Shown: positions 1 through 25,048 of the stretch, piece by piece
Numbering within the stretch: position 1 is the first letter of the stretch
Layout of the letters: each line of letters starts with the position of its first letter
Source of the DNA: Thermoproteota archaeon
GTDB taxonomy: Archaea; Asgardarchaeota; Jordiarchaeia; Jordiarchaeales; Freyrarchaeaceae
Reading direction: 5' to 3'
Assembly (NCBI GenBank): GCA_029258835.1
Contig: JAPDJY010000067.1
Location: 1 to 25,048 of the forward strand
DNA length: 25,048 bases
Notes under the pieces: generated by a model
The model's database searches: none
The model's input: the letters and a program-made list of their open reading frames with translations, nothing else
What the model was told of the DNA's origin: nothing
Position numbers and translations under genes: made by a program

Positions 1-241
1 GGCAGGCGACAGCGGCGATCGTGGTCAGAGACTCAAAGTAGGTGTGGGGGCTCTTCTGACGGGCTGCGATCTCCGCTATGTCCGGGGTCCAGATCGACTC
101 TGGAATCCACCCCATCAGGTGGTCAGGCCACCAAGCTGAGTCGTACCCTTGCTCCTCAGCCTTCCTTGCATGCTTAATAACGTTCTCAAAGGGGGGGAGA
201 ATCGTCCCGGGGGTTCCAACACGAAGCTCATGGATGTCCAA
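1..241 (-). CDS. LLM-class (probably F420-dependent) flavin oxidoreductase; N-terminal part only, runs off the window start
   Basis: Not in the ORF track. My translation from a TTG at 241 (GGAGGTG upstream) gives MDIHELRVGTPGTILPPFENVIKHARKAEEQGYDSAWWPDHLMGWIPESIWTPD..., with the LLM-typical AE-x-GYDS-x-W-x-PDH. It resembles the Rv2951c-type ketoreductase subfamily. Confidence 0.85.
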   Translation of the reverse strand, partial: MDIHELRVGTPGTILPPFENVIKHARKAEEQGYDSAWWPDHLMGWIPESIWTPDIAEIAARQKSPHTYFESLTTIAAVAC

Positions 242-320
242 ACGATCCACCTCCCTCCAAGACCGGGTAGCTTCCTACTCATCCGGCAAACCTCGTTTAT
301 TTGATGATTGTAAGGGGTAA

Positions 321-346
321 TTAACTGTTTTTAACTGTTTTTACTG
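321..346. repeat. 10-bp tandem repeat TTAACTGTTT, two full copies plus a partial third, upstream of the LLM gene
   Basis: ttaactgttt ttaactgttt ttactg, read directly. Confidence 0.7.
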
Positions 347-609
347 GCGTGGCTTCAAGCGATTTTCTAGGTTCTAAGTCACACTTTCTTTTCCTAAATT
401 CTACGTTTTTTCAGCTACCTTTCAAGGAAGATTGATTCTCTGCTTTCCACCAGCAAACAACCTTCTTCCAACCCAAGAAAAACGATGCAAATAAAGACGA
501 TGACTTCCCTAAATCATTTAATGGAGTCGTTCAAACTGGGCATGTGAGAGACCATCATAGATGACGGAAAATGATGGTAAAAAATGGTCGAGAGAAGGGG
601 GTGAACCGG

Positions 610-2025
610 CTATTTTAAACGGTTTACAACCGATTTGTACTGGTATAATGCGGCTAGCACCCTAGCCGTTAACGTGAGAGACCTTAAAACCGGTATGTTG
701 AACTGTTTGAAGCCCTCCTCAACCATCTGCACTACCTTCTCGTCTCCGAACCCTAACACCACGGTCGGCTTCCTACTTCTTGATGCGATGTCGCCAAGGT
801 GTTTAAAGAAGGGGGTGAGGTCTGCTCCGAAGTAGCGTGGATTAGCAATTATCCCTGGAATGGCGAAGATGAAGATCATGGACCCAACGTTCGGATCCCT
901 TCCCAAGAGTTCAACTACCGGGGCTGCCGACTCAATTACTGCCGGTCCAACGTCGACGGGGTTTCTGCATGACGCCCATGAGGGAGCCGCCTCCTCTAGT
1001 TTACTCCTTGTTTCCCGGGTGAATGATGCCAGCTTGATGCCGAGCGAGTCCAGCTCATCGCATAGCATGGCAGCTAGGGAGCCGGAGTTCGTGAGGACGG
1101 CTACCCCCCCTTCTGATGGGAGAGGCTGAGACGTGAAGGCCATGGCCGTGTAGAGGAGCTCGTCTATGTTTTCAACCCTTATCGCCCCAGCTTGCTTAAG
1201 TGCAGCGCTGAAAACCTCGTCGCTTCCAGCTATGCTTCCCGTGTGGCTCATCACGGCTCTGGCTCCTGTCTCGGTCCTACCGGACTTTAAAACCAAGACT
1301 GGCTTCCTAGCTGAGGCACGTTTAAATGTTTCAATCAGCTTACGCCCCCTTCCAGGCTTAACCCCTTCAATGTATAAGCATATGACCTTCGTCTCTTCGT
1401 CGTCGGCAAGGTACTCGACCACATCCACCTCGTCCACGTCACACTTGTTTCCAAGCGTGACAACCTTGCTTAAGCCAATCCCTCTCGAGCAGGCCCAGTC
1501 GACGATGGAGGTGCCAAAGATCCCTGACTGCCCGACGAAGGCTATGCCCCCCCTGATAAGGGAGGCGACGTCGACGTCAGCCGTGGTAAACATGTTAGAG
1601 GTGTTCACTACGCCGACGCAGTTTGGCCCCATGACCCTTACCCCGTTAGCCTTAGCCAGCTCCACTAGCTCCCTTTCCATCCGTGCACCATCCTCCCCCG
1701 TCTCCGAGAAGCCAGCGGACTCGACTATCACGTGACGGATCCCCTTCTCAGCGCAGTCCCTTAAAACGTCGACTACAGCCCTGCTCGGGACTATCACGAC
1801 GGCGAGGTCGACTGGCTCAGGGATGTCCTTGACGGATCTTAACGCCTTCACGCCCATGACTTTTCCGCCCTTAACATTTACAAGGTAGCTCTTCACGCTG
1901 GGATGGGAAAGAATGTTTCTAGTTGGAACATAGCCAAATCCAGGGTTTTCCGTTGCCCCTATGACCGCAACAGAGCGAGGGTTGAAAAAAGCGTCTAGCG
2001 ATGCAGGCTCACCCATCACGAACAC
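610..2025 (-). CDS. acdA: ADP-forming acetate/acyl-CoA ligase alpha subunit (CoA-binding and ligase domains)
   Basis: FFNPRSVAVIGA, GPNCVG, QSG, LGNKCD, and KSGRTETGARAVMSHTGSIAG carrying the phosphorylated His. The start may be the ATG at 2016. Confidence 0.9.
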   Translation of the reverse strand: MFVMGEPASLDAFFNPRSVAVIGATENPGFGYVPTRNILSHPSVKSYLVNVKGGKVMGVKALRSVKDIPEPVDLAVVIVPSRAVVDVLRDCAEKGIRHVIVESAGFSETGEDGARMERELVELAKANGVRVMGPNCVGVVNTSNMFTTADVDVASLIRGGIAFVGQSGIFGTSIVDWACSRGIGLSKVVTLGNKCDVDEVDVVEYLADDEETKVICLYIEGVKPGRGRKLIETFKRASARKPVLVLKSGRTETGARAVMSHTGSIAGSDEVFSAALKQAGAIRVENIDELLYTAMAFTSQPLPSEGGVAVLTNSGSLAAMLCDELDSLGIKLASFTRETRSKLEEAAPSWASCRNPVDVGPAVIESAAPVVELLGRDPNVGSMIFIFAIPGIIANPRYFGADLTPFFKHLGDIASRSRKPTVVLGFGDEKVVQMVEEGFKQFNIPVLRSLTLTARVLAALYQYKSVVNRLK

Positions 2026-2620
2026 CCATACAAACTAAAAAGGAACACTTATTAATAATGTTCACCCGCCATCACCCACTCATCATGAACACTCGTTTAA
2101 GGTTCCCCCAAACACTTAACGCGTCACGATGCCGGGAAAGCACTCTTTCAGGGTTTAAACGTTTACCTCAGGCGCATTCCTGAGGTACTAAGTTACGTGT
2201 CTGGCGTTAAATGGTTTCCACACTAAAAGCCGGGGCAGAAACATTCAAAAAATAGCGAAGTATAATATAACCTTCGTAATGAAGTGTGACGTATGAGTGA
2301 AAACTACTACCTCCTAGGGAGGTTTGTAGGAGGCTTAGCGAGGCGAAAGCCAACACGCAACCATTATAGAATACACAGGGCTGCGGCAGTGCGAAGACCA
2401 CGCTGCCCTCTTCCTTCAATCCCCTATTAGGCGACAGTCTGGAATGGAGAGCAAGTAAGGATGCTTTAAGGCTTATCTTGCCTCTCTTTTAACCGACCGC
2501 TTTCTGACCTACAAGCTTCCGTTGGTGTAGAGGCGTGCTGTGCCACAAACATCTGCTTGAGAAAAATTTTTATTCTTAATCCTTTATCTTTCGACAAAAA
2601 GGTTAGGTGCTGGAGGGCTG

Positions 2621-3886
2621 ATGATGAGCTCTGACGGATCTTTCAAGGACGTTTTAGAGTTTTTTGATAGAGCGGCAGAGCGTTTAAAGCTGGAACGATA
2701 CATTTATGACATCCTGAGTAAGCCTCAGAGGTGCCTGTCAGTCTCGTTCCCTGTTAGGATGGATGATGGGAGCATTAGGATCTTCGAGGGGTACAGGGTT
2801 CACTACAATTATGCGTTAGGTCCATGTAAGGGGGGTGTCCGCTACCATCCATCAGTAACGCTAGACGAGGTTACGGCTTTAGCGGCCATCATGACTTGGA
2901 AGTGCTCTCTTGTAGGCCTCCCTTACGGGGGAGGGAAGGGAGGGGTTGCATGCAACCCAACTAAGATGTCTCCTAGCGAGCTTGAAAGGCTTACGAGACG
3001 CTACGTCTACATGGTTCTCCCCTTAATCGGCCCAGAGGTGGACATCATGGCGCCAGACCTTTACACCAACGAGCAGATAATGGCCTGGATGATGGACACG
3101 TACAGCATGCTTAAAGGCTACACTGTTCCCGGGGTGGTTACAGGTAAACCAGTAGATATAGGAGGAACTCTAGGGAGGAATTATGCTACTGGAAGAGGGG
3201 TAGCTATTGTGACCGTTAGAGCGCTAGAGCATTACGGGATTCCCGTGGAAAACGCGACGGTAGCCATCCAAGGGTTTGGGAACGTAGGCGCGTACGCCGC
3301 GAAAGACCTCGCGGAGAGAGGGGTAAAGATAGTAGGGATAACGACAAGTAGAGGCGGCCTCTTTAACCCGGACGGGCTACCAGTCCAGAAACTCTTCGAG
3401 GAGGTATACGTTAACAGGAGACATCCAAGCGAGGTTGGAGGAGGTGATTACATAGGTCCCGCTGAGGCGAACAAAGCAATCCTCGAAATGGACGTAGATG
3501 TGCTGATCCCAGCCGCGATGGAAGAACAGATCACTAGGGAGAACGCAGACAGGATAAACGCGAAGATAGTCGTGGAGGGGGCTAATGCGCCGACCACGAG
3601 CGACGGGGACAGGGTACTGTGCGAGAGGAACATACCGGTCGTCCCAGACGTCTTAGCTAATAGTGGAGGAGTAATAGTGTCGTATTTTGAATGGGTTCAG
3701 GACATTCAGTCGTTCTTCTGGACGGAGGAGGAAGTCGTCAAAAGACTGGATGAGAGAATACTGGACTCGTTCACGAGAGTCATAAACCTAGCTGAGAAAG
3801 AAAAGTTAGACCTGAGAACGGCGGCGTACATGATCGCAATAGACAGAGTTGCAAGGGCTATAAGAATGAGAGGAATATTCCCGTAG
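2621..3886 (+). CDS. gdhA: Glu/Leu/Phe/Val dehydrogenase (glutamate dehydrogenase)
   Basis: GPCKGGVRYHP, PYGGGKGG, APDLYT, TGKP, ATGRG, GFGNVG, EGANAP, PDVLANSGGVIVSYFEWVQ. Confidence 0.95.
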   Translation: MMSSDGSFKDVLEFFDRAAERLKLERYIYDILSKPQRCLSVSFPVRMDDGSIRIFEGYRVHYNYALGPCKGGVRYHPSVTLDEVTALAAIMTWKCSLVGLPYGGGKGGVACNPTKMSPSELERLTRRYVYMVLPLIGPEVDIMAPDLYTNEQIMAWMMDTYSMLKGYTVPGVVTGKPVDIGGTLGRNYATGRGVAIVTVRALEHYGIPVENATVAIQGFGNVGAYAAKDLAERGVKIVGITTSRGGLFNPDGLPVQKLFEEVYVNRRHPSEVGGGDYIGPAEANKAILEMDVDVLIPAAMEEQITRENADRINAKIVVEGANAPTTSDGDRVLCERNIPVVPDVLANSGGVIVSYFEWVQDIQSFFWTEEEVVKRLDERILDSFTRVINLAEKEKLDLRTAAYMIAIDRVARAIRMRGIFP

Positions 3887-4012
3887 GCGGAGCAAACACC
3901 TTATCTTATCTTCCCTTTCCATTCAGCAACTCGGCTCGAAACACAAGCAACCTCCGGTCTCCAACGGAAAAGGTGGCATTAAATCCCTGAAGCCGAAGTT
4001 AAACGTGAAAGC

Positions 4013-5368
4013 CTACGCTGCTTGTTTTTTTGTTTCGTCTAGGAGTTTTACTACTTTGTGTCCTACGAATGGTAGTTCTGAGACTGACTTGACGAATTCT
4101 ATCTCAGACTCGACTCCAAGCCTCTCCTTAAGCCTCTCCTTAAGCTTAGCCTTGAAGGCCTCGGCATCATCAACCTTATCCCAGTCAACAGCCAACTTCA
4201 TCCTCAAAACGTCCATGGGGCCTGTTGAGTATTTTATCATGGTAAAGTACTCTGTGAATCCGGGGATGTCGCCTAGGACGTTTTCTATGTCTGCTGGGAA
4301 TATTTTCATTCCTTTTATGTTTGCCATGAATGCTTCTCTTCCTAGGAATGATATTCTGGTGTGGGTTCTTCCGCACTTGCACTTCTCCGTTGTGATGTAT
4401 CCTATGTCTTCTGTGCCCCATTTTATTATTGGGGTTGCCTCGGCGAAGAGGTTGGTGACAGTCACCTCCCCTCTTTCGCCCTCGGCGAGCTTCTCGTGGG
4501 TTTCGGGGTCCCTCACCTCGGTCAGGAAGAGGTCGTCGCAGCTGTGGACACCCTCATGGTAGTCGCAGTCACCCCAATACCACAACGGGTCGGCAACACC
4601 GCCAAAATCGTAAATCTTCTCCGAAGGAACACCAGTCTCGTCCTCAAGCCTCTTCTTCACCGCCTTCGTAACTATGTCACCGTAGCCCGTGTCTATAATC
4701 TTCGTGTTGGAGAAGATCTCTTTTGGATCGACTCCGGACTTCTTAGCGGTCTCAATTATGGAGTAGAGTGTGAGGATTGGCCCGCCGTAAACCTCCGGCT
4801 TATATCCTCTCAGCACTTGCATGTGCTTCGCTGAAAGATAGGGCAGAGGGTAGCCGCAGTCTAGGTAAGCGCCGAAGCCTATTATATCCGCTGCGGTGTA
4901 GGCCAGGACGACGTAGCCATGCCACCTAAAACCGGTGAAGTATACCTTAGTCCCTGCCCTGTACCCTCTCCCCCACTTAACCCTGAGATCCTGCTCCACA
5001 GCCATCATTATGTCGTGTTTTGTGTATGCGAATATTGTTGGGATTCCTGTTGTTCCCGTGGAGGCGTTGATTGAAACCACTCTTTCGTCTAGGGGGACGC
5101 ATAGTATGCCTCCGAAGGGGTCCCCGGTCCTGCTCCTCTCCTCCCTCAAGTCGTCCTTGTACAGCATGGGAACCTTCTCGAAGTCCTCGAGCGACTTGAC
5201 GTCGTCGGGCTTCAGGCCGGCCTCGTCAAACCTCCTGCGGTAGAAGGATGAGTAGTGGTAGGCGTAGTCCAGCTGGTGCCTGAGCCTCCTCAGCTGGAGC
5301 TCCCTCAACTCCTCCCTCGCCATCGTCTCAACAGCAGGATTCCAAAACTTACCCCTCTCAACATCCAA
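4013..5368 (-). CDS. Phenylacetate-CoA ligase (PaaK)-family AMP-forming ligase, full length
   Basis: N-terminal ETMAREELRELQ, P-loop ASTGTTGIP, EGERGEVTVTNL, CKCGRTH-x-RI, and C-terminal LPFVGHK retaining the A10 lysine. Confidence 0.88.
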   Translation of the reverse strand: MDVERGKFWNPAVETMAREELRELQLRRLRHQLDYAYHYSSFYRRRFDEAGLKPDDVKSLEDFEKVPMLYKDDLREERSRTGDPFGGILCVPLDERVVSINASTGTTGIPTIFAYTKHDIMMAVEQDLRVKWGRGYRAGTKVYFTGFRWHGYVVLAYTAADIIGFGAYLDCGYPLPYLSAKHMQVLRGYKPEVYGGPILTLYSIIETAKKSGVDPKEIFSNTKIIDTGYGDIVTKAVKKRLEDETGVPSEKIYDFGGVADPLWYWGDCDYHEGVHSCDDLFLTEVRDPETHEKLAEGERGEVTVTNLFAEATPIIKWGTEDIGYITTEKCKCGRTHTRISFLGREAFMANIKGMKIFPADIENVLGDIPGFTEYFTMIKYSTGPMDVLRMKLAVDWDKVDDAEAFKAKLKERLKERLGVESEIEFVKSVSELPFVGHKVVKLLDETKKQAA

Positions 5369-5381
5369 ACAACAACCCTCC

Positions 5382-6422
5382 TTAGAAGACTATTCTCACG
5401 TGGGTTCTTCCGCATCCGCATTCATCTTTGATCAGAGTGACCTTATGATCGGTTTTATACCTTATTAGGGGTGTTGCCTCAGCCCAAAGGTTTGTTATGG
5501 TTAGTAGGCCTTTTTCCCCGGGAGCAGTTGGTTCTCCGGTTTCGGGGTCGACCGTTTCAACTATGAACCCGTCTTCCCATGCGTGAAGCCCGTTCATCTG
5601 GTGACATTCTGAGGCGAAGAAGAGGTTATCCTGTATGTCTAGCATGCATAGATGTGTCCCACCCCACACCTCCTCAAACTCCTTCCTTGTTTTCTCGTCT
5701 AATACTGGGCTGCCGGGTCTAACCCTATGTATGACCACCTTCGTCCCGAACATTTCCTTCGGAGTCTTCCCCTGCTTCTTTGCTTCGTTCACCATGAGCT
5801 TTGCAAAATCGACCATTGTGAGGACTAAATGGGGTTTGAAGAACCCTGTCATATACATTGATCTTGGAAGGTCGAGCATGGGAAGCGTTGCCTCTATTGG
5901 TATGCCCGTGAACGGTATTATGTCTTGAACTGTCCGCCGGCTTGTGAACTGTGCCTCTATGATGCGTCCTATAGCCTCCCACTGGCTTGCCTGAACCTCG
6001 ACTATCTGCCCTCTCCTCAGCCCAGCCATTAACAGGTGCCGAGTTAGGTGGTCCACTAGAACTTCCCTGTCGTTCTCCGTTAGGGCTGTTACGATCACGT
6101 TTCCCTTAACCATCTGCTCTGGAGGATTAAATATCTGCCAAATCTTACTCATCGGCACGCATAACCGTCCTCCGAAGAAGTCCTCATCGGTGACGGCTGC
6201 CGAAAGCTCCTCGCGTGATGTCAAAGGTATTTTCGAAAGGTCGTTTAAACCTTTAATGTCTTCAGGCTTCACCCCCGCGTCACCAAGCTTTTTACGGTAG
6301 AAACGTGAGTTCCAGTAAACATGGCTAACCTGGCGCCTAAGGAGGTCTTCTTGAATGGACTCTATTTCACTTCTAGGCATGGTTTCCACGCTTGTAACCC
6401 ACAAACCCTCCTCACCTGCCAC
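5382..6422 (-). CDS. PaaK-like protein lacking the C-terminal domain and the P-loop; probably non-catalytic
   Basis: ETMPRSEI, ECHQMNGLH, PGEKGLLTITNL, PLIRYKT, and CGCGRTHVRIVF followed by TAA. The P-loop position reads NPPEQMVKG. Confidence 0.8.
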   Translation of the reverse strand: MAGEEGLWVTSVETMPRSEIESIQEDLLRRQVSHVYWNSRFYRKKLGDAGVKPEDIKGLNDLSKIPLTSREELSAAVTDEDFFGGRLCVPMSKIWQIFNPPEQMVKGNVIVTALTENDREVLVDHLTRHLLMAGLRRGQIVEVQASQWEAIGRIIEAQFTSRRTVQDIIPFTGIPIEATLPMLDLPRSMYMTGFFKPHLVLTMVDFAKLMVNEAKKQGKTPKEMFGTKVVIHRVRPGSPVLDEKTRKEFEEVWGGTHLCMLDIQDNLFFASECHQMNGLHAWEDGFIVETVDPETGEPTAPGEKGLLTITNLWAEATPLIRYKTDHKVTLIKDECGCGRTHVRIVF

Positions 6423-6454
6423 ACCTTCTAAGAACTAGTTAATAGTGATCAAAC

Positions 6455-6470
6455 ATATATATAACTTTTT
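6455..6470 (-). promoter_or_regulatory. BRE/TATA-like promoter for the paaK-like pair
   Basis: The minus strand reads AAAAAG-TTATATATATG about 35 nt upstream of the start at 6422. Confidence 0.55.
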
Positions 6471-6591
6471 GTAGTTTTGTAGAATTGGAATTTTCGAAAG
6501 AGGCGAGGGGGTTCACATCTAAAACCCTTGGTTAAGAGCGAACCAGTTTAAAAGGTTCTATTTGAGTGATGGCTGTGATGGCGTTCACGTG

Positions 6592-6600
6592 AAAAAAAAA
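6592..6600 (-). terminator. Oligo-T archaeal terminator after the SCP2 gene
   Basis: Run of nine T on the minus strand, 7 nt after the stop at 6608. Confidence 0.55.
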
Positions 6601-6607
6601 GGAGGGG

Positions 6608-6988
6608 TTAAAACTCTTTAGGCATGGCTGCCATTGTTTGGAGGAGGACTCCGAATCCGTCAGCGTAGGCTAGCAACATCATCATGCTACCGGTGAGAGA
6701 TATTTGCCCGGACATCAGCGCGTCTCTGGCCATCAGCTCAGCTTTCCCCAGCCTAACCCACACTTCGTACGGGCCTTCAAGTACGAAGTCAGCTTCTTCT
6801 CCTGGTTTAGCCTCCCTGACATTCTGGATCTGGCCATCTCTTATCTCAAAGTATACTCCGAAGCCCTTATCCGTCTCCCTTAGTATCATAGATGCGTTAA
6901 AGTCGCCCATCCCCGTTTTAAACGCCGGATTGGCATTAACCTCTTCGGCAAGCTTTTTGAAAAACTCTAAACTGAAATATTTCACCAT
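6608..6988 (-). CDS. Stand-alone SCP2 sterol/lipid-binding domain protein
   Basis: YFSLEFFKKLAEEVN ... ADFVLEGPYEVWVRL ... ALMSGQISLTGSMMMLL is a typical SCP2 pattern. Start chosen at the ATG at 6988 behind GGAGGGG; the ORF track extends to 7015. Confidence 0.82.
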   Translation of the reverse strand: MVKYFSLEFFKKLAEEVNANPAFKTGMGDFNASMILRETDKGFGVYFEIRDGQIQNVREAKPGEEADFVLEGPYEVWVRLGKAELMARDALMSGQISLTGSMMMLLAYADGFGVLLQTMAAMPKEF

Positions 6989-7273
6989 ACCCCTCCACTC
7001 TCCCATCCCATTCACTTGATCTCCTATAATTGGATGGCTTCATTTTTAAGGTTTACTATTTAAATTATTTTTTAATTATTTCCTTTCCGTTAGAAGCAAA
7101 CTTTGCAAGCTTAGTCTGGTAGGTGGCTTCTTTTTGCCAAATCTTTTATCCTTTAACATGAATTTACTTAGCTGGGAAAGGAGGTCTTTGAAAGTTTTTT
7201 ATTTTTCGAATATAAGTATTCATGCGGGCTTTGGGTGGAGCTTTTCACCCGTTGCCCAGGCACCTTTCAGGTC

Positions 7274-7347
7274 TGCTAACAGGATGGGGGGTCGCCTCCG
7301 GCTACGCCCATTTTGTGCGGTGAACTTCACCATCCGTAGCGTTAGGT
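7274..7347 (+). repeat. attC-like site, copy 1 (direct repeat with 8104-8177)
   Basis: TGCTAAC ... GGATGG ... CCATCC ... GTTAGGT, with R''/R'-like ends and an inner inverted pair. Positions 7287-7344 match 8117-8174 at 55 of 58 nt. Confidence 0.6.
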
Positions 7348-7413
7348 GAAATGTCCGTTGCCGCCCTTAAAAGATTTAAAACAGATAATGAAATAAGAAT
7401 AATAGGTGGCAGA

Positions 7414-7707
7414 ATGGAAAAACTTGATGAGATAAGGAAGATCATTGGGGAGCACAAAGAGGAGCTTAGAGAGCAGTATGGTGTCAAGGAAATTGGTATT
7501 TTCGGCTCCTTTGTGAGGGGGGAGGCGAGGGAGGATAGTGACGTTGACGTACTGGTTGAATTTGAGAAACCGATAGGGTTCTTTAGGTTTCTCGAATTGG
7601 AGGAATACCTGGGCAGTTTGACAGGTAGAAAAGTGGACCTTGTATCTAAAAAGGCACTTAAGCCGCACATTGGGAAACATATTCTTGAAGAGGTTATAAT
7701 AATATGA
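7414..7707 (+). CDS. mntA: MNT (minimal nucleotidyltransferase) antitoxin, MntA-like
   Basis: GSFVRGEAREDSDVD fits GSX10DXD; C-terminal GRKVDLV. ATG at 7414 follows AGGTGG. Confidence 0.9.
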   Translation: MEKLDEIRKIIGEHKEELREQYGVKEIGIFGSFVRGEAREDSDVDVLVEFEKPIGFFRFLELEEYLGSLTGRKVDLVSKKALKPHIGKHILEEVIII

Positions 7708-8054
7708 GAAGAACATACAGGGATTACATACTGGACATTTTGTCGTCTATCCAAGAGGTTGAGGAGTTCACCGAGGGCATGGGCTTTGAAGAATTTGTAA
7801 AGGACAGAAAAACTGTAAATGCTGTTATTAGAAGTCTGAAGGTGATGGGTGAGGCAGCGAAGAAAATTCCTTCGGAAATCAGGGACAAATACCCGGAAAT
7901 TCCATGGAAATACATCGCAGGCATGAGAGATAAGCTGATTCACGAATATCACGGCGTTGATTTAGAAATCGTATGGGAAGTCATAGAAAAGGAAGTTCCG
8001 CCTCTCAAACCCAAATTCGAAAAAATACTAGAGGAGTTGAAGAGGCGAAGTTGA
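7704..8054 (+). CDS. hepT: HEPN (DUF86/HepT-like) RNase toxin
   Basis: GMRDKLIHEY fits RX4HXY; GEAAKKIP and PEIPW also present. ATGA overlap with the MNT gene. Confidence 0.9.
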   Translation: MRRTYRDYILDILSSIQEVEEFTEGMGFEEFVKDRKTVNAVIRSLKVMGEAAKKIPSEIRDKYPEIPWKYIAGMRDKLIHEYHGVDLEIVWEVIEKEVPPLKPKFEKILEELKRRS

Positions 8055-8103
8055 AAGGCGGTGGGCGCTTTGTGGCGCTCCGCACCTCGCTCCCATCAGG
8101 GTC

Positions 8104-8177
8104 GCCTAAGGTGATAGGGGTTCGCCTCCGGCTACGCCCATTTTGCGCGGTGAACTTCACCATCTGTAGCGTTATGC
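8104..8177 (+). repeat. attC-like site, copy 2, with a degenerate R'' (GCCTAAG)
   Basis: GCCTAAG ... same 58-nt core ... GTTATGC. CGCCTAAG is two mismatches from CACCTAAC, the complement of the cassette start GTTAGGTG. Confidence 0.55.
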
Positions 8178-8517
8178 TAACATTTTTAGCATTCTGATTT
8201 TAGGATGTTTCACTACGTGAGGTGGGGGTTCGTCTAGTCATCTTTTAGGGGAGTTCTACGAGAGTTACGCTTAACTGGGTGAGAACGGCATCATCAAGGT
8301 GGGAGCTGGCGTAGAAGAGGTCGAGTGAAGTGAAACGATTAAAAGGAAGGTTCTAAACAATGATTAACATGGTTTATGATGGCAGCGTGACCTTAACCAT
8401 GCAACCTAGTAGCATTCTCTTTAAAAGAGAGGAGAGAAAGAAGAGGGTTAACTGGGTGCATGCCTCTGTGAGGTGCTGGTTACTTGAGGGGCTGTGAAGA
8501 ATGAGGGTGATGTTGCC

Positions 8518-9813
8518 TTAGACGAATTTCCTTCTGTCCTCTAGTAGTCTTGCACTTTCTGGTATATCTCCTGGGTTCACTATTTCGACTTCAGACTTTA
8601 TCCTCAGGGCCTGCTTAAACTCTTCCTCTAAGATTTTCTTCATTTCTTCGAACTTTGATGGATCCTTGCATTCCACCTTGATCGTCATTACGTCTGTTAC
8701 CCCTGGGCGCTCAACTATTATCTGGAACCTGCCAAGTTCTGGATGTCTTTTCACGACTTCCTCGGCTTGCTTTGGATGTATGAATACGCCTTTAACCTTC
8801 GTTAACATGTCTATTCTTCCTAGGATTCCCATCAGCCTTGCCTCGGTGCGTCCGCACTCGCACTTCTCCACGTTCAGGACGGAAGCATCCCCTGTCCTGT
8901 AGCGTATTAAGGGGAGAGCCTCCCTTTCGAGTGGGGTTGCAACTATTTCTCCTTCCTCCCCTGGCTCGACAGGCTCCAAGGTGTTCGGGTCGATTATCTC
9001 TATGAGGTAAAACTCCTCGTTAATGTGCATTCCATTATGGTACTGGCACTCACGCGACATAACTCCTAGCTCGGCTACGCCGTAAGCGTCGAAAAGCTCC
9101 ATGTCAAAGGTTTCCTCAAGGTACTTCCTCAGGGAGGGTGGGAGAGGCTCTGCTCCGCACAGTCCAACCCTTAACTTCAAATCCTTCTTGGGGTCTATGC
9201 CCATCTTCTTCGCTTCCTCAGCCAGCCTAGCGAGGAAGCTCGGTGTTCCAGCGTATATTGTTGTCCCAAGAGATTTCATGAATTCAAGCTGCATCCTGCT
9301 CTCACCCGGACCAGCCGGTATGATCGTTAGGCCTGCACTCTCGGCAGCCATGTGGACGAAGAAGCCAGCGGGCATAAAGTGGTAGGAAAGGGTTATTTGT
9401 ATGACGTCGCCTGGCTGAGGCTCGTAAACGTGCGTTTTAAGGAGGATCCTTCTAGTTATTTCGAGGTCTTTCTCCGTGTAGGGTTCAAAAATGGGCCCTG
9501 GGGAAATGAATACCAAGCGTAGCTTCTCCTTCGGGACGGCTAGGAATTCCCCATATGGGGGATGCTGCCTCTGGTTAGCTACAAGCTCGTGCTTACTTGT
9601 GAAGGGAACCTTCTTGAAGAAGTCGTCTAAGCTTCTTATGTCGTCTGGTTTCACGCCAGCCTCGTCAAACTTCCTGTGATAGTAGGGTGAGTTCTCGTAC
9701 GCATACCTCACCATAGCCAGTGCCTTCTTCTCCTGCAGGCGTCTCAGTTCCTCCCTACTCATTGTCTCGGTTTCAAACAGTGGCCTACCCAAAATCCCTC
9801 CTCCTAAAGCCAC
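8518..9813 (-). CDS. Phenylacetate-CoA ligase family protein, SPGP-loop subtype
   Basis: ETMSREEL, FISPGPIFEP, GTPSF, GAEP, DAYGVAE, PLIRYRTGD, CECGRT, GRIDMLTKVKGVFIHP. Confidence 0.88.
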   Translation of the reverse strand: MALGGGILGRPLFETETMSREELRRLQEKKALAMVRYAYENSPYYHRKFDEAGVKPDDIRSLDDFFKKVPFTSKHELVANQRQHPPYGEFLAVPKEKLRLVFISPGPIFEPYTEKDLEITRRILLKTHVYEPQPGDVIQITLSYHFMPAGFFVHMAAESAGLTIIPAGPGESRMQLEFMKSLGTTIYAGTPSFLARLAEEAKKMGIDPKKDLKLRVGLCGAEPLPPSLRKYLEETFDMELFDAYGVAELGVMSRECQYHNGMHINEEFYLIEIIDPNTLEPVEPGEEGEIVATPLEREALPLIRYRTGDASVLNVEKCECGRTEARLMGILGRIDMLTKVKGVFIHPKQAEEVVKRHPELGRFQIIVERPGVTDVMTIKVECKDPSKFEEMKKILEEEFKQALRIKSEVEIVNPGDIPESARLLEDRRKFV

Positions 9814-10112
9814 CTAAAGAAGATAAAAAGAGGTTTATAACTTAAAAAGGTAACCTTACACGTGAGCTGCTCCCCCAGGGATTGAATGGTTGGCAGATTT
9901 TTAACGGAAGGTTATTTTATTCTTAAGTTGACGGATGGAGGGGGTTGCTGGCTTACGTGTATACGTTTCACAGGTGTGTAAGTGCAAGGTGTATCCGAGC
10001 GTTTGGGTGGGTGATAACCCGGAAGTCGGTGAAAACGAGTGGAGGGCCCCGGGCTGGCGGCAGATTTTTATTATTTATCATTTATTTATCATTTTGGCTT
10101 CCATACTTACTT

Positions 10113-10935
10113 TTATGTTTTATTAATATTTTGTTTCATCTTGGAAAAGTTTCCTTTGAAGAAGGTACACTCCTTAATGCAGATACCGCAGCCAAGAGTT
10201 TTAGAAAATACTTTTGCACATTTTGTATAATCTATATGCTTTTCACGGCCATTATTCAAAATCTCTGCCTTTTTGAATATCGCCTTCGCCGGGCATGCAG
10301 AGACGCGGTGATTGTAGATTTCACAGAAATCTGGAATCCAAGAGTATTTCTCTGCATTAGAATCCGTGACAGGAAGATTTTCTATGTCGGTATATATCGC
10401 GGCAATCCTCTGGGATGGGCCATTTCTCTCGGAAACTAAAAGGTCTCTCGGAAATTAAAAGGCCATGCTTTCCGATATGTCCAAGTCCCGCCTTTTTGAG
10501 CGAGAAGAACAAAGTTTGTGCTGCCACCTATAGGAGGGTCAGACTGTGCATTATAACCTCTTTTTCATAAATTCTGAGAGTCTGTAGACTGCCTTGCTAA
10601 GTTCTGCATAAGTTCTCCACACCTCCCCCTGCAATTACGCTTAGTGCCTGTTTTATTCTTTCTTTATCCCGTGTCCGTTATAAGGGCTATAGCGTTTTTG
10701 AACAGAAGCAGCCTGTTGCTGAAGATATGTTCTCTTGGAGCTTCCGTATCCTATAGCGGAGCAGCCGAGCTTCTTTGCATAAGCTTCCAGCTCCATGAAG
10801 AATTTTTCATCCGCTTTCTTCCTGGCATCCTGTAGAATCCTTTTAATGCTCTCCGAGCTTTTTCTTGTATAATATGGTCTTTAAAAGGTACGGTAGTGCA
10901 ATCAGCGTCTTCAACATATGCCTTGCGAAGCAGTT
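10113..10935 (-). pseudogene. Decayed reductive dehalogenase / epoxyqueuosine reductase (QueG)-like protein with two [4Fe-4S] motifs
   Basis: Stitched minus-strand frames read ELEAYAKKLGCSAIGY ... TYAELSKAVYRLSEFM ... GGSTNFVLLAQK-GLGHIGKHGLLISER/NGPSQRIAAIYTDIENLP ... FCEIYNHRVSACPAKAI ... KCAKVFSKTLGCGICIKECTFF-stop. Several frameshifts, a 19-bp duplication and two lost Cys. Confidence 0.8.
10425..10462. repeat. 19-bp tandem duplication that frameshifts the Fe-S pseudogene
   Basis: tctctcggaaactaaaagg / tctctcggaaattaaaagg, one mismatch. Confidence 0.9.
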
Positions 10936-11113
10936 AAATGTTTGGTGGGTGTTTGTGAGTGCTGGTTTGGCCACGGGGTGGCCTATGGGGTGGAGTCTTC
11001 GGATGGGGGGCTCCGGGGTTACCCCGAATGCTCCATCAGGGCTTAGCCCGATGATGGGGAAACGCCTGACAGACCAAAACACACATCTACCTATAAAAAC
11101 CTATCAAGCGTGA
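10936..11113 (+). mobile_element. Probable non-autonomous remnant of an IS200/IS605/IS607 element (3' end of tnpB, omegaRNA-like region)
   Basis: Abrupt GC-rich, hairpin-dense segment. The + frame encodes LRMGGSGVTPNAPSGLSPMMGK...stop, which I recall as resembling the tail after the last RuvC motif of archaeal TnpB. Boundaries are approximate. Confidence 0.45.
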
Positions 11114-11212
11114 ACCCCAACTTACACCACCACTAACTGCAACAACCTCGGGAACTCTCATACCTCTGGAGAAGTGGAGAGAGGTTTTACTAGTGGGGTG
11201 TCCTCTGGTACA

Positions 11213-11321
11213 AGGTTCCTGACGTCTGGAAGAACGAAAAATACCAATTTTCTGGATAACTTAATTCCAGCTTTCGTCTTCTTTTCACCGTCAAAGAGGA
11301 AGTCAGATATACCTGTTAGGC
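11213..11321 (-). repeat. Long imperfect palindrome with a GCCTAAC/GTTAGGC core; degenerate attC-like site
   Basis: Nested arms AGGT/ACCT, CTGAC/GTCAG, AAGAACGAAA/TTTCGTCTT and CTGGA/TCCAG, with GTTAGGC at 11315-11321. Confidence 0.35.
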
Positions 11322-11594
11322 GAGTGGGTTATTTCATTTTCCATAATTCGTAGCTTTTCCCTCTTTCACACGTCCACCAGTCTCCAATTTTCCTCTGGTT
11401 TCACCTTGCCGTTTAACATGTTTTGCGGCTTCGTCAGAGATGGCGGTGGGCTAGCCTCCGGCATGAGCGTTCTTTAACGGGCTGAAACATCGACTAGCTT
11501 CAACGATTGGTGGCCGATTTCTTACTGGAAAGTAAAACTTGAGGCCAAATACGGTTAGTCTAGAAACCTTTTAGAGAGGATAAACTCTTTTAAT

Positions 11595-13229
11595 ATGGAT
11601 CTGGAGGGAGGTGGAATGGTTAAGGGCTTGTCCATGGAGGATCATGTCCTTAAGAGCAGCTTTAGGATGGCTTATGGATTGGAGGCTTACGCCGCCACCA
11701 GTAGTGTGGCTGAGATAATGTCCGAGCTTGTGAAGGCTAGCTTGGGGCCGAGAGGGAGGGTTAAGCTCCTCGTCGACAAGTACGGGAACTTTAAGGTGAC
11801 AGGGAGCGGGGTGGAAATCCTTAAGGAAGTTGAGGCGAAGCACCCTGTCGCTAAAACCCTCGTTGAAATAGCTAAAACGCAGAACAGGAACGTCCGTGAC
11901 GGAGTTAAGAGGGCTGTCATAATGGCTGGCAAACTGGCTGAGGAAGCCTACAAGCTGATAGGACGTGAGGGGTTGCATCCGAACATCGTCGTGAGGGGAT
12001 ACCTAGCTGCAACTAAGATGGCTGTGAAGTTTCTAAGGGAAGCAGCAACCCCCGCCAGGTCGGACGGCGGACTACTCTTCAGAGCTGCTCTAACATCGGT
12101 CAACGGGTTCAATGGAGGAGGACACCTTGCAGACATAGCGGTCAGGGTGGTTAAAAGCGTCTCCGGCGAGGTGGAGGACAAGGTTCTGGTGAGAGTTAAG
12201 GAGGGAGGAAGCGTCCTAGACTCGGAATTCGTCGACGGGGTTATAATAAATAAGGAGGTTGCAAACCCGAACATGCCCAGGCGGGTGGAGGAGGCGAGGA
12301 TACTCGTCGTCAAGCAGAAGCTCTACATAGAGAAGAGGTTTGAACATGCCGACTATGCTGTCCCGGAGCTTGTCTTAGATGATGCTGGAGACCTTAAAGC
12401 TGCACTTAACACTAGGAGGGAGATGGCTTTGAGGTGGCTTAAAGGCATACTTGAGAGCGGTGCGAACGTGGTAGTCAATTATTATGGTATAGACGGGATT
12501 TTAGAGGAGTTGATGGCGAGGCATGGGATCCTAGCAGTAAGGAGGGCGGATGAGGAATCCTTTAAGAGGCTGGCTGAGGCTTGCGGGGCGAAGATAATTG
12601 GGGACGTCGGCAGGGTCGCCCCCAGCGACCTAGGGTATGCAAGGGTTGTTGAGGAGAGAAAGGTTGGAGGAGGGGCGAGAGCGGATAAGATGGTTTTCGT
12701 TAGAGGGTGCAGGAACCCTAAGACGGTGAGCGTGCTTGTTAAGGGTGGAACGTGGGAGGTCGCTGAGGAAGCTGAGAGGATGCTGTGGAAAGCCATTCGA
12801 GCCGCCTATAACGTGGTTAGGGATGGATACGTGGTCGGAGGAGGGGGAGCTATAGAGGAGGAGGTTGCAATGAGACTAAGAGATTACGCTGAAGGAGTGG
12901 AGGGACGAGAGCAGTTCGCTATTAAAGCGTTCGCCAACGCGCTAGAGGAGGTTCCGAGGGTTTTAGCACTCAACGCTGGGGCGAACCCCGTCGACGTCAT
13001 AGCAGAGTTGCGTGTAGCCCATAGGAGTGGAGACCTATGGGCGGGGGTTGACGCTCTCTCAGGCCGCGTGAGGAACATGTTTGAAGCAGGCATAGTGGAG
13101 GCTGCAACGGTTGTGGAGCACGCCTTAAAGGTTGCAGGTGAAACCACCGTTGCACTATTAGGGTTGGACGCAATATATGTAACCAAGGGGAGGGTTTTAC
13201 CCGGCGGTAGACCGGAAGAAAGCGAGTGA
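11595..13229 (+). CDS. Divergent group II chaperonin (thermosome/TCP-1 family) with degenerate ATPase motifs
   Basis: SLGPRG, HPVAKTLVE, LHPNIVVRGY, DSEFVDGVII, MPRRVEEARI, VGGGGA, AFANALEEVPRVLALNAG. GDGTT is replaced by RDGVK, TNDG by TGSG, and ERSLHDA by ERMLWKA. Confidence 0.9.
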   Translation: MDLEGGGMVKGLSMEDHVLKSSFRMAYGLEAYAATSSVAEIMSELVKASLGPRGRVKLLVDKYGNFKVTGSGVEILKEVEAKHPVAKTLVEIAKTQNRNVRDGVKRAVIMAGKLAEEAYKLIGREGLHPNIVVRGYLAATKMAVKFLREAATPARSDGGLLFRAALTSVNGFNGGGHLADIAVRVVKSVSGEVEDKVLVRVKEGGSVLDSEFVDGVIINKEVANPNMPRRVEEARILVVKQKLYIEKRFEHADYAVPELVLDDAGDLKAALNTRREMALRWLKGILESGANVVVNYYGIDGILEELMARHGILAVRRADEESFKRLAEACGAKIIGDVGRVAPSDLGYARVVEERKVGGGARADKMVFVRGCRNPKTVSVLVKGGTWEVAEEAERMLWKAIRAAYNVVRDGYVVGGGGAIEEEVAMRLRDYAEGVEGREQFAIKAFANALEEVPRVLALNAGANPVDVIAELRVAHRSGDLWAGVDALSGRVRNMFEAGIVEAATVVEHALKVAGETTVALLGLDAIYVTKGRVLPGGRPEESE

Positions 13230-13345
13230 TAGACGGATTCTTCAAAGAGTATGTAGATAAAATATTTTACTTAGTTTTTGGAAGGCGGCATACGTAAAAA
13301 ATATAGAGAAGGTTGACACTTTAAACTTTGGAGAAATGGTAGGAT

Positions 13346-13969
13346 GTGGCCGCGTTGCTTAGCTTATCCAATGAGGTTACGATTAAGAGGCACTGCAACG
13401 TTGACGACGTTAAGGAGAAGGGGATTGATAAGGGGATCGGGGCTTTCTCCGGGAGCGCTGAGAAGGAAAAAGAAAAGTTGATCTCCGTTATCGAGAAGGG
13501 AGGATACGTGACGATAGCCTACACGCTGGAGAACGTGATAGTGGGGTTTATATCGCTGGACAAGTGGACTATTCCAGCGGGAAGGGTTGTTTTCGAGACA
13601 ATATATGAGCTTGTGGCTGAGGTTAGTAAGGAGTGGAGGGGGAGGGGAATAGCGTTCGCCATGCTCACGTTCACGTTCGAAGACCCGTTCTTCGACGACA
13701 AAATAGTGATCGCAAGGGGGATATCCTCTTACTGGGATCTAACCATGCTTGAGAAGGAAACATACAGGAGGCGGCTCCTCAACGGGTTAAAGGCGGCGGG
13801 TTTCGCCGACTGGAGCGATAACAACCCATTCGGCGGAGAGTTCCTAGCGGTGAGGATAGGAAGCAAAGCTGACCCCTACCTTGTGGAGCACCTCGACGAG
13901 GTGTTCGCCAGGCAGGCAAGCACCATATACGAAACGGAAACAGTCCAGATCTTCGGGGACAAGTTTTAA
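13346..13969 (+). CDS. acuA: AcuA-like GNAT protein lysine acetyltransferase
   Basis: YELVAEVSKEWRGRGIA (motif A), DDKIVIARGISSYWDL, YRRRL and LAVRIGSK are collinear with Bacillus AcuA segments as I recall them. Confidence 0.72.
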   Translation: MAALLSLSNEVTIKRHCNVDDVKEKGIDKGIGAFSGSAEKEKEKLISVIEKGGYVTIAYTLENVIVGFISLDKWTIPAGRVVFETIYELVAEVSKEWRGRGIAFAMLTFTFEDPFFDDKIVIARGISSYWDLTMLEKETYRRRLLNGLKAAGFADWSDNNPFGGEFLAVRIGSKADPYLVEHLDEVFARQASTIYETETVQIFGDKF

Positions 13970-14180
13970 CAGGAACCCGGCTGGAAACGTTAAACCTACC
14001 AAATGGAGGGGTGAATGCACACTGCGAGGCACCTCTAAAGGAAGGAGGCTTCCTATGGTGTTCACTATCTCGCCGACGTGAGGGGTGCTTCTATTTTGCA
14101 TGTTCGAAAATTTTAGGATGTGCGAGACGGGCTACACTACAATTGTTAGGAGTTTCTGGTAGAGGTTGATGACGGCAATG

Positions 14181-14198
14181 CGGAAAAAATATATATAG
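14181..14198 (+). promoter_or_regulatory. BRE/TATA-like promoter of the lipoate ligase gene
   Basis: CGGAAAAAATATATATAG upstream of GGAGGTG and the start. Confidence 0.5.
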
Positions 14199-14226
14199 TT
14201 TCCTAATTAATAGAGAATTTTTGTAA

Positions 14227-15339
14227 ATGACAATAGGAGGTGGGGTTTTGGAGGAGTGGAGGTACGTAACAAGAGACATCGACATGGTTGATACTGCTGC
14301 TATACCTCCGGCGGTCATTCAAGCTGTAAGTAAGGGTTCTGCCCCCAGTACCGTTGCGGTGGTTGGATTCACGGTTCCAGGTATAAGCATAGGTTACTTC
14401 CAAGACATAGATACTGAGGTGGATTACGAGAAGGCTAAGGGGCTTGGAATACAGGTCATTCGGAGGTATGGGGTTGGAGGGGGAACGATCTTTGTGGATC
14501 CTAAGGGTAGCATGGCCATGTTCATGGTTTTCAATAAGGACTTCTTTAAAGATATGGATGAGGCGTTCGTGAAGGTTGGAGAGGCCATAGCAGACTTCTA
14601 TAAGAAGGTTGGCGTAGAGGGAGCGTGGTATAAGCACATAGGCGACGTGAAGGTTGGAGATAGGAAGATAACAGGGTTCGGCTTCGTTACGGTCGGCAAC
14701 CTGATGGTGCAGAACACCATAATAGGGGTGGGCGACATAAATGTTAAATTGTTCATGCAGGCGGCGAAGATCCCACCGGAGAAGTTTCAGGACAAGAAGG
14801 CGAAGGACGTAGCCGAGTGGGTGACAAACATTCAGAAGGAAACCGGGAGGCTGCCAAGTAAGGAGGAAGTCCAGAAAGCAATGAAGGAGGCGCTTGAAGA
14901 ACATCTTAACATAACTCTGACGCCAGGGGAGCTAACCGAGGAAGAGGAAAACATAAGGCAATCATTCCGGAAGATGGTTCTTTCCGAGGAGCACACCTTC
15001 GCCTTCTCAAGTGCACGCAGGTTCCCAACCGTCCCTTCAGGATACAAGTTCGGCTGGGCGAGGTACAAGGCGCGCAAGCTCCTAGTAGCCCATGCCATGA
15101 TAGATAGGGAAGGGAGAATATCAGATGTCATGTTCTCGGGGGACTTCTACTGCAGCCCTGCTCAGTACCTCAAAGACATAGAGGAAAACCTTAAGGGAGT
15201 TGAGGCAATAGACAGGGAGGTAATCCTGGGAAAAGTGAAGGAGATTTACAGCAGACCTGACTGGCAGATACCCATGGTCGACGCAGAAGACTTCGTTGAA
15301 GCCTTGAGAAGAGCCGTGGAGAACGCTCTGGAAAAATAA
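14227..15339 (+). CDS. lplA: Lipoate-protein ligase A family, catalytic domain plus C-terminal accessory domain
   Basis: ISIGYFQD, VIRRYGVGGGTIFVD, GDVKVGDRKITG, C-terminal MFSGDFY. The true start may be the TTG at 14248. Confidence 0.85.
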   Translation: MTIGGGVLEEWRYVTRDIDMVDTAAIPPAVIQAVSKGSAPSTVAVVGFTVPGISIGYFQDIDTEVDYEKAKGLGIQVIRRYGVGGGTIFVDPKGSMAMFMVFNKDFFKDMDEAFVKVGEAIADFYKKVGVEGAWYKHIGDVKVGDRKITGFGFVTVGNLMVQNTIIGVGDINVKLFMQAAKIPPEKFQDKKAKDVAEWVTNIQKETGRLPSKEEVQKAMKEALEEHLNITLTPGELTEEEENIRQSFRKMVLSEEHTFAFSSARRFPTVPSGYKFGWARYKARKLLVAHAMIDREGRISDVMFSGDFYCSPAQYLKDIEENLKGVEAIDREVILGKVKEIYSRPDWQIPMVDAEDFVEALRRAVENALEK

Positions 15340-15619
15340 GGGGAACCACCCCCCACTATTTTTTAGCTTCACCCGGGATCAACCCGGAAATGTACATTAC
15401 GAGCTAGGTTTTTAATTAGTCCTCTTAAAAACATGTTAGAGGGATCCTTCAAAAATGACGGGTGGAAGTCTTGGAAAAATTCACTAGGTTTATGGCAGCT
15501 CCACGTTCGAGGCTGGGCTTCATCCCGTCTACTAAAGCCGGTCGGAGGCACCGTTGAAACGCGACATTCTCGGCGATGTTCCGGTAAAATGTAAAAAAGG
15601 GTTAATGCTACTTAGTTAA

Positions 15620-15958
15620 GTGGTGTTCACGATGCTCGGTGTGTACCTTGATCTTAGAGCGGACGAAGACTGGATTAGGCTTGTTGAAGCTTTCACGAGG
15701 AAGCTGAGGCTACGCGTTCCGGGCGTCGTTAAGGTGGTTGCTCTCGCCAGCCCTGAGGAGAGGGTCTACGATAGCAACGTCCTAGTGGTTGTGGAGGAGG
15801 AAGAGGAGCTAATAGAAAGAAGGGTGGTTGACGCAGCCATCGAAGCTGAGGAGGAAACAGGCATGCACGGGCAGCTAAGCCCCATAACCTGCACCATCAA
15901 AGAACCACTACTGGAAAGGTTTATTGGCGGGTTTACAGTAGAGGTTGAACACTTATGA
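15620..15958 (+). CDS. Divergent MNT-fold protein, putative antitoxin
   Basis: VVKVVALASPEERVYDSNVLVVVE occupies the position of GS...DxD; C-terminal GQLSPI; ATGA overlap with the HEPN gene. Confidence 0.55.
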   Translation: MVFTMLGVYLDLRADEDWIRLVEAFTRKLRLRVPGVVKVVALASPEERVYDSNVLVVVEEEEELIERRVVDAAIEAEEETGMHGQLSPITCTIKEPLLERFIGGFTVEVEHL

Positions 15959-16323
15959 GTGTGGCTAAGTCTAGGGTCCTGATGGGTGAGGCTAGAAAGG
16001 ACGTTGAGATAGGCTGCTACGGTAAGGCCGTTAGCGCAGCGTACTTCGCCCTTAGAATGGCCGTGGAGAGGTACCTTGAGAGGCTTGGAGCGCCCTTCTC
16101 CAAGAAAGACGATAAGCTGGCTAATACGATGCGTAGCTTGGGGTTAAAGGAGGTTTCATACGCTATGAGGGTTCTATTCCAAGCGAGGAAGAGGGCGGAC
16201 CATGGCAGCAAGTTCTTCACTAGGAGGGAGGCTGAGGAGTTGGTGGCTATGGCAGAGGAGGCGTGGAGGAGAATTCTTGAAGCGCTCAGGGAGAGAGAAG
16301 CTCGAGAGAGAGGGGGAACATGA
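15955..16323 (+). CDS. HEPN domain protein (UPF0332-like)
   Basis: YGKAVSAAYFA, LFQARKRADHG (RX4H), FTRREAEELVAMAEE. Confidence 0.8.
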   Translation: MSVAKSRVLMGEARKDVEIGCYGKAVSAAYFALRMAVERYLERLGAPFSKKDDKLANTMRSLGLKEVSYAMRVLFQARKRADHGSKFFTRREAEELVAMAEEAWRRILEALREREARERGGT

Positions 16324-16388
16324 TAGTACTGTATTTGAGCTTTGCATGCTGGCGCTGATTACTGCGACGATGAGGTAGTGGAGGATGT

Positions 16389-17297
16389 TTACTCCCCTTC
16401 TTTTAGGAGGCTTAGCTTCTTTAGGGTTTCTTTGAGTTTTTCTATTTGCTGGCTGGAGAGGTTTGGAAGTGGTTTCCTGACCGTCGGGTTGATCGGTTTT
16501 CCAGTCAGCTTCATGGCGTTTTTTATTATGGCTGGCAGGTACTCTGTGGGGGCCAACGTGAGAAGTGGGAGGAGCTTTGTCGCGTCAGGAAGGAGAGTGC
16601 GCGCCTTCTCAAGGTCTCCTGACTTGTACGCCTCGTATATCCTTATTGCCGGCTTGGGATCAATATTTGATGTTCCAAAGATCATCCCTTTCGCCCCGGC
16701 TTCCATCGAGGCTTGCATGGTTAGCTCCGAGCCGGGGAAGACTGCGAAGTCTTCGGGGACGAGCTCGAGAACCCTCATCGTGTGCTGGGGGTCGGTCACC
16801 GTGTCCTTTATGCCGACTATGTTTTCGACCTCTGCGAGCTTAGCGACAGTTTCAGGCTTAATGTCGAAGTTTGTGACGGCGGGGAAGTTGTATATTAGCA
16901 GGGGGAGCGAGGTTGCTTCCGCCAGCCTAACGTAGTACTCATATGCCATGTCGTCGGTGACGGGGAAGTAGGATGGTATTATGGCTATCAGGGCATCTGC
17001 CCCTATACGCTCCGCTCTCCGGGCTAGTTTAGCGGCAACCCTGCAGCTGTGATGGCTCACCCCAACGATCACAGGAACCCTTCCGCCAGCCTCGTCGACA
17101 ACGACCTCTGCAACCCTGCTTCGCTCCTCCTCGGAAAGGTAGGGAAACTCCCCCGTGCTTCCAAGACAGAAAACACCGTGAACACCTTTCTTTATTAAAT
17201 AGTTAACATGCCACCTTAAGGCATCCTCGTCCAGCTCCTCTTCTTCGGTTAGGGGGGTTACCAACGGGGGAATGACGCCGCTTAAACTCATAGGCAA
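16389..17297 (-). CDS. Dihydrodipicolinate synthase / N-acetylneuraminate lyase family aldolase
   Basis: GVIPPLVTP, GSTGEF, IYNFP, and NIVGIKDT with the Schiff-base Lys. Confidence 0.9.
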   Translation of the reverse strand: MPMSLSGVIPPLVTPLTEEEELDEDALRWHVNYLIKKGVHGVFCLGSTGEFPYLSEEERSRVAEVVVDEAGGRVPVIVGVSHHSCRVAAKLARRAERIGADALIAIIPSYFPVTDDMAYEYYVRLAEATSLPLLIYNFPAVTNFDIKPETVAKLAEVENIVGIKDTVTDPQHTMRVLELVPEDFAVFPGSELTMQASMEAGAKGMIFGTSNIDPKPAIRIYEAYKSGDLEKARTLLPDATKLLPLLTLAPTEYLPAIIKNAMKLTGKPINPTVRKPLPNLSSQQIEKLKETLKKLSLLKEGE

Positions 17298-17559
17298 GCC
17301 TCCAAGAGAAGGGTTGAAAATGACGAATTTATAGTTTCCTGTAATGGGGAAGACGCCTCCTCATTTCCCGGCGAACCCTGCTTACATGGCACCAAGCCCC
17401 CTTCCAGGAACGAGTAGAATTCCCTAGAAAAATTGCTTTGATCCTCTTAAGAAAGAGGGCGTCTGCTAAGATCTTTTCTCGGAGGGAGGGTAGGCTGATG
17501 GAAGGGGGAAGGAAGGGTTTATAGGGGGTTAGATGCATAGTTTCAGGTTTGGTGGAGGG

Positions 17560-18156
17560 ATGATGGTGAACATTTTCGTTGTCGGATTGGGCGGTCAGGG
17601 AACCATAATGTTTTCGAAGATACTATCTACGGCGCTTTTAGAGACGGGTTGCAACTTGATCACCAAGGAGACGACTGGCTCAACGCATAGGGATGCCCCC
17701 GTAACGTCCGAGATAAGGGTTGGCCCTAACGTAAGGTCTCCTGGGATAATGGATGGGGAAGCCGACGTCGTAGTCGGGTTAGAGCCCATGGAGTGTCTGA
17801 GGTTTGCAAGGAAGTATAGCCCCTCGGCAACGGTCTTCGTTAACACGCACCCCGTGTACCCGCCCTTCACGATAAGCCGGAGACCATACCCTGAAGTAGG
17901 GGAAATACTGGGTGTTCTCAAGGAGCTTACCAGCAGGGTGGTGGCGTTGGATGCCACCAAGTTGGCGGAGGACGTTGGAGGCGGCTCCGCGGCGAACATG
18001 ATCATGTTAGGAGTGCTCGTCGGCTCAGGCATACTAGATCTAGATCCTGGGAAAGTTGAGGAGGTTATTTCTAGGCTTGCCCCGAAGGGGGCTGAAAAGC
18101 TTAACGTTGACGCGTTTAGGGCTGGCCTCCGTGAGGCTGAAAAAATTTTTAGGTGA
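17560..18156 (+). CDS. iorB: Indolepyruvate:ferredoxin oxidoreductase beta subunit
   Basis: VGLGGQG, ETTGSTHRDAPVTSEIR, ADVVVGLEPMECLR, AANMIMLG. ATG at 17560 or 17563 follows GGAGGG; the ORF track starts at 17533. Confidence 0.88.
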   Translation: MMVNIFVVGLGGQGTIMFSKILSTALLETGCNLITKETTGSTHRDAPVTSEIRVGPNVRSPGIMDGEADVVVGLEPMECLRFARKYSPSATVFVNTHPVYPPFTISRRPYPEVGEILGVLKELTSRVVALDATKLAEDVGGGSAANMIMLGVLVGSGILDLDPGKVEEVISRLAPKGAEKLNVDAFRAGLREAEKIFR

Positions 18157-20105
18157 TGTGGATGAGAGAGGAAAGGTATGTTAGGAGAACCTTCCGCAAG
18201 TTCACCACTTACGACGTTGTAAGGGATGAGCCGGGGACCGTGGTCCTCCTAAACGGGAATGAAGCTGTTGCAAGAGGGGCAATAGAGGCTGGGGTGACCG
18301 TGGCGACAGGCTACCCGGGTTCCCCTGCAACCTACATTCTTGAGAACCTTGCCTTAGCAGCTGAAAGATACGATATTCACGCAGAGTGGTCCACCAACGA
18401 GATGGTCGCTTATGAGGTGGCCTTCGGGGCAGCTGCGACGGGCGCCAAGGCTATAGCGTCCATGAAGAATGTCGGTATGAACTGGATAATGGATCCCTTA
18501 AGGAATTCCGTTGGGCTTGAGATTAAGGGTGCTCTGGTCGTGGCCGTGGTTGATGACCCCGGGTCTGACGTGACGACCAACGAGCAGGATAGCCGCTACC
18601 TCGCCCGCTTCGCCGAGATCCCCGTGTTCACTCCCGCCACCATCCAGGAGGCTAAGGACCTGACGGTTGAAGCCTTCAGATTCTCTGAGGAGCTTTCGAT
18701 ACCTGTAGTCGTCTGCCCGACGAGGCAGCTGGTCTATGCTAGGGGGAACGTTACCCTCGGCCCCGTAAGAAGAGCGGAGCGGAAGGCTCCAAGGCTTGAG
18801 AAAAACTTCCGGTTCGTGACCGGGCTAGGGGTAATGGCCGTTTCACGCCACAGGAAGCACCATGCCCAAACCCTTAAAAGGCTTGAAGGAATGGTTGATG
18901 GGTTGAGCTGGAACGAGCTGAAGCTTGACGGGGACGAGGAGGTTGGGGTAATAGCGAGCGGGCTGCCATACTCGTACATGGCTGAAGCCTTAGAGGCTTT
19001 ACCATTCAGAGATAACGTCGCATGGCTCAAGGTGGCGACGCCATACCCTCTCCCAAAGGGGAAGGTTTCCAAGCTCCTTAGAAGCGTCAACAGGGTTCTC
19101 GTGCTGGAAGAGGTGGAGCCGTTCATAGAGGAGCAAGTCATGGCGCTGTCGGCGACGCTCAGCGAGCACGCTGAGATCGTTGGGAAGAACACCGGGCATG
19201 TTCCCATAGGAGAGCTCGACAGGAAGCTGGTCGAAGAGGTTCTCTGCCGGGTTTACGGGGTGCCCTACAAGCCGAGGGTGCCGCCGGAGCATGTTGCCAA
19301 GGCGAAGCAGGCTGCGTCGAAGCTGCCCTTCAGACCGTTCGTAAGCTGGTGTCCGGGATGCCCGCACCTCGCATCATATTATAGCCTTAAGAAGGCCGTA
19401 AGGAAGCTTTTCGGCAAAGACTACAATGTTCACGGGGAGATAGGATGCTACCAGATGGCGATACTTCCGCCGGTTGAGATGGTTGACACGTGCATTTGCA
19501 TGGGGTCGTCGACCGGAGTCGGGTGCGGCGTCTACCATGCAGGGGCGCCAGGCAAGAACATAGCTACTATGGGGGACAGTTCGTTCTTCCACGCGTCCAT
19601 ACCAAGCTTGATAAATGCCGTGTATAACAAGGCGGACCTGACTGTGGTTGTCCTCGACAATAGGACGACGGGGGCCACGGGGCATCAACCTCACCCGGGA
19701 GCATTCGGGGTTACAGCTACGGGGGAGCCAACTAAGATGCTTGACGTGGCGGAGGTGGCGAGGGCTTGCGGGGTGGACCTGGTGGAGGTGGTTGACCCTT
19801 ACAACTTGAGGGAGACGCAGGAGGCGATGGAGAGGGCGCTCAGCCATAAGGGGGTCTCTGTCGTCGTCTGCCGTAGGGTTTGCGCGGTCATAGCGGTAAG
19901 GCAGAAGGGAGGAATGACCTCGCCGGAAATTAAGAAGTACTATGTGGACGGGGATGAATGCACAAACTGTAGGAAGTGCATGGAGCTAGGTTGCCCGTCA
20001 CTCTACGTGGAATCTAAGGAGGCTAAGCCAAAAATAGATAGGCTAACATGCGTTGGGTGTGGCGTCTGCAGTCAGATATGCCCGGTGGGTGCGATAAAAA
20101 CGTGA
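18153..20105 (+). CDS. iorA: Indolepyruvate:ferredoxin oxidoreductase alpha subunit
   Basis: GNEAVARGAIEAG, GYPGSP, EWSTNE, EQDSR, CPGCPH, TPP motif GDSSFFH ... LDN, and two C-terminal CxxCxxCxxxCP-type clusters. Confidence 0.93.
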   Translation: MMWMREERYVRRTFRKFTTYDVVRDEPGTVVLLNGNEAVARGAIEAGVTVATGYPGSPATYILENLALAAERYDIHAEWSTNEMVAYEVAFGAAATGAKAIASMKNVGMNWIMDPLRNSVGLEIKGALVVAVVDDPGSDVTTNEQDSRYLARFAEIPVFTPATIQEAKDLTVEAFRFSEELSIPVVVCPTRQLVYARGNVTLGPVRRAERKAPRLEKNFRFVTGLGVMAVSRHRKHHAQTLKRLEGMVDGLSWNELKLDGDEEVGVIASGLPYSYMAEALEALPFRDNVAWLKVATPYPLPKGKVSKLLRSVNRVLVLEEVEPFIEEQVMALSATLSEHAEIVGKNTGHVPIGELDRKLVEEVLCRVYGVPYKPRVPPEHVAKAKQAASKLPFRPFVSWCPGCPHLASYYSLKKAVRKLFGKDYNVHGEIGCYQMAILPPVEMVDTCICMGSSTGVGCGVYHAGAPGKNIATMGDSSFFHASIPSLINAVYNKADLTVVVLDNRTTGATGHQPHPGAFGVTATGEPTKMLDVAEVARACGVDLVEVVDPYNLRETQEAMERALSHKGVSVVVCRRVCAVIAVRQKGGMTSPEIKKYYVDGDECTNCRKCMELGCPSLYVESKEAKPKIDRLTCVGCGVCSQICPVGAIKT

Positions 20106-20230
20106 AGAAAACGTTTAATAACTCTTTTAATAACTTTAACTTTCCCTAGAGGGCTTAATTCCTCCCTTCCTTTGCTCCTTAAGGGTTAAGTGGAAAGTGT
20201 TACTTTATTATAAAGCGCTGGGGGGTTGCG

Positions 20231-21331
20231 TTGGCTAAGACGTGCGTTGTTTATACTGATGAGCTTTCAAGGTTTGAGTTTCCTCCCATGCATCCTCTTA
20301 GGCTCCACCCTTGGATGGTGTTCATTGAACAACTGAAAAAGAAGGTGGGGGCAGGAGGAAAAGAGGTGCTCCTCTTAGAAGCTGAGCCTGCATGCGAGGA
20401 AGACCTGCTCAGGGTTCACAGTGAGAGCCATGTCTCGATAATTAAGGCTTTGAGCAGGGGGGTGGATGTGAAGGTTGTGGGTTCCTTCGGGGTTACAAGC
20501 TACCTTCCCCCCGACACGCCTGTGGTTCCGGGGATCTTCGACCTCATGCTTTACTTGGTTGGAGGGGCAATCCAGGCGGGGAGGATGGTTTGGAGGGGGC
20601 GTGTGAGGAACGCCATGACTTTTGGAGGGCAGCATCACGCCTCAACCTACTACTCTTCAGGATTCTGCTACTTCAACGATATTGCGGTGATGATAGAGTG
20701 GTTAAGGGAGAAGGCTAACCTTAAGAGGGTTGCAATATTTGACTTCGACGGACACCATGGGAACGGGACACAGTTCATATACAACGAGGATCCAAACGTC
20801 CTTTACATTTCATTTCATCAGACACACGACCCCTTTGGAGAGAAGATATATCCGGGGACGGGATGGCTAAAGGACATAGGGGCGGGGGAGGGGAGAGGTT
20901 TCAAGGTTAACCTTCCCCTGCCAGTAGGTACCACCGACGAGGACTACGAGTACGCCTTAAACGAGGTCTTCAAGCCTCTGGTAGAGGAGTTTAAACCTGA
21001 GCTGCTCGTTGCAAACGGCGGCTTCGACGCCCACAAGAATGATGCCCTCCTAAACCTAAGCTTAACCCTCCACGGGTACCTCAACGTAGCTAAGACGCTC
21101 GTCGAAACCTCCGAGAAAGTTTGCAGCGGGAGGTTAGTATTGTTCACAGGTGTAGGCTACAGTCCGGAAGTTGTGGAGAGGGGGTTAAACGTGATGCTGA
21201 AAGCGTTACTAGGGAAAACGGTAGAAATAAGGGAGGAGAAAACAGGGAGAGGAAAGGTGAAGGAGGAAATTGTTAACAGAGTTGCAGAGCTCAAAAATAC
21301 ATTAAAGGACTACTGGAGCTGTTACAGGTAG
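20231..21331 (+). CDS. acuC: Zn-dependent deacetylase, AcuC/HDAC family
   Basis: HPLR, GGQHHA, SGFCYFND, DFDGHHGNGTQ, YPGTG, GFDAH, GVGY. Confidence 0.88.
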   Translation: MAKTCVVYTDELSRFEFPPMHPLRLHPWMVFIEQLKKKVGAGGKEVLLLEAEPACEEDLLRVHSESHVSIIKALSRGVDVKVVGSFGVTSYLPPDTPVVPGIFDLMLYLVGGAIQAGRMVWRGRVRNAMTFGGQHHASTYYSSGFCYFNDIAVMIEWLREKANLKRVAIFDFDGHHGNGTQFIYNEDPNVLYISFHQTHDPFGEKIYPGTGWLKDIGAGEGRGFKVNLPLPVGTTDEDYEYALNEVFKPLVEEFKPELLVANGGFDAHKNDALLNLSLTLHGYLNVAKTLVETSEKVCSGRLVLFTGVGYSPEVVERGLNVMLKALLGKTVEIREEKTGRGKVKEEIVNRVAELKNTLKDYWSCYR

Positions 21332-21555
21332 CTTTCGTAATTATAAGGGTTGTTTTGCTTGGTAGAGTAGCGTGGCAACTCTTCAAAGGAGATCTTAACA
21401 CAGCTACTTGTGAAAGTTCTTAAACTGTTAACTTAAATATATTAGCATGTGCAGGGCGGGTTCCTGAGTTTAACAATCCTTTCCAGCATCCTCGAAGGGT
21501 TAGGTGGTGGTGAAGGTAGGGAAGACTATTTTTTAACTTTTTAATAACTCCGATC

Positions 21556-22247
21556 ATGTGGATGCTTTTGATTGAAGCTGAAGGTGGTATGGTTAAAGCG
21601 GTTTTCACAGCTATTAGAAAGGAGCCGTTGGCTGTCCCTGTCATGAATAGGCTCATCGTCAGATATGGAGCGGAGTACCTTAGGAAGCTTGATGTAAGAG
21701 AGTATGTTGGAGGATTGGATGAGTTTGAGGAAGTTTGCATGAGGAGGTTGAAGCATTTCCCAACCGTGTATCAAGCTCCGATTTATGGCGTCTACAGGGC
21801 TGAGGCAGCCCTTACGGGGTTCTCTAAGGGAGCGATTTCTAGACGTGTAATCGGTGGGGCTGCCCGTGTTTACGCTGAGTTATTTAGAATGCCGAGAGAG
21901 GTGAGGGGGAAGCATACATAATGCGATCTGCGCCTTCAGAGATAAGCTTGCAGATTCCAAGCTTATGAGGAGAGAGAATGTTAAGGTGGTGGAGGAGGGA
22001 GGGCGGGTAACTGTTCACGTCAAAATGTGTCCACACACTATGCTATGTCTTGAAATGGAAAGAAGAGGGGTGCGGTCTTGAAATGGAAAGAAGAGGGGTG
22101 CGCGCCGTCTTCGGTGGGGTAGCATGCACCCAGCTCTTATTCTTCATTGGAGTTCTAGAGAGGCTATTTAAAACTACTGTGGACTCGAAGAAGCTTAAGT
22201 GTGATCTACCCAACTGCGACTTCACCATTCTTCCCTTCGAAAGGTAG
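21556..22247 (+). pseudogene. Frameshifted gene for a V4R-like (Cys-containing ligand-binding) protein
   Basis: Removing one G from the G5 run near 21905 and one copy of the 28-bp duplication gives a single ORF ending ...VRGSIHNAICAFRDKLADSKLMRRENVKVVEEGGRVTVHVKMCPHTMLCLEMERRGVRAVFGGVACTQLLFFIGVLE...NCDFTILPFER. Confidence 0.65.
22047..22102. repeat. Perfect 28-bp tandem duplication
   Basis: gtcttgaaatggaaagaagaggggtgcg at 22047-22074 and 22075-22102. Confidence 0.95.
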
Positions 22248-22352
22248 CTGACAGGTGGCTGTAAGTGGAAGGAGTTCTCCCAACGGAATTAACAATTCAT
22301 CACGTACGATTATGGCGTGTACCAGCTACCTAAGGGGTAGCAACAAGTTACC

Positions 22353-23762
22353 TTAGCTATGCTGCAACTTTTCACGTTTACCTTTGATTTTACCCCATTC
22401 GACTAGTGCTTTTAGGGCTTTAACCGCCCTTCTGGGAGTCGGGTAAACCGGGATCTTTGCTTCTAGAAGGATTTCATGGGATTTCTGGGAGAATGCCCTT
22501 GAGGCGAGCCAGCATACTATCATTGGCTTACCGTAGGAGCGCACAGTTTCCGCGGCTTCAACTATGTCTCTCGCTAGGGTTATGGCTGGCTCATCGACGG
22601 CTGTTGTGACCGTTAGAAGCAGGGCGTTAATCCTTGTTTCCCCGCATAGCACCCTGAGGCACTCCTTGAAGAGGGAGATGTTTAAGATTATCTGCCCGGT
22701 TACGTCTAGAGGGTTCTTTGCGGATGCGAAGCTGGGGAGGATCCCCCTAAGCTTGTTCTCTGCGTCGCCGTCTAGCTCGGGAACCTCCAAGCCATACTCC
22801 TCGCACAGGTCAACCATGACCGAGCACATGGCTCCACTAGTTGAAATTATAGCTACACCGTTACCTGACGGCGCGGGCTGCCAAGCTAAAGCCATGGGGA
22901 AATCGAAGAAGTCCTCAAAGTCGTCCACGCCCAGGACGCCTAGCTTCTTGAATAGGGGGGTGTAGTCTTCGGGTGGCTTAAGCCCCGTATGCTGCTTAAC
23001 AAGCTTCCTTGCCCTCCTAGAGCGCGCACTCCAGAAAACCACGACTGGTTTACCGCTTGAAATAGCCCGAGACACCGCACGGGAGAAGCCTTCAACGTCT
23101 TTGATGGATTCTAGGAAAACCGTTATGACGCTTGTGTGCTCGTCCCCTGCTAGAAAATCTAGAAAGTCTGGTGTTTCTAGGTCGGCTTCATTTCCTGTTG
23201 AAACGAAGCGGCTCACGCCCAGCTTGAGACTCCACATGTGGGTGAGGGCTGAGCCGCCGATGGCTCCACTTTGTGAGATCACGGAGACGTTACCTCTTAG
23301 CGGAGCATCGGGGATCATAATGCTTGGACTGAACGTTGCACAGAGGTTAGCTGGAGTGGAAACTACGCCTTGAGAGTTCGGCCCGAGAATACGGATTCCT
23401 GCACTCCTCGCAAGCTCAACGACTTGTTCTTGGAGGTCTACGTTTCCGGCTTCAGCGAAGCCCGACGAAAAGATAATTGCCGCCTTAACTCCTTTCTCGG
23501 CGCAGTCCCTGATTATCCCTGGAACGGTTGACGCGGGAGTTAGGATGCACGCTAGGTCCACGTCGCTTGGAACATCCTTAACGGAAGGGTAGCATTTCAT
23601 GCCTAAAACTTCGCTTTCCTTTGGGTTAACAGGGAAAACGTTGGTGAAGCCATGCTCTAGGAGGAGGCGGAGGACGATGCTTCCAAGCTTAGCTGGATTC
23701 GACGAAACACCCACAACGGCGACCGAGCGAGGGTTAAGGAGGAGGCTAACAGCTTCAGACAA
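22353..23762 (-). CDS. Second ADP-forming acyl-CoA ligase alpha-subunit homolog, with a divergent His loop
   Basis: LLNPRSVAVVG, GPNSQG, SQSGA, TGNEADL, NPLDVTG. The His loop reads WSARSRRARKLVKQHTGLKPPED. Confidence 0.88.
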   Translation of the reverse strand: MSEAVSLLLNPRSVAVVGVSSNPAKLGSIVLRLLLEHGFTNVFPVNPKESEVLGMKCYPSVKDVPSDVDLACILTPASTVPGIIRDCAEKGVKAAIIFSSGFAEAGNVDLQEQVVELARSAGIRILGPNSQGVVSTPANLCATFSPSIMIPDAPLRGNVSVISQSGAIGGSALTHMWSLKLGVSRFVSTGNEADLETPDFLDFLAGDEHTSVITVFLESIKDVEGFSRAVSRAISSGKPVVVFWSARSRRARKLVKQHTGLKPPEDYTPLFKKLGVLGVDDFEDFFDFPMALAWQPAPSGNGVAIISTSGAMCSVMVDLCEEYGLEVPELDGDAENKLRGILPSFASAKNPLDVTGQIILNISLFKECLRVLCGETRINALLLTVTTAVDEPAITLARDIVEAAETVRSYGKPMIVCWLASRAFSQKSHEILLEAKIPVYPTPRRAVKALKALVEWGKIKGKREKLQHS

Positions 23763-23812
23763 GGCCTATCACCTACAAAAATTTGATAAGAAGATGTATT
23801 TAAGTATCTGTT

Positions 23813-24400
23813 GTGGAGGAGAAATTATTGAGTGAGGAAGCCCTTGCCTACCGTCAAATGGTTCTAAACGTTGAGGAGGGGGCCAAGCTCCTCGAAGATA
23901 AGAGAAGAGAAGTGGAGTCGTCTTTTCTTCTTAAAGCGGTTAAAGTAAGGGAGTTTAACAGGGAGAAGGACGGGAGGGCATTCATCGAACTTTTCAACAA
24001 GGTTTTTCAAGCGTCACCTGACCCCTACCTGCCCCTTAAAGGGGAGGAAGTAGACGAGATCCCCGAGGAAGGGTTTTTCGTAGCTGAAATTAACGGGAGG
24101 ATTGTAGGGTTCATAATAGCGTTCGTAACTGGCGGCGGGAAGATTGGTGTGATCGGCGTTATAGGTGTTGACCCGGACTATCGCAGGATGGGAATAGCGA
24201 CCGCTCTCGCCGTTAAAGCGGCAGAATACCTCATAGAGAAGGGAGTAGAAAAAGTGGTTACTGAGGTTTACGTAGACAACATTTCATCCTATAACCTGAT
24301 AAAGTCTTTCGGGTTCAAGGAAACGGCGATTGCGGTTTACGGTATAATGGAGGCAGCATGTAAAAGGCACCCGATTAGGACACGAAGTGCCACACGCTAA
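23813..24400 (+). CDS. GNAT family N-acetyltransferase (RimI-like C-terminal part)
   Basis: FFVAEINGRIVGF, GVDPDYRRMGIATAL, DNISSYNLIKSFGF. The likely start is the TTG at 23828. Confidence 0.85.
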   Translation: MEEKLLSEEALAYRQMVLNVEEGAKLLEDKRREVESSFLLKAVKVREFNREKDGRAFIELFNKVFQASPDPYLPLKGEEVDEIPEEGFFVAEINGRIVGFIIAFVTGGGKIGVIGVIGVDPDYRRMGIATALAVKAAEYLIEKGVEKVVTEVYVDNISSYNLIKSFGFKETAIAVYGIMEAACKRHPIRTRSATR

Positions 24401-24546
24401 CCGGAGCAATTCCATCACTTACATCAAATCATTAAAAAAGAAAAAAAGATAGGGTTTGATTTTAAACAAAGCCGGGTTTTAGGCGAAAAGATTTTATTCT
24501 AGAGGATGCAAGGTAGTGCCGAGAGGTCTAAGGGAGATGGGAGAGG

Positions 24547-25048
24547 ATGACCAGAATAGCGATCGTTGGGATAGGGCAAACTAAGTATGAAGATATCGAG
24601 AAGAAAAGACACCAACCCTACTATGACATGGTCTTCGAAGCTACAAGGAAAGCGCTGGATGATGCGGGAATAGAGAAGGGCGAGGTGGACACTGTTGTGG
24701 AGGCAGCGTACGACTTAATTGATGGGCGGACGATCTCCAACATGTACCTGTGCACTGCAGCGGCAGGATACCTTAAAGACGAGTCAAGGGTGGCTGAGGA
24801 TGGAACATTTGCCTTAGCCTACGCGTACATGAGAGTTGCATCAGGAGAGTTCGACGTAGCTGTAGTGGCAGCGCATGGAAACAGGGAGGGGCCAATGGAG
24901 CTTATCTCAAACTACATTTTCGATCCGTTCTTCTACAGACCTATAGCGGCAAACTATCTAGCTGGGCTAGCCATGCAGGCAACGAGGTACATGGCAAAGT
25001 ACGGTGTAGCAGAGGAGGAGGCAGCGCAAGTAGTGGTTAAGAACAGGG
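24547..25048 (+). CDS. Thiolase-fold (SCP-x/Ltp-type) protein lacking the N-terminal catalytic Cys; runs off the window end
   Basis: Not in the ORF track. My translation gives MTRIAIVGIGQTKY...MVFEATRKALDDAGI...DGRTISNMY...KDESRVAEDGTFALAYAYMRVASGEFDVAVVAAHG...AMQATRYMAKYG...VVVKNR. Confidence 0.85.
   Translation, partial: MTRIAIVGIGQTKYEDIEKKRHQPYYDMVFEATRKALDDAGIEKGEVDTVVEAAYDLIDGRTISNMYLCTAAAGYLKDESRVAEDGTFALAYAYMRVASGEFDVAVVAAHGNREGPMELISNYIFDPFFYRPIAANYLAGLAMQATRYMAKYGVAEEEAAQVVVKNR

What the first reader, a model, noticed from the sequence alone, without database searches (positions are those of the whole stretch)
7274..8177. Toxin-antitoxin pair packaged as an orphan integron-like cassette in an archaeal chromosome
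Seen: two repeats exactly 830 bp apart (55/58 identical core) bracket only mntA-hepT. Each begins near CTAA(C/G), and identity stops right after GTTA. The cassette start GTTAGGTG has a near-complement CGCCTAAG at the head of the downstream repeat. A loose inverted pair (GCCGCCCTT near 7360, AAAGGCGG near 8055) hugs the genes, and the cargo is AT-richer than its neighbours. Established: attC sites have RYYYAAC...GTTRRRY ends with crossover at G^TT, TA modules are common cassette cargo, and integrase-less attC clusters are reported in archaea. Inference: a stranded, partly degenerate cassette, implying a repeat family and perhaps an IntI elsewhere in this lineage.
Basis: partly seen in the sequence, partly recalled or inferred. 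Interest (0 to 1): 0.72.

Follow-up and report, generated by a model that had tools for sequence, protein, structure and literature searches.

The report
Integron-like toxin-antitoxin cassette, Asgard archaeon
The two repeats around this toxin-antitoxin gene pair are worn copies of a gene-cassette recombination site found across many archaeal phyla. The pair is therefore a stranded mobile cassette that landed inside a host operon, built like an integron cassette but tied to a shorter, Xer-like enzyme rather than a true integron integrase.

Summary
A 58-nt core (55/58 identical) at 7287-7344 and 8117-8174, 830 bp apart, brackets only mntA-hepT.

My first tests argued against a cassette. The core has only two copies in the genome. 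Neither strand folds significantly. No IntI gene was found.

Comparative evidence reversed that reading:
- A paralogous TA module on contig C60 sits beside a conserved platform. The platform is the 5' stub of a divergent 269-aa tyrosine-recombinase gene, then a promoter region, then a G|TT junction. It recurs in at least ten archaeal lineages with a different cargo each time.
- The C38 cassette starts at exactly that junction (G|TTAGGTGAAATG).
- In nine other cassettes the first 8 nt are the perfect reverse complement of an 8-mer (R'') in the cassette's own 3' site. C38 scores 6/8 plus one G-T.
- A site profile built without C38 finds both C38 repeats (E 5.6e-7 and 6.6e-5).
- 18 of 19 site hits near the recombinase lie upstream of it on the opposite strand.

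The recombinase lacks the IntI-specific domain. The right-hand site is degenerate, and no excision was seen. Earlier notes of this scan describe the same system on other DNA.

The parts
6608..7015 (-). SCP2 sterol-carrier-like gene, the host flank. In related genera it lies directly downstream of the PaaK-type ligase gene.
   Evidence: Pfam SCP2 9e-9. In relatives G007-G010 the orthologues of the 8518-9813 ligase and of SCP2 are adjacent, at most about 85 nt apart, with no TA module between them.
7090..7341 (+). Candidate preceding cassette, ORF-less and 252 bp, ending in site L. It starts at G|TTAGAAGC (G at 7089). Low confidence.
   Evidence: GTTAGAAG at 7089-7096 matches 7/8 the reverse complement of site L's R'' (CTGCTAAC). 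236 of 5000 shuffles of 7016-7225 do as well. It resembles other cassette starts (TTAGnnGnAAAC). No convincing ORF.
7226..7341 (+). Site L, an attC-like cassette recombination site. Parts: 5' extension 7226-7272; R'' CTGCTAAC 7273-7280; A; stem arm GGATGG 7282-7287; 42-nt inner part 7288-7329; stem arm CCATCC 7330-7335; spacer GTAGC plus crossover G 7336-7341.
   Evidence: A profile HMM built without the C38 rows hits 7235-7335 at E 6.6e-5 genome-wide. The geometry (R'', then A, stem, 42-nt loop, stem, 5 nt, G|TT) is the same as in recombinase-linked sites of other phyla. Its R'' is the exact complement of the cassette start GTTAGCAG seen in L097 and L099. It therefore belongs to a cassette other than the TA one.
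7342..8171 (+). The mntA-hepT gene cassette, 830 bp, from TTAGGTGAAATG to the crossover G of site R.
   Evidence: The 5' boundary coincides with the G|TT junction downstream of the recombinase platform in C60, C44, G014, L090-L097. Homology with the C60 paralog's 5' flank starts at GCGTTA(A/G)GTGAAATG.
7365..7385 (+). Putative cassette promoter (A/T-rich TATA-like box) about 30-45 nt upstream of mntA. Inferred.
   Evidence: Read from the sequence. The 5' flank 7345-7413 is conserved with the C60 paralog: local score 28 against 9.0 +/- 1.5 in shuffles.
7414..7707 (+). mntA, a minimal nucleotidyltransferase antitoxin (type VII TA), 97 aa.
   Evidence: Pfam NTP_transf_2 4.2e-19; NCBIfam MntA_antitoxin 2.7e-14, below its cut-off. 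The sister strain has a 1-nt deletion at 7398, which rules out the longer 7351 start.
7704..8054 (+). hepT, a HEPN RNase toxin, 116 aa, with the R-x4-H motif. It overlaps mntA by ATGA.
   Evidence: Pfam HepT-like 2.1e-32; translation.
8056..8171 (+). Site R, the TA cassette's own attC-like site, degenerate. Parts: 5' extension 8056-8102; R'' CGCCTAAG 8103-8110 (AAC changed to AAG); stem arms GATAGG 8113-8118 and CCATCT 8160-8165 no longer pair cleanly; spacer plus crossover G 8166-8171.
   Evidence: A profile HMM built without the C38 rows hits 8060-8163 at E 5.6e-7. The 5' extension and inner part are homologous to the 3' sites of the C60 paralog and of cassettes in G014 and Archaeoglobus. 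R'' against the cassette start gives 6/8 plus 1 G-T. No perfect stem was found. P(R-box pairing) is 0.002.
8172..8517 (+). Trailing non-coding segment of unknown origin. It has a terminator-like hairpin with a T-run at about 8175-8191, and a possible outer junction GATG|TTGCC (8512|8513) 5 nt from the ligase stop codon.
   Evidence: Read from the sequence. No homologue in the genome or in relatives. No TA coding relic. Relatives have at most about 85 nt between the two host genes, so this segment is also inserted DNA.
8518..9813 (-). PaaK-type (phenylacetate-CoA-ligase-like) AMP-binding enzyme gene, the host flank.
   Evidence: Pfam AMP-binding plus AMP-binding_C_2. 75% identical orthologues lie directly upstream of SCP2 in relatives.

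Best explanation
**What it is.** The 1.5-kb stretch between the host genes for a PaaK-type ligase and SCP2 is a small gene-cassette array without an integrase. It belongs to an integron-like system found across archaeal phyla.

**The cassette.** The mntA-hepT pair is one 830-bp cassette (7342-8171). It begins with the second half of the crossover site (G|TTAGGTG...). It ends with its own attC-like site, site R (8056-8171).

**The left repeat.** Site L (7226-7341) is the site of a preceding cassette, probably an ORF-less one.

**How such cassettes move (inferred by analogy).** A roughly 269-aa Xer/IntI-like tyrosine recombinase excises them as circles and inserts them by recombination at G|TT.
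- Shown: the recombinase gene sits divergently next to a conserved docking site.
- Shown: this genome holds only dead stubs of that gene, on contigs C44 and C60.
- Inferred: the catalysis itself.

**Present state.** Site R has lost its AAC and its stem, and no recombinase is nearby. The cassette is probably stranded. The addictive toxin-antitoxin pair may help keep it in place. The insertion split what is an adjacent ligase-SCP2 gene pair in relatives.
For: 1. Boundary. C60 1977-2124, just upstream of a paralogous TA module, is a conserved platform. A pattern scan also finds it in Archaeoglobus, Woesearchaeota, Alkanophaga, Thermoplasmatales, Methanomicrobia, Helarchaeota and Asgardarchaeum. 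Its left part is the reverse complement of the N-terminus of a tyrosine recombinase. Conservation ends at ...CG|TT followed by different cargo: TA, DNA-repair genes, a methyltransferase, DUF6506, DUF92. C38 shares this junction exactly.
2. Complementarity rule. The cassette start G+7 nt equals the reverse complement of R'' in the cassette's own 3' site, 8/8, in C60, C44, L096, L097 and in L099, L100, L130, L164, L129.
3. Family membership. An HMM built from C60, C44, G014, Archaeoglobus and Woesearchaeota sites, without C38, finds C38 R at 5.6e-7 and C38 L at 6.6e-5. It also finds sites on C14, C48, C29, C18 and C15.
4. Link to the recombinase. In 80 loci of the recombinase, 18 of 19 site hits lie upstream of the gene on the opposite strand. 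That space is about 9% of what was searched. The hits are 0.6-7.6 kb away, and some form arrays of 2-3.
5. Structure. 16 of 19 recombinase-linked sites have a perfect 9-11-bp stem one nt after R'', with at least a dozen different stem sequences. Site L has the same geometry with a 6-bp stem.
6. Insertion. Relatives have the ligase and SCP2 genes adjacent.
Against: - The C38 sites are not found by a profile built only from the DPANN-type recombinase-linked sites. That profile does find C60 (1.5e-9), C44 and C14, so membership is partly by a chain of homology.
- Neither strand of either repeat folds better than shuffles, z -0.5 to -0.8. R-box pairing probability is 0.14 for L and 0.002 for R.
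- End motifs of this quality occur about 11,000 times in the genome.
- The window holds no recombinase or docking platform. The only intact tyrosine recombinase in the genome, on C50, is unrelated.
- No empty site, joint or circle junction appeared in contigs of four runs. No strain without the cassette was found.
- The nearest paralog, C60, is only about 64% identical, so no recent movement is shown.
- The start of the preceding cassette and the outer right junction are uncertain.
Confidence: 0.8

Rival explanations
1. Relic of ordinary duplication or homologous recombination. The right repeat is simply the TA module's own 3' flank. The left repeat is a leftover 3' flank of a lost neighbouring TA copy, or a microhomology-mediated (GCGTTA) duplication. 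The 58-nt core is kept alike by gene conversion. No site-specific system is involved.
For: - The core is 95% identical while the 17-60 nt to its left are only about 60-70% alike.
- The right flank is shared with TA paralogs on C60 and C18.
- Other TA loci show duplication relics: C21 and G014 C6.
- The left core changed at 5 positions between two strains, as a neutral relic might.
Against: - The junction falls on the exact G|TT used next to the recombinase platform in ten or more loci.
- The same '3' flank' follows non-TA cargo in other phyla, so it is a cassette site and not a hepT 3' UTR.
- Site L carries an R'' that matches a different cassette class, GTTAGCAG.
- No relic of hepT or mntA coding sequence lies upstream of L.
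Confidence: 0.1
2. A canonical integron remnant (CALIN). The repeats are true attC sites served by an IntI integrase with the IntI-specific domain, as in the archaeal integrons of Ghaly et al. 2022.
For: - Integrons, mostly integrase-less attC clusters, are reported as enriched in Asgard archaea, with TA cargo common (PMC9668308).
- R''/R' motifs fit RYYYAAC / GTTRRRY loosely, and the crossover is at G|TT.
Against: - The recombinase that is physically linked to this site family scores below the IntI cut-off: TIGR02249 193-195 bits against 265. It matches in two stretches that skip model positions about 175-237, which I take to be the IntI-specific region. Its best match is archaeal XerA.
- No IntI is in the genome.
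- The site geometry differs from textbook attC (own knowledge): 1-nt spacer, perfect 9-11-bp stem, conserved inner motif, and no evident extrahelical bases.
Confidence: 0.07
3. The repeats are functional RNA or regulatory elements of the TA operon: a structured 3' UTR/terminator downstream and an insulator or leader upstream. They would not be recombination sites.
For: - A metatranscriptome contig covers 7965-8152, that is hepT into site R.
- A terminator-like hairpin with a T-run follows site R.
- A small hairpin just after the stop codon shows some compensatory change.
Against: - No Rfam match.
- No significant fold.
- Weak consensus structure with an unfavourable covariation term.
- The element follows unrelated genes in other phyla and obeys the cassette-start complementarity rule, which an RNA role does not explain.
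Confidence: 0.03

Closest known systems
Integrons and integrase-less attC clusters (CALINs), including the archaeal integrons of Ghaly et al. 2022 (PMC9668308)
   Same: - One promoter-less or self-promoted cargo unit per cassette, each followed by a folded, imperfectly palindromic site.
- Crossover at G|TT, so the cassette's first bases complement R'' of its own site.
- Arrays diverge from a tyrosine-recombinase gene with a docking site.
- TA modules are frequent cargo.
- Two sites less than 4 kb apart without an integrase fits the CALIN definition.
   Different: - The linked recombinase is about 269 aa and lacks the IntI-specific domain. It scores best as archaeal XerA.
- The sites have a 1-nt R''-to-stem spacer, a perfect 9-11-bp stem without evident extrahelical bases, and a conserved inner motif.
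- Here the array lies in a host operon, not beside a docking site.
- Whether Ghaly's attC calls include this family was not tested.
Cassette insertion outside integrons at secondary GTT sites (single attC sites lacking an integrase; attG-type insertion in bacteria). This is from my own knowledge, not checked in the library.
   Same: A cassette, or a short array, sits in ordinary chromosomal DNA with no platform, bounded by G|TT.
   Different: This is an archaeal host and a non-IntI recombinase family. The outer junctions here (7089|7090 and 8512|8513) are only candidates.
XerA/dif chromosome-dimer resolution of archaea (NCBIfam NF040815)
   Same: The linked recombinase scores 212-215 bits on the XerA model, just under the 220 cut-off.
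   Different: - It is 67-86% identical across phyla. I read this as horizontal spread rather than vertical housekeeping.
- It is flanked by variable cassettes and is often decayed.
- In this genome it is carried with IS6-type ends.
HepT/MntA (HEPN/MNT) type VII toxin-antitoxin modules (Yao et al. 2020, PMC7641770)
   Same: - Minimal nucleotidyltransferase gene followed by a HEPN gene with an R-x4-H motif.
- 4-nt overlap between the genes.
- Small sizes, 97 and 116 aa.
   Different: Both proteins score below NCBIfam's equivalog cut-offs. Their activity is untested here.

Membership tests
Integron (canonical: IntI + attI + attC cassettes) | Integron integrase with the IntI-specific additional domain | tested here: not met
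   - The genome has one unrelated tyrosine recombinase (C50) and one dead fragment (C44).
- The family linked to these sites scores 193-195 bits on TIGR02249 against a cut-off of 265. It matches in two stretches that skip about 60 model positions.
Integron (canonical: IntI + attI + attC cassettes) | Site ends R'' (RYYYAAC) and R' (GTTRRRY), with crossover at G|TT and R'' complementary to the cassette's first bases | tested here: met
   - Site L: TGCTAAC 5/7 and GTTAGGT 7/7.
- Site R: GCCTAAG 6/7 and GTTATGC 6/7.
- TA cassette start against the R'' of site R: 6/8 plus 1 G-T.
- The rule is 8/8 in nine other cassettes of the family.
- The motifs alone are uninformative: about 11,000 such pairs occur in the genome.
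Integron (canonical: IntI + attI + attC cassettes) | Inner L''/L' pairing giving a hairpin on a single strand | tested here: inconclusive
   - Family: perfect 9-11-bp stems with many compensatory variants in 16 of 19 recombinase-linked sites.
- Site L: 6 bp (GGATGG/CCATCC).
- Site R: broken.
- Minimum-free-energy folds of both repeats are no better than shuffles.
Integron (canonical: IntI + attI + attC cassettes) | Extrahelical bases and attC covariance model (IntegronFinder / HattCI) | not testable with these tools
   No attC model is in Rfam or in the toolset. No bulged bases are evident in the well-preserved stems.
CALIN (cluster of attC sites lacking an integrase) | At least two sites less than 4 kb apart, same orientation, no integrase nearby | tested here: met
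   The two sites are 830 bp apart on the same strand. No recombinase hit lies on the window's contig C38 in the whole-genome search.
Xer-like-recombinase cassette system (noted earlier in this scan; no paper found) | Site-family profile match independent of the query | tested here: met
   A profile without the C38 rows gives R at 5.6e-7 and L at 6.6e-5. A profile from DPANN-type sites alone does not reach C38, but it does reach its paralog's site on C60 at 1.5e-9.
Xer-like-recombinase cassette system (noted earlier in this scan; no paper found) | Array starts at a docking platform next to the divergent recombinase gene | tested here: not met
   No platform or recombinase stub is in the window. 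Both exist on C60 and C44 of the same genome.
HepT/MntA type VII toxin-antitoxin | MNT nucleotidyltransferase gene plus HEPN gene with an R-x4-6-H motif, adjacent or overlapping | tested here: met
   Pfam NTP_transf_2 4e-19 and HepT-like 2e-32. ATGA overlap. The GS...D.D and RDKLIH motifs are visible in the translations.

The most novel reading that the evidence does not exclude
**The system.** The repeats would belong to a distinct archaeal gene-cassette system that no paper I could find describes. It would have three parts:
- a roughly 269-aa Xer/IntI-like recombinase without the IntI domain;
- its own docking platform;
- attC-like sites laid out as R'', then A, an 11-bp stem, a conserved inner motif, then ...G|TT.

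**Its reach.** It spans DPANN, Thermoplasmatota, Methanosarcinales, Archaeoglobi and Asgard archaea. It is sometimes carried between IS6-type ends.

**The consequence.** The C38 locus would show that its cassettes can also settle at non-platform sites inside host operons. If so, many integrase-less archaeal 'attC clusters' may be served by this Xer-like enzyme and not by IntI.
Probability: 0.45. Interest if true: 0.75.

Novelty: new variant of a known kind. Interest (0 to 1): 0.58.

Why it matters
- **Testable enzymology.** The locus ties an isolated pair of repeats in an Asgard chromosome to a cassette system shared by many archaeal phyla. The system copies the logic of integrons with a simpler, Xer-like recombinase. 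This gives a concrete question: can a Xer-type enzyme without the IntI domain recombine folded sites at G|TT?
- **Gene flow.** It suggests a route for gene exchange among archaea in hydrothermal sediments.
- **Method.** Cassette sites that have diverged in sequence are invisible to BLAST-type repeat searches. They can still be recognised from their boundary rule: cassette start equals the complement of R''.
- **Local effect.** The insertion split a conserved ligase-SCP2 gene pair and may be held in place by an addictive toxin-antitoxin module.

Tried and rejected
- Core copies elsewhere: none beyond the two in the own genome (BLAST, blastn-short, nhmmer single sequence). None in 400 Asgard genomes. 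None in genome contigs by exact pattern. One metagenome contig was found, and it is a sister strain. This nearly led me to reject the cassette idea.
- tRNA and Rfam: no tRNA, and no Rfam family at gathering score or at E up to 10.
- Coding potential of the repeat: rejected, because of strain differences and an indel.
- GGTGAACTTCACC as a genome-wide operator: only two other copies, both apparently inside ORFs, with unrelated flanks.
- Relic of hepT or mntA coding sequence in either flank: none.
- Empty site or circle: no joints in contigs of X1, X8, X11, X19. Contigs cannot show rare forms, so this is weak.
- SCP2 synteny in the same family: no orthologue. The search for related loci with SCP2 found nothing.
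- Other repeat-bracketed TA modules in the genome: only C21, which has a different origin.
- hepT 3' flanks of 30 Asgard homologues: no similar element.
- Consensus RNA structure of five copies: weak.
- A third site in 8172-8517: not found.
Full report
**1. Observation**

The window holds a direct repeat at 7270-7344 and 8100-8174, 88% identical over 75 nt. Its core, 7287-7344 / 8117-8174, is 55/58 identical and the spacing is exactly 830 bp. Chance does not give this: a 24-mer from the core occurs twice against 0 expected.

Between the copies lie only two genes:
- mntA (7414-7707), a nucleotidyltransferase;
- hepT (7704-8054), a HEPN RNase. The two overlap by ATGA.

The cargo is modestly AT-richer than its neighbours. 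A metagenome contig from a sister strain (L016, 98.3% identical over 11.4 kb) has the same layout. Logan contigs of other runs bridge both repeats.

**2. First round of tests, which pointed away from a cassette**

- The core has only two copies in the 2.7-Mb genome.
- It has no significant match in 400 Asgard genomes and none in the species-representative collection by exact pattern.
- Neither strand of either copy folds better than shuffled sequence as DNA or RNA, z -0.5 to -0.8.
- Pairing of the putative R boxes has probability 0.14 (left) and 0.002 (right).
- End motifs of that quality occur about 11,000 times in the genome.
- No IntI is present. There is one divergent tyrosine recombinase on C50 and one dead fragment on C44.
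- No tRNA or Rfam family matches.
- Contigs of four runs show no joint that skips the cassette.

**3. Context**

In a related genus of the same order (G007-G010), the orthologue of the 8518-9813 ligase gene is followed within about 85 nt by the SCP2 orthologue, on the same strand. In this genome the two are 1502 bp apart, so the whole of 7016-8517 is largely inserted DNA. The pair is also inverted relative to the neighbouring ligase genes.

**4. Paralogs give the lead**

- A hepT remnant on C18 (81% identical) shares the sequence downstream of the stop codon up to about 8115.
- A decayed mntA-hepT on C60 (about 64% identical) shares both flanks.
  - The 5' flank homology (score 28 against 9.0 +/- 1.5 in shuffles) starts at GCGTTA(A/G)GTGAAATG, exactly where the left repeat ends.
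  - The 3' flank contains a collinear homologue of the right repeat.
That agent read it as a decayed integron-type cassette beside a capture platform. I treated this as a lead and tested it.

**5. The platform**

C60 1977-2124, directly upstream of the paralog, is a conserved non-coding block. It has 71-84% identical copies on C44 of the same genome, next to the dead recombinase fragment, and in other Asgard genomes. A pattern scan finds it in Archaeoglobus, Woesearchaeota, Alkanophaga, Thermoplasmatales, Methanomicrobia, Helarchaeota and Asgardarchaeum.

Its left part is the reverse complement of the first codons of a tyrosine-recombinase gene reading away from it. Intact relatives have these properties:
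- They are about 269 aa long and 67-86% identical across phyla.
- They carry Phage_int_SAM_4 plus Phage_integrase domains.
- They score best as archaeal XerA, 212-215 bits against a cut-off of 220.
- Their second-best match is integron integrase, 193-195 bits against a cut-off of 265. That match comes in two stretches that skip about 60 model positions. I take those positions to be the IntI-specific domain.

To the right, conservation runs to ...CG|TT and then gives way to different cargo in every locus: TA, three DNA-repair genes, a methyltransferase, DUF6506, DUF92. The C38 cassette begins at the same nucleotide, but its left partner is the left repeat instead of the platform.

**6. The boundary rule**

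In integrons, the first bases of an integrated cassette are the far half of R', and so they complement R'' in the cassette's own site. I tested this across the family.
- The 8 nt G|TTxxxxx at the cassette start have an exact reverse complement near the 3' end in C60 (+778), C44 (+2265), Archaeoglobus L096 (+1815) and Woesearchaeota L097 (+719). G014 gives 7/8.
- Inside arrays next to the recombinase, the rule holds 8/8 for the first cassettes of L099 and L100 and the second cassettes of L130, L164 and L129.
- In C38, the TA cassette start against the R'' of the right repeat gives 6/8 plus one G-T.
- The left repeat's R'' (CTGCTAAC) is the exact complement of a different cassette start (GTTAGCAG), one seen in L097 and L099. 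The left repeat is therefore the site of a preceding cassette.
- A candidate start for that cassette lies at 7089|7090 (7/8; P about 0.05). That would make it a 252-bp ORF-less cassette.

**7. The site family**

After R'' the sites share a layout: one A, a stem arm, an inner part with a conserved motif, the second stem arm, 4-6 nt, then G|TT. About 45 nt upstream of R'' are also conserved.

- What I first took for a hepT 3' UTR is this upstream extension. It also follows non-TA cargo.
- A profile HMM built from five sites, excluding C38 (C60, C44, G014, Archaeoglobus, Woesearchaeota), finds the right repeat at E 5.6e-7 and the left at 6.6e-5 in the whole genome. It also finds sites on C14, C48, C29, C18 and C15.
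- In 80 loci of the recombinase, 18 of 19 site hits lie upstream of the gene on the opposite strand. The hits are 0.6-7.6 kb away, and some form arrays of two or three. That space is about 9% of what was searched.
- Sixteen of these 19 sites have a perfect 9-11-bp stem with at least a dozen different sequences. This is strong compensatory variation.
- The left repeat has the same geometry with a 6-bp stem.
- The right repeat has lost the AAC of R'' and its stem pairing.
- A profile from the DPANN-type sites alone reaches C60, C44, C14, C15, C18 and C59, but not C38. C38's membership therefore rests partly on a chain through closer relatives.

**8. Explanation**

The locus is a short cassette array without an integrase, belonging to an integron-like system, lodged between two host genes.

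| Shown | Inferred |
|---|---|
| Family membership of both sites | Excision as a circle |
| The shared G|TT boundary | Catalysis by the 269-aa enzyme |
| The complementarity rule | The present immobility of the TA cassette |
| The physical link of the family to the recombinase | The way the array reached a non-platform site |
| The insertion relative to related genomes | |

The terminal sites on C14, C44, C60 and C15 are followed by a conserved sequence ending in the reverse complement of a GGTTCTGTT-type end.

**9. Rivals**

- Plain duplication or gene-conversion relic (0.10). It explains the mosaic identity. It does not explain the exact shared junction, the foreign R'' of the left site, or the same element behind unrelated cargo.
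- Canonical IntI-dependent integron (0.07). It fails on the recombinase.
- RNA element (0.03). It does not explain the boundary rule.

**10. Comparison and novelty**

Integrons and integrase-less attC clusters are reported in Archaea. They are enriched in Asgard genomes and often carry TA cargo (PMC9668308). Those authors required the IntI-specific domain for their six IntIs. The enzyme linked to this family lacks it. Two literature searches found no description of a Xer-like-recombinase cassette system.

Earlier notes of this scan describe the same or similar systems on other DNA: e1-5484869, e1-5484786, e1-5484787, e1-1199561, e1-1093984. This is therefore not the first sighting within the scan. 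I rate it a new variant of a known kind.

**11. Limits**

- No attC covariance model was available.
- Reads were available only as contigs.
- The outer junctions and the origin of 8172-8517 remain open.

Noticed in passing
window 4013-9813, compared with L021-L024: Relatives have the order ligase<-, truncated ligase<-, ligase->, SCP2->. This genome has ligase<-, truncated ligase<-, SCP2<-, insert, ligase<-. The ligase-SCP2 block is therefore inverted as well as split by the insert.
   Followed up: partly
window 7291, 7309-7311, 7316, compared with L016: The left site differs at 5 positions (3 events) between two strains that are 98.3% identical overall. The right site and the last 680 bp of the insert do not differ at all. 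The ancestral left core was 57/58 identical to the right core.
   Followed up: partly
window 6131-6960 against 7000-9900 (run X1, contig L016): Strain divergence drops from about 4%, with many small indels, in the 6250-6750 intergenic/SCP2 region to under 1% from about 7000 onwards. This suggests a recombination or sweep boundary at the start of SCP2.
   Followed up: no
G000 C18:20452-20640 (L072): A hepT 3' remnant, 81% identical to the window's gene, keeps the site's 5' extension up to R''. It then jumps straight to TTATGCTAC, resembling the sequence that follows site R. It looks as if the inner 55 nt of the site were cleanly deleted.
   Followed up: partly
G000 C14:53722-53846, C48:10985-11082, C29:21285-21360, C18:6856-6992(-), C15:23450-23539(-), C59:5358-5425(-): These are further members of the cassette-site family in the same genome. 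The C18 site is followed by G|TTAAGTGAAATGCCCGCC, a cassette start also seen in a Thermoplasmatales contig and in another Asgard genome.
   Followed up: partly
G000 C14, C44, C60, C15, just after the last site: A conserved tail TTAYACCAAYAATAAGYTAACAGAACC follows the terminal site. Its end is the reverse complement of a GGTTCTGTT-type (IS6-like) terminal repeat. The platforms therefore appear to be transposon-borne.
   Followed up: partly
L087 (G014 C6) about 2600-3520: A TA cassette is docked at a recombinase-less platform in another Asgard genome. Its hepT is broken, and it is followed by a second copy of the first 55 nt or so of mntA. This is a different kind of flanking duplication.
   Followed up: no
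G000 C21:3663-5301: A HEPN-MNT pair is bracketed by two direct repeats, 47 nt at 91% and 36 nt at 89%. One of them overlaps the 3' end of the MNT gene. It looks like the relic of a tandem TA duplication, not a cassette site.
   Followed up: partly
loci L098-L177: In most of the 80 recombinase loci the contig ends within a few hundred bases upstream of the gene, where the cassette array should lie. The arrays probably break metagenome assemblies.
   Followed up: no
window 8360-8497: A 45-codon ORF in the trailing segment is 100% conserved in the sister strain. No family was assigned.
   Followed up: no
G000 C48, C49, C59, C90: Self-comparison shows arrays of an identical 37-nt repeat with about 77-nt periodicity, which look like CRISPR arrays.
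   Followed up: no

What the first reader, a model, noticed from the sequence alone, without database searches (positions are those of the whole stretch)
11595..13229. Full-length group II chaperonin with its ATPase signature residues replaced
Seen: an intact 544-aa thermosome-fold ORF with GDGTT changed to RDGVK, TNDG to TGSG, GPKGMDK to GPRGRVK, and the catalytic Asp of ERSLHDA to Lys (ERMLWKA). Structural motifs are kept and there is no GGM tail. Established: these residues bind and hydrolyse ATP. Unequal ATP use among subunits is a hallmark of eukaryotic CCT, and degenerate chaperonin-like proteins (BBS6/10/12) act as assembly factors. Inference: an ATPase-dead archaeal subunit or specialised scaffold, relevant to how hetero-oligomeric chaperonins diversified, especially if the host is Asgard.
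Basis: partly seen in the sequence, partly recalled or inferred. Interest (0 to 1): 0.75.

Follow-up and report, generated by a model that had tools for sequence, protein, structure and literature searches.

The report
ATPase-dead basic thermosome paralog, Asgard archaeon
An Asgard archaeon carries, beside two normal copies of the protein-folding cage (thermosome), an intact third copy that has lost the residues needed to split ATP. This copy has also turned from acidic to neutral or basic. It resembles the division of labour seen in the eukaryotic chaperonin, but such dead copies turn out to be common in archaea.

Summary
Window 11595-13229 (+) is an intact 544-codon group II chaperonin gene, more likely 537 codons from the ATG at 11616. 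It reads GPRGRVK, TGSG, RDGVKR and ERMLWKA where its two sister genes in the same genome read GP(R/L)GMDK, TNDG, GDGTTT and ER...DA. The gamma-phosphate-sensing Lys is also lost (Phe). The fold is intact (AlphaFold pLDDT 89; TM 0.87-0.92 to solved thermosomes).

The host is an Asgard archaeon. It has eukaryote-type actin, EAP30 and Vps25, and its class holds a closed 3,576,204-bp genome that matches Freyarchaeia in size.

The protein belongs to a well-supported clade ("X") in which every member has the catalytic Asp replaced by Asn and has pI 7.7-9.3, against 4.8-5.2 for canonical subunits. The window copy is the most degenerate member and sits on a long branch. Its only close relatives are strain variants about 99% identical that carry the same motifs. 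All other relatives are 45% identical or less.

My best reading is a non-hydrolysing ring member or a stand-alone holdase; the data do not decide between them.

It is not unique: 53 of 151 related cluster representatives lack the catalytic Asp, and this scan noted similar paralogs in at least 8 other genomes. No conserved gene neighbourhood was found, and no link to CCT could be tested.

The parts
11595..13229 (+). Divergent group II chaperonin (thermosome) paralog, 544 aa from the first ATG; clade X1
   Evidence: ORF and translation. Pfam PF00118 at 429.7 bits. NCBIfam thermosome_beta 450 bits (cut-off 400), but thermosome_arch 434 bits, far below its cut-off of 671. AlphaFold2 pLDDT 89.2, pTM 0.85. 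Foldseek TM 0.87-0.92 to Mm-cpn and Thermococcus KS-1 subunits.
11603..11618 (+). Shine-Dalgarno-like GGAGGGAGGTGGA followed by ATG 11616 (Met8), the probable true start (537 aa)
   Evidence: Sequence; a 537-aa member of the 90% cluster. This is an inference.
11745..11765 (+). GPRGRVK (aa 51-57) in place of GP(K/R)GMDK: Met to Arg, Asp to Val; the Gly-Pro dipeptide is kept
   Evidence: Alignments
11799..11810 (+). TGSG (aa 69-72) in place of TNDG: first catalytic Asp (GroEL D52 equivalent) is Ser71
   Evidence: All six clade-X sisters in alignment A6 keep this Asp.
11895..11912 (+). RDGVKR (aa 101-106) in place of GDGTTT: Gly to Arg, Thr to Val, Thr to Lys, Thr to Arg; Asp102 is kept
12102..12110 (+). 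NGF (aa 170-172): the nucleotide-sensing-loop Lys (Mm-cpn K161 equivalent) is Phe172
   Evidence: role of K161 from PMC5220055
12333..12365 (+). Lid (helical protrusion) segment carrying the 5-residue insertion shared only with subclade X1
   Evidence: Alignment block; low pLDDT at residues 250-257
12666..12686 (+). GGGARAD: 4-residue insertion shared only with subclade X1 (P0003, L018, P0151)
12774..12794 (+). ERMLWKA (aa 394-400): second catalytic Asp (Mm-cpn D386, GroEL D398 equivalent) is Lys399; it is Asn in all other clade-X members
   Evidence: PDB entry titles use D386A as the pre-hydrolysis ATP-bound mutant.
12837..12851 (+). GGGGA (aa 415-419): conserved glycine-rich nucleotide-pocket motif, kept
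13263..13312 (+). T-runs (TATTTTACTTAGTTTTT) followed by an A/T-rich TATA-like box ahead of the next gene. The chaperonin gene is probably transcribed alone.
   Evidence: Sequence. This is an inference; no transcript data.

Best explanation
The gene encodes a folded, selectively maintained thermosome paralog that can no longer hydrolyse ATP. Both catalytic aspartates and the gamma-phosphate-sensing lysine are gone, and four extra basic side chains sit in the phosphate-binding motifs.

It is the most derived member of an old paralog clade (X). In that clade the catalytic Asp is always Asn and the protein is basic rather than acidic.

The most likely mode of action is as a non-catalytic ring member. 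It would co-assemble with the two canonical, acidic, ATPase-competent subunits of the same genome. Those neighbours would drive lid closure, while this subunit would contribute a differently charged wall and lid segment and so change which substrates the chamber handles. This parallels the eukaryotic TRiC/CCT complex, whose low-ATP-affinity subunits CCT3/6/8 form the positive half of the chamber.

Shown: loss of the residues, an intact fold, clade membership, the charge shift, and presence of canonical partners.
Inferred: loss of hydrolysis.
Not shown: co-assembly and any effect on substrates.
For: - Motif losses are verified against solved thermosomes and the genome's own paralogs.
- The genome has exactly three Cpn60_TCP1 genes. 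Two are canonical at every motif (673 and 656 bits) and this one scores 430 bits.
- The full three-domain fold with lid and terminal strands is predicted with confidence (pLDDT 89.2) and matches closed thermosome and CCT subunits at TM 0.87-0.92.
- Clade X has UFBoot/SH-aLRT support of 98/93, and subclade X1 including the window copy has 100/97. X1 also shares two indels. All other X members read ER.L.N(A/S/T) and lack the Asp of GMDK.
- The window copy keeps 109 of 166 columns that are at least 90% conserved in canonical thermosomes, the same range as its sisters (100-117).
- The ORF is open after a branch of 1.34 changes per site. The same motifs occur in the five longer members (424-544 aa) of its 90% cluster, seen in assemblies from at least three sources.
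- The 12 changes between strains give dN/dS of about 0.44, and five of the seven amino-acid changes are conservative (I/V, K/R, D/E).
- Clade X has pI 7.7-9.3 (net +1 to +15), against pI 4.8-5.2 (net -19 to -31) for the canonical subunits.
- In TRiC, CCT3-6-8 form the positive hemisphere and are among the low-ATP-affinity subunits (PMC11004407).
- Every genome of the class that is at least 83% complete has two canonical genes plus at least one divergent paralog.
Against: - There is no direct evidence of co-assembly.
- No gene neighbourhood is conserved across clade X. The neighbours are CysRS in genus g3, a SepSecS-like gene and HMG-CoA reductase beside P0003, and MFS and an AMP-ligase in L018.
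- The nearest relatives (X1) sit on a contig whose other genes are only 28-43% identical to this genome, and their database label is Bathyarchaeota. This patchy, possibly horizontal distribution fits an autonomous protein better than a co-evolved ring member.
- The N-terminal strand motif (PVLILKEG) and the C-terminal RIDD motif, which lie in the terminal segments that form ring contacts in solved thermosomes, are remodelled in the clade.
- Between strains the protein differs at 7-8 residues, against 0-1 for the canonical paralogs, so constraint is weaker.
- Whole-protein charge is not chamber-wall charge.
Confidence: 0.42

Rival explanations
1. It is a stand-alone, ATP-independent chaperonin-like protein: a holdase, assembly factor or scaffold. 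It would work outside the canonical thermosome ring, as a monomer or in its own static oligomer, in the way the eukaryotic BBS6/10/12 chaperonin-like proteins are thought to act.
For: - Hydrolysis residues are lost throughout clade X, so the clade has long worked without its own ATP cycle.
- The distribution is patchy, and the closest relatives are in distant organisms.
- The terminal segments are remodelled.
- The charge is basic, unlike any canonical subunit.
- BBS-type proteins show the same pattern: the Gly-Pro dipeptide is kept while the hydrolysis motif degenerates (PMC2846930).
- Earlier notes of this scan tie other degenerate thermosome clades to particular operons as private helpers (unchecked here).
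Against: - The built-in lid, which matters only if a ring closes, is kept and even carries a clade-specific conserved insertion.
- No conserved partner gene or operon was found for this clade.
- The equatorial domain and both terminal strands are still predicted.
Confidence: 0.3
2. It is a redundant duplicate under relaxed constraint, drifting towards loss. The motif changes would then be decay, not specialisation.
For: - The end branch is very long: 1.34 changes per site against 0.13-0.71 for its sisters.
- Between strains the protein changes 7-8 residues, against 0-1 in the canonical paralogs.
- dN/dS of 0.44 rests on only 12 changes and is not distinguishable from 1.
- Changes are not concentrated in the pocket (p = 0.37).
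- The sister genus g2 lacks clade X altogether.
Against: - A 544-codon frame stays open after more than one change per site. My rough estimate is that neutral drift over that branch would have produced tens of stop codons.
- It keeps as many canonical-conserved columns as its sisters (109 against 100-117 of 166).
- The fold is predicted with confidence.
- Five of the seven amino-acid differences between strains are conservative.
- The same allele family was recovered from at least three independent data sources.
Confidence: 0.12
3. It still binds nucleotide, and perhaps slowly hydrolyses it, through the retained Gly-Pro, Asp102 and GGGGA elements. It would then act as a nucleotide-sensing regulatory subunit, not a dead one.
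For: - Gly-Pro, the Asp of GDG and the GGG motif are all kept.
- The Gly-Pro dipeptide is regarded as crucial for ATP binding (PMC2846930).
- GDGTK occurs in the Sulfolobus beta subunit.
Against: - Arg replaces the first Gly of the phosphate loop, and Val replaces the first Thr.
- Both catalytic Asp residues and the gamma-phosphate Lys are lost.
- Mm-cpn D386A alone is used as the hydrolysis-blocked form, as the PDB titles show.
Confidence: 0.1

Closest known systems
Archaeal thermosome subunits (group II chaperonin; e.g. Sulfolobus solfataricus alpha/beta 4xcg/6xhi, Methanococcus maripaludis Mm-cpn 3kfb/3rus, Thermococcus KS-1 1q2v)
   Same: Same Pfam family; 36-39% identity. Same three-domain fold with built-in lid (TM 0.87-0.92). 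Gly-Pro, the Asp of GDG and GGG are kept.
   Different: Both catalytic Asp residues and the sensing-loop Lys are replaced. Four new basic residues sit in the phosphate motifs. pI is 7.7 instead of about 5. There is no Gly/Met or acidic tail. It scores far below the TIGR02339 cut-off (434 against 671 bits).
Extra thermosome subunits in hetero-oligomers (Sulfolobus gamma; three to five subunits in Haloferax and Methanosarcina)
   Same: A third paralog beside two canonical ones in one genome. It could plausibly change the composition and substrate range of the complex. The existence of up to five subunit types is stated in PMC5220055.
   Different: As far as I know, those extra subunits keep their ATP motifs; this was not re-checked here. 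This copy and its clade do not.
Eukaryotic TRiC/CCT low-ATP-affinity subunits (CCT3/6/8)
   Same: Labour is divided between ATP-using subunits and others, and the weak-ATP subunits form the positively charged half of the chamber (PMC11004407). Here the ATP-site-degenerate paralogs are the basic ones.
   Different: To my knowledge CCT subunits keep the catalytic residues. No CCT equivalog model is met: the best is CCT-eta at 282 bits against a cut-off of 669. Phylogenetic affinity was not tested. The resemblance is an analogy.
BBS6 (MKKS), BBS10 and BBS12 chaperonin-like proteins
   Same: Group II chaperonin fold is kept and Gly-Pro is kept. The hydrolysis motif is degenerate, and BBS12 is judged to have lost activity (PMC2846930).
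   Different: Those are vertebrate or eukaryotic lineages derived from CCT and carry large insertions. This is an archaeal thermosome-type sequence with only 4-5-residue insertions.
Other ATP-site-degenerate thermosome paralogs seen in metagenomes and in this scan
   Same: Of 151 rows taken from the 150 nearest 50%-identity cluster representatives, 53 lack the catalytic Asp, 18 lack both Asp residues, and 11 also lack the sensing Lys. Clade Y in the sister genus reads TSSG/TSNG and ER...NG. Earlier notes describe further clades.
   Different: This one belongs to a separate clade (X1) with its own indels. Unlike the operon-linked clades described in those notes, it has no conserved neighbourhood.

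Membership tests
Group II chaperonin / Cpn60_TCP1 (PF00118) | Full-length match to the family model above the curated cut-off | tested here: met
   429.7 bits against a cut-off of 34.3; profile positions 2-488 of 490
Group II chaperonin / Cpn60_TCP1 (PF00118) | Equatorial, intermediate and apical domains with a built-in helical lid | tested here: met
   AlphaFold2 pLDDT 89.2, pTM 0.85. Foldseek TM 0.87-0.92 to closed Mm-cpn, KS-1, thermosome and CCT chains.
Group II chaperonin / Cpn60_TCP1 (PF00118) | Catalytic Asp pair (TNDG and ER...DA), the GDGTT phosphate loop and the sensing-loop Lys | tested here: not met
   TGSG, ERMLWKA, RDGVKR and NGF
Group II chaperonin / Cpn60_TCP1 (PF00118) | Assembly into double rings of 8 or 9 subunits | not testable with these tools
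   Two full chains exceed the 1000-residue limit of the complex predictor. A pass would in any case mostly reflect likeness to solved structures.
Archaeal thermosome subunit (NCBIfam TIGR02339 subfamily; NF041083 and NF041082 equivalogs) | Score above the curated cut-offs | tested here: inconclusive
   thermosome_beta 450 bits (cut-off 400): met. thermosome_alpha 444 (cut-off 450): not met. thermosome_arch 434 (cut-off 671): not met.
Eukaryotic CCT subunits (TIGR02340-02347) | Score above any equivalog cut-off | tested here: not met
   The best is CCT-eta at 281.6 bits against a cut-off of 669.2. The CCT-to-thermosome score ratio (about 0.63) equals that of ordinary thermosomes such as P0156.
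Eukaryotic CCT subunits (TIGR02340-02347) | Branches with CCT in a phylogeny | not tested
   No eukaryotic CCT or BBS sequences could be obtained by reference. All ten candidates checked were archaeal thermosome type.
Clade X (this report): basic thermosome paralogs without the catalytic Asp | Monophyly, plus KLY.EK, GG(S/T)W, LGYA and ACG signatures, and a non-Asp residue at the catalytic position | tested here: met
   Tree support 98/93; X1 100/97. Signatures. The window copy has Lys where all the others have Asn.
Group III (bacterial thermosome-like) chaperonins | Closest similarity to Carboxydothermus-type chaperonins, which lack the nucleotide-sensing loop | tested here: not met
   All top sequence and fold matches are archaeal group II or CCT chains. 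The loop is present; only its Lys is replaced.

The most novel reading that the evidence does not exclude
Asgard archaea of the Freyarchaeia/Jordarchaeia class may have independently built a TRiC-like, functionally partitioned chaperonin. Acidic ATP-hydrolysing subunits would power closure, and dedicated basic pseudo-ATPase subunits (clades X and Y) would form a positively charged part of the chamber. In the sister family this would extend to seven chaperonin modules per genome, including a covalently fused pair. The window protein would be the extreme case of a nucleotide-blind ring member. That would be a prokaryotic precedent for the ATP-use and charge asymmetry thought to be a eukaryotic innovation.
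Probability: 0.2. Interest if true: 0.85.

Novelty: new variant of a known kind. Interest (0 to 1): 0.55.

Why it matters
Unequal ATP use and a charge-split folding chamber are regarded as hallmarks of the eukaryotic chaperonin TRiC/CCT. Here an Asgard archaeon keeps two ordinary acidic, ATP-competent thermosome genes. It also keeps a conserved type of basic paralog that cannot hydrolyse ATP.

If these proteins share rings, specialisation of chaperonin subunits into "motor" and "wall" roles arose in archaea too, and could be studied in a three-gene system.

If they do not share rings, archaea have BBS-like chaperonin-derived helpers whose job is unknown.

Either way, many archaeal genes now auto-named "thermosome subunit beta" are probably not ATPases: 53 of 151 related cluster representatives lack the catalytic Asp. 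I found no paper describing this among the 8.4 million searched.

Tried and rejected
- Conserved neighbourhood or a dedicated-operon reading: rejected. The flanking genes differ in every clade-X locus examined. The apparent synteny with L018 (AMP-ligase, LplA, DHDPS) is coincidental, because its genes are only 28-43% identical to this genome.
- Enrichment of substitutions in the nucleotide pocket: not significant. The count is 8/20 against 49/146 (p = 0.37); for window-specific changes it is 7/20 against 37/146 (p = 0.25).
- Contaminant contig: rejected. The flanking AMP-ligase is 76% and the LplA-like gene 52% identical to genes of a genome of the same class.
- The back-translated pattern scan of the GTDB genomes gave only an irrelevant Prevotellaceae GroEL-like hit.
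- Looking up P0136, a cluster member said to lie on a 1.69-Mb contig, returned no record.
- No Rfam family or tRNA was found in the window.
- The search for eukaryotic CCT sequences among the representatives failed. All ten tested were thermosome type, so no tree with CCT or BBS proteins was made.
- Complex prediction was not run. Two full chains exceed 1000 residues, and a pass for any pair of group II chaperonins would mostly reflect likeness to solved rings.
- The correlation of basic charge with loss of the catalytic Asp across representatives is only a trend. The median net charge is +2 against -6 (Mann-Whitney p = 0.002), the rows are not independent, and the set is biased towards divergent proteins.
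Full report
**1. The observation**

Window 11595-13229 (+) is an uninterrupted ORF of 544 codons.
- Pfam finds one full-length Cpn60_TCP1 domain at 429.7 bits.
- NCBIfam puts it above the cut-off of the thermosome_beta equivalog (450 against 400 bits). It falls far below the archaeal thermosome subfamily cut-off (434 against 671) and below every CCT model.
- The best solved relatives are Sulfolobus thermosome beta (6xhi, 4xcg), the Thermococcus KS-1 alpha subunit and Mm-cpn, with E about 1e-104 to 1e-96.

- GPRGRVK for GP(K/R)GMDK
- TGSG for TNDG
- RDGVKR for GDGTTT
- ERMLWKA for ER...DA

I add one more loss. The Lys of the nucleotide-sensing loop is Phe172. In Mm-cpn that Lys (K161) contacts the gamma-phosphate of ATP (PMC5220055).

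Kept features are the Gly-Pro dipeptide, Asp102, GGGGA and the whole fold. The tail has no Gly/Met repeat, unlike paralog P0123.

Two corrections of detail:
- GDGT(T>K) also occurs in the Sulfolobus beta subunit (ADGTK), so that change alone means little.
- The real start is probably ATG 11616, which follows a strong Shine-Dalgarno-like GGAGGGAGGTGGA. One database member of the cluster is 537 aa.

**2. The fold**

An AlphaFold2 model built on a 62-sequence alignment has mean pLDDT 89.2 and pTM 0.85. Low confidence is confined to residues 1-21, 250-257 (the tip of the lid, at a clade-specific insertion) and 533-544. Foldseek aligns the model to closed-state Mm-cpn, KS-1, thermosome and human CCT chains at TM 0.87-0.92. 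The protein is a complete group II chaperonin subunit, not a fragment.

**3. The genome and the host**

The window is contig C38 of a 2.72-Mb, 91-contig assembly (94.7% complete, 6% contamination). The assembly has exactly three Cpn60_TCP1 genes. The other two, P0124 on C10 and P0123 on C2, score 673 and 656 bits and are canonical at every motif.

The genome encodes three eukaryotic signature proteins:
- a eukaryote-type actin (468 bits to Pfam Actin, full length)
- an EAP30/Vps22-36-like protein (77.8 bits)
- a Vps25-type ESCRT-II protein (36.6 bits)

None of these reaches its cut-off in the archaeal control genomes. This is the signature of an Asgard archaeon.

Its class holds only 11 species genomes. 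One is a closed genome of 3,576,204 bp, which equals the 3.58-Mbp complete Freyarchaeia genome (PMC11291895). Other groups call that lineage Jordarchaeia. I therefore infer a Freyarchaeia/Jordarchaeia host.

The contig belongs to that lineage. Its AMP-ligase is 76% and its LplA-like gene 52% identical to genes of a genome of the same class.

**4. Relatives**

A search of 5.8 billion 90%-identity clusters returns one cluster at 99% identity and then nothing above 45%.

The 99% cluster has six members from ENA, NCBI, JGI and Logan assemblies. Five of them (424-544 aa) carry all the changed motifs; the sixth is a 50-residue fragment.

The next relatives are:
- P0003, whose cluster is labelled Bathyarchaeota by two submitters
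- L018:7893-9470, the full form of P0004
- P0151

These three share with the window protein a 5-residue insertion in the lid, a 4-residue GGAR insertion, GGTWE and L.LNAG. A careful maximum-likelihood tree (LG+C20 PMSF) joins them at 100/97; I call this X1. X1 joins a second group, X2, at 98/93. X2 occurs in all six genomes of the sister family and in one other Asgard family.

All other X members have Asn at the catalytic Asp, no Asp in GMDK, and Lys at the second Thr of GDGTT. They keep the Asp of (T/S)NDG (TKDG in P0151) and the first Gly of GDG.

So the loss of the hydrolytic Asp is old and clade-wide. The further losses are specific to the window lineage: Asp71 equivalent to Ser, Gly to Arg, the sensing Lys to Phe, and Asn to Lys. 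That lineage sits on a long branch of 1.34 changes per site, against 0.13-0.71 for its sisters.

The organisms that carry the other X1 genes are not close relatives. Genes flanking L018 are 28-43% identical to this genome. The history may therefore include horizontal transfer or ancient paralogy with losses. I cannot tell which.

**5. Selection**

Evidence for purifying selection:
- The frame is open after more than one change per site.
- The protein keeps 109 of 166 columns that are at least 90% conserved among canonical thermosomes, the same range as its sisters (100-117).
- Between strains there are 5 synonymous and 7 non-synonymous changes, five of the seven conservative. That gives dN/dS of about 0.44.

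These points argue against a pseudogene.

Evidence for weaker constraint:
- The numbers are small.
- The protein differs at 7-8 residues between strains, where the canonical paralogs differ at 0-1. Constraint is clearly weaker than on the housekeeping subunits.
- Substitutions are not concentrated in the nucleotide pocket (8/20 against 49/146 conserved columns, p = 0.37). The protein has diverged everywhere, and the pocket is not spared.

**6.

Clade X proteins are neutral to basic (pI 7.7-9.3, net +1 to +15). The canonical subunits of this genome and of other archaea are strongly acidic (pI 4.8-5.2, net -19 to -31).

A second divergent clade, Y, is the third paralog in the sister genus. There it reads TSSG/TSNG and ER...NG, and it is basic too.

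Across 139 full-length cluster representatives, those without the catalytic Asp have a higher net charge (median +2 against -6, p = 0.002). The rows are not independent, and the set is biased towards divergent proteins.

In TRiC the lids of CCT3-6-8 form the positive hemisphere of the closed chamber, and CCT3/6/8/7 are the low-ATP-affinity subunits (PMC11004407). The parallel is suggestive, but whole-protein charge is not wall charge.

**7. Context**

The gene has its own T-rich stop region. A TATA-like box precedes the next gene, a weak GNAT-like protein. The surrounding genes are AMP-forming ligases, an LplA-like ligase, indolepyruvate-type oxidoreductase subunits, a deacetylase and two nucleotidyltransferase/HEPN pairs. 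None of these is conserved beside other clade-X genes. Unlike the operon-linked degenerate thermosomes described in earlier notes of this scan, this clade has no evident private partner.

**8. How it most likely works**

Loss of both Asp residues that activate the attacking water is decisive for hydrolysis. These are the GroEL D52/D398 pair, D60/D386 in Mm-cpn. The D386A mutant is the standard hydrolysis-blocked form (PDB titles). With the sensing Lys also lost, hydrolysis is very unlikely.

Binding of nucleotide cannot be excluded, because Gly-Pro, Asp102 and GGG remain (PMC2846930).

A lid that is kept makes most sense in a ring that closes, and only the two canonical paralogs can power closure. 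I therefore favour a non-catalytic ring member that alters the chamber (0.42). The alternatives are:
- a stand-alone holdase or assembly factor of the BBS type (0.30), which is favoured by the patchy distribution and the remodelled termini
- relaxed decay (0.12)
- residual nucleotide-dependent function (0.10)

**9. Novelty and score**

The literature searches found no description of archaeal thermosome paralogs without catalytic residues, nor of chaperonin paralogy in this Asgard class. A 2017 review gives five as the known maximum of thermosome genes per archaeon (PMC5220055).

The phenomenon is nevertheless widespread. Among 151 rows from the 150 nearest 50%-identity cluster representatives, 53 lack the catalytic Asp, 18 lack both Asp residues and 11 also lack the Lys. 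This scan has already flagged such paralogs in at least eight other genomes.

The case here is a new, lineage-isolated variant of a known kind of protein. It sits in an interesting host and comes with an unexpected charge reversal, but there is no functional evidence and no demonstrated link to CCT. Interest 0.55.

Noticed in passing
window 10925-11085 (+), inside the 1.15-kb ORF-poor spacer 10440-11594: A GC-rich element folds far better than shuffles (-70.3 kcal/mol, z = -3.2). It has no Rfam or tRNA match. Against the ~99% strain loci, one hairpin changes on both sides (stem GGGC/GCCC becomes GAGGC/GCCUC). The rest of the spacer carries 1-2-nt indels, so it is not coding. This is a candidate unannotated structured RNA.
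   Followed up: partly
L036 (G006:C1:3110200-3114100) and proteins P0150, P0152: Two different chaperonin units are encoded as one protein of 1047-1087 aa. It is conserved in at least four genomes of the sister family. The N-unit keeps its catalytic Asp residues; the C-unit does not.
   Followed up: partly
G006 (closed 3.58-Mb genome of the sister family): L031-L036: One genome holds seven chaperonin modules: two canonical, X2, Y, a further divergent one and the fused pair. This is more than the maximum of five thermosome genes stated in a 2017 review (PMC5220055).
   Followed up: partly
L025, L027, L030 (third paralog of sister genus g2): The sister genus lacks clade X. Its third paralog (clade Y) has independently lost the same residues: TSSG/TSNG, ER...NG, and the sensing Lys is R, S or F. 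It is also basic. The clade-Y copy in G006 still has both Asp residues, so the loss looks convergent.
   Followed up: partly
window 13346-13969 (+): A 207-aa gene lies 116 nt downstream and has only weak GNAT-type acetyltransferase matches (E about 0.007). Another first-stage note on this window reads it as AcuA-like. It is not found beside other clade-X genes.
   Followed up: partly
window 7351-8054 (+) and 15620-16323 (+): There are two small overlapping gene pairs. In the strain locus the first pair is annotated NTP_transf_2 plus HepT-like. The second pair is an unassigned 112-aa ORF followed by a HEPN-domain ORF. The first, and perhaps the second, looks like a nucleotidyltransferase/HEPN toxin-antitoxin module.
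   Followed up: no
G009 (sister family), matches to window 8518-9813 and 14227-15339: The AMP-forming ligase and the LplA-like ligase of the window belong to strongly expanded families. One related genome has 10 and 12 matches respectively.
   Followed up: no
window 10865-11480 against L020:7275-7883: A 202-aa gene is called just upstream of the chaperonin in a ~99% strain. The window has no equivalent open frame; only an 82-aa ORF is present. The two differ by small indels, so the gene call is doubtful or the gene is broken here.
   Followed up: partly

Follow-up and report, generated by a model that had tools for sequence, protein, structure and literature searches.

Does an archaeal genome without AcsA encode a genuine AcuA, and if so, which protein would it acetylate and which enzyme would remove the mark? 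In the literature that could be searched, AcuA is an enzyme of Firmicutes with AcsA as its dedicated target (PMC11255334, PMC13121692), and no paper on AcuA in archaea turned up there. Lysine-acetylation writers are poorly known in archaea, and a bona fide AcuA in AcsA-less archaea would mean that the family has other targets. The question is raised by a stretch of 25,048 nucleotides from an Asgard archaeon (the window), in which a sequence-only reading had proposed that an AcuA-like GNAT and an AcuC-like Zn deacetylase form a dedicated switch acting on a nearby acyl-CoA ligase. All of its gene calls were reproduced, including the three AMP-forming ligases, the two ACD alpha subunits, the lipoate ligase and the second GNAT (Table 1). 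The GNAT is an AcuA; the proposed pairing fared less well.

Table 1. Features of the window discussed in the text.
Feature	Position	Strand	Remarks
ACD alpha subunit (ADP-forming acyl-CoA synthetase)	610..2025	-	
PaaK-like AMP-forming ligase (lig1)	4013..5368	-	A10 Lys K438 in LPFVGHK; candidate target
PaaK-like, N-terminal domain only	5382..6422	-	
PaaK-like ligase (lig3)	8518..9813	-	No Lys at A10 column; nearest of the three to solved PaaK
Thermosome paralog	11595..13229	+	116 nt upstream of AcuA gene, same strand
AcuA-family GNAT, predicted lysine acetyltransferase (P0001)	13346..13969	+	207 aa; profile, fold, residue alignment
Lipoate-protein ligase, LplA/B-like	14227..15339	+	257 nt downstream of AcuA gene
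iorB-iorA, indolepyruvate:ferredoxin oxidoreductase	17533..20105	+	Transcription unit ahead of deacetylase
Spacer with strain-level recombination break	20110..20224	.	Comparison with conspecific contig L067
Predicted Zn-dependent Hist_deacetyl-family deacetylase	20231..21331	+	366 aa; PF00850 7.5e-78; 125 nt after iorA
Second ACD alpha subunit	22353..23762	-	Divergent from small GNAT
Generic YpeA/RimI-like GNAT	23813..24400	+	Neither AcuA-type nor Pat-type

Results

P0001 is a true but divergent member of the AcuA family in its profile, fold and catalytic residues. It is near-invisible to Pfam, and a word-indexed protein search with it returned itself alone; its homologs came from an exhaustive HMMER search. 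As a single sequence, P0001 matched only the AcuA entries 9g7f chain C (6e-4) and 2q04 (1e-3) in the PDB. A profile built from 50 homologs reached 2q04 at 1e-60 and 9g7f at 2e-60 over residues 8-206 of 211, i.e. the full length, with the next-ranked GNAT at only 4e-6. A Foldseek search with the AF2 model (pLDDT 92.8) placed 2q04 and 9g7f at the top, with TM scores of 0.76-0.80 across 197-206 columns, and other GNATs at 0.54 or below. The model includes the C-terminal extension past the GNAT core that belongs to the AcuA fold. The profile and fold thus bear out the AcuA-like call made from the sequence.

Both residues required for acetyl transfer in the Bacillus subtilis (Bs) enzyme, the general base E102 and the oxyanion/acetyl-CoA residue W140 (PMC11255334), are found in P0001 as E92, conserved in at least 90% of the 50 homologs, and W130, invariant among them. 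The RGRGIA acetyl-CoA loop is also retained. P0001 departs from Bs AcuA in having Tyr129 for H139, Gly125 for E135 and a deletion of the D82 loop. H139 is needed for the acetyl-phosphate (Pta-like) route and is dispensable for acetyl-CoA-dependent transfer (PMC11255334); given its replacement by Tyr129, the acetyl-phosphate route may be absent. P0001 is predicted to be a protein-lysine acetyltransferase. Between two strains its gene shows four synonymous and three non-synonymous codon changes, too few for purifying selection to be demonstrable.

Across 400 Asgard genomes a full-length AcuA match was found in one, the present genome, and a single-protein search of 40 relatives gave one generic GNAT and no ortholog. 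Phylogeny places P0001 in a small archaeal clade with proteins from Bathyarchaeia, Methanomicrobia and one further archaeon, and the group of P0001, P0003 and P0004 has an SH support of 0.988. Within Asgard archaea AcuA appears lineage-specific and was probably acquired horizontally. The archaeal homologs are labelled 'hypothetical' or plain 'N-acetyltransferase' by NCBI.

The neighbours of these homologs vary. P0004, from the closest clade, lies at locus L010 amid three AMP-forming ligases: two are PaaK-like, and the third is an ANL ligase that ends ahead of the A10 motif. A thermosome gene is nearby too. The Methanomicrobia gene adjoins an ACD alpha subunit and an acetyl-CoA hydrolase-GNAT fusion, the Bathyarchaeia gene lies in an Hdr/FlpD cluster, and one of the four archaeal contexts (L049) holds ribosomal/LSM genes and no acyl-CoA enzyme. 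Of the three other archaeal contexts, two have AMP-forming ligases within 5 kb of AcuA, and in the window the distance is 3.5 kb. Furthermore, some AcuA homologs are fused to Hist_deacetyl or CBS domains, which ties the family to the acu system.

In the window, the AcuA gene and the deacetylase gene belong to separate transcription units. The 6.3 kb that divide them hold a toxin-antitoxin pair, iorBA and a DHDPS gene on the opposite strand. A search of the contig gave zero CBS domains, and acuB is hence absent from it, as had been noted from the sequence. Identity to contig L067 is 96-99% to the left of the spacer that follows iorA and around 80% to its right; this recombination break separates iorA from the deacetylase and leaves the AcuA gene and the deacetylase on opposite sides. 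A second strain keeps the two genes in the same order. In a genome of the same family (G001) iorA is only 39-40% identical, too distant to reveal a joint gain. The small GNAT and its divergent ACD alpha subunit were also considered as a split Pat-type acetyltransferase, a candidate rejected on the YpeA/RimI-like character of the GNAT.

The protein encoded directly after iorA is predicted to be a working Zn deacetylase from its intact active-site motifs, namely the His-His dyad, DxH, the second Zn Asp and the GxGY Tyr (in DFDGHHGNG, GFDAH and GVGY). It carries the signature GGQHHA, of the class-I/AcuC type GGxHHA, and not RPPGHHA, and homologs at the 41-46% level are named AcuC by JGI. In the PDB it matches HdaH (3.5e-41), single HDAC6 domains (~1e-36) and HDLP (1e-35) almost equally well. 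AcuC is a class I-like bacterial deacetylase of sub-cluster 2c/2d (PMC11532494). The description 'AcuC-like' holds at the level of family and GGxHHA signature; placement in the AcuC clade, as against the class II/HdaH clade, is tentative.

This deacetylase is one of seven genomic paralogs, and five HDAC paralogs are full-length. The deacetylase domains found fused to AcuA best match the paralog at C10:21434-22603 (223-261 bits); the window copy gives 150-153 bits and ranks fourth of the seven. The C10 paralog is surrounded by Usp, HD, Trm112 and P-type ATPase genes, which are uninformative. No ortholog of the window deacetylase was found in the 12 relatives searched, and it is a lineage-specific extra paralog. 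Its nearest homologs outside follow cdvA, not ligases. In six other AcuA contexts no HDAC gene was found within ~6-10 kb, the reach of each locus. HDACs occur in 12 of 12 relatives and in the Bathyarchaeial AcuA genome, which leaves a genome-level test of co-occurrence powerless.

AcsA was not found in the assembly (94.7% complete), where TIGR02188 reaches 195 bits at most (cut-off 725); hence the target must differ from that in Bacillus. Of 50 aligned relatives, 47 share the A10 lysine that lig1 has in its C-terminal domain. The ligase at 5382-6422 has no such lysine since its C-terminal domain is missing. That lig1 is the only paralog with the target lysine, as had been proposed, is correct within the window and fails genome-wide: three further PaaK-like ligases carry an A10 lysine, and all nine FadD-like ligases have a canonical PX4GK followed by basic residues, near the AcsA motif SGKIMRR. 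The lig1 acceptor context is non-canonical (GHKVVK versus SGKIMR in AcsA). On model scores lig1 is best described as PaaK-like below the equivalog cut-offs of the PaaK models (194 bits for NF041878, cut-off 700; 189 bits for TIGR02155, cut-off 646), and its top PDB match is 2-hydroxyisobutyryl-CoA synthetase. Lokiarchaeia and Freyarchaeota, groups where AcuA was not found, have orthologs of lig1 (56-63% identity). A complex prediction of lig1 with AcuA, both supplied as alignments, scored 0.00, which speaks neither for nor against binding. The genome also has four Sir2 (sirtuin) genes, two of them 1.3-2.3 kb from FadD-like ligases, where the succession ligase, alpha/beta hydrolase, Sir2 recurs.

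Discussion

The reading that we favour, with moderate confidence, is that P0001 is a functional, divergent AcuA that acetylates the A10 lysine of an AMP-forming ligase other than AcsA. P0001 would most likely use acetyl-CoA as donor, as Bacillus AcuA does, and acetylation of the catalytic A10 lysine would shut the ligase off. The acceptor may be lig1 or a FadD-like enzyme. The PaaK-like ligase is the best lead because the closest clade has its AcuA gene among three AMP-forming ligases; the nine FadD-like ligases and four sirtuins are equally good candidates. Taken singly, lig1 is rather unlikely to be the target, and so, to a slightly lesser degree, is one of the nine FadD-like ligases. Around nine erasers are possible, comprising the five full-length HDAC paralogs and the four sirtuins. 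Points against the favoured reading are the altered H139, E135 and D82 loop, the GHKVVK acceptor, the lig1 carriers without AcuA, the L049 context and the few codon changes.

We consider it improbable that the AcuA-like GNAT and the window deacetylase are a dedicated writer-eraser pair acting on K438 of lig1, possibly with an aryl-acetyl-CoA donor. Such a pair would fit the lack of an AcuA ortholog in the 40 related genomes searched for it and of a deacetylase ortholog in 12, the order shared by a second strain, the bacterial AcuA-HDAC fusions, the standing of lig1 as sole window ligase with an A10 Lys and the PaaK-like surroundings of the L010 homolog. Seven HDAC loci in 2.72 Mb also give a chance of ~3%, by post hoc arithmetic, that one falls within 6.3 kb of a given gene. 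However, the intervening genes, the fall in strain identity (96-99% to 80%) right at the junction of iorA and the deacetylase, the preference of AcuA-fused domains for the C10 paralog, the cdvA-associated outside homologs and the six HDAC-free AcuA contexts all argue against it, and the window deacetylase, linked to AcuA by proximity alone, is unlikely to be its dedicated partner. It also seems unlikely that the archaeal clade was retargeted from AcsA to PaaK-type acyl/aryl-acetate CoA ligases with a non-canonical HK acceptor and recruited a lineage-specific HDAC-type eraser nearby; if this retargeting were true, control of an adenylate-forming ligase by an archaeal writer would be shown for the first time.

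A somewhat doubtful alternative is that the FadD-like fatty-acyl-CoA ligases from other parts of the genome are the AcuA substrates and that sirtuins, in place of the window deacetylase, take the mark off in the manner of CobB/Pat-type systems. The PX4GK motif with its basic residues in all nine and the two Sir2 genes beside such ligases are consistent with this, and a Bacillus sirtuin also acts on AMP-forming ligases (PMC11619455). Yet neither a FadD-like ligase nor a sirtuin lies near the AcuA gene, the neighbours of the closest AcuA homolog are mostly PaaK-like with an ANL ligase that stops before the A10 motif, and sirtuin-ligase adjacency is silent on which acetyltransferase writes the mark. 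Departure of the archaeal clade from ANL ligases altogether, towards another protein (an ACD alpha subunit, the thermosome paralog or a lipoylation component) or a small molecule, is likewise unlikely. The lack of AcsA, the loss of several AcsA-contacting residues from P0001, the varied gene contexts and the position of the AcuA gene between a thermosome paralog and LplA would suit it, whereas the lysine-activating Glu and the Trp are among the family-wide invariant residues, HDAC and CBS fusions suggest protein deacetylation partners, and AMP-forming ligases are near AcuA in most other archaeal contexts and in the window.

If the favoured reading is true, P0001 is a candidate control of ATP-costly acid activation in peptide-fermenting Asgard archaea and Bathyarchaeia.

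Comparison with known systems

P0001 belongs over its full length to the family of Bacillus subtilis AcuA (9g7f chain C) and Exiguobacterium AcuA (2q04), with the same fold and a similar size (207 versus 210 residues), at an identity of only 21-23%. It shares with Bs AcuA E102 (E92), W140 (W130), D141, R108 and the acetyl-CoA loop, and differs in the Tyr for H139, the Gly for E135 and the missing D82 loop. In Bacillus, acuA, acuB (CBS-ACT) and acuC form one operon beside the divergent acsA, whereas the present locus has no acuB and no adjacent acuC, and a search of the assembly did not find acsA. Furthermore, the acu operon has been described as a Firmicutes feature (PMC13121692), and the present host is archaeal.

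AcuC-AcuA fusions from Chloroflexota (Ktedonobacteraceae) and other bacteria (P0030, P0036, P0068) have a C-terminal domain homologous to P0001, and such proteins show that an AcuA-type writer and an HDAC-type eraser can work as a unit. Here, in contrast, there are two separate genes; the fusion deacetylase domains are nearer to the C10 paralog than to the window deacetylase, and the fusions branch elsewhere in the AcuA tree, in a bacterial part.

Archaeal GNAT lysine acetyltransferases are known in Sulfolobus (Pat) and Haloferax volcanii (Pat1/Pat2) (PMC12607858). They belong to GNAT subfamilies other than AcuA, Sulfolobus Pat (3f8k) giving an E-value of 0.36 against the AcuA profile, and their known substrates include glycerol kinase and no acyl-CoA ligases. 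Alba is likewise a known substrate among archaeal Pat-type acetyltransferases.

Precedent for a ligase target comes from Rhodopseudomonas palustris, where aromatic-acid CoA ligases including BadA undergo reversible A10-Lys acetylation and the erasers, of HDAC and sirtuin type, are encoded away from their targets (PMC8388817). The writer there is Pat-type (an ACD-like domain with a GNAT), not AcuA-type as here, and it modifies canonical PX4GK-bearing ANL ligases instead of PaaK-type enzymes. The R. palustris enzymes are Pat/KatA, LdaA and SrtN, and the ligases include HbaA and AliA.

AcuA family membership of the GNAT

Pfam gave only sub-threshold GNAT matches for P0001, the product of the GNAT gene (E about 0.007). 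When P0001 was searched against all PDB sequences at E values up to 10, only two matches were returned, both of them AcuA, from B. subtilis (9g7f_C, 6e-4) and Exiguobacterium (2q04, 1e-3). HMMER, run exhaustively against 1.84 billion representatives, found 107 relatives, one being 49% identical to P0001 and the others about 27-44%. A profile of 50 relatives matched 2q04 and 9g7f over their whole length with E values of 1e-60 and 2e-60, the next-best GNAT following at only 4e-6. The AF2 model made from the same alignment (pLDDT 92.8) had these two structures as its top structural matches, with TM scores of 0.76-0.80 as against <=0.54 for other GNATs. The AcuA-type assignment made in the sequence-only reading therefore holds, and we regard membership of the AcuA family as very nearly certain.

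In B. subtilis AcuA, E102 is the general base and W140 provides the oxyanion hole and binds acetyl-CoA, while the acetyl-phosphate route needs H139 (PMC11255334). Pairwise alignment places P0001 E92 and W130 opposite E102 and W140, and residues D141 and R108 are likewise retained, as is the RGRGIA loop; hence the acetyl-CoA-dependent chemistry looks intact. H139 is replaced by Tyr129 and E135 by Gly125, and the loop bearing D82 is missing, so that the acetyl-phosphate route may be absent.

Several relatives are natural fusions: P0030, P0068 and, from Ktedonobacteraceae, P0036 join AcuA to a Hist_deacetyl domain, and two metagenomic proteins join it to an AcuB-like CBS pair (P0040, 387 aa) or to GAF, sigma-54 activator and HTH domains (P0092, 719 aa). 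The family is thus tied to the acu system, while the P0001 gene itself stands alone. In the tree the fused forms belong to a bacterial section, while P0001 forms a group with P0003 (Bathyarchaeota, the 49% relative) and the archaeal P0004 (SH support 0.988), with a Methanomicrobia protein as next neighbour (0.745). A profile search of 400 same-phylum genomes found a full-length AcuA in G000, the genome containing the window, alone (1.9e-53), the remaining matches being to the generic GNAT core (about 1e-6). The gene thus appears to be specific to this lineage, which probably gained it by horizontal transfer. Contig L067 (ENA ERZ1742239), from a second strain, has the identical gene order, with an AcuA that is 98.6% identical.

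Gene map and contexts

ORF listing and Pfam/NCBIfam scans recovered the same genes as the sequence-only reading, and its claim that AcuB is absent was borne out, as no CBS domain was found anywhere on the window contig. G000 is a MAG of 2.72 Mb in 91 contigs (94.7% complete, 6% contamination). The window alone, to which this count applies, holds two ADP-forming ACD alpha genes. One is divergent from a YpeA/RimI-like GNAT gene 50 nt away, an arrangement that the second strain shares and that resembles the domain composition of bacterial Pat, although this small GNAT is of a generic kind.

Features of the window and of compared loci
Feature	Contig	Position	Strand	Basis or remark
ACD alpha	window	610-2025	-	Pfam/NCBIfam scan
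Glutamate dehydrogenase	window	2621-3886		Pfam/NCBIfam scan
PaaK-like ligase lig1	window	4013-5368	-	Pfam/NCBIfam scan
PaaK-like N-domain only	window	5382-6422	-	13 nt upstream of lig1
PaaK-like ligase lig3	window	8518-9813	-	Pfam/NCBIfam scan
Thermosome paralog	window	11595-13229		Pfam/NCBIfam scan
GNAT P0001 (AcuA-type)	window	13346-13969	+	ORF listing
Lipoate ligase (LplA)	window	14227-15339		Pfam/NCBIfam scan
MNT/HEPN pair (toxin-antitoxin)	window	15620-16323		Pfam/NCBIfam scan
DHDPS	window	16389-17297	-	Pfam/NCBIfam scan
iorB-iorA	window	17533-20105		Pfam/NCBIfam scan
Hist_deacetyl (window deacetylase)	window	20231-21331	+	Pfam/NCBIfam scan
Second ACD alpha	window	22353-23762	-	Pfam/NCBIfam scan; divergent pair
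Small GNAT	window	23813-24400		Pfam/NCBIfam scan; divergent pair
Hist_deacetyl paralog	G000 C10	21434-22603		
Ligase-hydrolase-Sir2	G000 C56	7724-11384		L085, L086 (with C33)
Ligase-hydrolase-Sir2	G000 C33	13814-18483		L085, L086 (with C56)
ANL ligase near P0004	L010	10657-12183	-	
AcuA homolog locus, Methanomicrobia	L007	1-4762		
cdvA + window-deacetylase homolog	L088	6280-8098		
cdvA + window-deacetylase homolog	L089	6243-8077		

On contig L010 the P0004 gene lies 82 nt downstream of a PaaK-like gene and converges on an ANL ligase gene; beyond the latter come another PaaK-like gene (the best lig1 match in L010, with the tail LPHKVYKL) and then a thermosome gene. This ANL ligase ends ...YKKVRKVVIKE, just short of the A10 PX4GK position, and so has no acceptor lysine. 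The other archaeal contexts, in Methanomicrobia and Bathyarchaeia, point more loosely to acyl-CoA metabolism. In the former a 623-aa acetyl-CoA hydrolase/transferase-GNAT fusion comes after the AcuA homolog across a 9-nt spacer, and divergently oriented genes for ACD alpha and a regulator of the AsnC type lie upstream; in the latter the neighbourhood is an Hdr-like cluster, with an ANL ligase gene at a distance of 4 kb. Nothing relevant to acyl-CoA metabolism was found in the AcuA context on contig L049.

Candidate targets of P0001

The best TIGR02188 score in the G000 assembly, 195 bits, is well below the cut-off of 725, and all nine canonical ANL ligases are FadD-like; hence AcsA, the Bacillus target, is missing, with the reservation that the assembly is roughly 95% complete. 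This leaves the PaaK-like and the FadD-like ligases as two groups of candidates. That P0001 acts on an AMP-forming ligase is slightly favoured. As had been claimed, lig1 is the only window ligase with the A10 acceptor lysine (K438, which 47 of 50 relatives also have): lig3, although nearer to solved PaaK enzymes than the other two, has no lysine in the A10 column (tail ...GDIPESARLLEDRR), and the 5382-6422 product lacks the C-terminal domain. Elsewhere G000 encodes three more PaaK-like ligases, on C15, C55 and C53. Orthologs of lig1, 56-63% identical, come from Lokiarchaeia and Freyarchaeota. The PX4GK acceptor motif is present in all nine FadD-like ligases and is nearer to the AcsA motif SGKIMRR than is GHKVVK of lig1. 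We regard lig1 itself as a possible but rather doubtful target.

Candidate erasers

In the window deacetylase the His-His dyad, the two motifs for Zn binding and the tyrosine of GxGY are all present. Its signature is the class-I/AcuC-type GGxHHA, not RPPGHHA, with PDB scores that clearly favour neither class I nor class II. The strains differ in this gene at 102 synonymous and 66 non-synonymous codons, a pattern indicative of purifying selection. The enzyme belongs to the five full-length genes among seven Hist_deacetyl loci in G000, relatives having one to four. No ortholog was found in 12 relatives, where the best match (41% identical) is no better than its own G000 paralogs.

The proposal that this enzyme is the dedicated eraser of the P0001 mark would fit the finding that both genes are extras of the G000 lineage, and one of seven HDAC loci would lie so close to the AcuA gene by chance in only about 3% of cases, as calculated post hoc. 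However, 6.3 kb separate the two genes, a stretch that includes the toxin-antitoxin pair, a gene on the opposite strand and the iorBA unit, and no HDAC occurs within the 6-10 kb of flank covered on each side of AcuA in any of six independent contexts (four archaeal, two bacterial). The AcuA-fused deacetylase domains best match the C10 paralog (223-261 bits), the window deacetylase coming fourth (150-153 bits), and its closest outside homologs (42% identity), in two Bathyarchaeia-type genomes, lie directly downstream of the cell-division gene cdvA. Furthermore, window and L067 are 96% identical over 11001-20109 (99% over thermosome, AcuA and LplA) but only about 80% identical from 20225 on, across the deacetylase, ACD alpha and GNAT. 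The break falls in the iorA-deacetylase spacer (20110-20224), which points to a recombination boundary relative to this conspecific contig and thus puts the two genes in segments of different history. A dedicated pair is therefore unlikely.

Sirtuins are a credible alternative eraser system. G000 has four, two of them 1.3-2.3 kb from FadD-like ligases, and the order FadD-like ligase (PX4GK), alpha/beta hydrolase, Sir2 is repeated at two loci. Chance is an unlikely explanation, given that 2.7 Mb hold four sirtuins and nine ligases of this kind, and the repeated order suggests sirtuin-based control of the ligases at these loci.

Comparison with known systems

The sequence observations of the earlier reading were confirmed, while its interpretation of GNAT, deacetylase and window ligases as one candidate switch is only partly supported. 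Among described systems acsA-acuABC of Bacilli comes nearest, sharing a writer from the same family; its operon, AcuB sensor and AcsA target are absent here. The acu operon has been described as a Firmicutes feature (PMC13121692), and our literature search found no paper on an archaeal AcuA. The novelty lies in an archaeal clade of AcuA whose genomes lack the canonical target. Rhodopseudomonas palustris is known to acetylate its aryl-CoA ligases reversibly (PMC8388817), but there the writer is Pat-type, whereas the candidate writer of G000 is AcuA-type.
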